64,000 bases of DNA from contig CALMNW010000034.1 of NCBI GenBank assembly GCA_937872095.1, positions 20,107 through 84,106 on the forward strand, given 5' to 3'. Under the pieces are notes generated by a model, which ran no database searches, was not told where the DNA came from, and saw nothing but the letters and a program-made list of their open reading frames with translations. The position numbers were made by a program, and so were the translations under genes. The DNA comes from an uncultured Verrucomicrobiota bacterium (GTDB lineage Bacteria > Verrucomicrobiota > Kiritimatiellia > CAIQIC01 > Lenti-01). Shown here one piece after another: positions 1 through 64,000 of the stretch (position 1 is its first letter; the number at the start of each line of letters is the position of its first letter).

Positions 1-1
1 G

Positions 2-475
2 CGGCGTCGGCCCGATCTGCTCTACTACTTTTTCGGCGATGGTTTCTTGCGGCGGCTGTTTCCGCGCAACCGCTGGCGCCGCCGCCATTTTTACGAGGGC
101 GAATACGCCTACGACGTGCCCAGGGAAGTGGACGTCCTGTCGGGGTCTTGTTTGTTGGTCAGGAGCGCGGCGCTCGCTCAAATCGGATTGCTGGACGAAA
201 ACACGTTCCTCTATCTGGAGGAATTCATCTTGCACGAGAAGATGCGGGCGGCGGGGTGGGCGCAGGCCATCGTGCCGGCAAGCGTCGTCGTCCACAAGGG
301 GGGCTGCTCCACGGGACAGGCGGTTCCGGAACGCATCCGACAGGCCAAGCAAGAAAGTCGCCGCTACTATCTGACGCGCTACCGGCATTGCGGGCCCGTG
401 CTCGTCTGGCTCGTTGAATTGGCGCGGATTCGGCCACCCGTCTTTCTGCGGCGCTGCCGGGGACCGAGCCGATGA
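2..475 (+). CDS. Glycosyltransferase family 2, C-terminal fragment; the 5' end lies outside the window
   Basis: The frame is open to the window start. The translation ...DLLYYFFGDG...DVLSGSCLLVRSAALAQIGLLDENTFLYLEEFILHEKMRAAGW matches the conserved C-terminal region of GT2 enzymes. Confidence 0.5.
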   Translation, partial: RRRPDLLYYFFGDGFLRRLFPRNRWRRRHFYEGEYAYDVPREVDVLSGSCLLVRSAALAQIGLLDENTFLYLEEFILHEKMRAAGWAQAIVPASVVVHKGGCSTGQAVPERIRQAKQESRRYYLTRYRHCGPVLVWLVELARIRPPVFLRRCRGPSR

Positions 476-1812
476 GAACCGGCCTGCGCAAAAACGATCC
501 GGCCTCTGCGGAGCGGAAATGGTCGCGGTTGGCCGCGATCTGGTCGATCTACTATTTTACCGCTTGGACGCTGGGGCAGAACGATCGCTATACGTGGAGC
601 ATCATTTGGCTCGGGGCGGCCGCCGTCGGACTGTTTACCGTGCCGCTGTTCGCCAAATACATACGATTCAGGGATCTTCCCCGGGAAGGGGTGTTGCTGG
701 GGGCGTTCGTCCTTTGGGCGCTGACGGGACTGTTCGTTGCCACGGACATGACGATGTTCAGCCGCTGCTTGAAACTGATGATCGAACTGAGCTTGATCGT
801 GCTGGCGGTTTCGGTGATCTTGAAATATTCGGGCGCGGCGAAGTGGTTATACCTCGCCTTCTGGGGCGTGGGCGTGGTGCGGGTGCTCTATGGCTCGGAG
901 CCTGTCAGCATGGAGCGGATCACGGGCACGGAAGTGGTTTCGCGCATCGATTACGCCAACACGATCGGCTTTTTGTGCACGCTGGGGGTTCTCGGCATGT
1001 TCGCATTTTGGGGGGAGACGAAGAAATGGTGGCTCCGCGCGGCGCTGGTGGCGGGCGGCGCCTTCGCCCTGTACGGCGTGGTGTTGTCGGCGTCGCGCGG
1101 CGCCTTCGTCACCTTGATCGCCATCGTGCTGCTGTGGCCGGCCATGTGTCTGGTGGGGGCGTCCAAGTCCAAGCTCAAAGCGCTCGTCGCCGCCGTCGTG
1201 CTGTTGTATCTCGCCTATGGGATTTACCAATTCATCGTCCAGGAAACCTACATGGGCGTTCGCTACACGAATGCGACGCGAATGGAAGACGGCAGCACGC
1301 AGACGCGCTTCGATCTGGTCATGATCGGATTCCACTTGTTCGTCCAAAATCCGCTTTTCGGTTGCGGTCTCGGACAGTTTGGCGTTGCGTCTGGCACGGG
1401 GCTCTACGCCCACAACGAGGTGGCCGAAATCGCGGCCACGACGGGTTTGCCCGGCCTGCTGCTCTATTATTCGGTGTATTGGATCGCCTGGAGGAGGTTG
1501 ACCCGGAGCCTGGGCTGCCTACAAGATCCTCTGTTCCGCTACCGCATCAATGTAGCGCGGATGTCGCTGTTGATCCTGCTGATTTCGGGAGCGCTGACCC
1601 GCCCGAATTTCTTTGCGCAAAACACGATGTTCTTGCTAGGCATGGCGGTGGGCATGGCGCATTGGGCCGAACGCATGGCCCGGTTGGCCTGCCGAGGCCC
1701 GTTGCCGTCGCCCCGGGCGTTTCCATGCGTTATGCCGGCGCCAGGCTGGGGGGCACCGGTCTCGCTGCCGCCGCCCATTGCGGTTTCGCCGTCAAACCCT
1801 TATCCTGCATAA
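472..1812 (+). CDS. O-antigen ligase/polymerase-like (Wzy/WaaL family) integral membrane protein; PEP-CTERM-locus O-antigen-ligase-like
   Basis: 446 aa with about 10 hydrophobic helices. The ligase-domain signature SASRGAF...YAHNEVAEIAATTGLPGLLLY is present. The start overlaps the upstream stop. Confidence 0.65.
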   Translation: MRTGLRKNDPASAERKWSRLAAIWSIYYFTAWTLGQNDRYTWSIIWLGAAAVGLFTVPLFAKYIRFRDLPREGVLLGAFVLWALTGLFVATDMTMFSRCLKLMIELSLIVLAVSVILKYSGAAKWLYLAFWGVGVVRVLYGSEPVSMERITGTEVVSRIDYANTIGFLCTLGVLGMFAFWGETKKWWLRAALVAGGAFALYGVVLSASRGAFVTLIAIVLLWPAMCLVGASKSKLKALVAAVVLLYLAYGIYQFIVQETYMGVRYTNATRMEDGSTQTRFDLVMIGFHLFVQNPLFGCGLGQFGVASGTGLYAHNEVAEIAATTGLPGLLLYYSVYWIAWRRLTRSLGCLQDPLFRYRINVARMSLLILLISGALTRPNFFAQNTMFLLGMAVGMAHWAERMARLACRGPLPSPRAFPCVMPAPGWGAPVSLPPPIAVSPSNPYPA

Positions 1813-1815
1813 ACC

Positions 1816-3879
1816 ATGGGAAGCGGAGTGAAAACGATCGCGAAGAAAGCCAGCCTGGTTCTACCGGCTTCCGCGCGCCTTGCGGCCCGGAAGTGGCTGG
1901 AGGCACGCGCCCTGCGCGCCCGGCATCGGGCCGTGGCCGACCAGCTGGTGCGCGCGGCGATGGACGTATCGGCCCGTTGCCTGGAAAATGTCCGCACGCG
2001 GGAGGATTGGGAACGGCAACGGCCCATCTTGCGCCGCCAATTGGCGTTCATGCTGGGTCTCGATCCCTTGCCGGAGCGGATGCCGCTGGCGCCTCGCCTC
2101 GTCGGGACGTTGGAACATCCCGGCTATCGCGTCGAGAAGCTGGTGTTCCAGTTCCTGCCCGGCCTGCAGATCGCCGGGAACTTCTATCTTCCCAAAGGGG
2201 TGCCGAGGCCCGTTCCGTGCATCCTCTATCTGTGCGGGCATCGCACCCATCCCCGCGGGGCCAAGACCCAATACCAGGACCGGTTCCTTTGGTATCCGGC
2301 CCATGGGTTCGCTTGCTTGGTCCTGGATTCGCTCAATTGCGGTGAAGTGCCCGGCTGGCACCACGGGACCCAGAACCAAAATCGCTGGGATTGGCTTTCG
2401 TTGGGCTATACGCCCGCGGGCGTGGAAGTCTGGAATGCCATGCGGGCCTTGGATTATCTCGAAAGCCGACCCGAAGTGGATGGCCAGCAAATCGGCGCGA
2501 CGGGCATTTCGGGCGGCGGCATCATGACGACGCTGCTGGCGGCGCTCGACGAACGCATTCGGGCGGCGGCGCCATCCTGTTCGGCCTATGCCGTCGGCGA
2601 CCAGGCGGTGCGCTCCTTGATCGATCGGCAATGCGATTGCACGTTCTATCCCAATTTTCACCAAATGGATTTTCCGGCCGTGGCCGCCTTGGTGGCGCCG
2701 CGCCCGCTATTGATCACCGCAGGTCGCAAAGATCCCATCTTTCCGCCTTCCGGATCGCGGGAAGTCTGCCGCAAGGCCAAGCGCATCTTCGACCTCTGCG
2801 GCGCGGGCGACCATGTCCGTTCGGTCGAATCCAACGAGGGGCATACCGACCCGCCGCTGTTTCTGCGGGAATCGCGCCAATGGATGTGCCGGTGGCTGCA
2901 TCCGGCTCCGGAGACAGTGCTGCCCGCCGCGGCGGACGAACCGCCGGCTCCCGAGCCCGCGGAGGCGCTGGCGTGTTTCGCTTCGCCGCCGCGCGAATCG
3001 GCCAACTACGACGTCCACGAGCGTTTCATTCGCCCGGCGATTCCGAGCCTGCCGGCTTCGCCGGCCGAATGGGAAATCCGGAAATCGCAAATCGCGGACG
3101 GGTTGAACGCCACTTCGTTCGCTTGGTTCCCGGCCGATCCGCCGCCGGTCGCGGCCCGACGGCTCCCCGGATCGAAATCGAAATTGGGCGGATGCGAAGG
3201 ATTTGCCCGGTGCGGCGAATGGCTGCTGGAAACCGAGCCGGGCGTTTCCGTGCACGTGTTCCGCTACGAACCGGCGATTCCGCCCAAGGACGATTCCTTG
3301 CTGATGGTGATCCGCCGGCCCGGCGATCTCCCCGGCGTGCTGGACGACGAATGGCTGCCGTTGCTGGAAAGCCGCCGCATCGTCGTGATGCATCCGCGCT
3401 GGGGCGAATCGACCCTTTCGTCCGCCGACCATGCCCGCCTGGAACGCACGGCGGCGTTGAGCGGCCGGACCTTGGCCGCCCTGCAGGTGTGGGACGTTCT
3501 GCGGACGCTGGAATGGGCGCTTGGCGATACTCCGGGTGCGGCGGAATCGATCGCCGTCTATGGGCGGGGCGAAGCGGGGATCATCGGACTTCATGCGGCT
3601 CGGTTGATGCCGGCGGTCGACCAGGTCGTCTTGCGCGATCCGCCCGATTCGCATCGGTCGGGACCGGCCTTGCTGGCGGTGTTGCGCACGACGGACCTTG
3701 CCGAAGTGGCGGCCGCGTTCGCGCCGCGAACGCTCACGTGGCTGACCGTCCCGTCTCCGGCATACGATTTCACCCGGCAGGTGTATCGCCTTTGCGGCGC
3801 GGAAAGCCGATTCCGCCGGGTATCGTCCTTGGCGGCCGCCTTGTCGGTCGATCCGGCAGCTTCCGGAGCGGAGCCATGA
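1816..3879 (+). CDS. Alpha/beta-hydrolase, acetyl-xylan-esterase/dienelactone-hydrolase-like; two-lobed, 687 aa
   Basis: Nucleophile-elbow motif GISGGG (GxSxG) after a beta-strand region, with AXE1-like surrounding sequence. A second hydrolase-like half follows. Exosortase-type loci commonly carry such hydrolases. Confidence 0.55.
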   Translation: MGSGVKTIAKKASLVLPASARLAARKWLEARALRARHRAVADQLVRAAMDVSARCLENVRTREDWERQRPILRRQLAFMLGLDPLPERMPLAPRLVGTLEHPGYRVEKLVFQFLPGLQIAGNFYLPKGVPRPVPCILYLCGHRTHPRGAKTQYQDRFLWYPAHGFACLVLDSLNCGEVPGWHHGTQNQNRWDWLSLGYTPAGVEVWNAMRALDYLESRPEVDGQQIGATGISGGGIMTTLLAALDERIRAAAPSCSAYAVGDQAVRSLIDRQCDCTFYPNFHQMDFPAVAALVAPRPLLITAGRKDPIFPPSGSREVCRKAKRIFDLCGAGDHVRSVESNEGHTDPPLFLRESRQWMCRWLHPAPETVLPAAADEPPAPEPAEALACFASPPRESANYDVHERFIRPAIPSLPASPAEWEIRKSQIADGLNATSFAWFPADPPPVAARRLPGSKSKLGGCEGFARCGEWLLETEPGVSVHVFRYEPAIPPKDDSLLMVIRRPGDLPGVLDDEWLPLLESRRIVVMHPRWGESTLSSADHARLERTAALSGRTLAALQVWDVLRTLEWALGDTPGAAESIAVYGRGEAGIIGLHAARLMPAVDQVVLRDPPDSHRSGPALLAVLRTTDLAEVAAAFAPRTLTWLTVPSPAYDFTRQVYRLCGAESRFRRVSSLAAALSVDPAASGAEP

Positions 3880-4772
3880 GCCGGGCGTTGTCGGAACAGG
3901 AATACGTGGAGCAGAATCCGCAGCTGTTCCGGCGCTTGCATTTCCACGACGGCGTCTGGTGGGACCAGATCTATCCCGGTTTCGCCCGTCCGGCCTTCAA
4001 GTTTCGCGCCCTGGTTCCGCGGACGGTTCGGCCCGCCCGTTCGCAGTCTTGGCTGGGCTACAGCCATTTCGTGTCGGAAACGGGCCAGGGCAACGGCGCG
4101 GTCCGCTACATGGTGTTGGCCGGCGACGATCTCCGCGATTTCGGGATGGCGCGCTTGGACTCCAAGAAACGCAATCAGGTCCGGAAGGGCTTGAAATGCT
4201 GCGAAGTGCGGGACATGTCGGATCTAGAAAGTTGCCTGGAGGATGCGCGGGAGGTGTGCGTCAGCCATGCGCAGCGCGGAGCCTCCTCCCGGAAAGCCTT
4301 TCACGCCTCGCCCGACTTCTTCCGGAATCAAGCGGACACATGGCGCATGCAGATGCGGCGCGATTTCGCCGGCGGCGGCCGAAGCTGGTACGGCGCTTGG
4401 CACGAAGGGCGGTTGATCGCCTATCTGGTCACGCTCCAGGTGGAAGACACGGTCTTGGTCGAAAAGATGAAACTGCACACGGACTTCTTGGCGTTCTGCC
4501 CTTCGGACGCGCTGTACTTCCACGTGTTGTCGCGGATTGCGCAGGATTCCGCTTGCCTGCGGGTCATCAATTCTTCGCCCCAGCGCCCGGGGTTGGATCG
4601 TTTCAAGGAACAGTTTCTCTTCAAGGCGACGCCGCTGCCCCAGTACGTGTCGAATCCCGCCGCCTATCGGCTGGCCATGCGGGCGATGGCGCTGCGGAAT
4701 AAATGGGTGGAATTCCGCCGGGCCCGCCGGGAGCAGCAGGCGGCCGCCGGCATCGCCGAGGATGTACCATGA
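3876..4772 (+). CDS. FemAB-like / GNAT-fold acyltransferase (PEP-CTERM-locus FemAB-related type)
   Basis: Internal ATG at 3876 overlaps the upstream stop (ATGA); the long ORF 2391..4772 is an out-of-frame extension over the hydrolase gene. The ~298-aa product has a FemAB/BioF2-like acyl-CoA N-acyltransferase pattern (WYGAWHEGRLIAYLVTL...FHVLSRIA). Confidence 0.5.
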   Translation: MSRALSEQEYVEQNPQLFRRLHFHDGVWWDQIYPGFARPAFKFRALVPRTVRPARSQSWLGYSHFVSETGQGNGAVRYMVLAGDDLRDFGMARLDSKKRNQVRKGLKCCEVRDMSDLESCLEDAREVCVSHAQRGASSRKAFHASPDFFRNQADTWRMQMRRDFAGGGRSWYGAWHEGRLIAYLVTLQVEDTVLVEKMKLHTDFLAFCPSDALYFHVLSRIAQDSACLRVINSSPQRPGLDRFKEQFLFKATPLPQYVSNPAAYRLAMRAMALRNKWVEFRRARREQQAAAGIAEDVP

Positions 4773-5920
4773 GCGGCAGGAACGACCGCGGCGCGACGGC
4801 GGTGGTGTGCGGCAACCACATCAACGCCCACACGCTCGTCCGCAATCTCGAGCGGATCGGCTGGCCGGGGCGGATCGTTCTGCTGCGGCACGAGTCGGAA
4901 GGGGAGGGTTTGGCCGTTTGCCTGAACCCGCAAGTGGAGCATTGGGCCCTGGCCGTGCGGTCGTTGGCCGAGGTTCCGGCCTTGATCGCGGAACGCTACG
5001 GACATGCCGGCGAAGTCGCGGTTTTGTTCACCGACGAACGCTATCATCCGGCTTTCGCCGCCTGGCGCCGGTCGCATCCGGATTCCCCTCTGCGGTTCCA
5101 TCTCGGATCCGAAGCGCACATGTCGGCGGTGCTGGATCGCTACGAGTTTTGCCGGTTCGTGCGCGAACGCGGTTTGGCGGACGCGCCTCGCACCTTGCGC
5201 GGCGACGAAGATCCGTTCGCGGCTTTCGGGGATGCGTTCATCGTGCGGCCGCGCCTGTCGTGGTTCGGAGTCGCGCAGCGCGAGCGGGTGAAACTCGTCC
5301 GGGGGCGGGCGGAGTTCCGGGCCGCGCTGGATTCCTACGCTGCGCGGGGATTGGCGCCGGCGGACTTGAGTTTCCAGGAATTGCTGAGCATCCGGAATCG
5401 GGACAACGTTTCCATCAGCGGCTGGTACGGGCCGACCGTCCGGCATTCGTATTGTTCCCGAAAAGTGCTGCAATATCCGCCGAAGACGGGCGGGGGCGAC
5501 GTCGTCGAACTGCTGGCGCCGCCGCCGGGCATCCGGGAGCAGGCGGAAGGTTTGCTGGCCGCGTTGGAATACGAAGGCCCGTTCGAGATGGAATTCGTCT
5601 ACGACGAAACGGCGGCCGGATTCAAGGTCACCGAAATCAATCCGCGCTTCTGGTTGCAGCAAGGCCTGATCGAAGCGGTTTCCGGGCGGGCCTTGCTGAG
5701 CACCTATCTGGGCCGGGCCCCGTTGCCGACGACGGCGGCGGAACGCAACCTGCGCTACTGGGTCAATCCGCTGTATGCGGCGTTCCGCGCGTTTCGGGGC
5801 GATCCGCGCGGCCTGTTCTATTGGAATTCTCCGCGCGCGTGGGCTCCGTTCGCGCTGCGCGAAGCCGTACGCTACGCCTGGCGGCACGCGCGCGGACAAA
5901 CCCGCCATGCGCAGGGATAG
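4769..5920 (+). CDS. ATP-grasp domain protein (carboxylate-amine ligase-like)
   Basis: ATGA overlap with the upstream gene. The ATP-grasp C-terminal signature EMEFVYDE...FKVTEINPRFW (E-x-N-x-R) is present. The N-terminal pre-ATP-grasp domain is Rossmann-like. Confidence 0.6.
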   Translation: MSGRNDRGATAVVCGNHINAHTLVRNLERIGWPGRIVLLRHESEGEGLAVCLNPQVEHWALAVRSLAEVPALIAERYGHAGEVAVLFTDERYHPAFAAWRRSHPDSPLRFHLGSEAHMSAVLDRYEFCRFVRERGLADAPRTLRGDEDPFAAFGDAFIVRPRLSWFGVAQRERVKLVRGRAEFRAALDSYAARGLAPADLSFQELLSIRNRDNVSISGWYGPTVRHSYCSRKVLQYPPKTGGGDVVELLAPPPGIREQAEGLLAALEYEGPFEMEFVYDETAAGFKVTEINPRFWLQQGLIEAVSGRALLSTYLGRAPLPTTAAERNLRYWVNPLYAAFRAFRGDPRGLFYWNSPRAWAPFALREAVRYAWRHARGQTRHAQG

Positions 5921-5928
5921 GGCCTCGC

Positions 5929-8147
5929 GGATGTCCACGACGACGAACAGAAGCGAAATTCTCGAGCGGTTGCGCTGGAATCGCGTGGGCCGCGGCGTCT
6001 GGGACGCGCTGCGAACGGCGGCCGGTTGCGGGCTCCCGGCCAGCTGGGCCCAAGCCGCGATCCGCCGTCAGATCGCGCAAGACGTCTATGGTTGCCGGGA
6101 GGAAGAGGTTTTCCTCTATAAAAGCGGCCGCGCGGCGCTGTGCGGCCTCATGGAAGGTCTCAAATCCGCCGATTCCGCGCGTCGAACGGCCTTCGTGCCG
6201 GACTACGTGTGCAACGTCGTTGGCGGCGCCTGCCGGGCCGCGGGATTCGAGGTGGTGGAATATCCCACCGACGCCCGCTGCCGGCCGGATTGGCCGGGGC
6301 TCGAAGAACGCGTTCGGCGCGAAACGGCGCCGGTCGTGGTGCTGTGTTCCCTGTTCGGTTCCATGCCGGCGTCGGCGCCGGAAGTCGAAACGCTGGAACG
6401 GGCGAATCCGCGGGTGTTTTTCGTGGCGGACGAATGCCAAAACCTCGTGCCCGACTCGCCGGTGAAGCCTCGAAGCAATCAGGCGGTGGTGTTCAGTTTC
6501 AACGACAAGACCTGTCCCGGCGTCATGGGCGGCGGACTGGCTTGTTTGGCGGAATCCGGAGTGGCGCCGGTCTTCGCCCGCGCGCCGTTCGTCCGTCGCG
6601 CCTTGTGCTCCGTCGCGCTGGCTTACCGCTGGTTGTCCGGAATGCTCCGTAGCGGGTTCCAAGCGATCCGGCTGGCGACGGGGAGAGGGAGGCGCCATGC
6701 GGTGCCGGCGGCCCCGGAATATTCGACCTGCTTGCGCCCGCACTACGATCTGGCCCCGGAACCCATTTATCGGCTCTCGGCGGCGCGCGCGCGGGTCAGT
6801 TTGCCCGCGCTGGACGAGTATCGCCGCATGCGCATGGAAAATGCGCTCGCGTTTCAGGCCGGATGGGGCGTCGATTCCGCCGCGGCGCAGGCGGGGGCAC
6901 CGTACTTGCCCATGCCGGGTGCGCCGGCGGCCGGGCGTTGTCCCGCACCTGTCAAGGCCGTCTACGGCCGCACGGCGCATGCGGCGATTCCCGGCCGTCC
7001 GCCGGCCATGATCGTCAATCTGCCTTATGTGCGCTACGAAGTCCGTCCCGCGGCGGTGGCCCAATTGACCAGCCGGCACGCGATCACGGACAACCGCATC
7101 TTGCATTGCATGGCCCGCACGGCCGCGGCGCACGGCTATCGCAGCCTGATCATCGGCCCCGCCGAACAAGACGGCGCGTTCGAGACGGTCGAACTGAAAG
7201 CCTGTCCCGTTCTGGCCGGCGGCCGGCGGCCGGCGCATCCACGGATTCTGGCCCGCCTGTTTGTCGGCGCGCTCCGCAGCGGCGTGCGGACGTTCCATAT
7301 CCACGATCCCGATTTTCTGCCCGTGGCGCTGCTGCTGAAACTCTGCGGCCGCCGCATCGTCTACGACGTCCACGACGACTACCAAGCCAGTTTCCAGGAT
7401 CGTTTCCGGAACCGGCCTTGGTTGCGGAGCTGGTTCCCGGCGCTCTGGTGGGCGTTCGAAAAAGGCGCGGCGCGCGCATTCGACGGCGTCGTGACCGCGG
7501 ACCAGCACCTGGCGCGAAAATTCGACGGTTGCCGGCCCGTCATCTTGCGGAATTATCCGCGGCTGGATTTCACGCCGCCGGCTGCCGCGGAAGGCGAGCC
7601 CACCTTCAATCTCGTCTACGTCGGGGGCGTCAGCCGCGAGCGCGGCATCGGCATGGCGTTGGAAGCGTTGCGGCGGTTGCCGCAACCCGAGTTGCGCTTG
7701 CACGTGGTCGGCACCGGCCGGGAACCGGACCTGTTGGCGGAACTGCAGGCGGAGCCGCGGGTCGTGGTGCATGGCCGCGTGGCGTGGACCGACCTGCACC
7801 GGATCTACGTCAAATCGCACGTCGGCCTTGCGCTCTATCAGCCCCTGGCCGGTTTCGTGACGATCGACCACTCGGTCAAGATCGTGGAATACATGGCCGC
7901 CGGCCTGCCAATCCTGTGCGCCGACTTCCCGGGCCTGAAGAAATTCATCGAGGATTCCGGCTGCGGCTGGACGGTGGCGTCCGACGATCCGGCGGCCATC
8001 GCCGCCAAGCTGGAAGCCTTGATGGCGGATGCGGACCTGCGCCGCCGCATGGGGGCGACGGGGCGACGTTTGTTCGAGACGGAATACAACTGGGATCGCC
8101 ACGAGGGGCAACTCGTGGAGTTGTATGAAAAGGTTTGCGACGCATGA
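5929..8147 (+). CDS. Bifunctional protein: N-terminal DegT/DnrJ-like PLP aminotransferase-fold domain fused to a C-terminal GT4 glycosyltransferase
   Basis: N-terminal half carries the FSFNDKTCPGVMGGG Lys motif of DegT-family enzymes. C-terminal half carries NLVYVGGVSRERG...KIVEYMAAGLPILCADFPGLKKFIEDSGCGW (GT4 E-x7-E region). ATG at 5929 lies 9 nt after the upstream stop. Confidence 0.55.
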
Positions 8148-9337
8148 GTGGCGAACGTCCAGCGTTTCCCGCGCATTTGGCGGTGGTCACCAGCGGATAT
8201 CCCGCGCCGGCGTGTCCGACTTCCGGGATGTTCGTCCGGCAATTCGCCCATGCCGTGGCCCGGCAGGGCGTCGCCTGCACCGTGATCCATCCCGTCGCGC
8301 TCCATCATGCCTGGCGCGGTTCCGGCTATCCTTCCCAAGAACGGGAAGACGCGGGGAATGGCCAAACCGTCGCGGTGCATCGCCCGCGGTTTCTGTCCTT
8401 GTCCGCTCGCGACGCCTTTTCCGGTTGGGGGCCGTTGAATCCATCTTTGTGGACGTTCAGCCGCTTCGCGGCGGCCGCCCGGCGCGTCTTGGAACGCTTG
8501 CCGTTGCCGCCCGACGCTTTGTACGGGCATTTTCTCTATTTGTCGGGCGCGGCGGCGGTCCGGGCGGGACGGGAAATGGGCATTCCGGCGTTCCCATGCA
8601 TGGGCGAAGGAGAGCTCTGGACCGTCCGGCGTTTCGGCTTGGCGCGGGCCCAGGCCGATTTGGCGCCGGCCACCGGATTCCTCGCCAATTCGTCGGCGTT
8701 GAAACGGATGTTGATTCGGGAACTGGATCTTCCGGCCGAAAAGATCGGCGTATTCCCCAACGGCACCAATTTGGCCGCTTTCCAGCCGATGGACAGGCCC
8801 GCCGCGCGGGCGCAATTGGGCTTGCCGCCGGATCGGTTCCTCGTGGGCGCCGCTGGCAATTTCCTGGAGAAAAAAGGGATCGTGCGGGTGGGGACGGCCA
8901 TCGAAGGACTCGAAGGGGTCTCCGGCGTATTCGCCGGTTCCGGCCCCGTGCCGCCGACGGCCTCCAACATGGCGCTGTGCCGCCGGGTATCCCATGAGGA
9001 AATGCCGGTTCTGCTCTCCGCCTGCGACGTGTTCGTGCTGCCGACCCTGATCGAAGGTTCGTGCAATGCTTTGGTGGAAGCCATGGCCTGCGGCCTGCCG
9101 ATCGTCAGTTCCACGGGCGAATTCAACGACGACGTGCTGGACGAAAACATGTCCATCCGCATCGATCCGCTGGACGTGGCGGCCATCCGGGCGGCCATCG
9201 TCCGCTTGCGCGACGATCCGGAATTGCGCGCGCGCATGGCGGCGGAAGCGCTGCGGCGATCCAAGCTGTTCGACGTCGACGATCGCGCGCGACGCATGCT
9301 GGCCTTCATGGCCGAACGTCGGACGGCAGTCTCATGA
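8144..9337 (+). CDS. Glycosyltransferase family 4
   Basis: ATGA overlap start. The product has the GT-B fold, and the C-terminal half (FVLPTLIEGSCNALVEAMACGLPIVSSTGEFNDDV) is typical GT4. Confidence 0.7.
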   Translation: MSGERPAFPAHLAVVTSGYPAPACPTSGMFVRQFAHAVARQGVACTVIHPVALHHAWRGSGYPSQEREDAGNGQTVAVHRPRFLSLSARDAFSGWGPLNPSLWTFSRFAAAARRVLERLPLPPDALYGHFLYLSGAAAVRAGREMGIPAFPCMGEGELWTVRRFGLARAQADLAPATGFLANSSALKRMLIRELDLPAEKIGVFPNGTNLAAFQPMDRPAARAQLGLPPDRFLVGAAGNFLEKKGIVRVGTAIEGLEGVSGVFAGSGPVPPTASNMALCRRVSHEEMPVLLSACDVFVLPTLIEGSCNALVEAMACGLPIVSSTGEFNDDVLDENMSIRIDPLDVAAIRAAIVRLRDDPELRARMAAEALRRSKLFDVDDRARRMLAFMAERRTAVS

Positions 9338-10371
9338 CGAAGGTTTCCTCCATTTCATTTCAGGATCTGCTGGATTCCAACGGTTTGGCGCGGGGGTTGG
9401 CGATGTTGACCGTGGTGGCCTGCCACTTGCCCTTCGTGCATGCCTTCTGGAAACCGTTGGCGACGTTCGCCAGCGCCGGCAAACTGGCGGTTTCGGTCTT
9501 TCTGTTTTCGTCCGGTTTCGTGCTGCAAGTCCAGTCGAACCGGACGGGCGGAGCGCTCCAGGCGTTGCCGTGGCTGAAACGGCGACTGTGGCGGATCTAT
9601 CCCGTCTACTGGGTCGGCGTGGCGCTTGCGGTCGCTAGCGCCTGGGCGTTTCGCGGCAAGACCTACGACGTCGGCACGCTGGCGGCGAACGTGCTGGGCA
9701 TTCCGCTGCTGGTGGGGAAAAAGGTGGTTTCCGCGGGCTATACGGTGCCGTTCTGGTTCATTTCGGTTTTGCTGTTGTGCTATGGGTTGTTTCTGTTCGT
9801 CCACCGGGTGCGGCGCAAGGCGATCTTGGTGCTGGGCGCCGGAATCGCGTCCGCCATCGCGTTGCGCACGGGCGCGGTCATGGAAGCGGCGGCTCTGGCG
9901 TTTCCGTCGTTTTTCATGGGCATGGCGCTGGCCGATCGCTGGCGGGACAACGAATCGGCTACGGTCGACGCGCGTTTCCACGCCGCGTTGTTCGTGCCGC
10001 TGCTGCTGGCCTTGGCGTTCGTGTTCAAGGGCACCCGTTTCTTCCATCTGGACGCCGGCTGGTCTTTTGGATTCGCGCTGGCGGGCTGCGCGGGCTTGAC
10101 CGTGATCCCTTGGCCGTTGCTGGTGCTGATCGCCAGCTTTCAAAAAGCCTTGGCGCGGCGCGCGCCGGCGGCGTTGCGCGTGCTGCTATGGTTTTCGGGA
10201 CTCGCGTTCGCCGTGTATTGCATTCATGAACCGTTGTTGCGGGTGCTGGAAAAAAGCACGGGCGCAGGGCATCCTTGGATCGGTTTGCTGGGATATGCGT
10301 TCGCGACGTTGGCCGCGGCGTGGGCGGTGGATGCCGCGGAGCGGAAATGGAAAGGCAAGGTGGTGCGATGA
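9334..10371 (+). CDS. Acyltransferase family 3 (OatA-like membrane O-acyltransferase)
   Basis: ATGA overlap start. The N-terminal R-x10-H motif (ARGLAMLTVVACHL) is present and the protein is polytopic membrane, 345 aa. Confidence 0.6.
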   Translation: MTKVSSISFQDLLDSNGLARGLAMLTVVACHLPFVHAFWKPLATFASAGKLAVSVFLFSSGFVLQVQSNRTGGALQALPWLKRRLWRIYPVYWVGVALAVASAWAFRGKTYDVGTLAANVLGIPLLVGKKVVSAGYTVPFWFISVLLLCYGLFLFVHRVRRKAILVLGAGIASAIALRTGAVMEAAALAFPSFFMGMALADRWRDNESATVDARFHAALFVPLLLALAFVFKGTRFFHLDAGWSFGFALAGCAGLTVIPWPLLVLIASFQKALARRAPAALRVLLWFSGLAFAVYCIHEPLLRVLEKSTGAGHPWIGLLGYAFATLAAAWAVDAAERKWKGKVVR

Positions 10372-10946
10372 GCTGGCTGGGTGTCCTCTATGAAAAGATC
10401 GCGCGCCGGCCGGCGCCGAAATGGCTGCGGCGAAACGGGCCGTTCGCGCTGGCGTGGAAGGCGCTGCGCAAATGGCTGTGCGTGTCCGTGATTCCCTTTA
10501 TCCCGTTCAACGGCCTGCGGGTCTGGGCGTACCGCCGCATCGGGTTCCAGATCGGCCGCCGCGTGTTCATCGGCATGCAGTGCTATCTGGACGATCTCCA
10601 TCCGCAGCGCATGGCGATCGAAGACGACGTCGTGGTCAGCTATCGCGTCACGTTCGCCTGCCACGGCCCCCGCACGCGGGACCATCGCCTGATCCTGCGG
10701 CAAGGATCCTACGTCGGAACGAACGCGACCTTGCTGGGCGGATGCCTGCACGGCGACGTCGAGATCGGTCCCTATGCCACGGTGGGGGCGTGCGCCTTGG
10801 TGACCAAGAGCGTACCGCCGCTGGCGACCGTCGTGGGCATTCCCGCGAAGGTCGTCCGGACCGGCCGTACGCCCTGGGAGGCCGACGACGGACGCGCCGA
10901 AGAACTTCGCCAGAAATATCTGCATCCGACGGAAGGCGCTTCTTGA
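10368..10946 (+). CDS. Hexapeptide-repeat (left-handed beta-helix) acetyltransferase, WcaF/maltose-O-acetyltransferase-like
   Basis: ATGA overlap start. Repeated [LIV]-G-x4 hexapeptides: IGRRVFIGMQCYL...YVGTNATLLGGCLHGDVEIGPYATVGACALVTKSVPPLATVVGIPAKV. Confidence 0.7.
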   Translation: MSWLGVLYEKIARRPAPKWLRRNGPFALAWKALRKWLCVSVIPFIPFNGLRVWAYRRIGFQIGRRVFIGMQCYLDDLHPQRMAIEDDVVVSYRVTFACHGPRTRDHRLILRQGSYVGTNATLLGGCLHGDVEIGPYATVGACALVTKSVPPLATVVGIPAKVVRTGRTPWEADDGRAEELRQKYLHPTEGAS

Positions 10947-11884
10947 CGGAAACGGTTCCAGCTCGTTCCCGCTGGCCGGACGGGCGACCGTTCGCCTTGT
11001 TCCTGTCGCACGACGTGGACCAGATCCACGACCGCGAACTGTTCCGGGTGCTGGCCGATCTCAACCATGTCCGCCGCATCTGGACGCAGGGGGAGAAAGG
11101 GGACGTCGCGCTGGCGCTGCGGCGCGTGGCCCGCGCGCTGGTCGCGCCCAAGCCGGCGGAAAAGGATTTTGGAACGATCTTGGAGATCGAGGCCCGGCAC
11201 GGTTTCCGGTCCACGTTTTTCGTCTTGCACGATCCCTATTGGAGCCGGAACGGTCCGCGCTATCGGCTGACCTGTCCCGAAATCCGGCGCATCGCGGATC
11301 TGGTCCGCGGCGCCGGTTGCGAAATCGGCCTGCACGGCGGATATTTGCGGTTCAACCAGGCGGACGGCTATCGGGAAAGCCGCGCGGCCTTGCGCGACGC
11401 GCTGGGCGTGGATGCCGTCGGCATCCGGAACCATTTCCTGCGCTTTTCGGGCGCGGAGACCTGGGCGGCGCAGGAAGCCGCCGGTTTTCGCTACGACGCC
11501 ACTTTCGGATGGGCCGACCAACTCGGGCCGCGCGATGGACAACGGCTGCCGTTCGTGCCGGCCGGGCGGTCGATCCTCGAATTGCCCCTGACGGTCATGG
11601 ACGTGACCTTGTTCCGGAATCTCGGATTGGCGGGCGAGGCCGCCTTGGACGCCGCCTGGCGGGCCATCGAACCCGTGGTCCAGGCCGGCGGCTTGGTGAC
11701 GCTGCTTTGGCACAACAACTACTTCAACGAACCCGAATATCGCGATTGGCAGTGGACCTACGAACGGCTGCTGGAACGCCTGGCGGCCCTGAAGCCATGG
11801 TGCGCGACCGGCGTGGAAATAGAAAACCACTGGCGCGCGGTTGCGGAAAATAGCGCTTTGGACGCGCCTCAAGCGTCGGTATGA
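10943..11884 (+). CDS. Polysaccharide-deacetylase-like (CE4/DUF3473-like) protein
   Basis: Probable TTG start overlapping the upstream stop (TTGA). Motifs FLSHDVDQIHD...RSTFFVL...EIGLHGGY resemble NodB-homology/CE4-like deacetylases. Start assignment is uncertain. Confidence 0.45.
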   Translation: MTETVPARSRWPDGRPFALFLSHDVDQIHDRELFRVLADLNHVRRIWTQGEKGDVALALRRVARALVAPKPAEKDFGTILEIEARHGFRSTFFVLHDPYWSRNGPRYRLTCPEIRRIADLVRGAGCEIGLHGGYLRFNQADGYRESRAALRDALGVDAVGIRNHFLRFSGAETWAAQEAAGFRYDATFGWADQLGPRDGQRLPFVPAGRSILELPLTVMDVTLFRNLGLAGEAALDAAWRAIEPVVQAGGLVTLLWHNNYFNEPEYRDWQWTYERLLERLAALKPWCATGVEIENHWRAVAENSALDAPQASV

Positions 11885-13725
11885 TGTCTCCCATGGGTAA
11901 TGCGATCATCGCCATCTTGCTGGGCGGCGCTACGGCCGTCTTCCTGTTGAGCAAGAGCCTTTTCTTGGCGCCGTACCGGGCCGGTAATGCGCTGGTCTTG
12001 GCGAATCTCGTCTATGAAGTGGCCGAGCGCAAGGTAAAGCTCGGTCGCACCGCGCTGGATGCGGTTCTCTGGTTTGCGCTGGTCGCGGGCTTTGGCCTGT
12101 GGGGCGGGGGCTGGGCCGCCGCGACGGCCGCCGTCTTGCTGGGCCTCGTCTGGATCGGCTATCTGCACGTGGATGCGGAATGGAAGGCCGGCCGATTGGC
12201 GCGGCAAAGCACGGAAACGGCCGGCCGCGTGCCGTTGCCGATTCCGCGGCTGATCGTCTGTATCCGCGGCCCGGTGCTGGAACGCGGTCGCGCGGAAGAC
12301 GATCTCGGGGACTGGCCCGAGCGGTGGGCGGAGCGCTTCGAGGTGGTCGTGTTGAATCCCAGTCCGGTGCCCGCCCAATTGCCGGTGGAAGTCCATGTCG
12401 TTTCCTCCAGCGTGCAACTCGAAGTGTCGGGCACGGGCGGCGGCGAACTGCCGCCGCCGGCCTCCGGCGAAATCGTCGCCATGAAGTTCGGCTTGCGCGC
12501 AGCCGGCAGCGGGCCGGGCGGCGAGGTTCGCGTGCACGTGCAGCACGGCGATTTCCACTACCGCCGGACCTTGCGCGTGCGGTCGATCGTGCCGCGCAGC
12601 CAGATCGCCGTCCGCAAGGCGGCGATCCGCCGCTGGAAAGGCGGCGCGCACGGGGCGTTCGTCTGGCGCGGCGACCAGGACCTTTACGATCCGGCCACGT
12701 TCCAGTCGGCGGACGGCTTGCGCCACGTGCTCGGCTTGGCCCGACGTTTCCGCATGCCGAACAGCCTGATGCTGTCGGCGCGCCTGAGCCTGGTGCCGGA
12801 AGAGCACCGGGCGTTCTGCGAGCGCTTCGGCTGGGACCGCAAGACAGGCGAAATTCCGGCGTTCATCCGGTTCCTGCGCGAGGAGGTGGACAAATCCCTG
12901 GAGCAGGAATGGCCGGTTTCGACGGACAAGCCGTACGCCGCGGAAATCGGCAACCATTTCTACCTGCACTACGGCACGCATGCCGCGGCCGCCGAAGGCA
13001 ACGGCTGGAAGAGCCATGCCGGCATCGGGGCCGGTCATTATTCCTGGTTCAGCCGCAATCCGATGGACTCCTTCCTCGAGCAGCGCGACAACGCCCTGAA
13101 GGGCAGCCAGGTCTTGAAAGACGCACTGGGCTCCGCGCCTGCCAGCTTCACGATCCCGAGCGACGTGTTCGACGGCGAGACCGCCCGGGCCATGGAAGCG
13201 GCCGGGTTGGAAGTCGGTTCCGAAACCGACACGCCGAAATGGGAAAAGCTGGTGCATTTGCCGCCGCCGCACCATCCCGCCGGTTGCGAACGGTTCGTGG
13301 AATTGCCGCGCATGCATCCGCGCGATCCCGAAAACGCCGGACAGGTCGCGATGCTGAAGTATTGGGTCGGCGCCGCGCGTCGCACGGGACGGGCGCTGGT
13401 CTTTCTGGCCCACCACCACCTGATGCGCTACCGCGGCAACGAAAGCGCGGCGCTGGTCGAAACCTTCCTGCATCATGTGCTGGCCGACCAGCAGGGCGAT
13501 CTGTATGTCGGCACGCTGACGGCCGTGGGCCGCTACTGGCGCGACGTGCTCAGCCCGCGCACGCGCTGCGTGCAGACGTCGTCGTCGGGCAATCGCGTTT
13601 CCGTCGCGAACGGCGGGTCCCGGCCGTTCGCGGCCTTGCCGCTGGAGATCGATCTCGGCGGCGGCAAGCGCCATCTGCGGCTGGTGGACGTGTCGGCGAA
13701 TTCAACCTTGGATCTGGAGGTCTGA
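11881..13725 (+). CDS. Membrane-anchored polysaccharide-deacetylase-like protein (paralogue A; paralogue B at 16193..17974)
   Basis: Two N-terminal TM helices, a beta-rich middle and a C-terminal region AFVWRGDQDLYD...EIGNHFYLHYGTHAAAAEGNGWKSHAGIGAGHYSW...LPPPHHP. The C-terminal region aligns residue-by-residue with the 16193 protein. Confidence 0.55.
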   Translation: MMSPMGNAIIAILLGGATAVFLLSKSLFLAPYRAGNALVLANLVYEVAERKVKLGRTALDAVLWFALVAGFGLWGGGWAAATAAVLLGLVWIGYLHVDAEWKAGRLARQSTETAGRVPLPIPRLIVCIRGPVLERGRAEDDLGDWPERWAERFEVVVLNPSPVPAQLPVEVHVVSSSVQLEVSGTGGGELPPPASGEIVAMKFGLRAAGSGPGGEVRVHVQHGDFHYRRTLRVRSIVPRSQIAVRKAAIRRWKGGAHGAFVWRGDQDLYDPATFQSADGLRHVLGLARRFRMPNSLMLSARLSLVPEEHRAFCERFGWDRKTGEIPAFIRFLREEVDKSLEQEWPVSTDKPYAAEIGNHFYLHYGTHAAAAEGNGWKSHAGIGAGHYSWFSRNPMDSFLEQRDNALKGSQVLKDALGSAPASFTIPSDVFDGETARAMEAAGLEVGSETDTPKWEKLVHLPPPHHPAGCERFVELPRMHPRDPENAGQVAMLKYWVGAARRTGRALVFLAHHHLMRYRGNESAALVETFLHHVLADQQGDLYVGTLTAVGRYWRDVLSPRTRCVQTSSSGNRVSVANGGSRPFAALPLEIDLGGGKRHLRLVDVSANSTLDLEV

Positions 13726-13726
13726 C

Positions 13727-14920
13727 ATGGACAAGGACCCGAAACATCCGCCGGTTTTGTTGCTGGGTGCCGACGAAAACGAAAGCCTGCCGATCTTGGC
13801 GAACCTGCATCGGCACGGCGTGCCGATCGCGGCGGCCGCGCCGCGGCGGCTCAGCATGGGCCTGTTTTCGCGCTATCCGTTCCGGAAACTCCTTTCGCCC
13901 GATCCCAACGCGGAACCGGAGAAATTCGTCGATTGGGTGGAACAGACGGTGAAGGGCGGGGAGTATCCCGTCACGCTGGTTTGCGGCGAAACCGCGACCT
14001 GGCTGATGGCGCAGGCGCGGGAACGGCTGGCGCCCTACACGCGGCTGCCGCTGGTGGACATGGACAAGTTCTACCTGTGCCGCGACAAATCGAAGACGAT
14101 GAAGGAAGCCGCGCGGCTGGGAATTCCCACCCCGAAAACCTGGTATCCGGACGACGTGGGCATCGACGCCGTCGCCGCGGAAATCCCGGCCTATCCCGTG
14201 GTGCTGAAGCCCTGCATCAGCAATGGCGCGCGGGGCATCCGCTATCCGCAAGACGCGGAGGAACTGAAAGCGGCCTATGTCGCGACGCGTGCGGAATACC
14301 AAGCGTGCATCGTGCAGGAATTCGTTCCGCATTCGGGCATGCAGTACAAGGCGGAGGTCATTCTCGACGCGGCCCGGGCGTCGGTTTGCGGGGGCGTCTA
14401 CGACAAGCCGCGGTTCTATCCGCCCACCGGCGGCTCCAGCACGCTCAATTCGACGGTGGACCGGCCCGACATCCTCGATTACGCCACCCGTTTCCTGCAG
14501 GGCATCGGCTGGTATGGAATGGGGGATTGCGATTTCATCTTGGATCCGCGCGACAACGTGCCGAAGCTGATGGAAGTGAATCCGCGCTTCACGCGCAGCA
14601 TCAAGATCCTGGTCGAAGCGGGGCTGGAATATCCGTATCTGCTGTACCGCTTGGCGCTGGGGCTGCCCATCGAACCGCAGTTCGACTACCAGAAGGGCCT
14701 GTATCTGCGCTATTTCCTGAGCGATTGCGTTTGGTTCCTGCGCTCCAAGAATCGCTTCAAGGCCAAACCGAGCTTCTTCTGGTTCTTCGGCCGGAACCTG
14801 CGCGACGAAATCTTTTCGTGGGCGGATCCGCTGCCGACGGTCGCGTTCGTCGTGGTGTTTTTCTCGCGCCTGCTGAACGCCAAGTCCCGCCAGGCCATGC
14901 TGCGGACCAAGACGAAATAG
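13727..14920 (+). CDS. ATP-grasp domain protein
   Basis: YPVVLKPCISNGARGI...LMEVNPRFTRS is the ATP-grasp signature. Second ATP-grasp enzyme of the locus. Confidence 0.7.
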   Translation: MDKDPKHPPVLLLGADENESLPILANLHRHGVPIAAAAPRRLSMGLFSRYPFRKLLSPDPNAEPEKFVDWVEQTVKGGEYPVTLVCGETATWLMAQARERLAPYTRLPLVDMDKFYLCRDKSKTMKEAARLGIPTPKTWYPDDVGIDAVAAEIPAYPVVLKPCISNGARGIRYPQDAEELKAAYVATRAEYQACIVQEFVPHSGMQYKAEVILDAARASVCGGVYDKPRFYPPTGGSSTLNSTVDRPDILDYATRFLQGIGWYGMGDCDFILDPRDNVPKLMEVNPRFTRSIKILVEAGLEYPYLLYRLALGLPIEPQFDYQKGLYLRYFLSDCVWFLRSKNRFKAKPSFFWFFGRNLRDEIFSWADPLPTVAFVVVFFSRLLNAKSRQAMLRTKTK

Positions 14921-14945
14921 CGAACGGAACCGGCGCCGGCCCGAC

Positions 14946-16196
14946 ATGCGCATCCTCTACGTCCATCAATTTTTCGCCGGACCCGACGCGCCGGGGCCGG
15001 CCCAGCCGCGGGCGCTGGTCCGGCGGTTGGCCGAACGCGGCCACGCGGTGGACGTGGTCGCGTGCGATCTCAATGCCTACAACGAGCAGATCGAACCCGA
15101 GGAGGCCTTCGACGTGCCGGGCGGCGGGTCGGTGCGCGTGTACCGCTTGCCGACGTCGCGCAACCTGCGCGCCAGCCTGGTGAATCGCCTGAAGACCTAC
15201 GGACGCTTCGCCTGGGCAGCGTACCGGTTCGGACGCCGGTTGCCGAAGCCCGACGTCGTCATGGCCAGCATTCAGCCGTTGTTCGGCGGATTCGCCGCCT
15301 ATCGGCTCGCGCGGCGCTGGCGCCGGCCGTTCCTGCTGGAAATCCGCGATCTCTGGCCGGACGCGCTCGTGGTCAAGAAGGCGATTTCCAGATGGCAGGC
15401 GGCGCCGCTCGAGGCGCTGGCGCGCGCGATGTATTTCGGCGCGGATCGCGTGGCCTGCCTGACGCCCGGTCTCAAGCGGGAAATCCTCGGCAAGGGCGTG
15501 CCGGTCGAACGCGTGGACGTGTTTCCGAACGGATTCGAGGAATCGTTCTTCCGGCTGGAGCCGGACACCCGCGATAAAATGCGCGCGGAGCTCGGGTGGG
15601 GCGATTCCTTCGTGGCGGTCTACACGGGCACGCACACGGAAGTGACCGCCGTCGAAACGATCGTGCGCGCGGCGCAAGCCCTGCGGTCGCGACGCGATAT
15701 CCGCATCGATCTGTTCGGCACGGGCCAAACCAAACCCAAGGCGATCGCGCTCGCCAAGGAACTCGGCCTGGACAACGTCCATTTCCACGATCCGGTGCCG
15801 AAGACGAAAGTGCCGGCCATTTTGGCGGCGGCCGACGCCGGCTTGATGACGCTTTTCCGCAGCCCGCTGATCCACATCTATTTCGAAAACAAGTTCATCG
15901 ACTACATGGGCTCGCGCCTGCCGATCCTGGCGGCGATGGAGGGCCTTCAGGCCGATTTGATCCGGCGCAGCGGCGCGGGCGAAGTCGTGCCCGCCTTCGA
16001 CCACGAAGGCCTCGCGCGAGCCATCGCGGCTGCCGCGGACCACCCGGAGAAGCGCCGCGAGATGGGCGCCGCCGGCCACCGGTTCATTTCCGAACAGCTC
16101 GCGCAGCGCTCGATCCTGGATCGTTACGCGGAGACGCTCGAAGCGTTGGCGCGCGGCGAAATCGGCGACCGGCCGACATGGGATCCGTTTCCATGA
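14946..16196 (+). CDS. Glycosyltransferase family 4
   Basis: MRILYVHQFF N-terminus and GT-B fold; C-terminal region FIDYMGSRLPILAAMEGLQADLIRRSGAGEVV. Confidence 0.7.
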   Translation: MRILYVHQFFAGPDAPGPAQPRALVRRLAERGHAVDVVACDLNAYNEQIEPEEAFDVPGGGSVRVYRLPTSRNLRASLVNRLKTYGRFAWAAYRFGRRLPKPDVVMASIQPLFGGFAAYRLARRWRRPFLLEIRDLWPDALVVKKAISRWQAAPLEALARAMYFGADRVACLTPGLKREILGKGVPVERVDVFPNGFEESFFRLEPDTRDKMRAELGWGDSFVAVYTGTHTEVTAVETIVRAAQALRSRRDIRIDLFGTGQTKPKAIALAKELGLDNVHFHDPVPKTKVPAILAAADAGLMTLFRSPLIHIYFENKFIDYMGSRLPILAAMEGLQADLIRRSGAGEVVPAFDHEGLARAIAAAADHPEKRREMGAAGHRFISEQLAQRSILDRYAETLEALARGEIGDRPTWDPFP

Positions 16197-17974
16197 ATCC
16201 GGGACTGACAGCGGTCGGCGGGATGTTGGCGGCGGCGGTGGCGTTGCCGCGCTTGCTGTTCTTGGCTCCGTTCCGCGTCGGCTGGGCGATGTACCTGGCC
16301 AACGTGGGCTGGGAAATCTTGCCCAAGAAACTGGGCGTAGGGCGCTTCCGGCTGGAAGCCGTCGCGGCGGCAGCGGGGCTGGCCTTGTTGGCTTTCGGCG
16401 GCGCATCGTGGGGCGTGGTTGCGGTAGTCGGCGGCCTGCTGCTGATTCTGGAAATGGCCAACCACCGGTGGGAAAAACGCCTGGTGTTCGGTCCTGTTCC
16501 CGCGGACGCGATCTTGACGCTGGAAGCCCCGTTCGTGGCGCGCTGGCCACAGTATTCTCTGGGCGTGCGCTGGATCGGCATGCCGTTCGATCTGGAACTG
16601 ATTGCGGTCAATCCGGGGCCGGAAGCCGCCACCTTGCGCGTGCGCTTGGAAGCGCCGGCGGAATGGCTGGACGGCGCCGTACCGGAACAAGCGATTTCAC
16701 TCGATCCGATGGGCGGCGTGGGGCGCGCGAAATGGAGCTTGTGTCCGCGAACGCGCCAAGGCGGCGGGGGCCTGGAACTCGTCGTGGAAGTAAGCGGTTG
16801 GTCCCGGCGCATCCGCATCGCGCACGACGGCTGCCTGCCGCCGGCGGAAGCCCGGCCGGTGCGGGCGTCGATTTCCCGCTATCCGGGCGGTCGGCGCAGC
16901 GCCTTCGTCTGGCGCGGGGACATGGATCTGTACGACGTGCGGACATTCCAGTCGATCGCCGGGCTGGAAACGGCGCTGGGGCTGTCGGCGCGGTATGCTT
17001 TTCCGCAGACGATGTGCCTGTCCACGCGGCTGTCGTTCGACGAGGCTGCGGCGCGCGAATGGGCGGAGCACGAAGGCGCGGAAACCGGCGCGGCCGAGAT
17101 TCCGCGGTTCATCCAATGGCTGCGCGATAAGGTGGACTTGCGCCATGCCGCCGCCTTCCCGGCGCGCGGGGACGGCAAGCCGTATCTGCTGGAATTGGGC
17201 AACCACGGCCATCTGCACTACGACACGGCGGCGGCCGCGGCGCCCGAAAACGAATGGAAATCCCGCGCAAAAATGGGCGCGGGGCGCTATCCGTGGATGG
17301 GCGCGGACGCTTCGTCCTTCGGCGAGCAGCGCGACAACGTCTTGGAAGCGGCGCGCTGGTTCCAAAAGCTGCTGGGATACACTCCTCGGTCGTGGGCCAA
17401 GCCGGGGCGCTGCAACGACGCCGACACGGCGCGGGCGGCGGCGGTCGCCGGTTGCGAGGTGCTCAGCGGTTCGGATATCCGCGCGCGCGACAACGTGCTG
17501 TTCCAGCCGCCGCCGCACCATCCGGGCGGCACGGACGCCGTGGAATTGACTTCGCGCTATCCGCCCGATCCGCAGCATGTCCACCATTTCGCGATGCTGC
17601 GGTTCTGGCTGCATCGGTCCCGGCGCCTGGCGCGGCCGATGGTTTTCATGTGCCACCAGCACATGCGGCAATGGGAGGGCCGGGCCTGCGCGCGCTTCGC
17701 AGAGCACCTTCTGCGGACCGTTTTGGCGGATTTCCACGGCGACTTTTGCGTCGACACGCTGTTCGGCGTCGGCAAGTATTGGCGCGAGATCTTGAGCCCG
17801 CAGACGCGCCGGGCGAAGGTCGCGCTGGACGGTCGGCGTCTGTGGATCGAGAACCGCGGCGACGCGGATTTCGAGCGGGTGCCGGTGGATCTGGAACTGG
17901 CGAACGGCGGCCGGAGCACGGTGCTGGTTTCGGCGCGGAGCGGGCAGACGGTCGAATTGGATTGGCAGGAGTAG
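16193..17974 (+). CDS. Membrane-anchored polysaccharide-deacetylase-like protein (paralogue B)
   Basis: ATGA overlap start (MNPGLTAVGG...). Collinear similarity to 11881..13725: SAFVWRGDMDLYD / ELGNHGHLHYDTAAAAAPENEWKSRAKMGAGRYPW / QPPPHHPGG. Confidence 0.55.
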   Translation: MNPGLTAVGGMLAAAVALPRLLFLAPFRVGWAMYLANVGWEILPKKLGVGRFRLEAVAAAAGLALLAFGGASWGVVAVVGGLLLILEMANHRWEKRLVFGPVPADAILTLEAPFVARWPQYSLGVRWIGMPFDLELIAVNPGPEAATLRVRLEAPAEWLDGAVPEQAISLDPMGGVGRAKWSLCPRTRQGGGGLELVVEVSGWSRRIRIAHDGCLPPAEARPVRASISRYPGGRRSAFVWRGDMDLYDVRTFQSIAGLETALGLSARYAFPQTMCLSTRLSFDEAAAREWAEHEGAETGAAEIPRFIQWLRDKVDLRHAAAFPARGDGKPYLLELGNHGHLHYDTAAAAAPENEWKSRAKMGAGRYPWMGADASSFGEQRDNVLEAARWFQKLLGYTPRSWAKPGRCNDADTARAAAVAGCEVLSGSDIRARDNVLFQPPPHHPGGTDAVELTSRYPPDPQHVHHFAMLRFWLHRSRRLARPMVFMCHQHMRQWEGRACARFAEHLLRTVLADFHGDFCVDTLFGVGKYWREILSPQTRRAKVALDGRRLWIENRGDADFERVPVDLELANGGRSTVLVSARSGQTVELDWQE

Positions 17975-17979
17975 GCGAG

Positions 17980-18825
17980 ATGCCGTTGGTTTGCACAGTG
18001 GACGTCGAGGACTGGGCGCAGTCCACCCTCGACACGGAGTTGCCGATTTCGGACCGGGCCGGGCCCAACATGGAGCGCGTGCTCGATGTGCTGGCTGCGG
18101 AGAACGTCAAGGCCACCTGTTTCGTGCTGGGCAAGTTCGCCGAGAAATTTCCGGCATGCGTCAAGCGGATCGCGGCGGAAGGCCACGAGGTGGCTTCGCA
18201 CGGCTACGGGCACGTGGACGTGTTTCGGCTGTCGCCGACGCAGTTCCGGGAGGACGTGCGGCGTTCCAAGGGGCAGTTGGAAGCTCTGACGGGTGCGGCG
18301 GTGAAAGGCTATCGCGCGCCGGACTTTTCGATCGTGAAGGAATCGCTGTGGGCGTTCGACGTACTGGCGGAAGAGGGGTTTGCCTACGACGCCAGCATCA
18401 ATCCGGCGGTGCTGGCGCGATTCGGCGTGCCCGATTTCCCGGCCCAGCCGGTGCGCTTGGCGCTGGCAGGCGGCCGGAACCTGGTAGAACTGCCGGTGGC
18501 GACGTTGCCGGTGCTGGGGCGGAAGTTTCCCGTGGCGGGCGGGGGCTATCACCGTTTGCTGCCGTTTCCGGCCATTCGCTGGGTGGTGGAACGGTCGGTG
18601 CTGCTGGGCGAGGTGTTCATGGCCTACTGCCATCCGTACGAATTCGATCCGGACGAGTTCGCCCATTTGGGCTATCCGTTGCCGCTGAAAACCCGCCTGC
18701 ACCAAGGCTTGGGCCGGCGGGGCTTCGAAGGCAAGTTCCGGCGGATGCTGCGGGAATTCGAAACCACGTTGGCCATTCAGGTCGCGGAGCGGCCGGATTG
18801 GCCCGATCACCGGCTGGCGTTCTGA
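17980..18825 (+). CDS. Polysaccharide deacetylase of the XrtA/PEP-CTERM-locus subtype (CE4-like)
   Basis: ATG at 17980 lies 5 nt after the upstream stop; the long ORF 17254..18825 is an extension. The N-terminus MPLVCTVDVEDW matches the hallmark ...VDVEDYF start of exosortase-locus deacetylases. HGYGHVD and RAPDFS motifs are present. Confidence 0.65.
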   Translation: MPLVCTVDVEDWAQSTLDTELPISDRAGPNMERVLDVLAAENVKATCFVLGKFAEKFPACVKRIAAEGHEVASHGYGHVDVFRLSPTQFREDVRRSKGQLEALTGAAVKGYRAPDFSIVKESLWAFDVLAEEGFAYDASINPAVLARFGVPDFPAQPVRLALAGGRNLVELPVATLPVLGRKFPVAGGGYHRLLPFPAIRWVVERSVLLGEVFMAYCHPYEFDPDEFAHLGYPLPLKTRLHQGLGRRGFEGKFRRMLREFETTLAIQVAERPDWPDHRLAF

Positions 18826-19523
18826 TGGAAACCGCTTTGCGCAAGAGCTGGTCGATCCCCAAGCGCCTCTTCGATTTCGCGGTCGCGTTGGCGGGGCTGA
18901 TCGTATTGTCGCCGGTCATGCTCGTTTTGGCGGTTCTGGTGCGGGCGACGTCGCCCGGACCGGCGTTGTTCATCCAAGAGCGGGTCGGACGGCACGGCCG
19001 GGGGTTCCGTTGCGCGAAATTCCGGACCATGGGCGCGGGAGCGCAGGCGCAGGGCACCGTCACGACGGCGACCGATGCGCGGGTGACGCCGCTGGGACGC
19101 TGGCTGCGACGGTGGAAACTGGACGAGCTGCCGCAGCTGGGAAACGTGCTGGCGGGCCGGATGTCGTTCGTGGGGCCGCGGCCCGACGTGCCGGGCTACG
19201 CCGATCGGCTGCAGGGCGACGATCGCCGGATCCTCGAATTGCGCCCGGGCATCACAGGTCCGGCCACCTTGCTGTTTCGCGAGGAGGAACGCCTGTTGAC
19301 CTTGGCCCAAAACCCGCAGGCGTTCAACGACGCGGTGGTCTATCCCGAAAAAGTGCGCCTCAACCGCGAGTATCTGGAAACCGGCAATTTTGGACGCGAC
19401 CTGGGCTACGTCTTCGCGACGGTCTGGCCGGGATTGACGCGGCGGCTGGGGTGGGACGTGCGCCTGGGGCTGCGCTACGGCGAATTTTCCGCTCGCCTGG
19501 AGCGGGAAGCCGTGCGCTACTAG
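18825..19523 (+). CDS. Bacterial sugar transferase (polyprenyl-phosphate glycosyl-1-phosphate transferase, WbaP/EpsB C-terminal-domain type); priming enzyme
   Basis: ATGA overlap. One N-terminal TM helix followed by RVGRHGRGFRCAKFRTM...LDELPQLGNVLAGRMSFVGPRP, the canonical sugar-transferase signature. Confidence 0.75.
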   Translation: METALRKSWSIPKRLFDFAVALAGLIVLSPVMLVLAVLVRATSPGPALFIQERVGRHGRGFRCAKFRTMGAGAQAQGTVTTATDARVTPLGRWLRRWKLDELPQLGNVLAGRMSFVGPRPDVPGYADRLQGDDRRILELRPGITGPATLLFREEERLLTLAQNPQAFNDAVVYPEKVRLNREYLETGNFGRDLGYVFATVWPGLTRRLGWDVRLGLRYGEFSARLEREAVRY

Positions 19524-19529
19524 AGAGCG

Positions 19530-20693
19530 TTGGAAAAAGGATCTTCCATGAGCCAGAACCCGAGATTGTTCCTGTCGCCGCCGCACATGGGCGGGCGCGA
19601 AATCGAATTCGTGCAGCAGGCGTTCGCGTCGAACTACATCGCGCCGCTGGGCCCGATGGTGGATGCGTTCGAGCGCGACTTCGCCGCCTTCGTCGGCATT
19701 CCGCATTGCTTGGCGCTGGCCAGCGGCACGGCGGCGACGCATCTGGCGCTGCGGCATCTCGGCATCCGGCCCGGCGACGAAATCCTGGCCTCGACGCTGA
19801 CGTTCATCGGCAGCGTGACGCCGGCGACGTTCGAACGCGCGACGCTGGCGTTCGTCGATTGCGACGAGGCGAGCTGGAACCTGGATCCGGACCTGCTGGA
19901 AGAGGCGTTGGCCGACGGCGCCAAGCGCGGCAAACTGCCCAAGGCGGTGATTCCGACCGACCTGTATGGGCTGCCGTGCGATCTGCCGCGGATTTGCGCG
20001 ATCTGCGACCGCTACGCCGTGCCGGTGATCTGCGACTCGGCGGAATCCGTCGGCGCGCGCTACGGCGGACGCCATGCCGGCGCCGACGCCTGGGCGGCGA
20101 CGTATTCCTTCAACGGCAACAAGATCATCACGACGTCGGGCGGGGGCATGCTGGCGTCGGCGGACAAGGACCTGATCGACCACGCGCGCAAGCTGTCGCA
20201 GCAGGCGCGCGAGGCGACGCCGTGGTACGAGCACGTGGAGATCGGATGCAACTACCGGATGAGCAACGTGCTGGCGGGCATCGGGCGCGGCCAACTCGAA
20301 GTGCTGGAAGATCGCGTGCGCCGGCGCCGGGAGATTTTCGAGGGCTATCGGGCGCGATTGGGCGACCTGCCAGGGATCTCGTTCATGCCCGAGCCGGAGG
20401 GCTGGCGCAGCAATCGCTGGCTGACCGTGCTCCAGATCGATCCGGCGGCGTTCGGGGTCGATACCCATGCGGTGCGGGAAGCGCTGGAGGCGGAGAACAT
20501 CGAAGCGCGCCCGGTCTGGAAGCCGATGCATCTGCAACCGGTGTTCCAAGGGGCGAAGCTGTGGAAAGCGGAGGGCGAAGCGGTCAGCGAGCGATTGTTC
20601 GCGCGCGGGCTGTGCCTGCCTTCGGGAACGGCCCTGACGGACGGCGATCTGGACCGCGTGTGCGGGATCGTCCGCCGGGCGTCGGGACGCTGA
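19530..20693 (+). CDS. DegT/DnrJ/EryC1/StrS-family PLP-dependent sugar aminotransferase
   Basis: Full-length family pattern: GDEILASTLTF...CDSAESVGARY...YSFNGNKIITTSGGGML (PLP Lys)...RPVWKPMHLQPVF. An alternative ATG start lies at 19548. Confidence 0.8.
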   Translation: MEKGSSMSQNPRLFLSPPHMGGREIEFVQQAFASNYIAPLGPMVDAFERDFAAFVGIPHCLALASGTAATHLALRHLGIRPGDEILASTLTFIGSVTPATFERATLAFVDCDEASWNLDPDLLEEALADGAKRGKLPKAVIPTDLYGLPCDLPRICAICDRYAVPVICDSAESVGARYGGRHAGADAWAATYSFNGNKIITTSGGGMLASADKDLIDHARKLSQQAREATPWYEHVEIGCNYRMSNVLAGIGRGQLEVLEDRVRRRREIFEGYRARLGDLPGISFMPEPEGWRSNRWLTVLQIDPAAFGVDTHAVREALEAENIEARPVWKPMHLQPVFQGAKLWKAEGEAVSERLFARGLCLPSGTALTDGDLDRVCGIVRRASGR

Positions 20694-20715
20694 GAGGGGC
20701 ACGGGGGAATTCGGC

Positions 20716-21153
20716 GTGAGAACGGCCCCGGCCATGTTCGCGAACCGCCTGAAAACGCGGTTATTGGCCTGTCCGTTGAGGATTCGCCGGTGGGCCTGCG
20801 CCGTCCACATGGCGGCGATCGCCGTTCTTTCGCTGTTGCCGGCCTGGGTGTTTCCGCCGTCGCCGCCTGGGATTCCGGGCCTCGACAAGGTCGTGCACGT
20901 GGCGATGTACGGGGTTCTGGGGGCCTTGCTGCGCTGGGCGTCCGAGCCTTGGGCGGCGACGCGCGCCGCCCGTTGGCTGCCGGTCGCTGGCGCTTTATAC
21001 GGACTGCTGTTGGAATGGCTGCAGCCGTGGATCGGCGGGACGGGACGTTCGTTCGGTTGGGGGGATGCGGCGGCGAACCTGGCCGGAGTCATGCTGGCCT
21101 GGTGGGCGGCCGGGCGCTTTTGGGGCCGCGGCGAATTAATTCCATCCAAATGA
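20716..21153 (+). CDS. VanZ-like family membrane protein
   Basis: 145 aa with 4 TM segments. LDKVVHVAMYGVLGALL and a C-terminal GD-x3-N motif (GDAAANLAGV) are typical of VanZ-like proteins. Confidence 0.55.
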   Translation: MRTAPAMFANRLKTRLLACPLRIRRWACAVHMAAIAVLSLLPAWVFPPSPPGIPGLDKVVHVAMYGVLGALLRWASEPWAATRAARWLPVAGALYGLLLEWLQPWIGGTGRSFGWGDAAANLAGVMLAWWAAGRFWGRGELIPSK

Positions 21154-21230
21154 TTTTCTGCGTTTCTTTTGGCGGTGTGTGCTATACACTCCATTGAAAT
21201 GGGCCTATAAAACGTCGAAGGCCGGAAGCC

Positions 21231-23132
21231 ATGATCCAGCAACTCAAGAACCGGAATTTCTACATCATCTTGGTCGGGGACCTGGGGCTGTTCGCCGCCT
21301 CGTTGATTTTGGCCTACGGCCTGCGCTTCTCCTTGGAGATTCCGGAAAGGGAATGGGTCAAAATCGCCCTCCTCCTGCCTTTCCTTTTGCCGACGAAGGC
21401 GATCGTCTTCTTCCTCATGGGCGTGTACCGCGGGATGTGGCGCTACACGAGCGTTCCGGACGCCCTCCGGCTGGTCAAAGCGTCGATATTGGCCACCTTG
21501 ACCGTGATGACGGCGCTGACGCTGACCCAGCAGTTCTGGGGCTATTCCCGATCCGTATTCGTGGCGGACTGCATTTTCACGGTCTTTTTCTGCGGAGGAT
21601 TCCGCTTGGCCATCCGGATTCTGGGCACGAACAAGCGCGCGATGCTCAAGTTCTGGGACCGGGAACCGGAAGACAGCCTGCCGGTTCGGCACGTGCGGTT
21701 GCTGATCATCGGCGCGGGCGACGCGGCGGCCAGCATCATCCGGGAAATCCAGGGCAATTCGCGTTCGCCGTACGACGTCGTGGCCTGCATCGACGACGAC
21801 TATCGCAAACATGGCCACACGCTGCTCGAAGTGCCGGTGCGCGGGCCGGTCGACAAGTTGCTGTATTTCGTGAACCGCTTCCAGGCCGACGAAATCCTGA
21901 TCGCGATGCCCTCGGTGGGGGGCGAGGAAATGCGCCGGATCGTCGATGCCTGCAAGGCGTCCAACCTGCCGTTCAAGACCTTGCCGTCGCTGGGGGGGCT
22001 GGTGGACGGCAAAGTGACGGTGAACGACGTCCGCGAAGTGAAGTACGAAGACATTTTGGGCCGGCCGCCGGTCCAGATGGACTACGCCGGGATCGGAAAA
22101 TACCTCACGGGCAAGACCGTGGCCGTGACCGGGGCCGGTGGTTCCATCGGGTCGGAACTGTGCCGGCAGATCCTGCGCTTCAAGCCGGCGGCGCTGGTGC
22201 TGATCGAGGCCAACGAATTCAATCTGTACCGGATCGAGCGGGAACTGCAGGCGGACAACCGCGGAGAGGTGCTGCGGACGGTGATGGGCCGGGTGCAGGA
22301 TCGCGCGCTGATGGCGAACGTTTTCGACAAGTTCAGGCCCCACGCCGTTTTCCACGCCGCGGCCTGCAAGCACGTGCCGATGGTGGAGATCAATCCCCGG
22401 GAGGGCATCCTCAACAACACCCTCGGCAGCCAGACGATGATGGACGTGGCCGAAGAGTACGGCGTCGAGCGGTTCGTGCTGGTTTCGACGGACAAGGCGG
22501 TGCGGCCGACGAACGTGATGGGCGCGAGCAAGCGCGTGGCCGAAATCGCGCTGCAGGCCCGCGTGCCGGGCAAGACCCGCTTCATGGCGGTGCGGTTCGG
22601 CAACGTGCTGGGTTCCTCGGGGTCGGTGATCCCGCTCTTCCGCAAGCAGATCCAGGCCGGCGGGCCGGTGACGGTGACGCATCCGGAAATGACGCGCTAT
22701 TTCATGATGATCCCCGAGGCCTGCCAACTGATCCTGCAGGCGGGCGCGATGGGAGACGGCGGCGAAATCTTCATTCTGGAGATGGGCACGCCGGTCAAGA
22801 TCGCCGACATGGCGCGCGACATGATCCGGCTGTCCGGCAAGGTCCCCGACCAGGACGTCCAAATCGTCTATACGGGCCTGCGCCCGGGCGAAAAGCTCTA
22901 CGAGGAACTCATCACGCAAGGCGAAGGCATCGTGGCGACGGCCCATGAAAAGATCATGGTGCTCAAGCGCGACGGCCACGGGGTGGATTCCGCGGATACG
23001 GACCGGAAAGTCCGGGAACAGATCGACCGCCTGGCGGCGGCGGCGGGCACCTTCGAGCCGGAGCAAATCAAGGCCGCGCTCAAAGCGATCGTGCCGGAAT
23101 ACGCTCCGGCGCCGCCGGTCGCGTCGGCATGA
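21231..23132 (+). CDS. CapD/WbpM/PglF-like membrane-bound NDP-sugar 4,6-dehydratase (polysaccharide biosynthesis protein)
   Basis: Four N-terminal TM helices, a Rossmann linker domain and a C-terminal SDR domain: TVAVTGAGGSIGSEL...HAAACKHVPMVE...VLVSTDKAVRPTNVMGASKR...MTRYFMMIPEA. Confidence 0.8.
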   Translation: MIQQLKNRNFYIILVGDLGLFAASLILAYGLRFSLEIPEREWVKIALLLPFLLPTKAIVFFLMGVYRGMWRYTSVPDALRLVKASILATLTVMTALTLTQQFWGYSRSVFVADCIFTVFFCGGFRLAIRILGTNKRAMLKFWDREPEDSLPVRHVRLLIIGAGDAAASIIREIQGNSRSPYDVVACIDDDYRKHGHTLLEVPVRGPVDKLLYFVNRFQADEILIAMPSVGGEEMRRIVDACKASNLPFKTLPSLGGLVDGKVTVNDVREVKYEDILGRPPVQMDYAGIGKYLTGKTVAVTGAGGSIGSELCRQILRFKPAALVLIEANEFNLYRIERELQADNRGEVLRTVMGRVQDRALMANVFDKFRPHAVFHAAACKHVPMVEINPREGILNNTLGSQTMMDVAEEYGVERFVLVSTDKAVRPTNVMGASKRVAEIALQARVPGKTRFMAVRFGNVLGSSGSVIPLFRKQIQAGGPVTVTHPEMTRYFMMIPEACQLILQAGAMGDGGEIFILEMGTPVKIADMARDMIRLSGKVPDQDVQIVYTGLRPGEKLYEELITQGEGIVATAHEKIMVLKRDGHGVDSADTDRKVREQIDRLAAAAGTFEPEQIKAALKAIVPEYAPAPPVASA

Positions 23133-24553
23133 CGTCCGGCGACTCCACCGCGGCTTACTGGTGCCGGAAGCCGCAGATTTCCGCCTGTCGCGAAGGCGAC
23201 AATCTCATTTTGTTCGATCCCGACCGCGCGCGCGAAAAAGTCGTCAACGGCGCCGGTTCTGCCGTTTGGCAGGCCATGGACGGCGCGGCGCGGACGGAGA
23301 ATCTCGCCGCGGCGCTGGGCCGGCGATACGACGTTTCGCCGACGGACGACGTCCGGGCCGACGCCCGCGCGTTCGCTGAAGAACTGCTTCGCGATGGATT
23401 CGCCGAAGCGGCGCCGACGCCGCGTCCGGCGCCGTTGCCGGCGGAGGACTATTCCTGGATCCGCGAAGCGCCGCGCGCGCTGGACGTCTCGCTCACCGGC
23501 CGTTGCAATCTGCGGTGCGCCTATTGCTTCTATGCCGACGAGATGGTCGGGCGCCGCGACCTGCCCGCGGACCGCTGGCTGGCCTTTTTCCGCGAACTGG
23601 ACGGCTTGGCCGTGCGCACGCTGACGCTGAGCGGCGGGGAAATCTTCCTGCGGCGCGATCTGTGGGAGCTGATCGACGGCATCGTGGCGGCCCGCATGCG
23701 CTACTCGGTGCTGACGAACGGAACGCTGCTGACGGACGACGTCTTGACCCAACTGGGCCAGACGCATCGCCGCCGGCGCCTGGATTCGATCCAGGTTTCG
23801 ATCGACGGGTCCTGCGCGGAAATCCACGACGCGTCGCGCGGGAAGGGGAGTTTCGAGCAGGCCCTCCGCGGCCTGCGGCTCCTGAAAGCCGCTGGATTTC
23901 CCGCGACGGCCCGCGTGACGGTCAACCGGCACAACGCGGGCGATTTGGAAAACGTGTTCCGGTTGCTGCTGGACGACGTCGGTTTGGCGCGGGTCGGCAC
24001 GAACGACGCCATTCCGCTGGGGACGGGTTGCGCGCGGCAGGAGGACATCGTGCTGCGGCCGGAGCAGCGGCCCGAAGCGATGCGGGCGTTGGTCCGGCTG
24101 GAACGGACCTATCCGGGCCGCATCCAGGCCACGGCCGGTTCGCTGGCCCTCTGGCACATGTTCCGGGAGATGGAAGAGGCGCGGGCAAGCGGGCAGAAAA
24201 CCCGGCGCTGGAAGATGGGTTGCCTGTCGTCTTGCGGGTGCATGTTCGCGAAGCTGGCCGTGCACCACGACGGCATGATCGTGCCGTGCAACATGCTCGC
24301 GGCGGCTTCGCTGGGCATCATCGGCGAGACGCCGATCCGGTCCATCTGGCAGGACCATCCGCTGCTGAAGGAGATGCGGGAGCGGGGGCAGATCCCGATG
24401 GACCAGGTGCCGGGCTGCGCGGGCTGCGAGTGGGCGTCTTTTTGCAGCGGCGGTTGCCCGGCGGCGGAATACACGCGGACGGGCGAGATGAACGTGGCCA
24501 ATCCGGACTGCTGCTACCGGAAGTTCCTCGACGAGTGCGGCGGGTTGCCATGA
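23129..24553 (+). CDS. PqqD-like (RRE) domain fused to a radical SAM / SPASM-domain enzyme (RiPP-maturase-like)
   Basis: ATGA overlap with the CapD gene. Residues 20-95 resemble PqqD (NLILFDPDRAREKVVNGAGSAVWQAM...ARAFAEELLRDGF). CNLRCAYC is the Cx3Cx2C radical-SAM cluster. The C-terminus has 8+ Cys in SPASM spacing (CGCMF...PCN...CAGCEWASFCSGGCPA...CC). Confidence 0.75.
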   Translation: MTSGDSTAAYWCRKPQISACREGDNLILFDPDRAREKVVNGAGSAVWQAMDGAARTENLAAALGRRYDVSPTDDVRADARAFAEELLRDGFAEAAPTPRPAPLPAEDYSWIREAPRALDVSLTGRCNLRCAYCFYADEMVGRRDLPADRWLAFFRELDGLAVRTLTLSGGEIFLRRDLWELIDGIVAARMRYSVLTNGTLLTDDVLTQLGQTHRRRRLDSIQVSIDGSCAEIHDASRGKGSFEQALRGLRLLKAAGFPATARVTVNRHNAGDLENVFRLLLDDVGLARVGTNDAIPLGTGCARQEDIVLRPEQRPEAMRALVRLERTYPGRIQATAGSLALWHMFREMEEARASGQKTRRWKMGCLSSCGCMFAKLAVHHDGMIVPCNMLAAASLGIIGETPIRSIWQDHPLLKEMRERGQIPMDQVPGCAGCEWASFCSGGCPAAEYTRTGEMNVANPDCCYRKFLDECGGLP

Positions 24554-25125
24554 CGGAGCGCCCGGAAGATCGCCTGCGGTTTCTTGCCCGGAACGACCTG
24601 GCCGTCGAAGATTTCGGGGAGCGGGCGCTGGTTTTGCTGTGCGGGGCGTTGCGGCTGCGGGAGATCAACGCGGTTTCGCGGCGGATGCTGGCGTTGCTTG
24701 ACGGGAAGCGGACCGTGCAGGATATTGCCGGCGAAACGGGAATGGCGGCGGCGATCGTCCGCCAGGCGCTTCTGGAGATGGAACGCCAAGGCATGGTCCG
24801 GCGCGTGGCCGAGTTGGAGCAGGAAAGGTCCGAAACGATGAACGAGGCAACCTATCTGGCGGATCCCGACGTTTCCTTCCGGCGCGAAGGCGACGAAGGC
24901 GGAATCCTCTACGACGTGGAATCGGATGCGCTGGAGGTCGTCAATCCGGTGGCGGCGGAGATCTGGGAATTTCTTGCGGCGCCGCATACGCAGGCCGAAA
25001 TCGTCGCGCACCTGTGCGAGGTCTGCGATGGGGCCGCCCGCGGCGCGGTCGAGAAGGACGTCGCCGAATTTCTCGGGTCGCTCCTGAAAAAAGGATTCGT
25101 CGGCATCGTGAAGGAGCCGGCGTGA
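24550..25125 (+). CDS. Tandem PqqD-family protein (two RiPP-recognition-element-like domains)
   Basis: ATGA overlap; the long ORF 23503..25125 is an extension. Two consecutive PqqD-like units: ALVLLCGALRLREINAVSRRMLALLDGKRTVQDIAGETG... and GGILYDVESDALEVVNPVAAEIWEFLAAPHTQAEIVAHLCEVCDGAARGAVEKDVAEFLGSLLKKGFV. Confidence 0.7.
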   Translation: MTERPEDRLRFLARNDLAVEDFGERALVLLCGALRLREINAVSRRMLALLDGKRTVQDIAGETGMAAAIVRQALLEMERQGMVRRVAELEQERSETMNEATYLADPDVSFRREGDEGGILYDVESDALEVVNPVAAEIWEFLAAPHTQAEIVAHLCEVCDGAARGAVEKDVAEFLGSLLKKGFVGIVKEPA

Positions 25126-26297
25126 CGGAAGCGGCCGATAGCTGCGACGGACTGGACGAGCAAGCCGCATCCGCGTCGCCGACGGGCATGCCGCCGGACG
25201 TGCCGGCGCTGAAGGTGTTCTACCTCTATCTCTCGGCCGGTTGCAATCTCTGCTGCCGCCATTGCTGGATCACGCCCACGTTCGTGCACGGCCAGCCGGT
25301 GCCGGCGGAGTGCCTGGATTTTGGCTTGCTTCAGAGCGCGGTGGCGGCAGCCAAGCCCATGGGACTGTCTTCGGCCAAGTTGACCGGCGGCGAGCCGACG
25401 CTGCATCCGGAATTCCGGAAGATCGTCGATTACCTGACGGGCGAGGGGCTGGATCTTTCCATGGAAACCAACGCCACGCTGATCGATCGGGATCTGGCGG
25501 TTCATCTGCGGAAAAAAACGTCGTTGAAGCGCGTTGCCGTCAGCTTGGACAGCCCATTGGCGGAGGAACACGATCGTTTCCGGGGCCGGGACGGCGCGTT
25601 TGCCGCCGCCGTGCGCGGCATCGGACATCTGGTGGCCGCCGGACTCCGGCCGCAGATCATCATGTCGGTTTATCGAGGCAATCTGGACCGAATCGAGGGA
25701 TTGATCGAACTGGCGATGAAACTGGGCGCCCTTTCGGTGAAGTTCAATCCGGTCACCCGCTCGGGCCGGGGCGAGGAAATGCATCGGCAAGGGCAAGGGC
25801 TGGATTTCGATGAATGGGTGGCGCTGATTCGGCGCGTTCGCGGGCCGTTGCGGGAACGGTATCCCATCCACCTCAACGCGATGGTGCCGCCGGCGATGTC
25901 GACGGTGGGGGAATTGTTGCGCTACGGCGGCGAAGGCGCGGGGTGCCACGTGCGGCACATTTTGGGGATTCTCGGCACCGGCGAGATGGCGCTGTGCGGG
26001 ATCGGCCGGAACGTGCCGGAGTTGTGTTTCGGAAAACTGGGACAAGACTCCCTGCGGGAGGTTTGGATGCACCATCCGACCTTGGTCCAGATGCGGAAGG
26101 ATCTGCAGGGCCCGTTTCCGGGCATCTGCGGCGATTGCCTGCATGCGGGCCGTTGCCTGACCCACTGCCTGGCGCAGAACTTCGAGGCGAACGGCCAGCT
26201 GGTGTCGCCGTCGCCTCTGTGCGCGGAAGCCGTGCGCCGCGGCGTTTTTCCCGAGACCCGGCGGATTTCATGGGGACAGAGGCGGACGACCGCATGA
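25122..26297 (+). CDS. Radical SAM / SPASM-domain protein (second maturase-like enzyme)
   Basis: CNLCCRHC gives C-x3-C-x2-C at Cys1/5/8. The C-terminal SPASM region is CHVRH...CGIG...CGDCLHAGRCLTHC. A GTG start at 25122 overlaps the upstream stop (GTGA); an alternative ATG is at 25188. Confidence 0.65.
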   Translation: MTEAADSCDGLDEQAASASPTGMPPDVPALKVFYLYLSAGCNLCCRHCWITPTFVHGQPVPAECLDFGLLQSAVAAAKPMGLSSAKLTGGEPTLHPEFRKIVDYLTGEGLDLSMETNATLIDRDLAVHLRKKTSLKRVAVSLDSPLAEEHDRFRGRDGAFAAAVRGIGHLVAAGLRPQIIMSVYRGNLDRIEGLIELAMKLGALSVKFNPVTRSGRGEEMHRQGQGLDFDEWVALIRRVRGPLRERYPIHLNAMVPPAMSTVGELLRYGGEGAGCHVRHILGILGTGEMALCGIGRNVPELCFGKLGQDSLREVWMHHPTLVQMRKDLQGPFPGICGDCLHAGRCLTHCLAQNFEANGQLVSPSPLCAEAVRRGVFPETRRISWGQRRTTA

Positions 26298-26872
26298 CTT
26301 TTTCCGGCGGGGAAGGTCTTTTTCTGCATGCGTCCGCGGTGACCATGGACGGTGAAGCGTTTCTTTTCCTGGGGCATTCGACGGCGGGGAAGAGCACGAT
26401 CGCCCGGTTGCTGGGGGAGGCATATCCGGTCGTCGCCGACGATTCGGTCTTTGCCGCGCGCGGGCCGGATGGCCGCTGGAGCGTGGTCGACGGCGGATTC
26501 CGATTCAAAGAAACGGATCTCGCGGGCTGGCAAGAGCGGATTCGCCGCCAGATCGCCGAACGACCCATTCCCTTGCGGGCTTGTCTGCGCATCCACAAGG
26601 CGCCCGAGCTTCGCATCGAGCCGATGGATTCGCTGGAGTTGGCGCGATATTTGATGGATGCCGCGATGGAAATCGACTTGCAGCGGAAATTCGGGCGGCT
26701 GGCGGGCAAATCCAAGATCGAATCCGCAGTCTGGAACGAAGGCCTGCGAATGAGGGGGCATTGGTTTGGCCAAGCGGCAGAGATCGCCCGAACGATCCCG
26801 GGAAGGCATCTCTGGTTTTCGCGCGAGACGCCAGTCCGGGAAATTTGCGAAACGCTGCACCCGTCGGTCTGA
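26294..26872 (+). CDS. HPr-kinase-related P-loop kinase (HprK C-terminal-domain-like)
   Basis: ATGA overlap. GHSTAGKST P-loop in an HprK-like context (LFLHASAV...GEAFLFLGHSTAGKSTIA), 192 aa. Confidence 0.55.
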   Translation: MTFSGGEGLFLHASAVTMDGEAFLFLGHSTAGKSTIARLLGEAYPVVADDSVFAARGPDGRWSVVDGGFRFKETDLAGWQERIRRQIAERPIPLRACLRIHKAPELRIEPMDSLELARYLMDAAMEIDLQRKFGRLAGKSKIESAVWNEGLRMRGHWFGQAAEIARTIPGRHLWFSRETPVREICETLHPSV

Positions 26873-27253
26873 TCGCAAAATGGGGGAAGTTCGGTCGCCG
26901 GCAGCTACATCTGCGATGGATGTGACCGGCCAGCCGCCGGCGATATTAAAAATTGCGCTCTAACCTCTCAGTAACATGGCCTATTCGCTTTGCGTGAAGA
27001 ATATCGCGGCCTTTGAAATTCGTATTGCTCTGTTGGCAATGAAGATAAGATGAAACATCTTGTCGTGTCCGAGCAATCGGCAGGGGGTGGACATTCGGGC
27101 AAGGGACCGGCATTAACACAATCATAACTATATTGTAACCATATATTAATCGTACACAGTTTGCGTATAAATATCTAAACGGCTACTTTCTTTTCATCTA
27201 ATAAGCAGGCGGCTGATTTTATCCGTCGCCTTTGGTGTTTTGTGGCAAAAACG
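26873..27253 (+). promoter_or_regulatory. AT-rich intergenic region upstream of the giant gene; the only break in coupling in the first 40 kb
   Basis: About 380 bp, with the stretch 27100-27200 below 35% GC inside a ~67% GC context (tataaatatctaaacggctactttcttttcatctaataagc). No convincing ORF. Promoter elements are not individually assignable. Confidence 0.3.
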
Positions 27254-30200
27254 ATGAACATACGATCGTCATGGTGCTCGCGGCAGTTTCTGCTGGTCGC
27301 GGCTCTGGCCGTTGCGGGAATATCCGGTCCGGCGCGGGCGGGGAATCCGGATGGGGATCTGCGCGTCGAGATCGTCACGGCTTACAACCTGGTGGTGGAC
27401 TCCAACGCGGAGTCGCCGTCGACCTACGCGCCGAAATCGGCCTACATCGGGGCGAAGTTCTGCAACGACGGCACCGCGCCGCTGACGAACGTCTGGGCGT
27501 ACATCGGCGATCTGGCCGCCGGCACGCCGGGGACCTATCCGAGCCGGGCGCATCCGGGTTTGGTCGGGCCGCTGCCGGGCGGGGAATTCGCGCTGACCCA
27601 CGAGGGCGGGACGATGGGGGCGACCGACGCCACGCGGTACGTCGGCACGATCGATCCGGGCGAGTGCGTGACGGTGTACTGGCTGGTCAGCTATCCGCAG
27701 CTGGACGAAAACGGCGATGCGGTCTGGGGGCCCAGCGTCAAGCCCGACGACGACCTGTGGATGGAATACGACGTCTGGGCTACGGCCCAGCAGGGCGCGG
27801 CGTATTACCAGGCCGACGACTCGCAAACGCTGACCTGCCGCAACGAGATTTCGGCGATGGCCAACAAGATCTGGCCCAACGGCGCCAACAAGGTGCCGCA
27901 GGAATACCAGGATCTGCTGCAGCAGTACGTGCCGTTGTGGACGAACACGTCCGCCGTCGCCGAACCCGGTGCGGTCTTGCGGACGGAAGGCATCTGGTAC
28001 GATCTGGGCAACGTCGGCGACGGATTCGACAACGACGGCGATTTGGTGCCGGACCGCAACGCGTGGCTCCAGCCCGTCGGCGACCCGGACATCTTCGATC
28101 CGTCTTGCTTCCGCATGGTCCGCACCTACGTGATGATCATCGTGAAACTCAACGACGGGACCGAACAGGTCATCGTCACGGAAGACCAGCTCTACTTCAC
28201 GCAGATTCCCGCGAACAACCGCGGGGCGGTGGGCTACGTGATGTACGAGTTCGTCGCGATCGGCTCGGGCTGCGTCAGCACGCTGACGCCGTACCAGGAA
28301 GTGGCGTCGGGCTTCGACAACGAGAAGTTCAACGGCGACTACGGGGCGCCGGGGCAGACCTTGACCGGCGGCACGTCGCTGCTGGCCATCGCGAAATCGG
28401 CGGATCCGATCGTGACGCGGCCCGGGAGCAACATCGCCTATACGGTGACCTACACGAATTCGGGCCCGGATCCTTCGGGCCGGCCGGACATCGGGTTGCC
28501 GGTGGTGGTCCAGGATTCCATCCCGACGGGCACCGTCTACGTGGCGGGCAGCGCGACGGCCGCCAATGTCCTGCCGGGGGGCGTGAGCAGCTACGAAGTC
28601 CATTACTCGACGAACCACGGGCTGACCTGGTCCCTGTCGGAACCGGCGGTGGCCACGAACGTGACGGACGTGCAGTGGTGGCTGAGCGATCCGCTGCCGG
28701 CGGGCGGCGCGGGCACCGTGCGGTTCACCGTCAAGATCGCGAATCCCTGGCCCTTCCCGAGTCCGATCGTGCCCAATACGGCGGGGCTGAGTTTCGGGAA
28801 CACGACGCCGTTCATGTGGGCGCATGCGCAAACCCTGCTGCTGGGCAACAACGCGCTGGGCGACACCGTCTGGCGCGACGACGGAGCGGGTGGCGGCCTG
28901 CTCGGCAACCAATTGCAGGAAGGCGGGGAAACGGGCATCACCGGCGTGACGGTGCGGTTGTACTACGATCTGGACGGCGACGGCACAGGCGATTTCCTGT
29001 TCGCCACGACGAACACGGGCGCGAACGGCTACTACACGTTCACCAACCTGCCGGACGGCCACTTTACCGTGGTGGTGGAAACCACGAATTCGCACATTCC
29101 CTTCGGCTACACGCCGACCACGCCCACTTCCTTCTCGATTCCGCTCGATCCCGCGCGCACCAACGTCAATCCCGTCGTGAATTGGACGGCCGATTTCGGT
29201 TTCGCGCCGGCCTTGACGCTGATCAAGACGCATACGAGCACCAACGCCGTCCGCGAAGGCCAGTTGATCAGCTACAATTTGACGGTCTCCAACAATCTGC
29301 CGGGCAACGGCACCGGTTCGGGCTCGCCGGCGACCTATTACGCCTGGGCCTCCAGCGGCGGCGCCGACTACAAGAACACCGAGTGGGTGAATTACTCGAA
29401 TGCCTTCTATCCGCCGGGGCCGGATGGCCTGTACACGTCCAACCAGTTCGCGGGACCGACGACGGTGCTGTCCCTGACCAACTTCACCGTGGGCGCGCAG
29501 CTGGGCACCGTCACGAACGTGTCGCTGGTGATGCCCATCCAAATGGTGCCGCCCATCGGCGGCGACGACACGGTCACCATTGAAGTCCGCACGCTGTCGC
29601 CCTCCACGATACGCTTTTCGCAGACCTATTTGGCCACGAGCCTGGTCAGCGGCGTGTGGACGGTGCCGCGAACGGGCAACTACGCCTGGACCTGGGCGGA
29701 TTTCGACTCGAACGCCGTCGTGACGTTGTCCGCCAAGAAAAACTCGGGCGGCACGGCCGGCGGCTGGATCCTGCTGGATGCCGTAGGGTTCAAGATCGAA
29801 AGCGACCAGACCGTGGGCGTGGCCGGGGACACGACGACGCTGGATCCGGTGCCGCTCGTGGATCGCTACGATCCCGCCAAGTTGCAATTCGTGAGCGCCC
29901 AGCCGCCCGAATCGAGCGTGGAAACCGATCCCACGGGCACGATCTATTGGGACAACGTGGGGCCGATCTATCCCGGCGGCACCTCGACGGTGGCGGTTAC
30001 GTTCAAGTTGCTGGAGCCGCCCGGCAACACCAACACCGTGGTGACGAACACCACCTGGGTCACGAACGCGTACTTCACGGGCGGCGCCCACGCCAACAAC
30101 GCCACGAGCAGCGTGGTCGTCACGCAGTTCCCCGCCGCAACGGTCGGCGACTACGTCTGGCGCGACCTGAACGGCGACGGGATCCAGAATGAAACCAACA

Positions 30201-33200
30201 TGGGCATCGCCAACGTGGCCGTATCCATCACGCCGCCGGCGGGCATCGATCTCGGCCGCGGCGCGGGCCTGGCGATCACCAACTGGACGGACGCCAGCGG
30301 CTACTACCTGTTCGAATCCATCCCGGCGACGGGCGTCTACACCGTGCGGGTGGTCACGGCGACTCTGCCGGGCGGCATCGGCACCCAGACCTACGACGAA
30401 GATGCCGTCAAGGACAGCACGCACGCGGTTTATCTGGACATCTACGCGGCGCCTGCCAGCACGAACAACCTGCATCTGACCACCGACTTTGGGTACACGC
30501 TGGCCAGCGCGATCGAGGGCACGATTTGGCACGATTACGACCGGGGCCAAGAGTCTTACCGCGAAGCCGGCGAGGATTGGATGACCAACGTGACGGTCTA
30601 TCTCTGCGCCAGTCCTTCGCCGTGCGGGCCGGGCGCGTCTATCGCCACGAACGTCACGACCACCAACGGCTACTTCCGCTTCACCGGCAACTTCGACGGC
30701 ACCTACACCGTCTTCGTCGCGACGAATTCCGGCATGCTCAGCAACGGTTCCTGGCACGTGTCGTTCGACACGGACGGAACCAACACGGCGAACTATGCCG
30801 CGGTGACGGTTCCGCTCGGCGGGGTGGGGCGGGCGGACTTCAGCTATTTCCGCACCGGGCCGTATCGAATCGGCGACACGCTGTTCTACGACTGGAACGG
30901 CGACGGCGCGCAGGATGTGGCGTCCGAGGAAGGCATCCCGGACGTCACGGTCTGGCTCTATGAAGACGCCAACAGCAACGGCGTCGTGGATGCGGCCACC
31001 GACGCCCTCGTCGCGACGACGGTTACGACGACGAACGGCTATTACGTCTTCACCAACCTGTTCGCGACGAACACCTATCTGGTGATGGTGGACCGCGCCG
31101 ATCCGGACCTGCCGGCGAGCTGCCACGTGACGGCGGATCCGTGGGGGGCGCTGGATGCCCGCAGCGTCGTGACGATCGTCAACGCCGACAACTTCGACCA
31201 GGACTTCGGGTTCCAGCCCTATGGCAGCGGCGCGATCGGCGACACCGTGTGGCTTGACCGCAACGCCGACGGCATCCAGCTCGGCACCCAGGAACCCGGA
31301 CTCCCCGACGTCGAGGTCCGTCTGTACGTCGATTTCGACGGCAACGGCGACTACGTGCTTTTGCGGACCACGAATACCGATGCCAACGGACTCTATCTCT
31401 TCGACGAATTGCCGGACGGCGACTACCGCGTCGTAGTGGACGACGCGGACGCCGATTTGCCGGTCGACGCATATGGCAACGTCTATTACCCGAGCACGGC
31501 CGTCTCGTTCGACGTGGAGATCAGCGGCGGCAACACGTACTTGGACGCGGACTTCGGCTTTGCGCCCTACGGCGCGATCGGCGATACGGTTTTCTGGGAC
31601 CTCAACCGCAACGGCGACCAGGACTTCAACGACCCCGGCGTGCCGGGCGTGGACGTTTATCTGTACGCCGACGCCAACGGCAACGGCATCTACGATACGG
31701 GCGAAACGCTGCTGGCCACCGAAACCACCGATGCCACCGGCTTCTACGTCTTTTCCGGCCTCTTGCCCGACGATTACGTCGTCGTAGTCGAAACGGCCAG
31801 CGGCCCGCTGGCCGGCACGGACCAGACCGCCGATCCCCAGTCGGACGGCTTGGCCTGCGACGATCCGCTCAACGTCGTGCCTTGCGACGACCAGTGCGGC
31901 TGGTCGCTCGCGCCCGCGCAGATTTTCATGGGCGCGGACTTCGGCTACGCCCCGCGGGGCGTCATCGGGGACACCGTCTGGGTCGACGCGAACGACAACG
32001 GCTTGCGCGACGCCGGCGAACTGGGGATCCCGTACGTCGACGTGATTCTTTATTCCAACGGCGTGGCCATCGCGACCAATACGACGGATGCCGACGGCAT
32101 CTACGGATTCAGCGGCCTGGTGGATTTCTCCAACTACGGCGTGCGGGTGGCGACCAACGACGTCGACTTCCCGGCGGGCCTGACCAACACGTGGACGGCG
32201 GACGGAACGTTCGACAACTACACGACCAACATCGTGATGTCCGGCGGCGCCGTGACGTCCATCGGCGGCTATCCCTGCACGGATTGCGACCTGAACGTCG
32301 ATTTCGGCTACCGCTATGCCGGCAACAACAGCCTGAGCGGCACGATCGGGCTCGATGCGCCGACGTACGACGGCCTGATGAACGACTTGAATCCGTCCGG
32401 TCCGGGTCCCGGCGAATCGCCTTATGCCGGCGTGCCGGTCACGCTGTACCTGTGGAACGACGACGGCGACGGCATCATCGAGGCCGGCGAGACCACGCAG
32501 CTTGGCTCGACCGTCACCGATGCCAACGGCGACTACGCGTTTACGGGCTTGCCGAACGGCGACGGCGACGACAAGTACGTGGTGGCCAGTGCCGCGCCGG
32601 AAAGCTATCTGACTCTCACGACCACCAACGGCTCCATCGCCGGCGTGACGGTGTTTTCCACGACCAATCTCCAAGGCTATGCGGTGTCTGCCCGGCTGGC
32701 AGTGAGCGTCGCGCCCAGCATCACGAACATGGATTTCGCCTATGCCTCCCAGAAATCCTACGACTACGGCGACCTGCCGGACAGCTACGGAACGTTGCTG
32801 GCCGACGGCGCGCGGCACGTCGTGGCGACCGTGCCGGACCTCTATCTGGGTGCCGGCGTCGATACGGAAAGCAACGGCCAACCCTCGGCCGGAGCCGACG
32901 GGGACGATCTGGCCGGAACGGACGACGAAGACGGGGTGGTCCAATTGACCAACGCCATCTGGACCGTCGGCGCCGCTGGCGGTTCCGTCGAGGTGACGGT
33001 GGGCGCCGGCAGCGGCTGGCTGCTGGGCTATATCGATTTCAACGGCGACGGCGACTTCGTGGACGCCGGCGAAATGATCGCCAGCCAGGCGGTTTCCGCC
33101 ACCGGCGGCAACGGCGCAGGCGTCTACACGAATTCGTTCACGATTCCGGCCGGCACGTTCTCGGCGACCAGTTCCACGCCGCTGTATGCCCGCTTCCGGT

Positions 33201-36200
33201 TGTTCCCCGAAGAGCCGTTGTTCCCCGAACTGGCGTATGCCGGCACCGCCGCCGACGGCGAGGTGGAAGACTACCTCTGGCATTTGGCTGGCCTCGGCGA
33301 CTACGTTTGGTACGACGTGAACGGCGATGGCATCCAAGACGTCGGCGAACCGCCGATCGTCGGCGTGCGCGTGTTCCTCGATCTGAACGACGATGGCGTC
33401 TGGCAGGCCGCCGAACCGGCCGCGACCACCGACGCCGACGGGCTCTACGGCATCGGTGGGCTGATTGCCGGCACCTATGTCGTCCGGGTGGATACCAACA
33501 CCTTGCCGGTCGGCGTGTTGCCCACCTACGACTACGACGGCATCGGCACGCTGCATGTCGCTTCCGTGGACGTCGCCCAGTTGGATCAATTCTTCGACGA
33601 GGCCGATTTCGGCTATCTGCCGCCGGTGGACATCGGCGATCGGGTGTGGTTCGACGCCAATCGCGACGGCATCCAGAACGCCGGCGAGACCGACAACTTC
33701 ATCGGCATTCCGGTCGCCCTGCTGGACAGCAACGGGACCATCGTCGCCCAGACCGTAACCGACGACAACGGCTTGTACCTGTTCGAAGACATGCCTGCGC
33801 AAACCTATTTCCTGCGGTTCGATCTGGCCAGCATCAGCACGAACGAGAACGTCAGCACCTACAAGGTCGGCAGCGACGACGAAGTCGACAGCGACGCGAT
33901 CATCGGCAACGTGGGCGATTACGCCTGGACCGCCGCCGTCGTTCCCGTCGCGGGCGAATCCCTGCTGACGGTCGATCTGGGCATCACCACGCGCGGTTCG
34001 ACGCGCGCCGACCTCGCGGAAGTCTGGGGCGAATGGGTCGATGGGCAGGGCCGCGTCGCTTGGCGCACGGCGGCGGAATTCGGCACGGCGGGATTTTTTG
34101 TCTGGCGCATCGACCCGGCCTCGGGCGAGGAAACGCGGCTGAACCATCTGCTGGTGCCCTCGGCCTTCCAGGAAGGGGGCGCCACGTATGGGCTGGTGGA
34201 TCCCGCCGCCCGCGAAGACGAAGAAGGCGCCTATCGGATCGAAGAGGTGGAATTGTCGGGAGAAATCGTCGGTCTCGGTTCGCGTTCGGTGCGATTCGAC
34301 GCGCCGGCGCCGGCAGCCAAGTCCACGCGCGATGCCCGGGTCGCCAAGCCGATCGTGCAAGCGGTCCTTCCCAAGGCGTCGCAAGGCCCTTCGTCCGTGT
34401 TGAAAGTGCAAGCGGAGACGGAAGGGCTGTATGGCGTGGAATTGCAGGCGATCGCCGACGGCATGGGTCTTGCGCTTGAAAGCGTGCAGGCGCTGGCCGA
34501 GGCCGGATCGCTGAAGATCACGGAGCAAGCCCGTACGGTGCCGGTCAGCTACGATGCGGCCCGCGGGCGTCTGTTGTTCCATGCCAAGGCGCCCGATCGC
34601 AATTGGTATTCGCATGCCGATGCCTATCTGATTTCGGCGGGCGAGGGGCTGGCCATGCCGCAGCGGGAGCCGGATGCGGCGGCCGGTGCTTCGGTCTTTC
34701 CCGTGACGCTCCATTTCGAGGAGAACCTCTTCCTGTTCAACATGAACCGGATGCCGGACGATTTCTACTTCTGGGTCGGCGTGGTCAGCGGAACGAACGA
34801 CCTGCTGGATCCGATCTTCCCATTGGATCTGAACGGATACGCCGGCGGCGACATGCGCCTGAAAGTGCGCCTGATGGGGTGGTCCAGCACGACCAACGCC
34901 CCGGACCACCATGCCGAATTCTATTTCAACGGAACCTTGGCGGGCGACGTCGCCTTCGACGGGCAGGACGTCGCCGAAACCGAAATGACGATCCCGGCCG
35001 GCACGATATCGGACGGAATCAATGAGCTGCGGGTGCATGGCCGGATGCCGGAAGACCAAAGCCACAGCTTCTTCGTGGTAGACTGGGTGGAGGCTTCGTT
35101 CGACCGCCAGTTGGCGCCGGGAACGATTCCCGCGCCGTTCGCCGCTGCCGGCGCGTCTTCGATATCCGCGCAGGCTTTCGCCGAACCGATCGCGTTGGCC
35201 TTGGATGCAGCCGGAAATCCGACGCGGATCGCCGACGAATCCGGCGGCTTGCCATCCAGGGCCTGGACGGTGGCGCCGGCCGAAGACCGCTACGAAGTGC
35301 TCGAGGCGAACGACGTGCCGCTGTTGGTTCCGAAACCGGCGGCGGCCGATGCCTGGTTCCTGTCGGAGACGAACGCCGTCGACTATCTGGTGATCGCTCC
35401 GCGCGAACTGGCTCCGGCCGCGCAGGAATTGGCGGATTATCGGGCGGGACAGGGACTGCGTTCCGGCGTGGCGGTTTTCGAAGACGTGTGCGACCTGCTG
35501 GCCGGCGGCGTGCGCACCCCGGAAGCGATTTCCGGCTTGTTGCGGTATGCGGCGTCGACGTGGGCGGCTTCGCCCCGGATGGTGCTGCTGGCGGGCAGCG
35601 GGCACTACGATTATCTGGGGGTGAACACCAGCGAGGCCAACCATTTGCCGCCTTTGCTGGTCCAGATGCCGGTCGGCGTATGCGCATCGGACGCTTTGTT
35701 GGCGGATACGGGCGGGGACGAACTGCCGGATGTCGCGATCGGTCGATTGCCGGCCCGCACCGAAGCGGAGTTGGCCGCCATGATCGCGAAAATCAAGGCC
35801 TACGAGGCCGAATTCGGCGCGGAGTGGCAGAACCAATTGGTGCTGGTGGCCGACAACGCCGATCCGGCGGGTTATTTCGCCGCCGCGAACGAGCGGTTGG
35901 CGGAGCTGGTGTCCGCGCCCTATTCCGTGGCCGAGCGCATCGAATTGGATACGATGGATCTGGACCTTGCCCGTGCGGATCTGCTGGGCTGGTTCAATTC
36001 CGGCGCGGGATTCATCAACTACGTCGGGCACGGAAGCATCAAGACCCTCGCCGCCGAAAACCTTCTGGCGGCAACCAACGTCGATGAAATGGTCGCGACG
36101 GACCGTCCGTCCGTTGCGGTGACCTTGACCTGCTTGGCGGCGCGTTACGAAGTGCCGGCGGTGGAGAGCTTGGGCGAGCGGCTCATGCAGCGGGAACAGG

Positions 36201-39200
36201 GCGGAGCGGTCGCCGTGCTGGGGCCCTCGGGCCTTTCCCAGAACGCGCCGGCGACGGAATTGGGCGAGGCGTTCTATCGGACCATCCTGCAAGACGGGAT
36301 GGGCGAACTGGGCATGGCTTTTCTGCGCGCCCGCCGTTCGCTGCCCGCGAGCCTGTTCTCCAAAGACACGATCGCGGTCTACAATTTGCTTGGGGATCCG
36401 GCCCTGCGCATCGCGGGGAACGATCCGGCCGCCGCGGCGAAGCTTCCGGCCCAGATCTTCCTGCAAGACCTTGCGCAGACCTGCGACGGCACTCCGCGCG
36501 CCGTTTCGGCCGCGACGGAACCGGCTGGCCTGGCGGTGCGCATCACCTACGACGGCCATGCCGTGGCGCCGACGGCGGTCGGCTCCTATGCGGTGGTCGC
36601 GACGATCGCGACGGCCGATTACGAGGGAACCGCCGCGGGGACGCTGGTGGTCTCGAAGGCGGCAGCGGCGGTGTCGTTGACCGATCTCGAGCAGATCTAC
36701 GATGGTACGCCGAAGACGCCCGCCGCGACGACGGAACCGGCTGGTTTGGCCGTGGAATTCACGTACGACGGAGAGGCGACGCCGCCGACGGCGGCCGGCA
36801 CGTACGCCGTCGTCGCCACCGTGGCCGATGCCCAATGGGCGGGCGTGGCCACGGGCCTGCTGACGGTGGCCAAGGCGCCGGCGACGGTGCTGCTGGCCGG
36901 TCTGGCCCAAGTTTTCGACGAAACTCCGAGAATTGCGACAGCCACCACCGTGCCGGAAGGATTGTCCGTCGAAGTCCGCTACGACGGCTCGGAAACGCCT
37001 CCGGTCGGCGCCGGCAGCTACGTGGTCACGGCCGTGGTGGACGATCCCAACTTCGAAGGCATGGCCTCCGACGTGTTGACGGTATCCAAGGCCTCGGCGA
37101 CGGTCGTCTTGGGCAGTTTGGCCCAGACCTACGATGGCCGGCCCAAATACGCGACGGCGACCACCGCGCCCGGCGAACTGGCCGTCGATTTCACGTACGC
37201 CGGCTCGGCGCGAGCGCCCGTTGCCGCCGGCAGCTATGCCGTGGTTGGAACCGTGAGCGATCCCAACTGGCAGGGATCGGCTGCCGGGACGCTGGCCATC
37301 GGCAAGGCGGACCAGACGATCCAATTTGCCTCGATCGCCGACCAGATCACGACCGCCGCGGTCGAATTGTCCGCCACGGCGTCCAGCGGGCTGCCCGTGT
37401 CGTTCGCCGTCGTTTCCGGTCCGGCCGTTCTGCTGGGCGGAACAAGTCTTTCCTTCTCGGGTCCGGGGACGGTCGTCGTGGCCGCCCGGCAGGGCGGAAA
37501 CGAAAACTGGAATGCGGCTCCGGAAGCAACGCAAGTGTTCAACGTCGTGCCGGTCGTGCTGAGCAGCACCCGCGTTCTCGTGCGCGAAAACGGGGAGGGG
37601 CGTTTCTTCGTGAAGCTCTCGCAAGCCCCCGCCGCCAATACGACCGTCACGGTGGCCCGTTGCGCGGGCAGCGAAAGCCTTTCCGTGGCGAGCGGCGCCG
37701 AGTTGGTCTTCAAGGCGTCGAATTGGGATGCGTGGCAACCCGTGACGCTGGCCGCGGATCAAGATGCGAACGGCAGCGACGAGACGGCCACCTTCCGCGT
37801 GTCGACGGCCGGAGCGGCGGATCGGCAGTTGGAGGCCGTCGCGTTGGATGGCGACGCCGGAGAGAATCTGGCCTCGCCGGCGCGGGGAACCGCCATTTCC
37901 GGGACCCGCGGCTATTTCCTGCCGCTGGCGATCGACGGCATCCACGCGTCCCGCACCAATTACGCCTATACGATCTGGAGCAATCCGTCGCCCGGCACGA
38001 TGATTCTGGATTTGCAGGGAATCACGACGGTGTCGCGCCTGCGGTTGTTGAATTGGGATTGGAGTTTCCGTTCCCACCAATACATGCTGGAGTCGTCGGA
38101 GGACGGCGAAGATTGGTCTCTCCTGGTCGATGCCCGGTCGGGCGAGCATCGCGGCTGGGAAGACTGGGTGGTGGATGACACGCCGGCCCGGTATTTGCGC
38201 TTCACGGGGACGTCCAATTCCGCGAATACCGCCGTGTGCATTGCCGAATGGGAAGTGTATGGTCCCACCGGTTCGACCCCGCGGCCGGTTTGTTCGGCCG
38301 TCGACGTATCCGTCCGCGAAGCGGGCGAAGGCCGGTTCTTCGTGCGCCTGAACCAGGCGCCCGAGTCGAACGTCGTGGTCGGAGTGGCATGCGCCGCGGA
38401 ATCCGCCGGTCTGTCCGTGAAGAGCGGGCAAGCCTTGACCTTCAAGCCTTCGAACTGGAACGTTTGGCAGCCGGTCGTGCTCGCGGCGGAAGAAGACGCC
38501 AACGCCGAAGACGAGACGGCGTCGTTCCGCGTTTCGCTTTCGGGCGCGGCGGATCGCTACGTGAAGGCAACCGCGCTGGACGACGACATCGGGGAGAACG
38601 TGGCTCTGGCCTCGAGCGGGACTTCGATCTCGGGCTCGCGGGGCTATCTCTTGGGGGCGGCCATCGACGGAACGCACCTGTCGAGCACCAACTATGCCTT
38701 CGTGGTTTGGCCGGGCTCGATGACCCTGGATCTGCAAGGCGAGGTGGTCGTTTCGCGGGTACGGCTGTTGAACTGGGACTGGACCCTCCGGTCCCACCGC
38801 TATCGGATCGAGGCTTCGCTGGACGGCGCGAACTGGTCGGTGTTGGCGGATGCGAGCGAAGGCGAACACCGCGGTTGGGAAGATTGGCCGGTCGCCGACC
38901 AGCGGATTCGGTTCCTGCGGTTTACCGGCCTATACAATTCCGCGAATTCCGCCGTGTGCATCGCCGAATGGGAGGTCTACGGCACGCGCACGCAGCGGTC
39001 CGAACTGGAGGTGTCGGCAACGAACGTCAACGTGCGCGAGGCGGGTGAAGGTCGCTTCTTCGTGCGGCTGGATCGCGCTCCGGCGGGAGACGTCGCGGTC
39101 GCGGTGGCGCGCGTTTCGGGCGATTCGGCCATTTCGGCGGAAGACGGGGCGACGCTGACCTTCAAGCCGTCGAATTGGAACGTCTGGCAGGCCGTGACGC

Positions 39201-40120
39201 TGGTGGCGCAAGAGGATGAAAACGCCGCTGGCGAAACCGCGCTCTTCCGGATTTCGGCGCCGGACGCGCAGGATCGATTCGTGGAGGCCGCCACGCTGGA
39301 CGACGATATCGGCGAGAATCTGGCCTTGGCTTCTAACGGCGCCCGGATTTCCGGGACGCGGGCTTATTTGACGGCGCTGGCGATCGATGGGCAGCATCTG
39401 TCCCGCGCGAATTACGGCTACGCGGTCTGGACGAACGAACCGCCCGGGGCGATGACGCTGGATCTGGGCGCGGCGCGGTCCGTTGCGCGGGTGCGCCTGC
39501 TGAACTGGGACTGGAATTTGCGTTCTCACCGCTATCGGATCGAAACCTCGGAGGACGGGCTGGTTTGGTCGGTGCTGGCGGATGCGAGCACAGGCGAGCA
39601 CCACGGCTGGGAAGATTGGGCGGCAGACGGCCGCGCGATCCGCTATCTGCGCCTGACGGGCCTGTACAATTCCGCGAATTCCGCCGTCTGCATCGCCGAA
39701 TGGGAAGTGTACGGCGCGGCCCCGGCGGCAGCGGCCAGCGCGGCGGCGGTTAACGTCGTCGAGGATCCGTTCCCGCTGACGATCGTGACGAGCGACGACG
39801 GGCCGGACTACACCAACGGCTGGGCGGCCGTGGACGGCGATACGAATACCTGCTGGATTGGCCGGGCGGGCGCCGGCGGCTGGTACATCGCCGTCGGCTA
39901 CGACGCCGTCTGGCACATGACCAATCTCGTGGTGGATTTGGCCGAAGGTTCGGCGACGCAATTCCAATGCCTGCATAGCCTGGATGCCGTGAACTGGCAG
40001 GAGTGGCCGACGGAAAAGGATGAAGATTCCGTCGACATGAGCTATCTGTGGATTCTGTTCCCCGCCGATGGTCCGGCGGCCCCGGAACCCCGCGTGATTG
40101 AAATCCGGCCCCAGCAATGA
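27254..40120 (+). CDS. Giant secreted multidomain protein (about 4290 aa): signal peptide, ~16 SdrD-B/CnaB-like repeats, C25 (gingipain-like) cysteine peptidase domain, 4 MBG repeats, 3 near-identical discoidin-containing repeats plus a terminal discoidin domain
   Basis: Signal peptide MNIRSSWCSRQFLLVAALAVAGISGPARA|GNP; GTG at 27242 is an alternative start. Repeated GDxVWxDxNxDGxQ...GYYxFxNL units run to about 34 kb. C25 catalytic motifs NYVGHGS (His) and TLTCLAA (Cys) lie near 36.0-36.2 kb. MBG-like YDGTPK...AGTYAVVATV units lie at 36.45-37.3 kb. Three F5/8-type-C-like repeats end in CIAEWEVYG. A single 12.9-kb ORF. No PEP-CTERM tail. Confidence 0.85.
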   Translation: MNIRSSWCSRQFLLVAALAVAGISGPARAGNPDGDLRVEIVTAYNLVVDSNAESPSTYAPKSAYIGAKFCNDGTAPLTNVWAYIGDLAAGTPGTYPSRAHPGLVGPLPGGEFALTHEGGTMGATDATRYVGTIDPGECVTVYWLVSYPQLDENGDAVWGPSVKPDDDLWMEYDVWATAQQGAAYYQADDSQTLTCRNEISAMANKIWPNGANKVPQEYQDLLQQYVPLWTNTSAVAEPGAVLRTEGIWYDLGNVGDGFDNDGDLVPDRNAWLQPVGDPDIFDPSCFRMVRTYVMIIVKLNDGTEQVIVTEDQLYFTQIPANNRGAVGYVMYEFVAIGSGCVSTLTPYQEVASGFDNEKFNGDYGAPGQTLTGGTSLLAIAKSADPIVTRPGSNIAYTVTYTNSGPDPSGRPDIGLPVVVQDSIPTGTVYVAGSATAANVLPGGVSSYEVHYSTNHGLTWSLSEPAVATNVTDVQWWLSDPLPAGGAGTVRFTVKIANPWPFPSPIVPNTAGLSFGNTTPFMWAHAQTLLLGNNALGDTVWRDDGAGGGLLGNQLQEGGETGITGVTVRLYYDLDGDGTGDFLFATTNTGANGYYTFTNLPDGHFTVVVETTNSHIPFGYTPTTPTSFSIPLDPARTNVNPVVNWTADFGFAPALTLIKTHTSTNAVREGQLISYNLTVSNNLPGNGTGSGSPATYYAWASSGGADYKNTEWVNYSNAFYPPGPDGLYTSNQFAGPTTVLSLTNFTVGAQLGTVTNVSLVMPIQMVPPIGGDDTVTIEVRTLSPSTIRFSQTYLATSLVSGVWTVPRTGNYAWTWADFDSNAVVTLSAKKNSGGTAGGWILLDAVGFKIESDQTVGVAGDTTTLDPVPLVDRYDPAKLQFVSAQPPESSVETDPTGTIYWDNVGPIYPGGTSTVAVTFKLLEPPGNTNTVVTNTTWVTNAYFTGGAHANNATSSVVVTQFPAATVGDYVWRDLNGDGIQNETNMGIANVAVSITPPAGIDLGRGAGLAITNWTDASGYYLFESIPATGVYTVRVVTATLPGGIGTQTYDEDAVKDSTHAVYLDIYAAPASTNNLHLTTDFGYTLASAIEGTIWHDYDRGQESYREAGEDWMTNVTVYLCASPSPCGPGASIATNVTTTNGYFRFTGNFDGTYTVFVATNSGMLSNGSWHVSFDTDGTNTANYAAVTVPLGGVGRADFSYFRTGPYRIGDTLFYDWNGDGAQDVASEEGIPDVTVWLYEDANSNGVVDAATDALVATTVTTTNGYYVFTNLFATNTYLVMVDRADPDLPASCHVTADPWGALDARSVVTIVNADNFDQDFGFQPYGSGAIGDTVWLDRNADGIQLGTQEPGLPDVEVRLYVDFDGNGDYVLLRTTNTDANGLYLFDELPDGDYRVVVDDADADLPVDAYGNVYYPSTAVSFDVEISGGNTYLDADFGFAPYGAIGDTVFWDLNRNGDQDFNDPGVPGVDVYLYADANGNGIYDTGETLLATETTDATGFYVFSGLLPDDYVVVVETASGPLAGTDQTADPQSDGLACDDPLNVVPCDDQCGWSLAPAQIFMGADFGYAPRGVIGDTVWVDANDNGLRDAGELGIPYVDVILYSNGVAIATNTTDADGIYGFSGLVDFSNYGVRVATNDVDFPAGLTNTWTADGTFDNYTTNIVMSGGAVTSIGGYPCTDCDLNVDFGYRYAGNNSLSGTIGLDAPTYDGLMNDLNPSGPGPGESPYAGVPVTLYLWNDDGDGIIEAGETTQLGSTVTDANGDYAFTGLPNGDGDDKYVVASAAPESYLTLTTTNGSIAGVTVFSTTNLQGYAVSARLAVSVAPSITNMDFAYASQKSYDYGDLPDSYGTLLADGARHVVATVPDLYLGAGVDTESNGQPSAGADGDDLAGTDDEDGVVQLTNAIWTVGAAGGSVEVTVGAGSGWLLGYIDFNGDGDFVDAGEMIASQAVSATGGNGAGVYTNSFTIPAGTFSATSSTPLYARFRLFPEEPLFPELAYAGTAADGEVEDYLWHLAGLGDYVWYDVNGDGIQDVGEPPIVGVRVFLDLNDDGVWQAAEPAATTDADGLYGIGGLIAGTYVVRVDTNTLPVGVLPTYDYDGIGTLHVASVDVAQLDQFFDEADFGYLPPVDIGDRVWFDANRDGIQNAGETDNFIGIPVALLDSNGTIVAQTVTDDNGLYLFEDMPAQTYFLRFDLASISTNENVSTYKVGSDDEVDSDAIIGNVGDYAWTAAVVPVAGESLLTVDLGITTRGSTRADLAEVWGEWVDGQGRVAWRTAAEFGTAGFFVWRIDPASGEETRLNHLLVPSAFQEGGATYGLVDPAAREDEEGAYRIEEVELSGEIVGLGSRSVRFDAPAPAAKSTRDARVAKPIVQAVLPKASQGPSSVLKVQAETEGLYGVELQAIADGMGLALESVQALAEAGSLKITEQARTVPVSYDAARGRLLFHAKAPDRNWYSHADAYLISAGEGLAMPQREPDAAAGASVFPVTLHFEENLFLFNMNRMPDDFYFWVGVVSGTNDLLDPIFPLDLNGYAGGDMRLKVRLMGWSSTTNAPDHHAEFYFNGTLAGDVAFDGQDVAETEMTIPAGTISDGINELRVHGRMPEDQSHSFFVVDWVEASFDRQLAPGTIPAPFAAAGASSISAQAFAEPIALALDAAGNPTRIADESGGLPSRAWTVAPAEDRYEVLEANDVPLLVPKPAAADAWFLSETNAVDYLVIAPRELAPAAQELADYRAGQGLRSGVAVFEDVCDLLAGGVRTPEAISGLLRYAASTWAASPRMVLLAGSGHYDYLGVNTSEANHLPPLLVQMPVGVCASDALLADTGGDELPDVAIGRLPARTEAELAAMIAKIKAYEAEFGAEWQNQLVLVADNADPAGYFAAANERLAELVSAPYSVAERIELDTMDLDLARADLLGWFNSGAGFINYVGHGSIKTLAAENLLAATNVDEMVATDRPSVAVTLTCLAARYEVPAVESLGERLMQREQGGAVAVLGPSGLSQNAPATELGEAFYRTILQDGMGELGMAFLRARRSLPASLFSKDTIAVYNLLGDPALRIAGNDPAAAAKLPAQIFLQDLAQTCDGTPRAVSAATEPAGLAVRITYDGHAVAPTAVGSYAVVATIATADYEGTAAGTLVVSKAAAAVSLTDLEQIYDGTPKTPAATTEPAGLAVEFTYDGEATPPTAAGTYAVVATVADAQWAGVATGLLTVAKAPATVLLAGLAQVFDETPRIATATTVPEGLSVEVRYDGSETPPVGAGSYVVTAVVDDPNFEGMASDVLTVSKASATVVLGSLAQTYDGRPKYATATTAPGELAVDFTYAGSARAPVAAGSYAVVGTVSDPNWQGSAAGTLAIGKADQTIQFASIADQITTAAVELSATASSGLPVSFAVVSGPAVLLGGTSLSFSGPGTVVVAARQGGNENWNAAPEATQVFNVVPVVLSSTRVLVRENGEGRFFVKLSQAPAANTTVTVARCAGSESLSVASGAELVFKASNWDAWQPVTLAADQDANGSDETATFRVSTAGAADRQLEAVALDGDAGENLASPARGTAISGTRGYFLPLAIDGIHASRTNYAYTIWSNPSPGTMILDLQGITTVSRLRLLNWDWSFRSHQYMLESSEDGEDWSLLVDARSGEHRGWEDWVVDDTPARYLRFTGTSNSANTAVCIAEWEVYGPTGSTPRPVCSAVDVSVREAGEGRFFVRLNQAPESNVVVGVACAAESAGLSVKSGQALTFKPSNWNVWQPVVLAAEEDANAEDETASFRVSLSGAADRYVKATALDDDIGENVALASSGTSISGSRGYLLGAAIDGTHLSSTNYAFVVWPGSMTLDLQGEVVVSRVRLLNWDWTLRSHRYRIEASLDGANWSVLADASEGEHRGWEDWPVADQRIRFLRFTGLYNSANSAVCIAEWEVYGTRTQRSELEVSATNVNVREAGEGRFFVRLDRAPAGDVAVAVARVSGDSAISAEDGATLTFKPSNWNVWQAVTLVAQEDENAAGETALFRISAPDAQDRFVEAATLDDDIGENLALASNGARISGTRAYLTALAIDGQHLSRANYGYAVWTNEPPGAMTLDLGAARSVARVRLLNWDWNLRSHRYRIETSEDGLVWSVLADASTGEHHGWEDWAADGRAIRYLRLTGLYNSANSAVCIAEWEVYGAAPAAAASAAAVNVVEDPFPLTIVTSDDGPDYTNGWAAVDGDTNTCWIGRAGAGGWYIAVGYDAVWHMTNLVVDLAEGSATQFQCLHSLDAVNWQEWPTEKDEDSVDMSYLWILFPADGPAAPEPRVIEIRPQQ
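28858..33990 (+). repeat. Tandem array of ~16 diverged SdrD-B/CnaB-type (Ca-binding, carboxypeptidase-regulatory-like) domain repeats inside the giant gene
   Basis: Recurring protein motif G-D-[TY]-V-[WF]-x-D-x-N-x-[DN]-G-x-[QR]-[DN]...G-[YI]-Y-x-F-x-[NG]-L every ~100 aa. Diverged at nucleotide level. Confidence 0.6.
37552..39715 (+). repeat. Three tandem, highly similar ~725-nt repeats (each a beta-sandwich 'RFFV[KR]L' module plus a discoidin domain) inside the giant gene
   Basis: Repeat starts at about 37552, 38286 and 39006. Long identical nucleotide runs occur, for example tacaattccgcgaattccgccgt[cg]tgcatcgccgaatgggaagtgtacggc in copies 2 and 3. Protein copies are roughly 65-75% identical. 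Confidence 0.7.
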
Positions 40121-40184
40121 CGAGGATGAAAAACTTGTCGCTGGCCGCAGGAAGGACTAGGATCGATCGCAATAGGAGATTGCC

Positions 40185-40601
40185 ATGACGGACAAGAAAC
40201 AGATGAAATACGAAAAACCCGTCAGCATCGACATGGGGCGCGTGGCGCCCATCCTCGGCGATACGTGCAGCATCGGAGACGGCGCGGCGGATTGTCCCGC
40301 CGGTATGAACAACGCCATCGTGGCGGTTTGTTCGCCTGCAGGCACCGGTGCGGACAACGATTGCCGCACGGGGTCCGGCGCCGGCACCTTTTGCTGGCCG
40401 ACCGGTTCCAATGCCCAGGTGTATTGCCTGGCGGGATCGGGCTTCGGCAGCAGTCCCGAGCCTTCCGGACTTACGATCCAGAGCGACTCCATCGACGCCG
40501 CGCCGGCCGCGACAAGTCTTTTCAGTCCCGAGCCGGATACCGGCACCGTGGAACCGACCGACGACAAGCCCGATGCTGGCGGCGGGACGGCATTCCCGTA
40601 A
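40185..40601 (+). CDS. Small Cys-rich protein (138 aa) with no Sec signal peptide; six regularly spaced Cys then a Pro/Ser/Ala/Gly/Asp-rich tail; candidate modified peptide/protein
   Basis: RBS aggaga 8 nt upstream of the ATG. Charged N-terminus MTDKKQMKYEKPVSIDMGRVAPILGD with no hydrophobic h-region. Cys at 28/37/49/60/70/81, spacing 9-12, each in a small-residue context (DTC, ADC, AVC, NDC, TFC, VYC). Low-complexity acidic tail. Confidence 0.5.
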   Translation: MTDKKQMKYEKPVSIDMGRVAPILGDTCSIGDGAADCPAGMNNAIVAVCSPAGTGADNDCRTGSGAGTFCWPTGSNAQVYCLAGSGFGSSPEPSGLTIQSDSIDAAPAATSLFSPEPDTGTVEPTDDKPDAGGGTAFP

Positions 40602-40616
40602 TCCGGCCGGCAGCCG

Positions 40617-41306
40617 GTGCGGAGATGCGCGGGGGATTCCGCGACCTGCGGTCCGAAGGATGCCGGGCCTATGTTGAATTCCGATATGTCAGCGGAGTCG
40701 TCCAGCCTATCCGGTACAAAACCCATTTGGTTGTCCCGTGTTTCCGCTCCTTGCCGCGGGGAGAGCATGTGGGGGACCTTGGAGGAAGGGGATTGCCTTT
40801 GGGTGATTCCCGTTTTGTTCGATGCCCTGCAACCCGGCGACGTCGTGGCGTTCGAATTCGGGGGTAAAGTCGTCGCCCACCGGATCGTAGGCCGGGAAGG
40901 CAATGGGTTCGCGACGCAGGGAGATGGCAATGACAATCGGGATTCCACGCCGCTGACCGCCGAGCGACTGATCGGCAAAGTGGTGGCACGGGAACGCAAG
41001 GGCGTTCGCAAAGCCGTGATCGGTGGGAATCGCGGCCGGCAGCGGGCGCGGATCTTGCGGTCCATCTGCTGGATTCGCCACTCCTCCGCGTTCTGGACGG
41101 TGCGCTTGCTTCGCACGCTGCCCGTCCGCCACGTTGTTTCCTGGTTATGGCGGCCGGTCATCCTTTCCGTTGGCTTTATGTCGCCGCAGGGGGGAATCAC
41201 CAAGTTCATCCATCAGGGACGGACCGTGGCCATCTGGAATCCGCAATCGCGGCGCTGGAACTGCCGAATGCCCTACGATTTGATTATATCCCCGCCGGTC
41301 CAATGA
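40617..41306 (+). CDS. S26-family signal-peptidase-I-like protein (SipW/ER-type, S26B-like) lacking the usual N-terminal membrane anchor
   Basis: GESMWGTL (Ser box), VVAHRIVG (His box) and QGDGNDNRDSTPL (GDNN-type box) occur in the canonical S26B order and spacing. No hydrophobic segment precedes the Ser box. The start is uncertain (possible internal Met). Confidence 0.5.
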   Translation: MRRCAGDSATCGPKDAGPMLNSDMSAESSSLSGTKPIWLSRVSAPCRGESMWGTLEEGDCLWVIPVLFDALQPGDVVAFEFGGKVVAHRIVGREGNGFATQGDGNDNRDSTPLTAERLIGKVVARERKGVRKAVIGGNRGRQRARILRSICWIRHSSAFWTVRLLRTLPVRHVVSWLWRPVILSVGFMSPQGGITKFIHQGRTVAIWNPQSRRWNCRMPYDLIISPPVQ

Positions 41307-42544
41307 ATAGCGAACGCGCCACGGATTCCGGTTGCGAGATGGATTTGCTGTGCGATTGCATCGCGCCGAATCGATCCGCGTCGCTCAAGGGGGACCTGCT
41401 CCGCACGCGGTCGGTGGATTGGCCGCGGTTTTTCGCGCTGGCCACCAACCACCACGTGATCCCGTTGGTCTACCAAGCCTTGAAATCCATGGCGGACGGC
41501 GGAGCGGCCATTCCTCCCGAATGGCTGGCCCAGTTTCGAACGCGATATCTGTCCATTGCCGCGTACAACGTCCGGGCCATGGCCCTGCTGCACCGGCTCC
41601 AGCAACTCATGGAAGCGCAGGGCATCCGGCTCGTTCCCGTCAAAGGTCCTGCTTTGGCGATGTTGGCTTTTGGAGACGTCGCATCGCGGCAGTTCGAGGA
41701 TTTGGATCTCATCGTGCGTCGGGAAGACATGTTGCGCGCCGTTGCGGCACTGGAGCGGGACGGCTACGCGTTGCGAGAGCTCTCGATCACGGCCGACCGA
41801 AAACGCTATCTGGCCACGCTGCAGAACTGGTCGTTGGAAAAACCGGGAAAACCACCGCTGGATCTCAAGCCGGTTCTGATTTCCCATGCGCTGATCGGTC
41901 CGGAATCGGCGGACTACATGGCTTCCGCTTGCCGCCGGCTGCCGATCGACGACAAGCGCGTTCTTTGGGCGCCCGGTCCCGAAGCCATGTTGCTGGCGAC
42001 GTGCATGGATGGGGCGAACGAAATGTGGTTCAAGCTGTCGGCGGTGGCCGACGTGGCCGCATTGTTGGCGGCGCATGCGGATCGGGATTGGCACGGATTT
42101 CTCGCCGAAGCGGCGCGCTGGGGACAACGGAGAAGCCTGCTGGTCGGCGCTGGCGTGGCGGAAGAACTGCTCGGGTGCGACTTGCCCTCGGCGTTCCGGG
42201 AAGGGGATCGTCGCGATCCGGCGGCGCGGCGTCTGGCGCGGCAAGCGGCGGAACGCCTGCGGGCGCTGGCTCCCCGCCATGCGATCGTCGGCCGGCAAAC
42301 CTGGTTCGCGCTCCAAACCCGGGAACGGGCGCGCGACCGCTTGCGTTTTGGACAGCGCCTGCTGTTTGTTCCAGGCGCGTTTGAACTCGCGGCCTTGCCG
42401 TTGCCGGGCGTGCTCTATCCCGTGCATTCGCTGTTGCGTCCCTTCCGCTTGGCCTGGGACGTGCTTGTGCGGAAAGGCCGGCAGCGCCGGTTGACGATTC
42501 AGCCGACAGGTGGGAAATTGATGGGTAACGCGAAAGACGCATGA
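41303..42544 (+). CDS. Nucleotidyltransferase-family protein (resembles the 'uncharacterised nucleotidyltransferase' PF14907 family seen in RiPP/lasso-peptide clusters)
   Basis: ATGA overlap with the peptidase-like gene. Core IRLVPVKGPALAMLAFGDVASRQFEDLDLIVRREDMLRAVAALERDGY shows the K-G...R-x-x-x-D-L-D-L-[LI]-V...G-Y pattern of the family. Confidence 0.45.
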   Translation: MNSERATDSGCEMDLLCDCIAPNRSASLKGDLLRTRSVDWPRFFALATNHHVIPLVYQALKSMADGGAAIPPEWLAQFRTRYLSIAAYNVRAMALLHRLQQLMEAQGIRLVPVKGPALAMLAFGDVASRQFEDLDLIVRREDMLRAVAALERDGYALRELSITADRKRYLATLQNWSLEKPGKPPLDLKPVLISHALIGPESADYMASACRRLPIDDKRVLWAPGPEAMLLATCMDGANEMWFKLSAVADVAALLAAHADRDWHGFLAEAARWGQRRSLLVGAGVAEELLGCDLPSAFREGDRRDPAARRLARQAAERLRALAPRHAIVGRQTWFALQTRERARDRLRFGQRLLFVPGAFELAALPLPGVLYPVHSLLRPFRLAWDVLVRKGRQRRLTIQPTGGKLMGNAKDA

Positions 42545-44331
42545 AACCCGAGAACAAGCGATTGTTGCATCTGTGCCAGGCCGTCGGATTGGTCTGGGAG
42601 AGCGCGCGGGGCTGGACGTTGCTCCAAGGCGCGGCGGTCATGGCGCAAGGCTTGTTGCCCATCGCCACGCTCTATTTGACGCGGCGCGTGGTCGATGCCG
42701 TCGGCCAGTTTCTGGCGCAACCTGCGGGCCAGAAAGATCCCTTGCCGCTTTTTACGCTGTTGCCCTGGGTGGCGGGCGTGGCGGTGGCGGGCTGGATTTT
42801 CCGCGCGTGGTCGAACGTGGTGGCCGAGGCGCAGGCCGATGCGGTTTCGGACCACGTGCAGGGCGCGCTGCAGAAAAAATCCACCGAGATCGATATCGCC
42901 TATTACGAGACGTCGACCTACCACAACCAGATGCGCATGGCGCAATCGGAGGCCATGTCGCGGCCCGTGAGTATCGTTCGGAACCTGGCGCAATTGGGAA
43001 GCGGCGCGCTGGTGTTGGGATCGGTAACCGGCGTGTTGTGGCTGTCGCAGGGGTTTTTGCTGCCCGTATTGCTGGCGGCGGCGTTGCCTGGCGCCTTGGC
43101 GCGGGTCCGGAATTCCCGCCAATGGCATGGCTGGCGGGTTCGGCACAGCGAACCGGAGCGACAAGCCGGCTATTTGCACCTGTTGCTGACGTCGTTTCCG
43201 TTCGCGAAAGAAATCCGTCTGCTGGGAACCGGCGGTGAATTGCGCCGGCGGTTCGCGGCCTTGCGCGGCAGTCTTCGCCGGAGCCGATTGGGATTCGTGC
43301 GGCGGCGCGCCGGCACGGAGATCGTGGCCGACGTCGTTTCCGCCTGCGTCGTTCTCGTCGGCCTGGGGCTCATTTATCTGCGGATGGCGGGCAACCGGAT
43401 GACGCTGGGGGACTTGGCCTTGCTCTACGGTGGATTTCAAAAGGGCAAGACGGCCTTCTCGTCGGTCTTGGGCAGTTTGGCCGCGCTCTATGAAGATTCG
43501 CTGTTCATTTCCCATTTCTACGACTTTCTGGGGCTGCCGCAGCGGGTCCATTCGCCGGCCGTGCCCCGGCCGCTTCCGCAACGGATCGAGCAGGGAATTC
43601 GGTTGGAGCACGTCACCTTCCGGTATCCGGGCTGCGCGACGGATGCGCTGAAAGACGTCACGGCGGAAATCCGGGTGGGGGAACATGTGGCGCTGGTCGG
43701 AGAAAACGGATCCGGCAAGACGACGCTCGTGAAATTGCTGTGCCGCCTGTACGACCCCACCGAAGGCCGGGTTCTGCTGGATGGCATCGACATCCGCGAA
43801 TATGCGCTGGAGGATCTGCGCGGCCTGTTCAGCGTCCTGTTCCAGGATTTCGTCCGATATCAGATGACGGCCGAGGAAAACGTCCGCATGGGCCATCTGG
43901 CGGTCCCGCCGGGCGATCCGAGGATTGCCGAAGCCGTTCGCCGGGCCGGAGCCGTTCCCGTGATCGAGCGCTTGCCCCAGGGAAGCCAGACGCCGTTGGG
44001 GAGGCTTTTCAAGGACGGGATGGAACTGAGCGAAGGGCAGTGGCAACGGATGGCGTTGGCCCGGGCTTTCTTGCGGCCGGGACCCATTCTGATGCTGGAC
44101 GAGCCAACCAGTTCCCTGGATGCCAAGGCGGAGCGGGATCTGCTGGAGTCGGTCGCCGCCGGGTTCCAGGGGAAAACCGTCGTGGTGGTCAGCCATCGGC
44201 TTTCGACCGTCCGGATGGCCGATCGCATCTGGGTGTTGTCCGACGGGCGCTTGGTGGAGTCGGGCGGCCACGATGCGTTGGTGCGGGCCGGGGGCGACTA
44301 TGCCCGACTGTTCGCTTTGCGCGCAACATGA
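42541..44331 (+). CDS. ABC exporter, fused permease and ATP-binding protein (type I exporter; no N-terminal C39 peptidase domain)
   Basis: ATGA overlap. Six-helix TMD followed by Walker A GENGSGKTT, signature LSEGQWQRMALARA and Walker B ILMLDEPTSSLD. Confidence 0.85.
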   Translation: MKPENKRLLHLCQAVGLVWESARGWTLLQGAAVMAQGLLPIATLYLTRRVVDAVGQFLAQPAGQKDPLPLFTLLPWVAGVAVAGWIFRAWSNVVAEAQADAVSDHVQGALQKKSTEIDIAYYETSTYHNQMRMAQSEAMSRPVSIVRNLAQLGSGALVLGSVTGVLWLSQGFLLPVLLAAALPGALARVRNSRQWHGWRVRHSEPERQAGYLHLLLTSFPFAKEIRLLGTGGELRRRFAALRGSLRRSRLGFVRRRAGTEIVADVVSACVVLVGLGLIYLRMAGNRMTLGDLALLYGGFQKGKTAFSSVLGSLAALYEDSLFISHFYDFLGLPQRVHSPAVPRPLPQRIEQGIRLEHVTFRYPGCATDALKDVTAEIRVGEHVALVGENGSGKTTLVKLLCRLYDPTEGRVLLDGIDIREYALEDLRGLFSVLFQDFVRYQMTAEENVRMGHLAVPPGDPRIAEAVRRAGAVPVIERLPQGSQTPLGRLFKDGMELSEGQWQRMALARAFLRPGPILMLDEPTSSLDAKAERDLLESVAAGFQGKTVVVVSHRLSTVRMADRIWVLSDGRLVESGGHDALVRAGGDYARLFALRAT

Positions 44332-44347
44332 AGAGGTCCATTTGATT

Positions 44348-45748
44348 ATGGCCTCCAAACGCCATTTTAATGTGCCGCGGATTGACAGGCAACGGGGAAG
44401 GGTATCAAATGCCGTAATGCGCCCGGTTATACAAAAAGTGCGTAGAGCGGGGATTTATGCCCTTCTATGCTTTGCGGTTCCCGCTTTTGGGGGGCCGGGC
44501 AACGGCATCAACGTTGCCTCGTGGGTGCTGAGTCCCTATCTGGAGTTGAATCTGACCCATGATTCGAACGTCTACAAGGACGGCACGAACGTGATTTCCG
44601 ACGCCTTTTTCGAGCCGGAACTGGGGGTGAGGTTCAGTTCTTCGGCAGAAACCAACACCTTCCTGATCAAGGGCAATCTGTACGTGTCGGATCGGACCTA
44701 CGACACGGAAAGCAACCGCGATTTCATGACGTATGGGGATCACCTGACCTTGCAATTGGGGAACGGGCGCAAATCCCTGTTCGAATTGATCCAGAGCTAT
44801 CGCTTTTTGGACGACAACGACCGGCATGCGTCGGACGTCGAAACGTCCCGCCTTTCCGGCGAAATGGTGGAAGACAGCAACGCGCTGGATCTGGAGCGCG
44901 AACTGCACCAGTTGGGGGCTTCGCTTTCGCGCCGCATGTCGGACAAATTGCATCTGGCGCTGTCCTATCGTTATTCCGGCGTCCATTACCCGAACAAGAC
45001 CCACGAGCGTTTGGCCCGCAAGCAGGAAGAATACGTGCCGGAAGGATTGGATCTGGACGGGCACATCTGGCAATTGGAAGGCGCGCTGGGATTGACGGAT
45101 AAAACCGACGTCATGCTGACGCTGCGCCAGGGCTTGCAGTACCAGGAAAAAACGGATGAGCCCGCCGAACTGACGACGCTACGGCTGGGGTTGCAGACGC
45201 AAGGCGCCCAAAAACTGGTGTACCACGTCGGGGTCGGCTTGGAATACTATGCGCGCCCGTCCCAGACGCAGTTCGACGAGGCGGACGTCGACGAAAGCGA
45301 CGTCCAGGTCGATGAAGAGGGCGTCCGCAGCGACAACGACCAGATTACGTTCAACTACAATGCGGCGGCGGACTGGTTCATCACGGAAAAATTGACCTTC
45401 CGCATCGGCGGCTACAACGGCACGGAATTCTCCTCGTTCTACGAGCAAAACGGCATGGAATTCATCAGCGCTTGGGCCGGGGTGGGATACCGCTGGAAGC
45501 CCAGCTGGATCTTTTCCCTGCGCGGGATTTATCGCTACGACGACTATCTGGACCCGGTCACGCACGAAGGCATTACCTTGGATCGCAAGGACACGCGCGT
45601 CGAAGGCCATGGGCGCATCGACTACATCGCGTCGGGCAATTTCCTCCGGATCTATTTGGAGGCGGTCTACGACGAAGTGGATTCCAATTTCGACTTCGTG
45701 GATTATGTCGATGAGCGCCTCATCCTCGGCGCCCTCATCCAGTACTAG
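44348..45748 (+). CDS. Probable outer-membrane beta-barrel protein
   Basis: Alternating amphipathic beta-strand pattern throughout. C-terminal aromatic residue (...LILGALIQY). A signal-peptide-like segment MRPVIQKVRRAGIYALLCFAVPAFG begins at 44417 and may be the true start. A TTGACA-containing promoter-like stretch lies at ~44387. Confidence 0.5.
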   Translation: MASKRHFNVPRIDRQRGRVSNAVMRPVIQKVRRAGIYALLCFAVPAFGGPGNGINVASWVLSPYLELNLTHDSNVYKDGTNVISDAFFEPELGVRFSSSAETNTFLIKGNLYVSDRTYDTESNRDFMTYGDHLTLQLGNGRKSLFELIQSYRFLDDNDRHASDVETSRLSGEMVEDSNALDLERELHQLGASLSRRMSDKLHLALSYRYSGVHYPNKTHERLARKQEEYVPEGLDLDGHIWQLEGALGLTDKTDVMLTLRQGLQYQEKTDEPAELTTLRLGLQTQGAQKLVYHVGVGLEYYARPSQTQFDEADVDESDVQVDEEGVRSDNDQITFNYNAAADWFITEKLTFRIGGYNGTEFSSFYEQNGMEFISAWAGVGYRWKPSWIFSLRGIYRYDDYLDPVTHEGITLDRKDTRVEGHGRIDYIASGNFLRIYLEAVYDEVDSNFDFVDYVDERLILGALIQY

Positions 45749-45759
45749 GAGGCGAAAAC

Positions 45760-46320
45760 ATGAATGCAAATTGGATCAAATGGACGGCGCTGGCGGTTTG
45801 CCTGTCCGGCCTGAACGCACAGGCGGCATTCGATCGGCCGACGCGGGCGGAACTCAAGGCCGCGGCGGAGGATCTTTCGAAGGTGGTCGAATTGCTGCAG
45901 GATGCCTCGATCGACCAGGCGGCGGAAACCGCCAAGGACGTGGTGATCGAAATCGTCAAACTGGATCTGGACCGCGTCGAGCGCGACAGTCGGTCTTCGT
46001 CTCTGGTCGGATACCTGTTCATGACCGTGCAGCGAGACGACTGGAAAGCGTTGGCGATCTCGTTCGGCCGCATGGTGGCGGCCAGTCCGACGGCCAGCAT
46101 GGATCCCTCGTTGCTGTCGGCGCTTCAGCGCGCGATCATCGAGGTGTGCGGGGTGGAGGTCGCGAGCGAATTCGGGAATGCCTACAATCTAGCCATGTTG
46201 ACGATCGCCGGAGCGCCCGGCGGCGGCAAGAACGTGCCGCCCCAGCCGCCGCCGCCGCCCGTGGCGTTGCCGTTGCGTCCGCCCGTGGCGACGCTCTACG
46301 AAGGGCAGCAACTGCCGTAG
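45760..46320 (+). CDS. Secreted hypothetical protein with a Pro-rich C-terminus
   Basis: Signal peptide MNANWIKWTALAVCLSGLNAQA|AF. RBS aggagg 7 nt upstream. 186 aa. No recognisable domain. Confidence 0.45.
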   Translation: MNANWIKWTALAVCLSGLNAQAAFDRPTRAELKAAAEDLSKVVELLQDASIDQAAETAKDVVIEIVKLDLDRVERDSRSSSLVGYLFMTVQRDDWKALAISFGRMVAASPTASMDPSLLSALQRAIIEVCGVEVASEFGNAYNLAMLTIAGAPGGGKNVPPQPPPPPVALPLRPPVATLYEGQQLP

Positions 46321-46348
46321 CCGACGCAAGACCTTTCGCGGAACACTG

Positions 46349-46386
46349 AGCCCTTCGATCCAAACGGGACCGAAGGGCTTTTCGTT
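46349..46386 (+). terminator. Rho-independent terminator candidate closing the + strand operon
   Basis: Inverted repeat agcccttcg-(13 nt loop)-cgaagggct followed by tttcgtt, located 30 nt after the stop of the last operon gene. Confidence 0.4.
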
Positions 46387-46447
46387 GGAGCCCTCGGCCG
46401 GGCCGGAGGGCAGGTATGGGGGCGTCCCTGGTCGCAGGGAGGAAAAG

Positions 46448-46495
46448 TGGTGGCGGGAACCGGGGTCGAACCGGTGACCTAAGGCTTATGAGAAA
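46448..46495 (-). tRNA. 3' fragment of a tRNA (or tmRNA) gene: T-arm, acceptor 3' strand and CCA only; probable att-site remnant at a mobile-element boundary
   Basis: Reverse complement reads ...AGGTC ACCGG TTCGACC CCGGT TCCCGCC A CCA: variable loop, perfect 5-bp T-stem with a TTCGACC loop, a 7-nt acceptor strand, the discriminator and CCA. The complementary 5' acceptor strand GGCGGGA and a paired anticodon stem are absent. The upstream sequence switches abruptly to AT-rich DNA. Confidence 0.5.
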
Positions 46496-46622
46496 TCATT
46501 CCGAATACATATATCTAATTGCATTATATGATATAATGACATAATACTTATTCATACTTGACACCTACTTGACACTCCCAGCCCACTCTGTCAGAGTGCC
46601 ATAAGAAGCCAACGGGAGTCAG

Positions 46623-48065
46623 ATGATGGTCACAAAGCGCCGTATCACTAGCAAGATCAAACAGCTGCGGGCGGAGCGATACATGGGCTGGTCTATCCGC
46701 AAGATGAAGATACTGGATAGTGGCATCGTTTTTTGGCAGTCGGACAACAACCTTCGCCCACCGCATCGGGAGCGAATGAGCTGGGAAGACATTGGCCAAG
46801 CCAAGGCCCATATCCAAGCGATGTCCACAGCGGTTAAAAACGAAGGGCGGGGTGCCTATGCCCTGACGCATGCTCAGAAAATCGAAGCTAAAGCGGCCAT
46901 AGATAAGCTCGGGGACAAGGTGAAGTTCGCGGACCTCCTGGCTTTCTGGGAACAGCATCATTCAGATGGCAAGTCTATAACCTTGGCCGAGATGCTAAGG
47001 GGATGGTTGGCCGAGGCGCAAGAAGATGGGCTAAAGCCTACGAGCATACGGCAGAACAAGCAGCGGCTTAACGCATTCATTGGGGAGGTCGGCGAAGAAA
47101 CGCCCTGCGCACTAGTAACCGGCGAAGTGGTAGAAGGATTTCTCGGCCAGCGCCCGTGCGGTAAGCCTACAAAAATTAGCTGGCGGAAAACGCTACATGC
47201 TTTCTTTGAATACTGCATCGAAAAGCAGGCCGTGTCCAGCAACCCCATCATCAAGTCACGCCGGGGGCGCCGGAGGCGCAAGAGAATCGAAGCCGCCACA
47301 AAGATTCCCGAGTTCATGCCGGTCAAGACGGTTAACAATTTCATGGCGAAGGCTGAAGAGCTTCATCCTGAGAGCGTACCTGCATTGGCGATCATGTTTT
47401 TTGCCGGCCTCAGGCCCTTCGAGGTGTCAGCGCAGTATGGTCTAGAAACTTCCGAACTGACCAGTGCTAGAGACACAACGGCGGCGGCGAACAAACGGCT
47501 GAAGAATGCAAAACCCGGAAGTCAGGCTGAGCGCGCAGCCAGGATCGCAGTAGATGATGCACGGCAAAAACTCAAAGCGTTGATGGAATCTAGTAGAAAG
47601 AAGAGAGGAAAAGCTCCGGCGACAATGGGTGGACTGGACTGGACTAATGTCAACCTTGCAAAGAAGTTCATACGTGTCCTACCGGAGACATCAAAAACAG
47701 GTGCGGGGCGTCTGGTTGACATCAGCAATAACCTCCTCCTGTGGCTTACGAAGTACTACAGGGCTTGCGGACCAGTCGCTCCATCACCGGTAACACTTAT
47801 TCGTCATAGACGGGACATCATGAAGAAAGCTGGCATCAAGAAGTGGCTCCCAGATGTGGCGCGGCACTCCTATGCAACCTATCATTTCGCCATGTACGAA
47901 AACCAGGACAAGCTGCAAGCGCAGATGGGGCACTCCGGAAAGGCCTACATCTTGACTGAGCACTACAAAGGTTTGACGACGAAGGAAGAGGCCGAGGAGT
48001 ATTGGAACATCAACCCGGCAAATCCGTCGGGCGGGGTCATACAACTTGCCACGAAGGGGGCATAG
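46623..48065 (+). CDS. int: Tyrosine-type site-specific recombinase/integrase
   Basis: The C-terminal catalytic region has the family order ...LRPFE (Arg box)...ARHSYATYHFAMYEN (His/Arg box)...HSGKAYILTEHYKG (Tyr nucleophile region). The N-terminal SAM-like core-binding domain is ~150 aa. Confidence 0.8.
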   Translation: MMVTKRRITSKIKQLRAERYMGWSIRKMKILDSGIVFWQSDNNLRPPHRERMSWEDIGQAKAHIQAMSTAVKNEGRGAYALTHAQKIEAKAAIDKLGDKVKFADLLAFWEQHHSDGKSITLAEMLRGWLAEAQEDGLKPTSIRQNKQRLNAFIGEVGEETPCALVTGEVVEGFLGQRPCGKPTKISWRKTLHAFFEYCIEKQAVSSNPIIKSRRGRRRRKRIEAATKIPEFMPVKTVNNFMAKAEELHPESVPALAIMFFAGLRPFEVSAQYGLETSELTSARDTTAAANKRLKNAKPGSQAERAARIAVDDARQKLKALMESSRKKRGKAPATMGGLDWTNVNLAKKFIRVLPETSKTGAGRLVDISNNLLLWLTKYYRACGPVAPSPVTLIRHRRDIMKKAGIKKWLPDVARHSYATYHFAMYENQDKLQAQMGHSGKAYILTEHYKGLTTKEEAEEYWNINPANPSGGVIQLATKGA

Positions 48066-48068
48066 GAC

Positions 48069-49001
48069 ATGCCCCCTCAAACGAGCAAACCGAAGCGGGC
48101 CGAGATTTTCATCGGCGGCACAGGGATGCTGCCCGTCATGCATTTCGCGCATGGAGCGCCAGTGTCTGTTGGTGCCGATAATGAGATTGGTATAACGATA
48201 GAAACTCCCACACACAGATACACACTGCACCGGATGCTTACGTATGAGGATCAGAGATTGTTTCCCATATGGACAGAAACAAGCTGTTTCGAGAAGTTTC
48301 AGGTCAGGGTGTTATGCGGGGCTGAATTTGACCCTGAATTGGGTCTATGTCATTGGGACACTCAATATCCACCCTCGACCGAAAACATGTGTGCAGTCAA
48401 ATGGGGGGATGATTCATGGCTAGCCCTGCCTGTAAACACAGAGGAATTGCCATTGGATGCACGCCTTGCGCATTTCAAGACGCTTGCCAATGAAAACTGC
48501 TGTGGCCCCCAGGTAGAGGCGATCCGTACGAGAACATATAGTCTGTATTTCGACAAACAAAAAGAAGCATGGAATGATTTTCGGGCGAGGTCTGGTTCTG
48601 AACACGAATCGCTGAAGGCCGAACTTGCATGCCTAGCACGCGATGCAAAGCTCATGGCGACACCTCCCGAAAGGCAGAAATGGTGGGAAAACCTTATTAG
48701 GGCATACAGGCGAACGAATACAAATACTGCGAAAACGCAAAGGTGGCAGGAAGTCGCACGAATCGTTCTAAAAGGCGTTCAAGTAAACATGGATAACCCG
48801 AAGGTAAAAAAGACGGACTACCTAAGCCCACCCATGTACAAGCATATCGTTCGTGATTTCCGAAAGGAAAAAAATCTCTTGAGCTCGAACAGTGGCGATC
48901 CATCAGAATACGAAAAACAACTGGCGAACAATTTGCGGATATATGCGAACCGAGAAGCCCGAAAACAGGGAATGACGGTAGAAGGTACCCTTAAAGAATA
49001 G
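48069..49001 (+). CDS. Hypothetical protein (element cargo; no recognisable domain)
   Basis: 310-aa ORF starting 4 nt after the int stop, ~50% GC, lysine-rich C-terminus. Confidence 0.45.
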   Translation: MPPQTSKPKRAEIFIGGTGMLPVMHFAHGAPVSVGADNEIGITIETPTHRYTLHRMLTYEDQRLFPIWTETSCFEKFQVRVLCGAEFDPELGLCHWDTQYPPSTENMCAVKWGDDSWLALPVNTEELPLDARLAHFKTLANENCCGPQVEAIRTRTYSLYFDKQKEAWNDFRARSGSEHESLKAELACLARDAKLMATPPERQKWWENLIRAYRRTNTNTAKTQRWQEVARIVLKGVQVNMDNPKVKKTDYLSPPMYKHIVRDFRKEKNLLSSNSGDPSEYEKQLANNLRIYANREARKQGMTVEGTLKE

Positions 49002-49027
49002 AAGACTGAACAAATTCCAGAACATTT

Positions 49028-49060
49028 AGGCGGCTTTTTACAAGCCGCCATTTTTGTTGT
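49028..49060 (+). terminator. Rho-independent terminator
   Basis: ggcggcttt-ttac-aagccgcc stem-loop followed by atttttgttg, directly after the 48069..49001 stop. Confidence 0.55.
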
Positions 49061-49260
49061 CCGGCGCGGTATGGGCAATAATCACGCGTAGTACTGACAC
49101 CTTTCCCGGATAATTAGCGGTCAGGATCGCTGAACATTTTGAGGCATTCGAATTTTTGCGCTTGTCGGCATCGTGTTTCCTGTTCATCGCGCGGCACGAA
49201 AGGTCAGCAGTTGAGCTGACTGGGCAGGTCGCTACACCGAAAGGTGGGAAGGCGGAATAG

Positions 49261-49470
49261 ATGACTACGAAGGAAACGGCGACGACGAGACTGAATGGAT
49301 GGACGCGGATCGGCGGGGTGCTGGAGCAGGTTCCGGTGAGCAAGCGGACACTTCTGCGTTGGCAGGCGCAAGGTCGAATCCCGGTTACAAAAGTAGGGCG
49401 CGTGACCCTGTACCGGCTGTCCGACATCGAGAAGATGTTGAGCAAGTTGACCGTCCGGGCCATTGGATAA
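49261..49470 (+). CDS. AlpA/excisionase-family helix-turn-helix DNA-binding protein
   Basis: 69 aa. LEQVPVSKRTLLRWQAQGRIPVTKVGRVTLYRLSDIEKML matches the HTH_17/excisionase pattern (...RTLyRwi..G.lP..k.G.r..yr..dl...l). A GGA-rich RBS lies 8 nt upstream. Confidence 0.6.
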   Translation: MTTKETATTRLNGWTRIGGVLEQVPVSKRTLLRWQAQGRIPVTKVGRVTLYRLSDIEKMLSKLTVRAIG

Positions 49471-49629
49471 GGAGGCGACCATGCGCAAGCTCAACAAAAC
49501 GGCCACCACCGTGTCACCGATGGCGGCCAGCAAGATCAACAAATCGGTGTATAGCACGGCGCCGGCGAGTTGCTCAAGCAAATCCGCCACAATGACGATA
49601 TCCGCGGCGGCGGAAGAGGGGAGGCAGAT

Positions 49630-52149
49630 GTGAGCCTAAACCGTTCCCTGCTCGAGAACGTGAAGACCGCCAACGGCAAAACCACTGCGCGCTGCCCGGC
49701 TTGCAAGGAGAGCGGTTGCGACGAGGGCGGCGATCACCTGGTGATATATCCGGACGGCCGGTACGGATGCGCCGTGAATCCTGGCGACAAAGTACACACT
49801 AAGCGGATCTTCGAACTGGTGGGCGCTAACAACGAGCCGTCAGCGCAGCACCCCGGTCGAAAGAGCGGCATGGTGTATTCAACCATCGAAGCAGCTACAT
49901 CTGCGGCGCGACGGTTCGTGGAAAAGAAAACCGAAGAATCATGGAAGTGGATCCGGACCGATGTATACAGGAGCGCGACAGGCGAACCTGTGGCCGCCGT
50001 CCTGCGCTTCGATCGTGCAGACGGGGCAACCGAGGATAACGGAAAACCCATCAAGACATATAGGCCGGTTCACGTGGTTGACGGTGGCTGGCAGTTGGGA
50101 GATCCCCCGGGCTTGCTGCCGCTGTTCAACCTGCCGGCGATCGTCAATTCCGACGGCATCATTCATATCAACGAGGGCGAGAAGGCTGCCATGGCGGGCA
50201 CGGCGCTTGGCCTGACTTCCACCACCTCCATGCACGGCGCCAAGTCGGCGGCCAAGACCGACTACGCTCCGCTGAAAGATCGAGACGTGGTGATTCACCC
50301 GGACAACGACCGAAAAGGCCGCGAGTACGCTGAAGATGTGGCGGCCCGCGCATATGCCGCCGGGGCCGCATCCGTCAAGATCGTCGTCTTGCCCGGTCTA
50401 CCGCCCAAGGGCGACATGGCCGACTACGTAGCCGCAAGGACGGGAATGGGGATGGAATCCGTACGGGCGGAAGTTGTGGCAGTGGCCGATGCGACGGAAG
50501 TGTGGTCTCCGGCCAAGGCGGCCGCCGCTGGTGTAAAACCGACGATCGTTCTTCCCGGCGGCCCACGAACCATCACGGCTGCCGGAGAGGACTTGGGCCG
50601 ACTGTTGGCATCTACTCAAAAGGTCTTCATCCGGGGCGGTGCTCTTGTCACATTAGATGCGGACGGGGATGGGCATCCAATCCTGCGCCAGCTCAAGCCG
50701 GTGGCGTTGGCATCGGTCTTTGAGTCGGTGGCCACCTTGGCGAAAATGACTCAAGGTAGCTTACAACCAGCCATCTGCACCGAGTCAGCGGCCAACTTGA
50801 TCGGGTCATCGGCCGCATTTCGTGATCAAATGCCGTCAATCCGTATTATAACGCGGTGTCCGGTGTTGATTGAGCGCAATGGCAAGTTGCTCCAAATCAC
50901 GGGCTACGACTTGGCGTCTGGCATCATGGCTGGTGGCTGTCCCGTTCCGGATATGACGCTGACCGAGGCCAAGGAGCGGCTCTACGAGCTGCTGCGCGAC
51001 TTCCGGTTCGCCACTCCCGCAGACCGGGCACGCGCTCTAGCGGCACTGATAACGCCGGCAATGGTTTTCGGAGGATTGTTGAAAGGACGGCCACCCATCG
51101 ATCTTGGTGAGGCTGACGATTCGCAGGCAGGGAAGGGGTTTCGGAATAAGATCAAATCCCGCGTATACGGCGAGACAATGCGCTGCATCGCCCAGAAACG
51201 CGACGGAGGGGTGGGCAGCTTGGAGGAGTCGTTCAACGCGGCATTGATTCAAGGGGCGGTGTTCATATGCCTTGAGAATGTTCGCGGCAAGATAGACTCG
51301 CCCGCGATAGAATCGTTCATCACCGAGGATCACTATACGGCCAGATGCGCCTATCACGAGAACGTCGACATCGATCCGCGCCGGGTTTGCTTGTCCATGA
51401 CGTCCAACAAAGCGGACCTGACCACCGATCTGGCGAACCGTTGTGCGTGCGTGAGGATACTCAAACAACCGCAGGGCTACGCGTACGCCCGATATCCAGA
51501 GGGTGACATCCTAGACCACGTGGCGGCGTACCAGGGCCGGTACCTTGGCGCCGTGTTTGCCGTGATCCGGGCTTGGCATGCTGCAGGTTGTTCGCGCACG
51601 GACGAATGTCGCCACGACTTTCGGGCGTGGGCACAGACCATGGATTGGATCGTTCAAAACCTTATGGATGCCGGGCCGTTATTGGACGGCCACCGGGAGA
51701 CTCAGCGGCGGATGACCAATCCGTCCATGAATTGGCTGCGCGACGTAGCGCTTGCTGTCGTCCGTGCTCAGCGGACCGACGAGGGGCTGCGGGCGGGACA
51801 TCTCGTCGACCTACTGGCCGAGGCGGGCGTCGATGTGCCGGGCCTTCCAGAAGGTGGGGATCCGTCAGAACCCAACAACCGGAAGTCGGCACAGCAGGCC
51901 GTTGGCCGCAAGCTGTGGCAATGTTTCCGGAACGAAGATGTGGTGGCGATCGACAGCTTTACCATACGCCGCCAGACCACATACAACCAACAGCACCGAT
52001 CTGAGACCAACGAGTATTGGTTTTCTGCAGCAGGCAATGGGGACGGCGATGGTCCTATAGTCGCAGGGCCCCCAGATTTAACCAAAGAAACCGCCCCGGT
52101 ACTGCTGGTATCGCTTGGGCTTCGGCCCCCAGACGCCAACTGCGGCTAA
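49630..52149 (+). CDS. Bifunctional DNA primase/helicase-like replication protein (Zn-finger, TOPRIM-like, then phage/plasmid P4/D5-type helicase region)
   Basis: GTG at 49630 with a strong RBS gaggggagg 5 nt upstream; the track's alternative start is at 49570. Zn-binding CPACKESGCDEGGDHLVIYPDGRYGC. TOPRIM-like acidic motifs IHINEGEKAAMAGT...VVIHPDNDRKGREYA. A C-terminal ~450-aa region resembles primase-associated D5_N/helicase domains. Confidence 0.6.
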   Translation: MSLNRSLLENVKTANGKTTARCPACKESGCDEGGDHLVIYPDGRYGCAVNPGDKVHTKRIFELVGANNEPSAQHPGRKSGMVYSTIEAATSAARRFVEKKTEESWKWIRTDVYRSATGEPVAAVLRFDRADGATEDNGKPIKTYRPVHVVDGGWQLGDPPGLLPLFNLPAIVNSDGIIHINEGEKAAMAGTALGLTSTTSMHGAKSAAKTDYAPLKDRDVVIHPDNDRKGREYAEDVAARAYAAGAASVKIVVLPGLPPKGDMADYVAARTGMGMESVRAEVVAVADATEVWSPAKAAAAGVKPTIVLPGGPRTITAAGEDLGRLLASTQKVFIRGGALVTLDADGDGHPILRQLKPVALASVFESVATLAKMTQGSLQPAICTESAANLIGSSAAFRDQMPSIRIITRCPVLIERNGKLLQITGYDLASGIMAGGCPVPDMTLTEAKERLYELLRDFRFATPADRARALAALITPAMVFGGLLKGRPPIDLGEADDSQAGKGFRNKIKSRVYGETMRCIAQKRDGGVGSLEESFNAALIQGAVFICLENVRGKIDSPAIESFITEDHYTARCAYHENVDIDPRRVCLSMTSNKADLTTDLANRCACVRILKQPQGYAYARYPEGDILDHVAAYQGRYLGAVFAVIRAWHAAGCSRTDECRHDFRAWAQTMDWIVQNLMDAGPLLDGHRETQRRMTNPSMNWLRDVALAVVRAQRTDEGLRAGHLVDLLAEAGVDVPGLPEGGDPSEPNNRKSAQQAVGRKLWQCFRNEDVVAIDSFTIRRQTTYNQQHRSETNEYWFSAAGNGDGDGPIVAGPPDLTKETAPVLLVSLGLRPPDANCG

Positions 52150-52225
52150 GAAAACGCTTAACTGCCGCTGATCTGCGGCTAATCCTGCGGCTAAGAAAAC
52201 CCCCTTTGCGGCTAATGCGGCTGAA
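52141..52225 (+). repeat. Iteron-like direct repeats (at least 4 copies of TGCGGCTAA) overlapping the stop of the primase/helicase gene; candidate replication-origin repeats
   Basis: ctgcggctaag (52140), ctgcggctaatc (52173), ctgcggctaag (52185) and ttgcggctaatgcggctgaag (52206), plus the degenerate ctgccgctga (52161). Spacing is 12-33 nt. Confidence 0.5.
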
Positions 52226-53066
52226 GGTCCCCTATAGCGGATAATACAGGTTGAAAACATGAATGCTCACGCATTGAATTACTCAATGCTATGTCTACTA
52301 TTATCTTCTATGGGGGGTATTAGCCGCATAGCCGCAGAAGGCCGGAGCTCAAGCCGGCAGAACGCCTGCTGTGCCGGTACCGCAGATTGCCCATGTGGGC
52401 GAACAGCCCGCGGACGAAAATGGGGTGACGAAGTAGATCGGCAGCTATTGGGTTCGTTCCATAGTGGTGTTGGTGCCTCGCCGACGAAAAAACGCATGTG
52501 ATGTTGGTGCCCCGTCGGCTCGGATTTTGCCGGGTCGGCCGGCCTTTATATCGGGGCGAAAACAGGTGGATCGGCGGGTGTTTTCGGGGGCACCCCCAGA
52601 AGGTGTGTCCCCGGTGGGGAACGGTCGCAATGTATTCGAGCGCTTTGGCGTTGCCGAACTTCGAGGGGAGGACGTTTCTACGGCGATGACCGTCGTATCG
52701 TCTTTTCGCCGAGGTGGATGCACGGCCATGTTGCCGAATGTATTCCAAAAAATTCCTAGAGGCGCCCCGGGGCATAGAGATAGATAACAAGCGATTAACG
52801 CGGAAAAAATAAGCACGATTTCGGCGTCGGGCCCCTAACTAAAGCATGGAACGCGTTCCACAACTGAATATCGCCGCCCGGGAGCGGCATATTAATAGGG
52901 TGCGGTAACTGTCCGCTCGACGCCGACTTTCCCGCCGTACCCTGCCGCCTTCCCGGCGGTCAAATCCCACCCCCAAAACCCCGGAGCCACAATGTACTTT
53001 TTCATCCTGATAGCGTTTCTGTTTTTACTTCTGCGCTTTGGCAGTTGGTAGCCAGGAGGAAAACTG

Positions 53067-53639
53067 ATGAAATCCTTCAACATCTTCCTGACCATCGTTG
53101 TACTCACCGTCGGAGCCGCTCTAGCCGTCTATCTCGCCGGCTGCCACAAGCAGGTAGTCCGTGCCGTCACTATTTCCGTTATGAAGCAAATTCCTCAAGC
53201 ATGGTTGATCCTGCAGACCGACGAAGAACTGACTGTCGCGACCATCGACGGCGGAAATCTCCTTTTCGGTCCCCGGTCCGGAATGGCATCGGCCGTTCGA
53301 AGATCGCATTGGGGACTCAACCTGGAACTGATCGTCGACGAGGACATCGTGGTCTCAGGACGCGAGGTACGCATCAAGCTGCCGGATCCAGCAGTCTTCG
53401 ACACGGTGGTCGACATGTCCACATTCCGCTATTTGACGCGTCGCAGTGGTTTCCACGCTTTGGGTGACGTTTTATGGGGTCGGTCGTTGTTCAGTGAATT
53501 GGCCGAGATCGCCTGCCAGACGCCGCCCAAGTACAGCCGGGAGCAGATCCAGGCACGGCGGTCGGACTTCATCCTACGACTGAACGAGCAGGCGGCATCG
53601 CTGTTCGCGGCGAAAGATCTGGTTGTTCGATTCGAGTAG
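53067..53639 (+). CDS. Hypothetical protein with an N-terminal signal/anchor helix
   Basis: RBS aggagg 9 nt upstream. MKSFNIFLTIVVLTVGAALAVYLAGC resembles a signal peptide or lipobox (LAGC). 190 aa. Confidence 0.45.
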   Translation: MKSFNIFLTIVVLTVGAALAVYLAGCHKQVVRAVTISVMKQIPQAWLILQTDEELTVATIDGGNLLFGPRSGMASAVRRSHWGLNLELIVDEDIVVSGREVRIKLPDPAVFDTVVDMSTFRYLTRRSGFHALGDVLWGRSLFSELAEIACQTPPKYSREQIQARRSDFILRLNEQAASLFAAKDLVVRFE

Positions 53640-53835
53640 GCGGTAACCATGCCTCAATCGTTTCGATACCCGTGGCCAAGTTCCGCGATCGATCCCGGCT
53701 TGATGCGACGGTTGTACCTGGCGCGCGAAAGCTCGCCTACGCCCACGACCATCACCCGACTCATTGCCGAAGCCGTGCGCGCCGCCTATGGCCAGTCCAA
53801 TCCCCAACCTGAAACCCAACCACCCAAGGAGTCCA

Positions 53836-55248
53836 ATGAAACTGTTGCTACCCCGTTCCGAACTGAAGGAAGCGCTGACCGGCCTGTCCAAGGTCATCAA
53901 CCAGCGCGCCAGCATCCCGATCCTGGCCTGCGTGCGGCTTGACGCCGAAGGCCAGACCGTCCTCCTGACGGGCACGTCCATCGATCAGACCGCCAGCTAT
54001 GCGATCACCGTCGCCGAGCCCGTGCCTGCGCCTATCGCGGTCCTGATTTCCATTGCCGAGCTGCAGGCTGTCCTGAAGACGGCGCAGGGGCCCGACATCG
54101 AGATCGAGCCCGGCAAGGACGCCGTGACGATCACCGCCACCGTTGCCGGGCAGGGGATCGGGCGTCGCATCGAGACCCCGGACATCCAAGACTGGCCGGA
54201 GCTGGCCACGCCCGCCGACACCAAATCCGTCGAGCTCGGCTTCTTGGCCAGCTTGCGACGGGTGCTGGCGTTCGCTTCTCCGGACGATTCCCGACCGCTC
54301 TTGAAAGCCGCGTATTTGGATGTGTCCGCCAAGGCCGGCCACCGGATCGTGGCGACCGACAGCCGGAGGCTGACCGTCCTGCCCTGCGGGATCCTGCCGC
54401 TGGCCGAGTCGGTGATCGTCCCGTCCACCAAGTTTTTGAATTGGTCCAAGCTGGAAGGGGAGACCCGGATCGGCGCGGGCAAGGGCGTCTTTACGCTCCG
54501 GTGTGGGCCCTGGACCTATACCGCCAAGACGGTGGAAGGCCAGTATCCGCGCTGGAGCCAGGTCGTGCCCGCCTACGGGGGTGACCGGACGCTGGAGCTC
54601 TCCGAGGCCGATGCAGCGATGCTCATCAAGGCCATGCCGGGCCTGCCGACCTACGACAGCAGCCACGAGGCCGTCGTGCTGTGCATGGAGGGCAACGCCG
54701 TCCGGGTGTTCTCCCGGCAGGACGCCAAGAGCCCCGAGAGCGCCGTCCGGCTTGAATCCAGCCAGTACGAGGGGAAGGGTGCCTTCTCCGTCGGCCTGAA
54801 CCGGGAGTTCTTCCGGGATGCGCTGCAGGCCGGGTTCCGCTACTGGGAGTTTCAGGATGCCGTGAGCCCGCTTCTCGGCCGCCTGTCCAAGGACGACAAG
54901 GCCAGCATCCACGTCCTGATGCCCATCCGCACGATCGACGCCGAGGTACAAAAGGCCGAAGCCAAAGCCCCGGAGGCCAAGCCCACCCCCGTTCCCGTTC
55001 AACCCCAACCCAAGGAGATCCCCATGCCAAAGAAACACGAAGAAGTCCAACCCGCGGTCGAACCCGGGGCTCTGGACAAGATCCTGGTCGCCTACGAGTC
55101 CGCGAAGAACGCGGTGCGCCAGGCGCAGTCCGCGCTGGCCGACGTGGCGCTCTGCGTCCGCGACGCCATCCGCGAACAGAAGGCGCAGAGCCGCGAAATC
55201 GCGGAAGTCCGCGCCGGCCTGGCCAAGCTCCAGACCATCCGGGTGTAG
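53836..55248 (+). CDS. DNA polymerase III beta-subunit (sliding clamp, DnaN) homologue with a C-terminal Pro-rich linker and coiled-coil extension
   Basis: RBS aaggag 6 nt upstream. N-terminus MKLLLPRSELKEALTGLSKVINQRASIPILACVRLDAEGQTVLLTGTSIDQ follows the DnaN domain-I pattern (MKF...R..L...L..v...v.....lPiL..vll.a..g.l.l.atDle). Three ~110-aa repeats of the clamp fold, then AKAPEAKPTPVPVQPQPKEIPMPKK and a helical tail. Confidence 0.55.
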   Translation: MKLLLPRSELKEALTGLSKVINQRASIPILACVRLDAEGQTVLLTGTSIDQTASYAITVAEPVPAPIAVLISIAELQAVLKTAQGPDIEIEPGKDAVTITATVAGQGIGRRIETPDIQDWPELATPADTKSVELGFLASLRRVLAFASPDDSRPLLKAAYLDVSAKAGHRIVATDSRRLTVLPCGILPLAESVIVPSTKFLNWSKLEGETRIGAGKGVFTLRCGPWTYTAKTVEGQYPRWSQVVPAYGGDRTLELSEADAAMLIKAMPGLPTYDSSHEAVVLCMEGNAVRVFSRQDAKSPESAVRLESSQYEGKGAFSVGLNREFFRDALQAGFRYWEFQDAVSPLLGRLSKDDKASIHVLMPIRTIDAEVQKAEAKAPEAKPTPVPVQPQPKEIPMPKKHEEVQPAVEPGALDKILVAYESAKNAVRQAQSALADVALCVRDAIREQKAQSREIAEVRAGLAKLQTIRV

Positions 55249-55287
55249 ACCCGGTAAATCGCAAAAAGTAATTCGCTGTCACCAAAG

Positions 55288-55325
55288 GCCGTCGGGGTCA
55301 ACACCCGGCGGCCTTTTCCATTTTC
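55288..55325 (+). terminator. Rho-independent terminator candidate
   Basis: ggccgtcgggg-tcaacac-cccggcggcc hairpin followed by ttttccattttcg, 40 nt after the clamp stop. Confidence 0.35.
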
Positions 55326-55367
55326 GATTTAACTAAACAAACAACAAACCAACCCCAAGGAGATCAT

Positions 55368-55601
55368 ATGCATCCATTCGTCGTACTGCTCGCCATTGGA
55401 ACCGCGCTCGCTCATGACACTGGCAGGCGCCTGGAGATGCCCGTCGTGGCGCCCAACCGGCTCGAAGCCGTCTGCATCGCCGAACGTAACGGCAACGTCA
55501 TCGTTGCGGACGACGAGTACGTCTATGCCAAGTCGGTGCGGCCGGTCCATACCAGCCACTTCACCTTCACGCCGCCCTCGGGGCTGGCCGTGGCCGTCTA
55601 G
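55368..55601 (+). CDS. Hypothetical small protein (77 aa)
   Basis: Strong RBS aaggagatcat before the ATG. The product has a hydrophobic N-terminus and no domain match. Confidence 0.4.
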   Translation: MHPFVVLLAIGTALAHDTGRRLEMPVVAPNRLEAVCIAERNGNVIVADDEYVYAKSVRPVHTSHFTFTPPSGLAVAV

Positions 55602-55659
55602 GCTGGCGTAGGCCGCGAAAACCACTAAGCCCCGGAGGCGAAAGCGCCGGGGCATCCCT

Positions 55660-56163
55660 TTGAAACAAAACGAACAGGAGAATGAATCCATGAGCGTGAA
55701 TCTTGAAATGTCCTACGCGAAAAAAGTTGGGTTGCCCGAATACTCGAGCCACAATTTCAGCGTCTCGCTGAAGACCGAGGTGGCCCGCCTCGAAGACGTG
55801 TCCGGCGAAGTCGAACGGGTCTACCGGCTTCTTCAGACGGCGGTGGACGAGCAAATCGTCAACCCCGGCTTTGTCCCCGGCCACGAGCAGTCGGCACCCG
55901 CACCCAAGAACGGTGTCGACGACAGCAAGCCCTGGAAGTGCTCGGACAAGCAGAAGGCGCTGATCCTCAAGGTCGTCGCCGAGAACAAGCTCGACCGCGT
56001 CGAAGTGGAGCAACTGGCCGTCACCCGGTTCGGGCACGGCGTCGCCCTGCTTAACAAGCTGGAGGCTTCGGGGCTCATCGACGAGTTGCTGGGCAAAACC
56101 GGTCGCTCGTCGGCGAAGAAGGCCGGCGCCTTCCGCCCCTTCGAGCAGCGGAGGGCGGCGTGA
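55660..56163 (+). CDS. Hypothetical protein (167 aa)
   Basis: ORF with an acidic N-terminus. An alternative ATG at 55690 has a better RBS (caggagaatgaatcc). Confidence 0.4.
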   Translation: MKQNEQENESMSVNLEMSYAKKVGLPEYSSHNFSVSLKTEVARLEDVSGEVERVYRLLQTAVDEQIVNPGFVPGHEQSAPAPKNGVDDSKPWKCSDKQKALILKVVAENKLDRVEVEQLAVTRFGHGVALLNKLEASGLIDELLGKTGRSSAKKAGAFRPFEQRRAA

Positions 56164-57011
56164 GCGCCCAGGCGGCCGTTTTCCACAGCGGGTCGCTCGA
56201 CGAATCCAAGCCCGGCGATCCGTTGGCGTACATCAGCGCTTCGAGATTGAAGTCGTTCCTGACCTGCCGACTTCGGTTCTTTTACGAAAAAGTTTTGGGA
56301 CTGAAAGCGCCGGCGTCCCCGGCGCTCCAGATCGGCAAGGCGGTCCACGCGGGCTTGCAGCATTTCAACCTGGCTCGCTGGCGGGGTGGGGACACTTCGC
56401 CGGCCGCCACGCTGCAGGCGTACGACAAAGCCTACGGAGAATTGGAAGTCCAGGGTCCGGTGGATTACGAGGGCAAGGATCGCACGGAGTGCATCGACAC
56501 GGGACAGCGCGTGCTGGATGCCTATCTGGGCTCCGATCTGGCCAGCGATCCGCGGCGGATCTTGGGCGTGGAAGCCTATCTTCGCCGAGAAGAGGGGTTG
56601 CCGCTGCCGCTGGTCGGCGTCCTGGACTTGGTGCTCGAAGGCAACGTGCCGGTGGATTTCAAGACGGTGGCCTCCACGCCCGTCCTTGAAGACGAAGCCT
56701 GGCAAAACGAACTCCAGCTCACCGCCTATCACCTGCTGATGCAAGACGCGACGGGCGAGGAGCCGGGTCAGGGGGAGTTGGTTTACCTGACGAAAACGAA
56801 GGCCCCGAAGATCGTCAAACAGGTGTTGCCGCCCGTGACCCAGGTGCAGATCGACCGCCTAAAGGCGCTGATCGACGTTTACGCCGATGGTGTTAGCCGG
56901 GAGGACTACCACCCCTCACCGGGAATGTCGTGCCGCTGGTGTTCGTATAGGACGCAGTGTGCGGCATGGGCCGGGTCCAAGGTCCGGAAGGCTGTCGGCA
57001 TGGCCGCATGA
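56160..57011 (+). CDS. PD-(D/E)XK nuclease, Cas4/RecB-exonuclease-like, with a C-terminal Cys cluster
   Basis: GTG start overlapping the upstream stop. Motifs VGVLDLVLEGNVPVDFKT (D...D/E-x-K core) and a terminal CRWCSYRTQC, plus an earlier Cys (FLTCRL), resemble the Cas4/AddB-type Fe-S nuclease arrangement. Confidence 0.5.
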   Translation: MSAQAAVFHSGSLDESKPGDPLAYISASRLKSFLTCRLRFFYEKVLGLKAPASPALQIGKAVHAGLQHFNLARWRGGDTSPAATLQAYDKAYGELEVQGPVDYEGKDRTECIDTGQRVLDAYLGSDLASDPRRILGVEAYLRREEGLPLPLVGVLDLVLEGNVPVDFKTVASTPVLEDEAWQNELQLTAYHLLMQDATGEEPGQGELVYLTKTKAPKIVKQVLPPVTQVQIDRLKALIDVYADGVSREDYHPSPGMSCRWCSYRTQCAAWAGSKVRKAVGMAA

Positions 57012-57271
57012 GCCGGTTCATCCGCATCAAAACGCCCGGCGAGCTGTTGGACATGATCAAAAGGAAGCCCTTGCGTTTCCTGATCCTGCTCAACTACGGC
57101 GGCGAGAGCTCGAAGCAGATCGGCTACGACCGGCGCCGCCGGGTGTTCAAGGTCCGCAACCTGATCGACGGCAGCCGGCAGGAGCTGACCTGCGCCCAGC
57201 TTATGGGCCCGAAGCATAGCAACATCGGCCCGGCAATGCGCGGCGGCGCGTTCTTTGCCGAAGTGGCCTGA
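57008..57271 (+). CDS. Hypothetical small protein
   Basis: ATGA overlap with the nuclease gene. 87 aa; no domain match. Confidence 0.35.
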   Translation: MSRFIRIKTPGELLDMIKRKPLRFLILLNYGGESSKQIGYDRRRRVFKVRNLIDGSRQELTCAQLMGPKHSNIGPAMRGGAFFAEVA

Positions 57272-57309
57272 CCCCGATCCCGACAACCATCAAACGAAAG
57301 GAGGGCAAT

Positions 57310-58044
57310 ATGCCCGTATGTAACTTGTGTCTTCATTGCGGGGCGGCTCAAGTCCCGCGCGCGGCCTTGGCGGCCGTGCCAACGCCCGCGGCCACCGAAA
57401 CCTGGAGGCCGATTCCTCACGAGGAGTATGTTCGCCAGGTCGAATGGGAGCTGCCACGCTACGGCCTCGACATTGTCGCCGAAGCGCACGCGCTGACGCA
57501 CGACTCGTCGAGGTACTTCGGCTTGATCCAGGTCCAGAACGGGTGCAATAGCCCTGACTATTCCTGGGTCTTGGGCTTGCGTAACTCCCATGACAAAACG
57601 CTGACGGCCGGTCTGGTCGCCGGCAGCCAGGTGTTCGTGTGCGACAACCTGGCTTTTTCGGGTGAGGTGAGCGTCAGCCGGAAGCACACGGTCAACATCC
57701 TGGAAGACCTGCCCGGCCTGGTCGGCGGCGCTCTCGGGCGACTTCTGCTGATGTTCAAGTCGCAGGACCAGCGCGTCGAACGCTACCGGGCAACCCGCCT
57801 GAGCGAGCCCGATGTGCACGACCTGACGATCCGGGCATTGGATTCGGGCGTCGTCTGTGCTTCCAAGATCCCCGAAGTGCTGAAGGAATGGCGAGAGCCT
57901 CGCTACCGTGAGTTCGAGCCCCGCACGGTCTGGAGCTGGTTCAACGGCGTGACGGAGACGGCCAAGGGTGCGCTGCATTTGTTGCCGCGCCGGACCCAGG
58001 CCCTTTACCGGCTGTGCGACGACTTCGTCGGCGTCGCTGCCTGA
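57310..58044 (+). CDS. Hypothetical phage/plasmid-like protein (244 aa)
   Basis: RBS aaggaggg 6 nt upstream. No confident family assignment. Confidence 0.4.
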   Translation: MPVCNLCLHCGAAQVPRAALAAVPTPAATETWRPIPHEEYVRQVEWELPRYGLDIVAEAHALTHDSSRYFGLIQVQNGCNSPDYSWVLGLRNSHDKTLTAGLVAGSQVFVCDNLAFSGEVSVSRKHTVNILEDLPGLVGGALGRLLLMFKSQDQRVERYRATRLSEPDVHDLTIRALDSGVVCASKIPEVLKEWREPRYREFEPRTVWSWFNGVTETAKGALHLLPRRTQALYRLCDDFVGVAA

Positions 58045-58141
58045 ATGTCAACCGTAGCCGTGGAGGACCGCCAACTCCACGGCATTCTTGTCGGATGAAA
58101 GGTAAGGAGACCGTGATGGCCGGCAAATATCGAGGTGAAAA

Positions 58142-58369
58142 GTGACAAGGAAACGAATCAAGGACAGCGAGCTGCCGCGCTCGCCCCAGTTCCACTTGAA
58201 GCGCTACGACAAGCTGGTGGGCAAAACGCTGACCGGCGTCTGCGTGGACCGGTCAGACGGCAGTGGCGACCCGGTGATCGGCCTGGTGTTTGGCGGGACG
58301 GTCGCCTGGATCCTGTGCGACGAAGAAGGCAACGGGCCCGGCGTCCTCGACATCGAAGGGCCGAAATGA
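58142..58369 (+). CDS. Hypothetical small protein (75 aa)
   Basis: ORF in the small-gene series 58.1-59.3 kb, several of which overlap their neighbour's stop. This gene lies 95 nt after the 57310..58044 stop. Confidence 0.3.
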   Translation: MTRKRIKDSELPRSPQFHLKRYDKLVGKTLTGVCVDRSDGSGDPVIGLVFGGTVAWILCDEEGNGPGVLDIEGPK

Positions 58370-58632
58370 GCAGGAAACGCCTCATCGCCGAACAGCGACT
58401 GGAAGTGATCCGGCGCGTCGCCGATTGGTGCTACGCCAATACGCAAAGCTGGGCGCCGGACCGGATTGGGCTGGGGCTGGCCTACCTGTTCTGGGCGATA
58501 GCGTCCGACGACGGCCAGCCATTCGACACAACCATCGGGCCGAAGGATGAGTACGCCGAACTGGTGAAGCTTCTGAAGTCCAATCCGAACGGGCTGTGGG
58601 ACGAACTGCGAGCTTGCGGAGCGATTGTGTAA
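58366..58632 (+). CDS. Hypothetical small protein (88 aa)
   Basis: ATGA overlap with the upstream gene. The long ORF 58135..58632 is an extension. Confidence 0.3.
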   Translation: MSRKRLIAEQRLEVIRRVADWCYANTQSWAPDRIGLGLAYLFWAIASDDGQPFDTTIGPKDEYAELVKLLKSNPNGLWDELRACGAIV

Positions 58633-58654
58633 ACCAACCACCGAAAGGAAGACC

Positions 58655-59023
58655 ATGCGCTACACGGAGACGACGACGATACGCTGCAGCCGGACGATGC
58701 CGATAGCCGAGTTCATTCAGACGAACGAGCTGGTGAGTGAACAGGCAGGGTCCGAGGGGGCTCTGGACTGGCTGGCCAGACAATTCCTGCCGGATGCGGC
58801 GATGAACGAGCCGTATGACGCATGGATTGCCCGGCAGGCGATCTCCATCCTGCCCACGACCTTGCTACGGGATACGGTGAATGGCTCGTCCCACATTGCC
58901 CGGAAGATCGCCGGCGTGCAGATCTCGCCCGCGGACAAGACGTGGCTGTTCCAGATCCTGGGCCATCACCCGGCGATGCTCGCCGTGTGGCGGTCCATGG
59001 TACAGGAAGCCATCGCGGCCTGA
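58655..59023 (+). CDS. Hypothetical protein (122 aa)
   Basis: RBS aaggaag 7 nt upstream of the internal ATG of ORF 58625..59023. Confidence 0.35.
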   Translation: MRYTETTTIRCSRTMPIAEFIQTNELVSEQAGSEGALDWLARQFLPDAAMNEPYDAWIARQAISILPTTLLRDTVNGSSHIARKIAGVQISPADKTWLFQILGHHPAMLAVWRSMVQEAIAA

Positions 59024-59091
59024 ACCAAACAATAAGCCGCCGGCGGAGTTCCAATCTCCCCGGCGGCAATTCTTTTACATGGAGGACCATA

Positions 59092-59316
59092 ATGCTGATA
59101 ACGCGAACGAGCATGATTTCCGGCAAGACCCATACAATGGAAGTCGATTGCACGGAAGAACAGCTTGCACGGTGGCATGCGGGTGAGAGAATCCAAGACT
59201 GCATGCCGGGCGTGCCGGCGCCGTTACGGGAATTTATGATGACGGGCACGACGCCGAAAGAATGGCGTCAGATGTTTGGCCGTCCGCCACGGATGCCTCG
59301 GCGCAGGCGGTCGTAG
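59092..59316 (+). CDS. Hypothetical small protein (74 aa)
   Basis: RBS ggagga 7 nt upstream. The product MLITRTSMISGKTHTMEVDCTEEQLARWHAGERIQDC contains Cys pairs. Confidence 0.35.
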   Translation: MLITRTSMISGKTHTMEVDCTEEQLARWHAGERIQDCMPGVPAPLREFMMTGTTPKEWRQMFGRPPRMPRRRRS

Positions 59317-59415
59317 GGGCAGGGCCGCCTTGTCGGGGGAGGGCTGCGGGATGACCGCGGCCCTTTTGTTAGCTATCGGCGGTTGGTATAGCAACGGCAG
59401 GCCAAGCCGAGTAGG

Positions 59416-59724
59416 ATGAGCCTAGTTGCCGTGCCCGACAAAGAAACCAGTCTAGCTCCTGAACCAGCCGAGTGGCCGATAGACGGCACGCTCGACCTGC
59501 ACCTGTTTCAGGCTAAAGATGTAGGCGATCTGATGCCGGGGTATCTGGCCGAGTGCCGCAAGCGGGGCATTCTGCAGGTCCGGATCGTGCACGGCAAGGG
59601 GACGGGACAGCTGCGGGAACGGGTGCACGCCGTCCTGCGGAAGCTGCCGGAGGTGGCTGGGTTTGGCATGGCGACGGAAGCGATGAGAGGGTGGGGGGCG
59701 ACGGTGGTGGAGATGAAACCTTGA
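59416..59724 (+). CDS. Smr (small MutS-related) domain protein
   Basis: LDLHLFQAKDVGDLMPGYLAECRKRGILQVRIVHGKGTGQLRERVHAVLRKLPEV matches the Smr pattern (LDLHG...eA...l..fl.....g...vriIhGkGtG.Lr..v...L). Confidence 0.6.
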   Translation: MSLVAVPDKETSLAPEPAEWPIDGTLDLHLFQAKDVGDLMPGYLAECRKRGILQVRIVHGKGTGQLRERVHAVLRKLPEVAGFGMATEAMRGWGATVVEMKP

Positions 59725-59998
59725 TAATCATGTGCCAAATGGTGCGTCAGAGGTGCGGGTAGACCGATTCACTAATATCCTAATAATCTCAATTATATAT
59801 CTATCGACTTGCTCGGTACAGGTGCATAAAATCCAGATTCGTCAAAGTGAATCGTCCAACTGGCATCGTTGGTTTGCGTCCGGAGAAGCCTTTATGTCTA
59901 GCAGTTGGCCTAGGAGGGTTCCGTGGAATCAGCTTTTATTCATATTGGGCGGGGCATTGTGTCAATCTGCATCAACGGGAGTGGGAAAGAGTGAAGCC
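59725..59998 (+). promoter_or_regulatory. AT-rich non-coding region upstream of the giant C1-peptidase gene
   Basis: The stretch 59760-59880 is below 40% GC (ctaatatcctaataatctcaattatatatctatcgacttgc). No ORF. RBS gggaaagag precedes the ATG at 59999. Confidence 0.3.
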
Positions 59999-62900
59999 AT
60001 GAAAAATGACACAACCCGATCATGTTCCGAGTCGATTACAAATCGGCGAGCCTTCGGTTGTAGCGGGCGAATTCATCGTGGCAGCCCAAATATACCGAGT
60101 GGAGGAAGAACGGTAGCGGCTATTTTTGTGGCGCTTGTGGAGTTTATCCTAACCGGTGCGGCCGGAACATGCTTCGCAGGATCAGCTCAGTTTGCGCCGC
60201 TCAACCCGGAATTCATCGACTACCAGCGGAGAGCGCAGGCTGATCAGCCGTCCGTGCGCGCTGAAGAGGGCGAGGAACTCCTGGGATATGTTCCGGCCTC
60301 TGTTAGCATCACGGCCATGGCCGGCACTAATCGCTTCAAGAAGGCAATGCCTCGCTCATTTCCTGCAACCTACGATCTAAGACAATCGGGGCGTCTTACT
60401 CCTGTCAAGGACCAGATAATTTCTGGCCCATGCTGGGCTTTCGCTGCCGTTGCGTCCCTCGAATCCTGTCTCACGCTTGAAGGGTCCAGCGACTTTTCAG
60501 AGAAGAACCTGGCCAATCTTCACGGGTGGGACTGGAGCCCAACCAATGGGGGGAATGGAATATTGGCGACCGCATACCTGTGCCGATGGGACGGCCCCGT
60601 CAATGAATCCGATGATCCTTACCCTGCCGGTGCGTGGCAAAGCAGTCTGCCCGGGCTGCCTGTCCAGAAGCACGTTCAGCAAGTCCGTATGATTTTCGGC
60701 AAGTCCAGTCCCACCGACAACGACGCCATCAAACAAGCGCTGACCGACTATGGCGCTGTCTTTGCCTCCTATTACCATGCGAACAGCTACTACAGCTCGG
60801 TCAACTCCGCCTATTACTATTCTGGGGCCAACAATGGCAACCATGGTGTTGCCATTGTCGGGTGGAATGACAATTTTGACCGCACGCGCTTTCCGGTGGC
60901 TGCCCCGTCCAACGGAGCCTACATCGTCAAGAACAGTTGGGGTACTGGGTGGGGCGATGCCGGATATTTCTATGTGTCATATTATGACACCAAATTTGCC
61001 CATGAAGACATGTTTGTATTTATGAACGCTGAACCCGTTGGCAACTACATGAAATGCTACCAATACGATCCGCTGGGATGGATCAGCTCTTTCAGGCAAC
61101 CATGGGCGGCGGCGATTTATACGGCCAGCGCATCGGAACCTCTTCAGGCGGTGGGCTTTTATTCTGCACAAGCGGCTAGCTACGAACTATACGTCTACAC
61201 TAATGTCGAAGCCGGAGCCCCTCGAAGCGGCACGCTTGCAAGCAGCATATCTGGCACTTTGCCGTCCGCAGGTTTCCACACGGTTTCACTGGCCGCGCCC
61301 GCCGCATTGGTGGCGGGACAGCGGTTTTCGATTGTTTTACGGCTGATAAACGGTGGCGATTATCCCCAGGCAATTGAATATGCATATAGCGGCCTAACCA
61401 GCGCGGCCACCGCCGCCCCCGGGCAGACCTTCTATAGCTCCGATGGCTCCCAATTCACCGATCTGACGGCACTTGAGTCGACAGCCAATTTTTGCATCAA
61501 AGGCTATACTGGTACAGATACGACTCCCCCGGGGGAGCCCACAATTTCGTCGACGACCCACCCGGACGAGAACGCCTGGTATGCCAATGGCAACCCGTCG
61601 TTTACCTGGACCACGCCATCCGACGCGGGCGGGATAGGCGGGTATAGTTATGTTCTGGACGGTTTGGCCACGACGATTCCGGACACCACGGCGGACGCGG
61701 CGGGGAATACAAAAACCTATTCAAGCATTCCCGACGGAACATGGTATTTCCATGTGCGGGCCAAGGACAATGCCGGCAACTGGGGCACGGTGGATCACTA
61801 TCGAGTGCAGATCGACAAAACAGCACCGACTTTCGGCAGCGTCGCGGTCAGTCCGACTCCGGCCAAACAGGGTGCGGCGGTTTCGATCACGTTCACGGCG
61901 TCCGAGACCCTGGCGGCCAATCCGACCGTAACGGTCAACAGCCACGCGGCGAGTTACAGCAGCAAGTCTGGGAATAACTACACGTACAGCTACACGGTCC
62001 TGTCGTCGGATTCCGACGGCGCCGCGGCAATCGCGATCTCCGGCGCGGACCGAGCGGGAAACGCCGGTTCGGGCAGCAGCACCTCGGCCCTGACCGTGGA
62101 CAAGACGCCGCCGACATGCGCCATCGTTCGCAACGACCCAAATCCGACGTCGGCTTCGACCGTGCATTTCAATGTGAACTTTAGCGAGAACGTGACAGGT
62201 TTTGTTCAGGCCGACGTCGATCTGACCGGCACAGCGCCCGGGAAGAGCATCACGGGCTTCAGCGGGGGGCCGCAAAACTTCGTCGTGACCGTCTCGGACA
62301 TCGGCGGAAGCGGGACCGTGGCGGTCGATGTGGACGCCGGCAAGTGCACAGACGCGGCGGGCAATCCCAACACGGTGGGCGCGGCAGCGAGCTACACAAT
62401 CGATCAGGGCGAAGTCGGCGTGACGATTACCCAGTCCGACGAAAGCACGGCGGTGACCGAGGGGGGAAGTTCCGACACCTATACGGTGGTTCTCAAGACG
62501 CAGCCGTCTGCAAATGTTGCCGTGACGGTCAGCCCGGGAAGCCAGTTGTCGGCATCGCCGACGACGCTGCCCTTCATTCCCGGCCAGTGGAACGTCGCCC
62601 AGACGGTCACGGTGAGCGCCGTGAACGACGCGCTATACGAAGGCCCGCACTCTGCAACGATTACGCATAGCGCCGCCAGCAGCGACGGCAACTATAACGG
62701 CATTCCTGTGACCAGCGTGGCGGTGACGATCACCGACAACGATGCTCCTCCGACGGTCCGCTTCGCTGCGGCGACCCAGTCCAAAGCCGAAAATAGCGGG
62801 ACGGCCTTGGTCACGGCGGAGCTTTCGGCTGTTTCCGGTCTGGCAGCCACAGTGCCGTTCACGCTATCGGGGTCGGCGTCGAACGGAGCAGACTTCACGG

Positions 62901-64000
62901 TAACGGCCAGCCCGATCATCATTGCCGCGGGCAGCACGAATGGAACCGCGACGATCACAATCGCCAACGATGCGCTGGACGAAGACGACGAGACGGTCGT
63001 CGTGACCATGGGCGTGCCGGCAAACGCAACCCAAGGGGCTACGATCGTCCACACGCTGACGATCACGGACGACGATGCGGCGCCCACGGTGGCTTTCACT
63101 TCCGGCAGCCAGACTAAGGGCGAGGGCGGCGGAACCGTGGCGGTTACGGCGCAACTCTCGACGGTGTCCTGCAAGAACATAAGCGTGCCGTTCACGGTAT
63201 CGGGGTCGGCAACAAACGGAGCTGACTATTCGATCACGGCCAGTCCGATCAACATCCCTGCAGGAAACGCCACCGGGAGCGCAACAATCACCATTGTTGA
63301 CGATGCTTTGACCGAGAGCAACGAGGCGGTCATCGTGACGATCGGAACGCCGGAGAACGCAACCAAAGGAACTCCGTCCGTCCACACGTTGACCATCACC
63401 GACAACGACACGCAGAGTCTGGTGGTGTCGCCGGCAGTTCTCAGCGTGCCAGAAGGTGGCACAGCGAGTTTTTCGTTGTGCCTAGCTAAGCAGCCTCAGT
63501 CAAGCGTGGCGGTAACGACCACTCGGATTAGCGGCGATACGGACCTCAGCGTCAGCGCTGGTGGGACGATCACCTTCAATTCCGAGGATTGGAATACGCC
63601 CAAAAACATAACGATTGTCGCGGCCCTAGACGAGGACGATATAAGCGGTAGCGCGGTCTTTGCTGTCTCATCGCCCGGGTTGACCACGGTCAATGTAACT
63701 GCAATCGAAGCCGACAAGGATGCAGAGCATCTCTGGATGATATATGTCGATGCAAGCCGCCCCGACGACAATGGAGATGGCTATTCGTGGGCAACGGCCA
63801 AGAAGACAATTCAGGCGGGCATCGACTTGGCAGCCGACGGAATGACGGTGCTGGTGACCAATGGCCTTAACAACATCGGCGGCCGGGTCACGCCAGGATA
63901 TACGCTCTCTAACCGGGTTGTCATTACCAAGGCCATCACCGTGCGCAGCGTCAACGGGCCTGAAGCAACAATAATTGAAGGCTCCGGGACGAATGCATAT
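59999..64000 (+). CDS. Giant secreted surface protein, 3' end beyond the window: C1 (papain-like) cysteine peptidase domain, Ig-like domains, at least 3 Calx-beta repeats, pectate-lyase-like beta-helix start
   Basis: Absent from the ORF track because it has no in-window stop. My translation of the frame containing 59999 is stop-free for more than 1330 codons. Signal/anchor VAAIFVALVEFILTGAAGTCFA. Papain active-site motifs DQIISGPCWAFAAVASLES (Cys), NHGVAIVGWNDN (His) and YIVKNSWGTGWGDAGYFYVSY (Asn/Trp). Calx-beta units VRFAAATQSKAENSGTALVTAELSAVS...VVVTMG, three copies. Terminal LWMIYVDASRPDDNGDGYSWATAKKTIQAGIDLAADGMTVLV is beta-helix-like. An alternative ATG is at 59894. Confidence 0.7.
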   Translation, partial: MKNDTTRSCSESITNRRAFGCSGRIHRGSPNIPSGGRTVAAIFVALVEFILTGAAGTCFAGSAQFAPLNPEFIDYQRRAQADQPSVRAEEGEELLGYVPASVSITAMAGTNRFKKAMPRSFPATYDLRQSGRLTPVKDQIISGPCWAFAAVASLESCLTLEGSSDFSEKNLANLHGWDWSPTNGGNGILATAYLCRWDGPVNESDDPYPAGAWQSSLPGLPVQKHVQQVRMIFGKSSPTDNDAIKQALTDYGAVFASYYHANSYYSSVNSAYYYSGANNGNHGVAIVGWNDNFDRTRFPVAAPSNGAYIVKNSWGTGWGDAGYFYVSYYDTKFAHEDMFVFMNAEPVGNYMKCYQYDPLGWISSFRQPWAAAIYTASASEPLQAVGFYSAQAASYELYVYTNVEAGAPRSGTLASSISGTLPSAGFHTVSLAAPAALVAGQRFSIVLRLINGGDYPQAIEYAYSGLTSAATAAPGQTFYSSDGSQFTDLTALESTANFCIKGYTGTDTTPPGEPTISSTTHPDENAWYANGNPSFTWTTPSDAGGIGGYSYVLDGLATTIPDTTADAAGNTKTYSSIPDGTWYFHVRAKDNAGNWGTVDHYRVQIDKTAPTFGSVAVSPTPAKQGAAVSITFTASETLAANPTVTVNSHAASYSSKSGNNYTYSYTVLSSDSDGAAAIAISGADRAGNAGSGSSTSALTVDKTPPTCAIVRNDPNPTSASTVHFNVNFSENVTGFVQADVDLTGTAPGKSITGFSGGPQNFVVTVSDIGGSGTVAVDVDAGKCTDAAGNPNTVGAAASYTIDQGEVGVTITQSDESTAVTEGGSSDTYTVVLKTQPSANVAVTVSPGSQLSASPTTLPFIPGQWNVAQTVTVSAVNDALYEGPHSATITHSAASSDGNYNGIPVTSVAVTITDNDAPPTVRFAAATQSKAENSGTALVTAELSAVSGLAATVPFTLSGSASNGADFTVTASPIIIAAGSTNGTATITIANDALDEDDETVVVTMGVPANATQGATIVHTLTITDDDAAPTVAFTSGSQTKGEGGGTVAVTAQLSTVSCKNISVPFTVSGSATNGADYSITASPINIPAGNATGSATITIVDDALTESNEAVIVTIGTPENATKGTPSVHTLTITDNDTQSLVVSPAVLSVPEGGTASFSLCLAKQPQSSVAVTTTRISGDTDLSVSAGGTITFNSEDWNTPKNITIVAALDEDDISGSAVFAVSSPGLTTVNVTAIEADKDAEHLWMIYVDASRPDDNGDGYSWATAKKTIQAGIDLAADGMTVLVTNGLNNIGGRVTPGYTLSNRVVITKAITVRSVNGPEATIIEGSGTNAY

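Follow-up and report, generated by a model that had tools for sequence, protein, structure and literature searches.

The window, by which we mean the whole 64,000-nt stretch of DNA analysed, contains a giant C25 cysteine peptidase gene that is a conserved partner of a SynChlorMet-like radical SAM/SPASM cassette and not an unrelated insertion (Table 1). With moderate confidence, we propose that its product is an extracytoplasmic, matrix-tethered peptidase that processes the exported, radical SAM-modified peptide of a SynChlorMet-like RiPP-type system. No earlier description of the pairing of C25 gene, cassette and precursor was found, and a literature search returned nothing on SynChlorMet, nor on a C25 peptidase together with radical SAM/SPASM enzymes. 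To our knowledge, the SynChlorMet family descriptions and TIGRFAM notes do not identify the precursor and make no mention of a C25 peptidase.

Table 1. Features of the giant C25 gene, its product and the neighbouring genes (positions in the window)
Feature	Position	Strand	Remarks
ScmE-like PqqD-fused radical SAM/SPASM enzyme	23129..24553	+	Pfam; TIGR04250, 390 bits against 400
Two small genes	24550..25125	+	97-aa PqqD-like/wHTH-like protein, then PqqD-family gene with ScmD as best match
ScmF-like radical SAM/SPASM enzyme	25188..26297	+	Pfam; TIGR04251, 336 bits against 400
Short ScmC/HPr-kinase-related P-loop protein	26294..26872	+	GHSTAGKST; TIGR04249, 33 bits against 125
AT-rich intergenic gap, probable promoter region	26951..27300	+	Minimum GC 0.405
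Giant ORF	27254 (ATG)..40120	+	4,288 aa; alternative GTG start at 27242 gives 4,292 aa
Sec-type signal peptide, MNIRSSWCSRQFLLVAALAVAGISGPARA followed by G	27254..27343	+	aa 1-30; cleavage between ARA and G judged by eye
N-terminal head domain, conserved, without Pfam family	27344..28378	+	aa 31-375; all-beta double sandwich
Fibrillar-adhesin-like stalk	28382..33916	+	CLIPPER/DUF11, SdrD_B, GEVED (Pfam; self-trained HMM)
PorU-like C25 module	33986..36433	+	N-terminal beta-sandwich domains and catalytic domain
Catalytic His2926 codon (NYVGHGS)	36029..36031	+	Aligned with RgpB GHGS and PorU GHGG
Catalytic Cys2960 codon (TLTCLAA)	36131..36133	+	Aligned with RgpB DVACVNG and PorU TATCDF
Four MBG_3 repeats	36449..37309	+	aa 3066-3352
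Three pairs of ~110-aa beta module and F5/8-C CBM32-like module	37544..39703	+	
Fourth, divergent discoidin-like module	39806..40036	+	F5_F8_type_C, 22 bits against 28.2
138-aa Cys-rich precursor-like peptide	40185..40601	+	KYEKPVSIDMG leader, 7 invariant Cys, variable acidic tail
S26-type (archaeal/SipW-like) signal peptidase I homologue	40737..41306	+	TIGR02228, 41 bits against 51.85; start codon uncertain
NTP_transf_5 nucleotidyltransferase	41147..42544	+	True start probably later
ABC exporter without C39 domain	42541..44331	+	
BBP2_2/EpsL-like outer-membrane beta-barrel	44120..45748	+	Pfam BBP2_2; true start probably after 44331

Conserved pairing of the C25 gene with the cassette

The best NCBIfam matches of the neighbouring genes were the SynChlorMet families (TIGR04248-04251) ScmE, ScmF, ScmD and ScmC, encoded in one co-directional block, and because all of these matches fell under the NCBIfam cutoffs, the block is called Scm-like here. 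The second of the two small genes, a PqqD-family gene, scored 39 bits with TIGR04248 (cutoff 100), and the 97-aa product of the other matched no family, its only match being one of 15.9 bits to a regulator. A PqqD/RRE domain, radical SAM/SPASM enzymes and a leader-bearing small precursor in one operon-like block mark the locus, judged by sequence, as a putative RiPP-type system. In contrast to SynChlorMet as described, the precursor, the giant C25 gene, the S26 homologue, NTP_transf_5, the ABC exporter and the porin all travel with the cassette. The initial annotation had placed an exosortase-type EPS locus alongside, but no exosortase was detected among the scanned ORFs, and the upstream EPS genes were generic (GT4 glycosyltransferases, a Wzy/O-antigen-ligase-like protein, an acetyltransferase and Polysacc_synt_2).

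The order ScmE-PqqD-ScmD-ScmF-ScmC, giant C25 gene, Cys-rich precursor, S26, NTP_transf_5, ABC exporter and BBP2 porin recurs, in full and identically in L006, L007, L011, L012 and L015 and partly in L008-L010, L013, L014 and L023. The S26 homologue was kept in the orthologous loci, as was the order of NTP_transf_5 and then the ABC exporter; the BBP2_2 barrel, with which the conserved block ends, was 55-68% identical there. The giant gene had been described as lying between the two halves of a modification system; its position between ScmC and the precursor is conserved in the orthologous loci, which argues against its merely splitting that system.

A simpler set, comprising C25, PqqD, radical SAM/SPASM, a ~60-aa precursor and ScmC, was found in Nitrospirae, Acidobacteriota, Chloroflexi and Lentisphaerae. 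The C25 gene was followed by PqqD, radical SAM, precursor and ScmC genes in L001, L017, L020, L021, L024, L025, L028, L029 and L034-36 (the simple-set loci within L001-L036 are from Kiritimatiellia/Verrucomicrobiota MAGs, L034 being labelled Lentisphaerae), and also in L041 (Nitrospirae) and L045 (Aminicenantes). L043, L044 and L049 (the latter two labelled Thermoanaerobaculia) carry this gene set too, their precursor gene lying between C25 and PqqD, and L052 (Anaerolineales) combined a C25 gene with an S26 homologue and a PqqD-radical SAM fusion. That C25 genes of this clade adjoin such sets in several phyla speaks against independent insertion. The simple cassettes were directly followed by Poly_export, Wzc-like, Wzy_C and Wzm/Wzt genes. 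Near a fragmented C25 gene of a delta-proteobacterial MAG (L054), ScmE/F homologues of ~51% identity were seen in sequence too frameshifted for a precursor to be read.

At least one cassette part was present in 33 of the 57 non-Bacteroidales C25 loci, and at least three parts in 25 of them; none of the six PorU-like loci of Bacteroidales/Bacteroidia had any. In seven C25 loci, no cassette lay in the flanks covered, which extended for 4 kb or more to either side. Reverse look-ups from precursor peptides landed beside a giant C25 gene in all five cases, extra precursor copies directly adjoined extra C25 genes (L043/L044; L068), and synteny extended over several phyla, with C25 regions as little as ~30% identical.

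Precursor peptides and proposed pathway

The 138-aa precursor was 63-84% identical in 10 orthologous loci and matched no Pfam or NCBIfam family. Precursors of the simple cassettes are ~60 aa long, with a YxxP leader, two Cys and a near-invariant C-terminal Ser, and had no curated family matches either; they belong to a family of at least 281 members, in which 119 of the 120 best homologues end in Ser and the conserved end is GGS. The C-terminal residue of the window-type precursor is not Ser. Each cassette encodes a small precursor of its own, whose YxxP leader motif resembles the RRE-binding motif of lasso peptides.

Phosphorylated lasso clusters (paeninodin PadeK, pseudomycoidin PsmK/PsmN) have in common with the present loci a PqqD-type chaperone, an HPr-kinase-related protein and an NTP-transferase homologue, and the conserved C-terminal Ser of their precursors, the site of lasso phosphorylation, is shared with the simple-cassette precursors (PMC9266682). 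Such a Ser is phosphorylated by lasso-peptide HprK-like kinases, and an NTP-transferase homologue further decorates the phosphorylated residue (PMC9266682). Unlike in lasso clusters, neither a lasso cyclase nor a B2 protease was identified in the cassette genes that were examined; instead, there are radical SAM/SPASM enzymes and cores that contain Cys, and the associated peptidase is a predicted secreted C25 enzyme.

The analysis establishes the ORF and its domains, the aligned catalytic residues, the conserved gene neighbourhood and the existence of the precursor family; from these we infer the following steps, and with them the substrate of the peptidase and its location. The giant protein would be exported by Sec. 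In the cytoplasm, PqqD-type chaperones would bind the YxxP leader of the small Cys-containing precursor, and one or two radical SAM/SPASM enzymes would cross-link or otherwise modify its Cys-containing core; in the simple cassettes, the HPr-kinase-related ScmC would probably phosphorylate the near-invariant Ser. Export of the peptide would follow, an ABC exporter being encoded at this locus, and the C25 module would then process it, on the cell surface or within the EPS matrix, most likely by removing the leader. The C25 enzyme is the candidate for this step because it is the sole peptidase found in all cassette types, S26 being absent from the simple ones, and because the ABC exporter of this locus lacks a C39 peptidase domain.

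Several observations weigh against processing by the C25 module. An adhesin-like protein of 3,000-4,300 aa far exceeds what a leader peptidase needs, the S26 peptidase at this locus could remove the leader instead, and both the seven cassette-less C25 loci and the window-type precursor without terminal Ser fit the proposal poorly. Furthermore, no obvious peptide exporter was seen near the simple cassettes, whose ABC genes are Wzm/Wzt-like polysaccharide exporters, so that contact between a cytoplasmic peptide and a secreted peptidase is hard to explain there.

The C25 module and its relation to PorU and gingipains

The module matched Peptidase_C25 (PF01364, clan CD) at 231.2 bits against a cutoff of 23, over aa 2711-3053 and profile positions 1-374 of 374. 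An AF2 model of aa 2400-3065 (pLDDT 93.2, pTM 0.91) predicted the caspase-like alpha/beta catalytic fold of C25 peptidases; its top Foldseek match was PorU (6za2, E 3e-22), followed by RgpB (TMt 0.68, rmsd 3.1 Å), with Kgp and separase also matched and gingipain TMt values of 0.59-0.68. A profile of the module ranked PDB sequences in the same way (PorU 191 bits, RgpB 138, Kgp 71). Thus, the protease, initially called gingipain-like, is nearer PorU in fold, profile and NCBIfam matches. The two catalytic motifs reported at the outset stood up to comparison with solved C25 members: in profile alignments, His2926 and Cys2960 aligned with the catalytic residues of RgpB and PorU, the RgpB partners being His211 and Cys244 (residues counted from the printed alignment), and in an alignment of 45 sequences the conservation of each was at least 90%. 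Asp163 of the RgpB S1 pocket aligned to Ala (GYFAAAN; alignment positions counted by hand), so that, from the sequence, Arg specificity appears unlikely.

With gingipains RgpB and Kgp (1cvr, 4ief, 4rbm), the giant protein shares the catalytic fold, the His/Cys dyad and the concept of a secreted cysteine protease joined to adhesin or carbohydrate-binding modules, whereas the gingipain prodomain and the Cleaved_Adhesin/haemagglutinin domains were not found by Pfam and the accessory domains are different. The likeness to PorU, the T9SS sortase of P. gingivalis, includes the beta-sandwich domains preceding the catalytic domain and the GHG(S/G) His and T-C Cys motifs, with no Arg/Lys-type S1 Asp. 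On the other hand, the host is a Kiritimatiellia-type organism, the C25 module forms part of an adhesin/CBM protein of 4,288 aa, and it is coupled to a radical SAM peptide cassette that PorU-like loci of Bacteroidales/Bacteroidia do not have. No T9SS genes or CTD cargo were present among the scanned neighbour ORFs in the window, and no T9SS C-terminal domain was found in a whole-protein NCBIfam scan.

This kinship allows the alternative that the C25 module is a PorU-like transpeptidase, in which an acyl-enzyme would pass the C-terminus of a peptide or protein on to an amine and thereby join the radical SAM-modified, Ser-phosphorylated peptide, or the giant protein itself, to the EPS or cell surface that the adjacent Wza/Wzc/Wzy genes make. 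Besides the fold and sequence match and the Ala in place of RgpB Asp163, it draws on the polysaccharide export genes directly after the simple cassettes and on the strictly conserved GGS of the precursors, which suggests an end for recognition or attachment. PorU itself works in the manner of a sortase, with a preference for small residues following the cleavage site (PMC4560394). Nevertheless, the PorU equivalog NF033707 scored only 167.9 bits against a cutoff of 420 (PorU2 model: 112 against 450), T9SS parts and CTD cargo were not seen in the window, nothing points to an acceptor amine, and a transpeptidase and a hydrolase outcome look alike in sequence. We regard transpeptidation as unlikely, and processing of the peptide as the preferred reading.

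Architecture outside the protease and the upstream region

A Pfam scan of the giant protein at E<=0.01 yielded 14 families. The orthologues likewise begin with signal peptides, and aa 1-30 were modelled with pLDDT <50. The head domain (model pLDDT 85.5) had no Pfam match, but 164 homologues were found in Kiritimatiellia, Planctomycetes, Anaerolineae, Thermoanaerobaculia and Electrothrix; its fold search against PDB gave only generic beta-sandwich/adhesin matches (TM<=0.25). The stalk comprised two CLIPPER/DUF11 domains (aa 377-466 and ~870-955), ten SdrD_B repeats (aa 534-2221, 417.6 bits in total; Pfam and self-trained HMM) in place of the approximately 16 CnaB/SdrD-B repeats previously counted, and one GEVED domain (aa 1925-2008). 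CLIPPER is a stalk domain of fibrillar adhesins (PMC12617251). The four MBG repeats of the initial annotation were all recovered as MBG_3; three of its four discoidin domains were strong F5/8-C matches, but the fourth remained under the Pfam cutoff. The best PDB sequence matches of the CBM32-like modules were AlyQ and a glucanase/chitosanase chain, which were taken to be CBM32-type modules, and the ~110-aa spacer module before each discoidin gave no significant match (PL14, E 0.05-0.09).

An N-terminal head followed by a long stalk is also the layout of fibrillar adhesins (CLIPPER/CnaB-type stalks, PMC12617251) and of MSCRAMM Sdr proteins, with which the SdrD_B repeats are shared, although the MSCRAMM_SdrD model scored only 239 against a cutoff of 2,500. 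Unlike these, the giant protein has no LPXTG or OmpA-like anchor, and its stalk bears protease and CBM modules at the C-terminal end. The C-terminus (...PRVIEIRPQQ) had no hydrophobic anchor stretch and so does not show the combination of PEP motif, TM helix and basic tail that marks PEP-CTERM/exosortase cargo, and none of the five families in the whole-protein NCBIfam scan (E<=0.01) was a C-terminal sorting-signal family, in keeping with the earlier remark that no sorting tail is recognisable. The domain evidence is consistent with a surface- or matrix-associated secreted protease with carbohydrate-binding modules, as originally suggested, and the MBG and discoidin array would hold the protein in the polysaccharide matrix or on glycans.

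Such an architecture also admits a free-standing surface protease-adhesin that binds glycans through CBM32, degrades external (glyco)proteins and merely shares a cell-envelope/EPS island with the radical SAM genes. Its layout of adhesin, CBM and protease recalls gingipain-type multidomain proteases, and the C25 family is very large (13,352 cluster representatives at E<=1e-3), with some members lacking a cassette in the flanks covered. The upstream region bears on the same point. As noted at the start, the AT-rich gap is the only one in 40 kb: no other 200-nt interval in positions 1-46000 fell below 0.47 GC. A comparable dip precedes the orthologues, making the independent regulation proposed for the gene plausible. 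A sigma-70 scan of the gap found no promoter-like site on the + strand, Rfam at gathering thresholds gave no match in it, and a tRNA search found none. The gap thus suggests that the giant gene has its own promoter, which counts against a shared pathway. Against a free-standing protease, however, stand the cross-phylum synteny at low C25 identity, the one-to-one pairing of precursor copies with extra C25 genes and the outcome of the reverse look-ups, and we find that reading doubtful.

The gene sits between the cassette halves, and the giant protein itself might accordingly be the radical SAM/SPASM substrate; one conceivable site is the discoidin Cys of CIAEWEVYG, which had been pointed out as a possible target motif. 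Radical SAM/SPASM enzymes can modify whole proteins, as anaerobic sulfatase maturases do. The motif, however, occurs three times and not in each of four repeats, and its Cys is not conserved: L006 has VVISELEVYG, L008 has VRIAEWEIYG and the Cys is shifted in L013. Cassette-linked C25 proteins in L001 (1,100 aa), L045 (~860 aa), L012, L015, L017 and L024 have no discoidin domains at all, and the small precursors of the cassettes have leaders suited to a PqqD chaperone. The discoidin Cys was therefore rejected as a conserved target, and modification of the giant protein is very improbable.

Integrity of the giant ORF

The ORF reported at 27254-40120 proved intact, but the reported length of 4,292 aa belongs to the GTG start and not to the ATG at that coordinate. 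GC3 in the + frame was 0.84, in a window of 65% GC whose best matches were Kiritimatiellia MAGs at ~70% identity. An antisense ORF of 3,866 aa (27269-38869) was rejected as a gene, being a GC-rich shadow of the + frame. Orthologues of 4,314 aa (L006, 69% identity) and 4,348 aa (L013, 65%), from independent Kiritimatiellia/Verrucomicrobiota MAG assemblies, were each collinear with the giant protein in a single HSP, and a relative from the protein library (P0301) is 4,233 aa long with its C25 region at the same position. The internal repeats of the gene were just 60-77% identical in nucleotides. Although the protein is repetitive, the GC content high and the shadow ORF long, an artefact, whether a chimeric misassembly or a long frame held open by GC, is scarcely credible given the GC3, the strong Pfam domains over most of the length, the diverged repeats and the full-length collinear orthologues, on the last two of which misassembly was rejected.

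Implications

The giant protein alone is ordinary for its lineage, and thousands of large C25 proteins occur in metagenomes. The point of interest is that several phyla keep a secreted, PorU-like cysteine peptidase paired with a radical SAM/SPASM cassette of the SynChlorMet type. This pairing reveals the uncurated precursor family, provides candidates for the substrate and for the processing enzyme, and connects the cassette with exopolysaccharide export. C25/PorU-type enzymology would then reach beyond the T9SS of Bacteroidota. A further and rather improbable extension is that giant C25 proteins and ~60-aa peptides form a new multi-phylum surface-conjugation system, in which a PorU-like transpeptidase would couple a radical SAM-cross-linked, Ser-phosphorylated and possibly also glycosylated peptide, protein and exopolysaccharide outside the cell. 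If true, this would be a RiPP-based functional analogue of T9SS/PorU or exosortase sorting.

A single giant gene conserved over its full length

The giant protein is encoded by a single long + strand ORF, starting at 27242 (GTG) or 27254 (ATG) and ending at 40120, which gives 4,292 aa counted from the GTG and 4,288 aa counted from the ATG. As the ATG gives a typical Sec signal peptide, residues are numbered from it. The initial annotation had correctly recognized a single frame, but had taken its coordinate from the ATG and its length from the GTG. GC3 was 0.84 in the + frame, and an overlapping antisense ORF of 3,866 aa (27269-38869, - strand) was rejected as a shadow frame of the 65% GC coding sequence. 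The internal repeats share just 60-77% nucleotide identity among themselves, and repeat collapse during assembly is therefore unlikely. Collinear whole-protein orthologues, each in a single HSP, were found in two independent MAG assemblies (L006, 4,314 aa, 69% identity; L013, 4,348 aa, 65% identity), and in a 4,233-aa relative from a 50%-cluster protein library the position of the protease region was the same. Judged from these sequence comparisons, this is a genuine gene on which selection acts over its full length, and the reading of the ORF as an artefact deserves hardly any weight.

Domain layout and the C25 module

The domain layout was compiled from Pfam, NCBIfam and a self-trained HMM (see the table). 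Ten SdrD_B repeats were found, fewer than the "about 16" originally counted, and three of the four discoidin domains originally proposed are clear, while the fourth falls below the cutoff. The discoidin modules are taken to be of CBM32 type, since their best solved-structure matches were chains of AlyQ and a glucanase/chitosanase. CLIPPER domains have been reported as part of the stalk in fibrillar adhesins (PMC12617251). The C-terminus of the giant protein lacks a hydrophobic segment, and no family of C-terminal sorting signals came out of the NCBIfam scan, in line with the sorting tail having been described as missing.

Features of the giant protein (residues), the window and related MAG loci (nucleotides; window unless a locus handle is given)
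Feature	Location	Strand	Remarks
Signal peptide, Sec-type	aa 1-30		MNIRSSWCSRQFLLVAALAVAGISGPARA before G; cleavage site read by eye
Head domain without Pfam family	aa 31-375 (27344-28378)		
CLIPPER/DUF11	aa 377-466; ~870-955		second copy at ~870-955
SdrD_B repeats	aa 534-2221		n = 10
GEVED	aa 1925-2008		
C25 module	aa ~2245-3060		Pfam C25 at 2711-3053, 231 bits
MBG_3 repeats	aa 3066-3352		n = 4
Short segment without family match	aa ~3353-3430		Ig-like by eye
~110-aa module without assigned family, then F5/8-C module	aa 3431-4150		three copies
Discoidin-like module, weak fourth	about aa 4185-4261		22 bits, under cutoff
Polysacc_synt_2 gene	upstream of giant gene	+	
PqqD-fused rSAM/SPASM enzyme, ScmE-like	upstream of giant gene	+	390 bits vs 400
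97-aa small protein without family match	upstream of giant gene	+	read as PqqD-like
PqqD-family gene	upstream of giant gene	+	best match ScmD
Second rSAM/SPASM enzyme, ScmF-like	upstream of giant gene	+	336 vs 400
Short ScmC/HprK-like P-loop protein	26294-26872	+	192 aa, P-loop half only
138-aa Cys-rich ORF, precursor-like	40185-40601	+	MTDKKQMKYEKPVSIDMGRVAPILGDTC...; 64-nt gap 3' of giant gene
S26/SipW-like signal peptidase I homologue	40737-41306	+	41 bits vs 51.85
NTP_transf_5 gene	downstream of S26 homologue	+	
ABC exporter without C39 domain	downstream of NTP_transf_5	+	
BBP2_2 outer-membrane barrel	downstream of ABC exporter	+	block end 45748
Phage-integrase-family gene	46623-48065		
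Clamp-like ORF	53764-55248		494 aa
Precursor-like peptides, related loci	L001 14687-14869; L041 13312-13569; L045 13356-13544; L044 11932-12111; L049 12058-12246		
Extra precursor copies	L068 10001-10156; L043 7041-7232; L044 6772-6996		directly next to tandem giant C25 genes (between or preceding them), not near the rSAM genes
S26/SipW-like homologues, related loci	L048 ~3872; L052 ~2458; L054 ~14188		

The head domain had 164 homologues, all unnamed, in Kiritimatiellia, Planctomycetes, Anaerolineae, Thermoanaerobaculia and Electrothrix, and its model (pLDDT 85.5) matched generic beta-sandwich/adhesin folds only. In a comparison covering the window, L009, L012, L015, L025, L026, L028 and L034, it is more conserved than the protease region among some paralogues, with up to 91% identity, and at least two other, unrelated head types take its place behind the signal peptides of paralogous giants.

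Modelling of aa 2400-3065 on the basis of 45 homologues gave a confident structure (pLDDT 93.2, pTM 0.91). The best solved match of this model was latent PorU (6za2, E 3e-22), with the N-terminal sandwiches aligned too, followed by RgpB (TMt 0.68, rmsd 3.1 A) and then by Kgp and separase; the family profile ranked PDB sequences alike, with 191 bits for PorU, 138 for RgpB and 71 for Kgp. His2926 (GHGS) and Cys2960 (TLTC), the catalytic motifs initially noticed, aligned with the catalytic His (GHGS/GHGG) and Cys motifs of the solved RgpB and PorU, with conservation of at least 90% for each residue across the 45 aligned sequences. By every sequence and fold criterion, the giant protein belongs to family C25, with predicted peptidase activity. 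Ala stands opposite the Arg-binding Asp163 of RgpB (positions counted in the printed alignment), which makes Arg/Lys specificity unlikely. The protein differs from PorU by defining features: it scored 168 bits against the PorU model (cutoff 420), NCBIfam found no T9SS CTD in it, and no T9SS neighbours were present among the scanned genes. The module is thus, in sequence terms, PorU-like yet outside PorU membership. Judged by the features that define these groups, identities as a gingipain, an MSCRAMM or PEP-CTERM cargo were also rejected.

Gene neighbourhood in the window

All genes from 21231 to 45748 lie on the + strand, and the ScmE-like gene opens a stretch of closely packed or overlapping genes, barring a gap of about 60 nt between the ScmD-like and ScmF-like genes and an AT-rich gap of 380 nt before the giant gene. 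The latter, which had been singled out as the only AT-rich gap in 40 kb, is the sole stretch below 0.47 GC within 46 kb. The EPS genes farther upstream, initially labelled an exosortase-type locus, are generic, and no exosortase was found among the window ORFs scanned.

Past the conserved block, GC falls to 0.49-0.59 (44000-53500), a region that includes a phage-integrase-family gene and may represent a mobile element or island boundary; no tRNA was found in the window. The 494-aa ORF beyond it carries the N-terminal and central domains of DNA polymerase III beta (sliding clamp), with no C-terminal clamp domain at E<=1e-3; a typical DnaN is shorter, at about 370 aa.

Linkage of C25 genes to Scm-like cassettes

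Scanning the C25 region against GTDB species representatives returned 59 loci. Among the orthologous loci, L006, L007, L011, L012 and L015 had an identical order all the way from the Scm genes, past the giant gene and the precursor, up to the porin, and the window-type order was kept to the contig limits in six others (L008-L010, L013, L014 and L023). Behind more distant C25 homologues, with identities as low as about 30%, lies a simpler set: PqqD (~100 aa), a single rSAM/SPASM enzyme (~360 aa), an ORF of ~60 aa and ScmC (~300 aa). The loci concerned include L041 (Nitrospirae), L045 (Aminicenantes), L052 (Anaerolineales), L034 (Lentisphaerae), L044, L046 and L049 (all three labelled Thermoanaerobaculia), L043 (from an unclassified but closely similar MAG) and many Kiritimatiellia paralogues. 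At least one cassette part was present in 33 of the 57 non-Bacteroidales loci and at least three parts in 25; most of the remainder were contigs broken off or C25 genes in the upstream positions of a tandem array. Cassette parts were absent from all six Bacteroidales/Bacteroidia PorU-like loci, and seven C25 loci with at least 4 kb on each side had no cassette within the flanks examined. The linkage is strong, though not universal.

An S26/SipW-like homologue recurs beside the C25 gene in window-type loci and in loci labelled Chloroflexi (Anaerolineales, Ardenticatenaceae), and may serve either as the leader peptidase or as a signal peptidase devoted to the giant protein. In some Kiritimatiellia contigs (L002, L004, L064 and L067), the tandem C25 genes are separated from PqqD-rSAM-precursor-ScmC by between one and four large opposite-strand genes with PAS domains, some of which also encode a histidine-kinase ATPase domain; these genes may be regulators of the system.

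A family of putative precursor peptides accompanies the C25 genes

The small ORFs share the consensus MNP...VRRPYEKPEIKRVDLALAETLSxGCKLExDxxCVGPPITAxEGGS, with the leader pattern (R)PYEKPxLxR, and adjoin PqqD-rSAM-ScmC in several phyla; over the phyla sampled, the invariant positions are a Tyr, a Pro, one Cys and the C-terminal Ser. A profile search yielded at least 281 members, all unnamed and without a Pfam domain, and no NCBIfam model was found for them. Among the best 120 matches, 119 had the C-terminal Ser and 116 had exactly two Cys.

All five genomic look-ups starting from precursor peptides led to an adjacent giant C25 gene (3,300-4,116 aa). Four of these loci had the order C25, PqqD, rSAM, precursor, ScmC, a gene of ~600-640 aa whose FecR match is faint at best, an outer-membrane gene (BBP2_2 match in two of the four), Poly_export, Wzc-like, Wzy_C and ABC2_membrane; where the locus extends further, an ABC_tran gene follows, with Wzt_C on it in two loci. 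In two of these loci, PqqD is separated from the C25 genes by PAS sensor genes. Extra precursor copies stand beside extra C25 genes in L043, L044 and L068, which argues for a pairing of peptide and C25 protein beyond mere shared neighbourhood and suggests one peptide per C25 protein.

The window-type precursor has the KYEKP leader in common with the family, together with a longer core, seven invariant Cys and a variable acidic tail without the terminal Ser. As its ScmC is also short, against about 300 aa in simple cassettes, the two types of cassette may not have the same kinase step.

Discussion

C25 proteins of large size are not unusual: the protein library contains 13,352 cluster representatives at E<=1e-3, and lengths of 2,000-4,600 aa are frequent among them. 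The giant architecture alone therefore adds a member to a known kind of protein. The conserved coupling of C25 to a Scm-like cassette and a precursor family appears to be undescribed so far: the paper library searched yielded none on SynChlorMet or on C25 with radical SAM/SPASM, and the precursors matched no curated family.

The giant protein is probably linked in function to the cassette. The YxxP leader of the precursor, a lasso-like motif, would be bound by PqqD-type RRE proteins, and the Cys-containing core would be modified by the rSAM/SPASM enzymes. ScmC, an HPr-kinase relative, would phosphorylate the conserved C-terminal Ser, for which PadeK, ThcoK and PsmK are precedents, and NTP_transf_5 may further decorate it, as PsmN does (PMC9266682). 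The peptide would then be exported, an ABC exporter being encoded in the window locus and no obvious peptide exporter in simple cassettes.

The secreted C25 module would finally process the peptide. No peptidase other than this module is shared by all cassette types, and casting it as the processing peptidase is about an even call. Its likeness to PorU brings to mind a PorU-style transpeptidase coupling peptide or protein to EPS (PMC4560394), which we consider improbable; an independent matrix or nutrient protease seems similarly improbable beside the cassette linkage described here. It is very doubtful that the giant protein is itself the rSAM substrate, because the Cys of CIAEWEVYG, floated at first as a target motif, is not conserved and the discoidins are often missing. 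Genes for polysaccharide export adjoin, and the stalk and the CBM32/MBG arrays would tether the enzyme in the matrix formed by that polysaccharide.

What the first reader, a model, noticed from the sequence alone, without database searches (positions are those of the whole stretch)
40185..44331. Downstream module of peptide-associated genes: Cys-rich small protein, TM-less S26 peptidase, PF14907-like nucleotidyltransferase and ABC exporter. Possible second half of a split RiPP-like system
Directly after the giant gene come five tightly linked genes, three with ATGA overlaps. The first is a leader-like 138-aa protein with six spaced Cys and no signal peptide. The second is an S26/SipW-like peptidase with Ser/His boxes and no membrane anchor, so it is unlikely to be a Sec signal peptidase and may act as a leader peptidase. 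The third is a nucleotidyltransferase of the family that accompanies HPr-kinase homologues in lasso-peptide clusters. The fourth is a peptidase-domain-less ABC exporter. An OM beta-barrel follows. Combined with the rSAM/PqqD/kinase operon 13 kb upstream, the window contains every functional class of a RiPP pathway (precursor, recognition, modification, tailoring, proteolysis, export) but split around a 12.9-kb gene. The split could mean the giant gene was inserted into a pre-existing cluster. Alternatively the module may process the giant protein itself.
Basis: inference. Interest (0 to 1): 0.8.

Follow-up and report, generated by a model that had tools for sequence, protein, structure and literature searches.

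The report
Split radical-SAM peptide gene cluster
The genes after the giant gene encode the precursor peptide, a soluble signal-peptidase-like protease, a tailoring enzyme and an exporter of an uncharacterised radical-SAM peptide pathway whose modifying enzymes lie 13 kb upstream; a giant surface-protein gene was inserted between the two halves in this bacterial lineage.

Summary
40185-44331 holds a 138-aa six-Cys protein (A), an anchorless Sec11/SipW-type S26 peptidase (B), a PF14907 nucleotidyltransferase (C) and an ABC exporter without a C39 domain (D). A BBP2_2 barrel (E) and a small secreted protein (F) follow.

The upstream operon (23129-26872) is a SynChlorMet (SCM)-type cassette: ScmE, ScmD, ScmF and ScmC. 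ScmC has an HPr-kinase fold.

Among 46 non-redundant loci with an A homologue:
- 31 have a giant adhesin-type gene directly upstream of A.
- 12 have Scm genes directly upstream of A and no giant gene.
- 3 have no recognised gene there.

In Desulfobacterales-type loci A lies between ScmF and ScmD.

A is the only ScmA-like ORF in the window. It has an invariant KYEKPVSIDMGRV-P-LG leader and repeated C-x2-3-G-x2-A-x2-4 units.

The giant gene is therefore a Kiritimatiellia-lineage insertion into one cluster. It lacks the leader and the Cys-repeat motif, so it is not an evident substrate.

In every lineage where flanking genes could be read, the system sits inside an exopolysaccharide locus.

The chemistry is inferred, not shown. 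I rate this a new variant of a computationally known, experimentally uncharacterised system.

The parts
23129..24553 (+). ScmE-like enzyme: an N-terminal PqqD (peptide-recognition) domain fused to a radical SAM/SPASM maturase
   Evidence: TIGR04250 390.2 bits (cutoff 400). Pfam PqqD, Radical_SAM and SPASM hits. CNLRCAYC motif intact. ATGA overlap with the upstream CapD-like gene.
24550..25125 (+). ScmD-like stand-alone recognition protein (winged helix plus PqqD)
   Evidence: PqqD 53 bits. TIGR04248 42 bits (cutoff 100). ATGA overlap with ScmE.
25122..26297 (+). ScmF-like second radical SAM/SPASM maturase
   Evidence: TIGR04251 335.3 bits (cutoff 400). Radical_SAM and SPASM hits. CNLCCRHC motif intact. 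The start is inferred from a GTGA overlap.
26294..26872 (+). ScmC-like P-loop kinase with an HPr-kinase fold
   Evidence: The window's own protein (P0106) carries PF27840 'ScmC'. Walker A sequence GHSTAGKST. AF2 model pLDDT 85.7; the top PDB fold matches are HprK/P, E 1.4e-5.
26873..27241 (.). AT-rich 369-bp intergenic region upstream of the giant gene. It is the probable promoter region for the giant gene and the genes after it.
   Evidence: Sequence. A stretch is conserved with the equivalent region of L006. The promoter role is inferred, not shown.
27242..40120 (+). Giant secreted surface protein (4292 aa) that interrupts the cluster. It is a lineage-specific insertion, not a pathway component.
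   Evidence: 10 SdrD_B, 4 MBG_3, Peptidase_C25 (231 bits), 3 F5/8 type C, DUF11 and GEVED domains. It is absent from 12 of 46 non-redundant loci. It has no leader or Cys-repeat motif.
40185..40601 (+). A: ScmA-like precursor peptide. It has a leader of about residues 1-25, a six-Cys repeat core (residues 26-88) and a variable Ser/Pro/Glu-rich tail.
   Evidence: Alignments A3, A4 and A9. 140 homologues, none annotated. 125 representative clusters in the wider superfamily. Transitive link to TIGR04252 ScmA. It is the only such ORF in the window. Purifying selection.
40671..41306 (+). B: soluble Sec11/SipW-type S26 serine peptidase with a family-specific C-terminal domain of about 115 aa. It is the candidate leader peptidase.
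   Evidence: GxSM is present in all 31 loci examined. Ser, His and Asp are invariant. There is no TM segment.
41303..42544 (+). C: PF14907 nucleotidyltransferase-fold tailoring enzyme
   Evidence: PF14907 159 bits. K114-G115 and D133-x-D135 are invariant. AF2 model pLDDT 85.8; fold matches are MenT1, ANT(2''), LnuA, TglT and FKRP.
42541..44331 (+). D: half-size ABC exporter (transmembrane domain plus ATPase domain) without a C39 peptidase domain
   Evidence: ABC_tran 108 bits. MsbA-like match over residues 106-593. No C39 hit. 596 aa.
44417..45748 (+). E: outer-membrane beta-barrel (BBP2_2) with a signal peptide. It probably belongs to the exopolysaccharide export machinery and may also serve peptide export.
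   Evidence: PF10082 28.2 bits. In outgroup loci, BBP2_2 barrels sit just before Poly_export and GNVR/Wzc genes.
45760..46320 (+). F: small secreted protein (186 aa) conserved at the end of the block in Kiritimatiellia-type loci
   Evidence: Present in 17 of the 24 non-redundant Kiritimatiellia-type loci, plus L041, L051; the others end or show no hit before that position. No Pfam hit. Conserved C-terminus GAPGGGK.VPPQPPPPPVALP..YEGQ.

Best explanation
Genes 40185-44331 and the operon at 23129-26872 are two halves of one SCM-type radical-SAM peptide (RiPP-like) pathway. In the Kiritimatiellia lineage a giant adhesin/C25-peptidase gene was inserted between them.

**Proposed mechanism** (inferred unless marked as shown)
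1. A is the precursor. Shown: it is a conserved coding family with an invariant leader, (K/R)YEKPVSIDMGRV-P-LG, and a core of repeated C-x2-3-G-x2-A-x2-4 units.
2. The leader is bound by the PqqD-type recognition domains of ScmD and of the ScmE N-terminus.
3. The two radical SAM/SPASM enzymes, ScmE and ScmF, modify the six Cys units. The most likely product is a set of Cys-derived thioether cross-links to the invariant neighbouring residues.
4. ScmC, which has an HPr-kinase fold (shown by model), phosphorylates a Ser or Thr. The PF14907 enzyme C then adds a nucleotide- or sugar-phosphate-derived group. The precedent is PsmK/PsmN in the lasso peptide pseudomycoidin.
5. The soluble Sec11/SipW-type peptidase B removes the leader in the cytoplasm. 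The plausible site is after the invariant ...P-(I/V)-L-G, which fits the small -1 and aliphatic -3 rule of type I signal peptidases.
6. The ABC exporter D exports the product.

The whole system is nested inside an exopolysaccharide locus. E, and perhaps F, belong to that cell-envelope context.
For: **Components identified**
- SCM-type enzymes upstream.
- ScmC carries PF27840 and has an HprK/P fold.
- B has an invariant Ser/His/Asp set aligned to SEC11A/C and no TM segment.
- C is PF14907 with an intact G...DxD motif and a nucleotidyltransferase fold.
- D lacks a C39 domain.

**Linkage of the two halves**
- A, B, C and D co-occur with ScmC/D/E/F in every lineage sampled, with shuffled gene order. 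In L024, L027, L030 and L031, A sits between ScmF and ScmD.
- 12 non-redundant loci are contiguous without a giant gene.
- A is the only ScmA-like ORF in the 64-kb window.

**A as the precursor**
- The leader is nearly invariant across phyla. The number of Cys units varies from 2 to about 20 across 125 representative clusters.
- A superfamily member, P0388, matches the ScmA precursor model TIGR04252 at E 0.0021.
- A is under purifying selection.

**Polarity of the insertion**
- NJ tree.

**Kinase and nucleotidyltransferase partnership**
- More distant PF14907 homologues sit with ScmC/HprK-like kinases, PqqD and ABC genes in lasso-type clusters.
- PsmK phosphorylates the C-terminal Ser of pseudomycoidin and PsmN adds hexoses to it (PMC9266682).
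Against: - No product, modification, cleavage or export has been observed, and no paper on the SCM cassette was found.
- The window's Scm proteins all score below the NCBIfam equivalog cutoffs. A does not match TIGR04252 directly.
- The type of cross-link is a guess.
- PadeK and PsmK act on a C-terminal Ser, whereas A-family C-termini are not conserved. The kinase target is therefore unknown.
- No S26 enzyme appears as a RiPP leader peptidase in the 2023 review, so B's role has no precedent within RiPPs.
- In L032 a giant gene and A (the contig ends ~300 bp after A, within the S26-like gene) sit next to unrelated housekeeping genes, with no Scm genes in the 10 kb upstream.
- In 31 of 46 loci the giant gene is retained 55-105 bp upstream of A. 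That persistence could reflect a functional tie not captured by this explanation.
Confidence: 0.72

Rival explanations
1. The A-F module is functionally tied to the giant protein. For example, B would process it, D/E would help secrete or anchor it, or A would be a partner or chaperone-like subunit. On this view its proximity to the SCM operon is secondary.
For: - In 31 of 46 non-redundant loci a giant SdrD_B/MBG_3/F5_F8_type_C gene ends 55-105 bp before A on the same strand.
- In L032 a giant gene and A are found without Scm genes in the 10 kb upstream.
- No terminator-like site lies between the giant gene and A.
Against: - A, B, C and D exist with Scm genes and no giant gene in 12 loci from several lineages, and A is interleaved with the Scm genes in four of them.
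- The giant protein has its own Sec-type N-terminus and no YEKP leader or Cys-repeat motif.
- Giant-gene content varies widely (2171-4292 aa, different domain sets) while A-F stay conserved.
- B has no membrane anchor or signal peptide, so it cannot meet a secreted protein outside the cell.
Confidence: 0.1
2. The SCM-type system, including A-D, is not a stand-alone secreted natural-product pathway. It is instead a dedicated accessory of exopolysaccharide biogenesis. The modified and phospho-/glyco-tailored peptide would act as a primer, anchor or regulator of the polymer, and E would be part of the polysaccharide export route.
For: The system is embedded in exopolysaccharide (EPS) genes in every lineage where flanks are visible.
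- Window, L005 and L006: CapD-like gene overlapping ScmE, preceded in the window and L006 by DegT, Bac_transf and an XrtA-type deacetylase.
- L027, L030 and L031: Bac_transf upstream; BBP2_2, Poly_export and GNVR/Wzc downstream.
- L025: LytR_cpsA_psr, BBP2_2 and Poly_export.
- L028: GT4, CapD and UDP-glucose dehydrogenase.
- The lasso-type relatives with ScmC-like kinase and PF14907 also sit beside Poly_export, Wzy and Wzz genes.
- The PF14907 fold resembles phospho-alcohol and nucleotidyl transferases, including FKRP.
Against: - The evidence is co-localisation only.
- No glycosyltransferase has been shown to act on a peptide here.
- RiPP clusters are often found in genomic islands next to unrelated loci.
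- A dedicated ABC exporter fits a freely secreted peptide equally well.
Confidence: 0.25
3. A is not modified at all. It would be a small Cys-rich metal- or Fe-S-binding protein, and B a LexA/S24-like self-cleaving regulator, so the gene neighbourhood would be coincidental.
For: - A has six invariant Cys with regular spacing, which could bind metal.
- B scores weakly on Peptidase_S24 (17.9 bits).
Against: - The neighbourhood is conserved across phyla with gene shuffling.
- The number of Cys units varies from 2 to about 20 while the leader stays fixed. This is typical of a leader/core precursor and not of a folded metalloprotein.
- B has His, not the Lys of LexA/S24, at the general-base position and aligns best to SEC11.
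- B has no DNA-binding domain hit.
Confidence: 0.03

Closest known systems
SynChlorMet (SCM) cassette of TIGRFAMs/NCBIfam: ScmA TIGR04252, ScmC TIGR04249/PF27840, ScmD TIGR04248, ScmE TIGR04250, ScmF TIGR04251
   Same: - Two radical SAM/SPASM proteins, a PqqD-family protein and an ScmC P-loop protein are all best-hit by the Scm models. ScmC orthologues carry PF27840.
- The precursor has a YEKP-type leader followed by Cys-containing units. A superfamily member matches ScmA.
   Different: - All window proteins score below the equivalog cutoffs: 390/400, 335/400, 42/100 and 31/125.
- A is 138 aa against a 49-position ScmA model and does not hit that model directly.
- The system here also always carries an S26-like peptidase, PF14907 and an ABC exporter, and lies inside EPS loci.
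- In this lineage it is split by a 12.9-kb gene.
- The SCM cassette has no experimental literature in the searched library.
Phosphorylated/glycosylated lasso peptide clusters (paeninodin PadeK; pseudomycoidin PsmK/PsmN)
   Same: - A PqqD-type recognition element, an HPr-kinase-like kinase, a nucleotidyltransferase-like tailoring enzyme and an ABC exporter act on a ribosomal peptide (PMC9266682).
- Distant homologues of C sit in exactly such clusters.
- The A leader has a Y-x-x-P...G pattern that recalls the lasso leader motif. This last point rests on my own knowledge and was not tested.
   Different: - There is no lasso cyclase (Asn_synthase) or B2 transglutaminase protease among the cluster genes.
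- Two radical SAM/SPASM enzymes and an S26-like peptidase take their place.
- The kinase target cannot be a conserved C-terminal Ser, because A-family C-termini vary.
Sactipeptide/ranthipeptide-type radical SAM RiPPs (for example subtilosin AlbA, freyrasin PapB, SCIFF)
   Same: - Cys-rich precursors with a leader recognised by a PqqD-like domain.
- SPASM-domain radical SAM maturases. AlbA, StsB and PapB models give secondary hits to ScmE/F.
   Different: - The hits are far below cutoff.
- The repeat unit C-x2-3-G-x2-A-x2-4 matches none of those NCBIfam precursor models.
- The chemistry is unknown.
- Two maturases, a kinase and a nucleotidyltransferase are present.
Anchorless cytoplasmic S26 peptidases such as the NiSOD maturation protease SodX (TIGR02754), and ER/archaeal-type Sec11/SipW
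   Same: - The Ser/His(/Asp) catalytic boxes align with SEC11A/C.
- There is a weak hit to TIGR02754 (E 0.0026).
- Like SodX it lacks a membrane anchor, so it would remove an N-terminal propeptide in the cytoplasm. The biology of SodX is from my own knowledge.
   Different: - It scores below every curated cutoff.
- It carries a conserved C-terminal domain of about 115 aa of unknown fold.
- It is genomically tied to a RiPP-like precursor, not to SodN or to Sec substrates.

Membership tests
SynChlorMet (SCM) cassette | ScmE radical SAM/SPASM protein reaching the TIGR04250 equivalog cutoff | tested here: inconclusive
   390.2 bits against a cutoff of 400. It is the best hit by a wide margin; the next family scores 134 bits.
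SynChlorMet (SCM) cassette | ScmF radical SAM/SPASM protein reaching the TIGR04251 cutoff | tested here: not met
   335.3 bits against a cutoff of 400. It is the best hit; the next family scores 125 bits.
SynChlorMet (SCM) cassette | ScmD PqqD-family protein (TIGR04248) and ScmC protein (TIGR04249 / PF27840) | tested here: inconclusive
   ScmD scores 42 bits against a cutoff of 100, and ScmC 30.6 against 125, on NCBIfam. However, the window's own ScmC protein (P0106) and its orthologues carry Pfam PF27840 'ScmC' in the precomputed annotation.
SynChlorMet (SCM) cassette | ScmA precursor (TIGR04252, 49 positions, cutoff 35) | tested here: not met
   Window A gives no hit. Of its 24-member family, 2 hit at E >= 1.7. 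The link is transitive only: P0388 matches the A profile at E 1.2e-8 and ScmA at E 0.0021.
RiPP biosynthetic cluster (general) | A short precursor with a conserved leader and variable core, co-localised with a PqqD-type recognition element and modifying enzymes | tested here: met
   Leader invariance and a variable number of repeats. Conserved neighbourhood with PqqD/rSAM genes across lineages.
RiPP biosynthetic cluster (general) | Demonstrated post-translational modification and leader removal | not testable with these tools
   Requires expression and mass spectrometry.
Peptidase S26 (type I signal peptidase), Sec11/SipW subtype | Catalytic Ser in a GxSM box, His in an HR box, Asp in a GDxN..D box | tested here: met
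   S15, H53 and D68 are invariant, and D74 is conserved in at least 90% of 16 sequences. They align with the SEC11A/C boxes at E 1.7e-9. GxSM was found in all 31 loci examined.
Peptidase S26 (type I signal peptidase), Sec11/SipW subtype | A membrane anchor that places the active site outside the cytoplasmic membrane, and a score above the curated cutoff | tested here: not met
   No 19-residue window exceeds a Kyte-Doolittle score of 1.42. TIGR02228 scores 41.1 against 51.85, and PF00717 17.9 against 23.3.
PF14907 NTP_transf_5 | Full-length match above the gathering score, with an intact nucleotidyltransferase G...DxD motif | tested here: met
   159.4 bits against 31.2, covering profile positions 2-249 of 249. 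K114, G115, D133 and D135 are invariant in 20 sequences. Nucleotidyltransferase fold matches.
Lasso peptide cluster | Asn-synthase-like lasso cyclase and transglutaminase-like B2 protease | tested here: not met
   None of the cluster genes at 23129-26872 or 40185-46320 hits PF00733 or PF13471. Those domains are present in the distant loci L034 and L035.
Peptidase-containing ABC transporter (PCAT, bacteriocin exporter) | N-terminal C39 peptidase domain | tested here: not met
   D is 596 aa with no Peptidase_C39 hit. The bacteriocin-type models align only over the ATPase half.
HPr kinase/phosphorylase-like kinases | P-loop kinase fold of the HprK/P C-terminal domain | tested here: met
   AF2 model pLDDT 85.7. 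The top 12 Foldseek PDB hits are HprK/P, E 1.4e-5 to 1.5e-4, but TM-scores are only about 0.4. A sequence profile search finds only generic Walker A matches.

The most novel reading that the evidence does not exclude
The SCM-type peptide is a built-in component of exopolysaccharide biogenesis, not a free antibiotic-like product. A radical-SAM cross-linked peptide would be phosphorylated by ScmC, decorated by the PF14907 enzyme, released by a cytoplasmic S26 peptidase and exported. It would then prime, anchor or regulate the polymer made by the surrounding locus, in effect a bacterial 'peptidoglycan-free proteoglycan' module. In Kiritimatiellia a giant lectin-domain adhesin gene has been recruited into the same transcription unit.
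Probability: 0.2. Interest if true: 0.85.

Novelty: new variant of a known kind. Interest (0 to 1): 0.58.

Why it matters
The SCM cassette is defined only by curated models. I found no experimental paper on it.

This analysis gives it a fuller parts list:
- An enlarged, repeat-built precursor family that current Pfam and NCBIfam models miss. All 140 homologues lack a functional name (unnamed or 'hypothetical protein').
- A soluble Sec11/SipW-type S26 peptidase as candidate leader peptidase. That protease family is absent from a 2023 review of RiPP leader proteases.
- A kinase plus PF14907 tailoring pair, shared with phospho-glycosylated lasso peptides.
- A dedicated ABC exporter.

It also shows that cluster finders which require contiguity would miss the system in most Kiritimatiellia, because a 6-13 kb adhesin gene splits it.

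The system is repeatedly embedded in exopolysaccharide loci of unrelated phyla. This raises a testable link between ribosomal peptide modification and cell-surface polymer production.

The precursor and enzymes are small enough for heterologous co-expression and mass spectrometry.

Tried and rejected
- **Literature.** 'SynChlorMet' returned 0 papers. TIGR/Scm identifiers returned only unrelated single-cell software. PF14907 had no occurrence among the top-ranked papers. A combined search for HPr kinase, radical SAM, PqqD, nucleotidyltransferase and exopolysaccharide returned 0 papers.
- **ScmC sequence search.** A PDB sequence search with the ScmC profile gave only generic Walker A matches. 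The kinase fold had to be tested through a model instead.
- **Promoter and terminator scans.** Scans around the giant/A and ScmC/giant junctions found nothing above the shuffled expectation.
- **RNA scans.** Rfam and tRNA scans of the window found nothing.
- **Intergenic alignment.** Aligning the ScmC-to-giant and ScmC-to-A intergenic regions showed conservation only between the window and L006. No recognisable deletion scar was seen in L005.
- **F versus outgroup proteins.** Homology between F and the 200-250-aa proteins that follow the ABC gene in outgroups was not supported (E 0.19).
- **Giant protein as substrate.** Rejected: it has no leader or repeat motif.
- **A second precursor near the Scm operon.** Rejected: there is only one A/ScmA-like ORF in 64 kb.
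- **Not done.** The structure of B and its C-terminal domain could not be predicted with an alignment, because its homologues were not eligible input. The founding SCM genomes (Syntrophobacter, Chlorobium, Methanocella) could not be fetched.

Full report
**1. The observation**

The window is 63% GC, and third-position GC singles out one coding frame per gene. Six + strand genes follow the giant ORF (27242-40120).

- **A (40185-40601).** 138 aa, with AGGAGA 8 nt before the ATG. Cys at positions 28, 37, 49, 60, 70 and 81. No hydrophobic N-terminus.
- **B.** The ORF starts at 40617, but the start conserved among orthologues is the ATG at 40671 ('ML.S.MS'), ending at 41306.
- **C (41303-42544).** PF14907, 159 bits.
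- **D (42541-44331).** A 596-aa ABC exporter without a C39 peptidase domain.
- **E (44417-45748).** A BBP2_2 barrel with a signal peptide.
- **F (45760-46320).** A 186-aa secreted protein.

B/C and C/D overlap by ATGA, as do CapD/ScmE, ScmE/ScmD and ScmF/ScmC upstream.

**2. Identity of the parts**

*B.* It scores below the curated thresholds for S26/S24 models. A profile of 16 orthologues from several phyla finds human SEC11A and SEC11C as the best solved relatives (E 1.7e-9 and 3.6e-9). The alignment covers the GSM, HR and GDxN..D boxes. Ser, His and the first Asp are invariant. Gene callers often start the gene at the Met of the 'SM' box, but the in-frame upstream sequence keeps 'PCRGxSM'. 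GxSM is present in all 31 loci examined. No 19-residue window exceeds a Kyte-Doolittle score of 1.42, so there is no membrane anchor. The last 115 residues or so are conserved but match nothing.

*C.* K114-G115 and D133-x-D135 are invariant. An AF2 model (pLDDT 85.8) resembles MenT1, ANT(2''), LnuA and TglT, and more weakly the ribitol-phosphate transferase FKRP.

*The upstream operon.* It is an SCM-type cassette.

| Gene | Coordinates | Description | NCBIfam model | Bits | Cutoff |
|---|---|---|---|---|---|
| ScmE | 23129-24553 | PqqD domain fused to radical SAM/SPASM | TIGR04250 | 390 | 400 |
| ScmD | 24550-25125 | PqqD-family protein | TIGR04248 | 42 | 100 |
| ScmF | 25122-26297 | radical SAM/SPASM | TIGR04251 | 335 | 400 |
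| ScmC | 26294-26872 | P-loop protein | TIGR04249 | 30.6 | 125 |

Both radical SAM proteins keep the CX3CX2C motif. ScmC carries Pfam PF27840 'ScmC' in the precomputed annotation. Its AF2 model (pLDDT 85.7) is closest to HPr kinase/phosphorylase.

*The giant protein.* It has 10 SdrD_B, 4 MBG_3, one strong Peptidase_C25, 3 F5/8 type C, DUF11 and GEVED domains.

*Upstream of the SCM operon.* The region 47-23132 is a long exopolysaccharide locus. It holds glycosyltransferases, Wzy_C, an acyltransferase, an ATP-grasp enzyme, an XrtA-type deacetylase, Bac_transf, DegT and a CapD-like gene.

**3. Synteny, the decisive test**

Orthologues of C (44-73% identity) come from Kiritimatiellia-type MAGs. 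In three long contigs the order is giant gene, A, B, C, D, E, F, and the genes after F differ between contigs. ScmC orthologues lie on the same contigs, with ten matching contig lengths. L006 shows that L002's contig has the same layout as the window: EPS genes, ScmE/D/F/C, then the giant gene.

The 13.7-kb contig L005 has CapD, ScmE, ScmD, ScmF, ScmC, A, B, C, D, E, F with no giant gene.

I then scanned species-representative genomes and JGI metagenomes with the A alignment and mapped all window proteins onto the 61 loci by tblastn. The counts for non-redundant loci are:

| Gene directly upstream of A | Loci |
|---|---|
| Giant-type gene | 31 |
| Scm genes, no giant gene | 12 |
| Nothing recognised | 3 |

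- In Desulfobacterales-type loci (L024, L027, L030, L031) the order is PF14907, ScmE, ScmF, A, ScmD, ScmC, S26-like, ABC.
- In L025 the order is ScmE, ScmD, ScmF, ScmC, A, S26-like, ABC, PF14907.

Membership is kept while gene order is shuffled. That is the signature of a functional unit.

An NJ tree of C+D places the outgroups included (L027, L030, L031), which lack the giant gene, outside the Kiritimatiellia clade. It places L005 next to the giant-bearing L019. The simplest history is one insertion in the Kiritimatiellia lineage and at least one later loss.

One exception is L032. There a 2171-aa giant gene and A follow housekeeping genes, with no Scm gene in the 10 kb upstream. Whether that genome keeps the Scm genes elsewhere is unknown.

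**4. The precursor**

A has 140 homologues, none with a functional name (unnamed or 'hypothetical protein') and none with a Pfam domain.

- The first 25 residues are almost invariant from Kiritimatiellia to Desulfobacterales: (K/R)YEKPVSIDMGRV-P-LG.
- The core keeps six Cys within repeated C-x2-3-G-x2-A-x2-4 units.
- One member has a seventh unit.
- The Ser/Pro/Glu-rich tail is present in most Kiritimatiellia-type genes and is dispensable, since 88-aa forms exist.
- Nucleotide differences fall mostly on third codon positions, 179/92/498.

A full HMMER search of 1.84 billion representatives finds 125 clusters. Nearly all are 58-140 aa, with the same leader and 2 to about 20 repeat units.

NCBIfam holds a 49-position precursor model, TIGR04252 'ScmA'. 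The window's A does not match it. The superfamily member P0388 does (E 0.0021) and also matches the A profile at E 1.2e-8. A is therefore a divergent, enlarged ScmA-type precursor.

It is the only such ORF in the 64-kb window. The giant protein has neither the leader nor the repeat motif.

**5. Mechanism**

What is shown:
- the identities of the parts;
- their conserved linkage;
- intact catalytic motifs.

What is inferred:
- PqqD domains bind the leader.
- ScmE and ScmF act on the Cys units. Thioether cross-links are the most likely product, by analogy with other Cys-directed SPASM enzymes.
- ScmC phosphorylates a Ser or Thr, and the PF14907 enzyme extends it. In pseudomycoidin, PsmK phosphorylates the C-terminal Ser and the nucleotidyltransferase-like PsmN adds one or two hexoses to it (PMC9266682).
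- More distant homologues of C sit with ScmC/HprK-like kinases, PqqD, Asn_synthase, Transglut_core3 and ABC genes in lasso-type clusters. The kinase/PF14907 pairing is therefore general.
- B would remove the leader in the cytoplasm. The invariant P-(I/V)-L-G before the first Cys fits the -3/-1 rule of type I signal peptidases. This is my inference.
- D would export the product.

A 2023 review of RiPP leader proteases mentions no S26 enzyme. The nearest functional analogue I know of is the anchorless NiSOD maturation protease, to which B gives a weak hit (TIGR02754).

**6. Context**

The system lies inside exopolysaccharide loci in every lineage with visible flanks.

- L027, L030, L031: Bac_transf upstream; a BBP2_2 barrel, Poly_export and GNVR/Wzc downstream.
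- L025: LytR_cpsA_psr, BBP2_2 and Poly_export.
- L028: GT4, CapD and UDP-glucose dehydrogenase.
- Window, L005, L006: the CapD-like gene overlaps ScmE.

The lasso-type relatives also sit beside Poly_export, Wzy and Wzz genes. E is therefore more likely part of the polysaccharide export apparatus than a dedicated peptide channel. A functional tie between the peptide and the polymer is an open and interesting possibility.

**7. Verdict**

The alternative, that the module processes the giant protein, is not supported.

The system is a new variant of a computationally defined but experimentally uncharacterised family. The chemistry, the kinase target, the cleavage site and the biological role remain untested.

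Noticed in passing
window 47-23132: A long exopolysaccharide biosynthesis locus precedes the SCM operon. It includes GT2/GT4 glycosyltransferases, Wzy_C, Acyl_transf_3, hexapeptide transferase, ATP-grasp, a VimE-like deacetylase, an XrtA-type DUF3473 deacetylase, Bac_transf, DegT, VanZ and CapD-like Polysacc_synt_2. Several large ORFs have no family hit (4703-5920, 11881-13725, 16196-17974).
   Followed up: partly
window 46623-~59000: Directly after F lies a lower-GC block. It holds a tyrosine integrase (46623-48065), a Toprim-like 859-aa protein, a DNA pol III beta-like protein, a PD-(D/E)XK nuclease and DUF932. It looks like an integrated mobile element. No tRNA gene is present anywhere in the window.
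   Followed up: partly
L028 12032-18124 (minus strand): This 'uncultured bacterium' locus carries a second, divergent SCM-like set facing the first. It comprises an S26-like peptidase, an ABC exporter, a 223-aa ScmC-like P-loop protein and two radical SAM/SPASM genes. There are also two PF14907 genes on the plus strand.
   Followed up: partly
L034 and L035: Lasso-type clusters (PqqD, Asn_synthase, Transglut_core3, ScmC/HprK-like kinase, sulfotransferases, PF14907, ABC) also lie next to Poly_export, Wzy_C and Wzz/GNVR genes. The link between kinase/PF14907-tailored peptides and exopolysaccharide loci is therefore not limited to the SCM type.
   Followed up: no
L032 1-10563: This is an exception to the usual layout. 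A shorter giant gene (2171 aa; CARDB, MBG_3, F5_F8_type_C) and an 88-aa tail-less A follow acetyltransferase, DTW, thioesterase and NAD synthase genes. No Scm gene lies in the 10 kb upstream.
   Followed up: partly
P0465 (265 aa) and other hits: The precursor superfamily includes a 265-aa member with about 20 consecutive G-N-x-A-x3-C units. Other members have only two units. The repeat number is highly plastic behind a fixed leader.
   Followed up: no
window 45760-46320; L002 14363-14896; L005 12466-12999: The small secreted protein F ends in a strongly conserved motif, GAPGGGK.VPPQPPPPPVALP..YEGQ. It matches no family and could be a sorting or interaction signal.
   Followed up: no
L005 3549-3932 and 5735-6133: In the giant-less contig, two small extra genes sit between the Scm genes: a 23S_rRNA_IVP/bAvd-type four-helix-bundle gene and a PDDEXK_3 gene.
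   Followed up: no
window 27090-27200 and L006 ~10700-10790: A stretch of the AT-rich region upstream of the giant gene is conserved between the window and L006 (CATTAA..AATC.TAAC ... TTAAT.GTACA..GTTTG..ATAA.T). It may be a promoter or regulatory site. The sigma-70 scan did not flag it on the + strand.
   Followed up: partly
window 40671-41306, residues ~95-211 of B: The C-terminal half of the S26-like peptidase is conserved across phyla (W143, P145, C181, P184, D186 in A5 numbering) but matches nothing in the PDB by sequence. It could be the substrate-binding domain.
   Followed up: no

Follow-up and report, generated by a model that had tools for sequence, protein, structure and literature searches.

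The stretch of DNA analyzed here, hereafter called the window, comprises 64,000 nucleotides of a contig from an uncultured Verrucomicrobiota bacterium. Among its genes is one for a 138-aa Cys-rich protein that an earlier sequence-only reading had proposed as a substrate of radical-SAM enzymes encoded upstream. The genes and features relevant to this proposal are as follows.

23129..24553, + strand: ScmE-like enzyme with an N-terminal PqqD domain (RRE), a radical-SAM domain, and a SPASM domain (Pfam; TIGR04250)
24550..25125, + strand: ScmD-like PqqD-family protein, 191 aa (PF05402, E 1.4e-15; TIGR04248)
25188..26297, + strand: ScmF-like radical-SAM/SPASM enzyme (TIGR04251; Radical_SAM and SPASM matches)
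26270..26872, + strand: ScmC-like protein, 200 aa, with P-loop GHSTAGKST and a modeled HprK/P-type fold (TIGR04249; AlphaFold2/Foldseek)
27242..40120, + strand: giant secreted protein, 4292 aa, with SdrD_B, Peptidase_C25, MBG_3, and F5/8-type-C domains (Pfam)
40174..40178, + strand: ribosome-binding site AGGAG, 6 nt 5′ of the ATG (read from the sequence)
40185..40601, + strand: open reading frame of the putative precursor, 138 aa
40185..40265, + strand: leader-like region, residues 1-27, MTDKKQMKYEKPVSIDMGRVAPILGDT, with a conserved motif
40266..40445, + strand: core, residues 28-87, six C-x2-3-G-x2-3-A-x2-4 units with conserved Cys columns
40446..40601, + strand: acidic Pro/Ser/Thr tail, residues 88-138, and stop codon; variable, with the C-terminal end GGTAFP
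40671..41306, + strand: signal-peptidase-I-like protease (S26, ER/archaeal/SipW type; TIGR02228, E 1.6e-10, below the cut-off)
41147..42544, + strand: NTP_transf_5 protein, an uncharacterized nucleotidyltransferase (PF14907, E 2.2e-46)
42541..44331, + strand: ABC exporter, fused permease and ATPase, without a C39 peptidase domain (ABC_tran match)
44417..45748, + strand: outer-membrane beta-barrel (BBP2_2; PF10082, E 1.2e-6)
45760..46320, + strand: 186-aa protein with a signal-peptide-like N-terminus, the last gene of the conserved module

Most of the features on which the sequence-only reading drew are present as described. The gene has the ribosome-binding site attributed to it, and the protein indeed lacks a hydrophobic segment, the highest Kyte-Doolittle mean over 15 residues being 0.97; no signal peptide was found in it. 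Its Cys residues are at positions 28, 37, 49, 60, 70, and 81, with spacings of 9, 12, 11, 10, and 11 residues that agree with the intervals of 9-12 given earlier, and each Cys ends the triplet originally quoted for it (DTC, ADC, AVC, NDC, TFC, and VYC). The N-terminal region was said to have 27 residues, which is correct given that the first Cys is residue 28, but the string quoted for it had 26. The tail likewise deserves its description as acidic and rich in Pro, Ser, and Thr, since its 51 residues include nine D/E, one K/R, and eight Pro, and 25 are G, A, S, or T. Scans for a promoter and a terminator around the gene gave nothing over background, and a second copy of the gene was not found within the window.

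A homologue search with the protein found 113 sequences, and the conservation figures reported here derive from an alignment of 99 of them. The best conserved part is the leader motif KYEKPVSIDMGRVAPILG, whose mean pairwise identity across residues 8-25 is 93%. The value is 84% across residues 1-27 and falls to 75% in the core and to 33% in the tail, which is often missing. Exactly six Cys occur in 96 of the 99 homologues, and each Cys column is conserved in 98 or 99 of them. Because of this conservation, the six-Cys pattern is not a product of chance. The computational results also show a genuine gene that is subject to selection. Moreover, Cys register and count are retained while the tail varies, as the earlier reading had anticipated, and the loss of Cys among orthologues that it had named as contrary evidence is not seen. 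Core positions G31, G40, G53, G63, G74, and G84, as well as A34, A56, A66, and A77, are also invariant or nearly so. The six core Cys are the presumed modification sites. Family members range from 85 to 164 aa. The remark that the protein exceeds classical RiPP precursors in size holds mainly because of the tail, as members without it have only 85-100 aa.

The leader and the repeat extend well beyond close homologues. The KYEKPVSIDMGRVAPILG motif is kept in relatives from other phyla that have only 30-50% overall identity, and the C-x2-3-G-x2-3-A repeat recurs in distant members, which contain 3-10 Cys. When 1.84 billion representatives were searched with a profile, about 100 clusters emerged, nearly all of 58-120 aa, that have a common leader and common C-x-x-G-x-x-A repeats. 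One distant member (P0425) is encoded on a 2779-bp contig with a radical-SAM gene just upstream, and another (P0397) is on a contig of 563 bp. A 1718-aa protein (P0428) with six matches to the core profile was rejected as a compositional false positive, as it lacks Cys and is built of RTX-like Gly/Asp repeats.

A Gly-rich sequence with six Cys, in a protein above the size of most RiPP precursors, might also describe an ordinary unmodified protein (disulfide-rich and secreted, metallothionein-like, or Fe-S-binding) that is near radical-SAM genes incidentally. We consider this highly improbable. The protein has neither a Sec/Tat signal nor a predicted Cys-stabilized fold, no homologue has a signal peptide, and AlphaFold2 modeling with the 99-sequence alignment gave a pLDDT of 47.8, a pTM of 0.16, and no secondary structure. 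Thus, no confident fold was predicted by AlphaFold2 despite the deep alignment, and the conserved secretion signal and disulfide-rich fold that the earlier reading had held out as contrary findings do not appear. A sequence search of the PDB with the family profile returned chance-level matches only (E ≥ 0.2) and no relative, and Pfam and NCBIfam scans of the 138-aa protein gave no match. By inspection of the sequence, Cys residues spaced 9-12 residues apart do not resemble the motifs of Fe-S proteins or metallothioneins. Also difficult to reconcile with an unmodified Cys-rich protein are an N-terminus that is better conserved than the Cys-rich part and the synteny described below, which emerges from either search direction and spans several phyla.

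Two radical-SAM/SPASM proteins, a PqqD homologue, and a ScmC-like protein are encoded contiguously at 23129-26872 in the order E-D-F-C. This is the gene set of the SynChlorMet-type (SCM) cassette, a curated radical-SAM peptide-maturation system that occurs in anaerobic, mostly uncultured bacteria and is represented by models for ScmA (TIGR04252), ScmC (TIGR04249/PF27840), ScmD (TIGR04248), ScmE (TIGR04250), and ScmF (TIGR04251). The best NCBIfam match of each window enzyme is the corresponding Scm model. However, none of the four reaches its equivalog cut-off, which weighs against an SCM assignment: the scores are 390.2 bits for ScmE (cut-off 400), 335.3 for ScmF (cut-off 400), 46.2 for ScmD (cut-off 100), and 33 for ScmC (cut-off 125). 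NCBI and JGI use the name ScmE for relatives of the window enzyme of that type, and a PF27840 match is precomputed for P0234, a protein identical to the window ScmC. The literature search for the SCM system found no paper and hence no experimental study of any member.

The nearest solved relatives of the ScmE-like enzyme are the sactisynthase SkfB, PqqE, and the ranthisynthase CteB, and it also matches StsB-, PapB-, and WgkB-type models as well as TIGR03906 (QhpD), the latter at 80 bits. The ScmF-like reading frame is open from 25014, and its start is likely at 25188. The ScmD-like protein had been described as a tandem-PqqD protein. One PqqD domain is clear, at the C-terminal residues 119-184, but the N-terminal half is winged-helix-like, with weak HTH matches at residues 44-93. 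In total, three PqqD-type domains are encoded in the cassette. The AlphaFold2 model of ScmC has a pLDDT of 89, and its top 12 Foldseek matches in the PDB are all HprK/P (E 7e-5, probability 1.0, TM-score 0.35-0.51). According to this model, ScmC has an HprK/P fold along with its P-loop, which makes it a candidate peptide kinase.

ScmA, the predicted SCM precursor, is represented in NCBIfam by a model of 49 positions with a cut-off of 35 bits. The window protein does not match TIGR04252 even at E ≤ 10, let alone at 35 bits, and this too speaks against its being an SCM precursor. When 99 representatives found with the profile of the window family were scanned at a permissive E-value, TIGR04252 was the only family matched repeatedly. 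The matches, in 22 of the 99, were all below threshold (best E 2.9e-6), with no sampled member reaching 35 bits. In the window and in the SCM cassette alike, a small Cys-rich peptide whose leader is of the YEKP type is encoded after genes in the order E-D-F-C. The window peptide differs from ScmA in its length of 138 aa, its six repeats, and its acidic tail (frequent in the family), and the 49-position model misses it. The window locus and the approximately 100 similar clusters define a precursor subfamily that neither Pfam nor the NCBIfam ScmA model recognizes.

Synteny connects the peptide with the cassette. The window gene is in the same gene cluster as those for ScmC, ScmD, ScmE, and ScmF, and the E-D-F-C order is identical in all related loci. 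Among loci found with the peptide, the order ScmE-ScmD-ScmF-ScmC-peptide occurs in one MAG each of Deltaproteobacteria, CSSED10-310, and Aminicenantes and in unclassified MAGs. Homologous loci in which the peptide directly follows ScmC are L001, L025-L028, and L029-L032. In the opposite direction, all four loci found with ScmE homologues (51-58% identical) have a peptide open reading frame directly after ScmC, with E-values of 1e-14 to 1e-16. Gene callers sometimes miss members of the subfamily, and two of the four frames had not been called as genes. Metagenome loci found with ScmC whose downstream region is classifiable have either the peptide (12 loci) or the giant gene (10 loci) directly after ScmC, and there is no clear counter-example among them. 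These counts leave out ScmC-like matches at ≤33% identity (L071, L074-L082), which are other HprK-like systems without such a peptide. Linkage to radical-SAM enzymes in both search directions and in several phyla supports the substrate interpretation made in the earlier reading.

One complication is the giant adhesin gene, which separates ScmC from the peptide gene in Kiritimatiellia and thereby sets these loci apart from the SCM cassette. The two SPASM enzymes said to lie upstream are both present, but they are 14-17 kb away, with this 12.9-kb gene (27242-40120) in between. The distance from ScmC to the peptide gene in the window is 13.3 kb, which is a further point against an SCM precursor. 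The position of the giant gene is kept in Kiritimatiellia-type loci, with the arrangement of ScmC, giant gene, and peptide occurring in at least 16 loci found with the peptide and 10 found with ScmC. In other phyla the giant gene is absent and the peptide is directly after ScmC.

Downstream of the peptide gene is a second group of genes, which is conserved in several phyla. In the loci compared, the S26-like protease is always encoded immediately 3′ of the peptide. It has a weak Peptidase_S24 match, and among its homologues detected in 33 loci, conservation of the catalytic motifs G-x-S-M-x-G-T, H-R, and G-D...D is 90% or higher. We regard it as a candidate leader peptidase. The NTP_transf_5 gene, which probably starts downstream of 41147, is conserved beside the peptide and peptidase genes. 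The ABC exporter is also conserved in the module and has MsbA-like and bacteriocin-exporter-like NCBIfam matches, all below the cut-offs. In Kiritimatiellia-type loci, the barrel gene is kept after the ABC gene. It is followed in at least 15 loci by the gene for the 186-aa protein (54-85% identity), for which Pfam and NCBIfam gave no match.

Given that almost all loci examined have the protease, NTP_transf_5, and ABC genes after the peptide, that ScmEDFC can be up to 13 kb away, and that EPS genes surround all loci, perhaps the small protein works mainly with this downstream module while the Scm enzymes act on a different substrate, be it the giant adhesin, a small molecule, or something else. 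The peptide could then be, for example, a secreted, possibly phospho-glycosylated component associated with the matrix or EPS. In addition, Scm genes are not visible in two loci, which also counts against an SCM precursor. In L033, none are seen on the upstream side of the large gene located before the peptide, and in L035 the peptide module comes after housekeeping genes. However, both contigs are truncated, and Scm genes could still lie beyond their downstream ends. Outside Kiritimatiellia, the peptide is directly after ScmC in every readable locus, and there is no giant protein for the enzymes to act on. Furthermore, the leader resembles sequences that are bound by an RRE, and the cassette encodes PqqD-type domains. 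For these reasons, we judge such a division of labor to be improbable.

We conclude that the 138-aa protein is likely to be the substrate of a SynChlorMet-type cassette and a divergent, enlarged relative of the predicted ScmA precursor. In the mechanism that we envision, the PqqD/RRE domains of ScmD and ScmE would bind the leader, and ScmE and ScmF would modify the six-unit core. We infer that this core chemistry involves thioethers, because related radical-SAM/SPASM enzymes act on Cys-rich substrates. The most likely modification would be the conversion of the six Cys thiols to intramolecular sactionine- or ranthionine-type thioethers to nearby conserved residues, and as many as six crosslinks are predicted from the very regular repeat. 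ScmC and the NTP_transf_5 protein may then add a phosphate and a further group, by analogy with PsmK/PsmN. The adjacent signal-peptidase-I-like protease would remove the leader, and the product would presumably be released via the ABC exporter and the outer-membrane barrel.

It is also conceivable that ScmE and ScmF act on this substrate by chemistry other than Cys thioether formation, such as C-C or C-O crosslinking, epimerization, or anSME-like Cys oxidation, in which case the conserved Cys would serve otherwise, for example in metal binding or in disulfides formed after export. Enzymes with the same weak NCBIfam affinities (among them PqqE, MftC, AhbD, NirJ, and anSME) carry out diverse reactions, two different enzymes suggest two different reactions, and the invariant Gly and Ala of each repeat could themselves be targets. 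We nevertheless consider such chemistry rather unlikely. The six Cys are the most conserved feature of the core, the core as read from the sequence lacks the anSME motif C-x-P/A-x-R, and the better-scoring maturase matches and solved relatives of ScmE include the thioether-forming StsB, PapB, QhpD, SkfB, and CteB.

The proposed thioether maturation has precedent in ranthipeptides and sactipeptides (freyrasin PapA/PapB, SCIFF/CteB, StsA/StsB, and subtilosin/AlbA). As in those systems, a precursor with a leader and a Cys-rich core is encoded in the window together with a radical-SAM/SPASM maturase that bears an RRE (PqqD). Freyrasin PapA has six CX3D motifs, which resemble the regularly repeated Cys units of the window core. 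However, the window repeat is different (C-x2-3-G-x2-3-A with a period of 10-11), the core spans about 60 residues, there are two maturases and a separate RRE protein (ScmD), and the protease is of the S26 type rather than C39 or another leader peptidase. A second precedent is QhpC, the gamma subunit of quinohemoprotein amine dehydrogenase, which is likewise a small protein and not a short peptide. QhpC has a cleaved leader, and it receives several Cys thioethers from the radical-SAM/SPASM enzyme QhpD; a protease and an ABC-type exporter of its own also belong to this system. The window differs in having no dehydrogenase partner, in its Cys pattern and protease type, and in its EPS-locus context.

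Lasso-peptide tailoring systems (paeninodin PadeK; pseudomycoidin PsmK/PsmN) share with the window an HprK/P-fold protein, an uncharacterized nucleotidyltransferase, a PqqD-type RRE, and an ABC exporter, and we take PsmN to be a PF14907 member. In pseudomycoidin tailoring, a RiPP Ser is phosphorylated and a hexose is added to the phosphate by the PsmK/PsmN pair (PMC6993621). The window has no lasso cyclase or lasso protease, and its core enzymes are instead radical-SAM/SPASM proteins. By analogy, a kinase activity of ScmC and a PsmN-like activity of the PF14907 protein may be regarded as candidate functions. Literature searches on PF14907 and on Kiritimatiell combined with RiPP gave nothing relevant. 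The locus offers a full, testable parts list: the leader and the RRE proteins expected to bind it, both radical-SAM enzymes, the HprK-fold protein and the nucleotidyltransferase, and finally the S26-type protease together with the exporter.

All loci compared that carry Scm or precursor genes lie among exopolysaccharide (EPS) genes, and the window peptide gene is itself part of a polysaccharide-export locus. Because the SCM system is always found in this setting, it probably has a function in the cell envelope or matrix, rather than in classical bacteriocin biology. A far more specific proposal, which we offer as a long shot, is that the product is a thioether-stapled, phospho-glycosylated peptide of the EPS or cell-surface matrix, such as a glycan primer or anchor, and not a diffusible antibiotic-type RiPP. 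If so, ScmC (as the kinase) and the NTP_transf_5 enzyme would build a phosphate-linked glycan on this primer or anchor peptide. The matrix peptide of Kiritimatiellia might dock to the giant C25/SdrD adhesin by means of the variable acidic tail and the conserved AF(P) at its C-terminus; a C-terminal F or F-x (AFP, GAF) is present in 46 of 84 long forms.

The 138-amino-acid, six-Cys protein encoded in this window is quite likely a substrate of the Scm enzymes encoded upstream, which are SynChlorMet-cassette (SCM) proteins. The relevant features are as follows, with bit scores given against model cut-offs.

23129-24553: PqqD, radical-SAM and SPASM protein; TIGR04250 (ScmE), 390 bits, cut-off 400
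24550-25125: 191-aa PqqD-family protein; TIGR04248 (ScmD), 46 bits, cut-off 100
about 25188-26297: second radical-SAM/SPASM protein; TIGR04251 (ScmF), 335 bits, cut-off 400
26270-26872: 200-aa P-loop protein; TIGR04249 (ScmC), 33 bits, cut-off 125; precomputed PF27840 assignment
27242-40120, forward strand: 4292-aa secreted giant protein with eight SdrD_B, Peptidase_C25, four MBG_3 and three F5/8-type-C domains
40174-40178, forward strand: ribosome-binding site AGGAG, 6 nt 5' of the ATG
40185-40601, forward strand: precursor ORF, 138 aa
40671-41306: signal-peptidase-I-like protein
41147-42544: NTP_transf_5 protein
42541-44331: ABC exporter without a C39 domain
44417-45748: BBP2_2 outer-membrane barrel
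45760-46320, forward strand: 186-aa protein (P186) with no family match

The sequence-only reading had described an open reading frame of this length and position with a good ribosome-binding site, no hydrophobic signal segment, six Cys 9-12 residues apart, and an acidic Pro/Ser/Thr-rich tail, all of which are borne out. The mean Kyte-Doolittle value over 15 residues peaks at 0.97, with no hydrophobic segment at the N-terminus; the Cys occupy positions 28, 37, 49, 60, 70, and 81 (spacings 9, 12, 11, 10, and 11); and the tail comprises the final 51 residues. The proposed charged leader is also present, although the string quoted for it is 26 residues long. Likewise, two radical-SAM genes do lie upstream, but they are 14-17 kb away with a 12.9-kb gene between.

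A search of 5.8 billion proteins yielded 113 precursor homologues, all unnamed or 'hypothetical', whose named sources are Kiritimatiellia, Opitutae, and Deltaproteobacteria MAGs. In a 99-sequence alignment, mean pairwise identity is 84% for the leader (residues 1-27), 75% for the core (residues 28-87), and 33% for the tail (residues 88-138), and it reaches 93% within the leader motif KYEKPVSIDMGRVAPILG (residues 8-25). Exactly six Cys occur in 96 of these 99 homologues, and thus the Cys count is conserved while the tail varies, which is the pattern proposed earlier as a check. Because an invariant Gly (at +3 or +4) and an invariant Ala (at -3 or -4) flank each Cys, the core can be described as six units of C-x2-3-G-x2-3-A-x2-4. 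When 1.84 billion cluster representatives were scanned in full with HMMER (E <= 1e-3), approximately 100 clusters were recovered, almost all encoding proteins of 58-120 aa that share the leader and carry 3-10 Cys in the same repeat. One protein from the profile search (P0428) was rejected as a compositional artefact, being large, Cys-free, and RTX-like. One CSSED10-310 MAG (L027) has two copies of the precursor whose cores differ, the second (12997-13383) approximately 3 kb downstream of the first (9962-10300).

The tail is absent from many family members (85-100 aa). Where present, the otherwise variable acidic tail (window 40446-40598; peptide alignment A2) often retains G-x-A-F(-P) at its C-terminus: 46 of 84 long forms terminate in F or F-x (AFP, GAF). 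Its end may thus act as a recognition motif.

An AlphaFold2 model of the precursor built from the 99-sequence alignment (pLDDT 47.8, pTM 0.16) contains no secondary structure, and no PDB relative of the precursor was found. This predicted lack of structure is consistent with a peptide substrate and not with a disulfide-stabilised domain.

Gene order bears on the link between the peptide and the Scm enzymes. Scanning species-representative genomes for the peptide yielded 22 loci, each of them in a MAG. Where the giant gene is absent (Deltaproteobacteria, CSSED10-310, Aminicenantes, and unclassified MAGs), the order is ScmE-ScmD-ScmF-ScmC-peptide; Kiritimatiellia-type loci, including the window, have giant protein, peptide, protease, NTP_transf_5, ABC, barrel, and P186; and one locus (L003) has ABC-peptide-protease-NTP_transf_5-ScmE-D-F-C. 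When four loci were instead seeded with ScmE homologues 51-58% identical to that of the window, an ORF matching the peptide HMM lay directly 3' of ScmC in every case (E 1e-14 to 1e-16). Seeding a metagenome scan with ScmC returned 44 loci. Where ScmC identity is at least 35% and the downstream region could be classified, the peptide directly follows ScmC in 12 loci and the giant gene does so in 10, with no clear counter-example found. More distant ScmC-like proteins were set aside as other HprK-like systems without such a peptide.

Several observations on individual loci accompany these counts. The precursor ORF is uncalled in the source annotation of two of the four ScmE-seeded loci (L029 13965-14240; L031 13778-14098), and in L031 an over-extended protease gene call overlaps it. 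Short-form precursors (88 and 96 aa) accompany a protease/NTP_transf_5/ABC module in L033 (3405-9920) and L035 (1-9430). Housekeeping genes precede the large gene lying 5' of the peptide in L033 and are found 5' of the peptide module in L035. No Scm genes occur in the visible upstream 10 kb of either contig. Both contigs end early; the Scm genes may be located past their ends, or the peptide module may be able to occur apart from ScmEDFC. Beside the SCM cassette, L030 (14773-21443) and L032 (14845-19425) also contain a further group of radical-SAM, PqqD, methyltransferase, and S24-like genes, perhaps a second, related peptide-maturation cluster; one product of the L030 group is a radical-SAM protein of 664 aa to which a ScmC-type domain is fused.

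Among solved structures, ScmE is closest to the sactisynthase SkfB, to PqqE, and to the ranthisynthase CteB, and its sub-threshold NCBIfam matches include WgkB, StsB, PapB, and QhpD. For the AlphaFold2 model of ScmC (pLDDT 89), HprK/P catalytic domains take the first 12 places among the PDB matches (E 7e-5, probability 1.0), and PEP carboxykinases, which share this fold, come next; the ScmC P-loop reads GHSTAGKST. Among the protease homologues detected (33 loci), at least 90% keep the motifs G-x-S-M-x-G-T, H-R, and G-D...D, which by sequence correspond to the Ser/His/Asp arrangement seen in signal peptidase I of the ER/archaeal/SipW type; the top match of the protease, below cut-off, is TIGR02228. 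PsmN, the nucleotidyltransferase of the pseudomycoidin system, is probably a member of PF14907, the NTP_transf_5 family. In the lasso peptide pseudomycoidin, an HprK-like kinase and an 'uncharacterised nucleotidyltransferase' are a known tailoring pair, by which Ser is phosphorylated and a hexose is then placed on the phosphate (PMC6993621).

The radical-SAM substrate interpretation is supported by leader/core/tail conservation, the lack of a predicted fold, and coupling to the Scm enzymes. By computation, the peptide is under selection, is unfolded alone, and is genetically coupled to two radical-SAM/SPASM enzymes and three PqqD-type domains. The coupling extends to a nucleotidyltransferase, an exporter, an HprK-fold protein, and a protease of S26 type whose catalytic motifs are intact. 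We infer that the PqqD/RRE domains hold the leader and that ScmE, ScmF, or both turn the six Cys into thioether crosslinks within the peptide, with conserved Gly, Ala, Asp, or Asn residues of the repeats as the probable partners. The chance that the modification is specifically a thioether seems roughly even. ScmC and NTP_transf_5 may attach a phosphate-linked group, the protease would remove the leader near G25/D26, and the product would be released through the ABC exporter and barrel.

TIGR04252, the NCBIfam model for 'SynChlorMet cassette protein ScmA' (49 positions, cut-off 35 bits), does not match the window precursor even at E <= 10. However, it is the sole family matched repeatedly among 99 family representatives, 22 of which match below threshold (best E 2.9e-6). 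Hence, judged by sequence, the most fitting description of the precursor is an ScmA-like protein, divergent and enlarged, that the curated model misses. In presumed function, the precursor resembles the multi-thioether RiPPs freyrasin, SCIFF, and StsA, and also QhpC, a small modified protein. Its repeat unit differs from all of these, as does the SCM-type locus in having two maturases with a tandem RRE protein, an S26-type protease, a kinase-nucleotidyltransferase pair, and a constant placement in EPS loci. Our literature search found no paper naming SynChlorMet, its TIGR accessions, or RiPPs in Kiritimatiellia. The system is of a kind already known but uncharacterised, and it is not surprising in principle. 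Nevertheless, the locus offers a clean, testable way into an unstudied radical-SAM peptide system, and its envelope-associated context is unusual.

Exopolysaccharide genes upstream of the cassette in the window encode a Wzy_C protein, glycosyltransferases whose best matches are PEP-CTERM/XrtA-system families, an XrtA-type polysaccharide deacetylase, a LegC-like aminotransferase, and a Polysacc_synt_2 protein. A giant protein occupies the place between ScmC and the precursor in Kiritimatiellia-type loci, at least 16 of them seeded from the peptide and 10 from ScmC, whereas other phyla lack it; it may be a partner of the system or a lineage-specific insertion. P186, whose N-terminus resembles a signal peptide and whose C-terminus is Pro-rich, closes the module in Kiritimatiellia-type loci, where it is conserved (54-85% identity). 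No tRNA gene was found in window 44000-64000. A lower-GC stretch 3' of the locus (46623-52149, forward strand; GC 0.53-0.56) encodes a phage-integrase-family protein (46623-48065) and an 859-aa Toprim-like protein (49570-52149), and is probably an integrated mobile element. In related loci (L005), a tRNA-synthetase gene follows P186 where the window has this integrase stretch.
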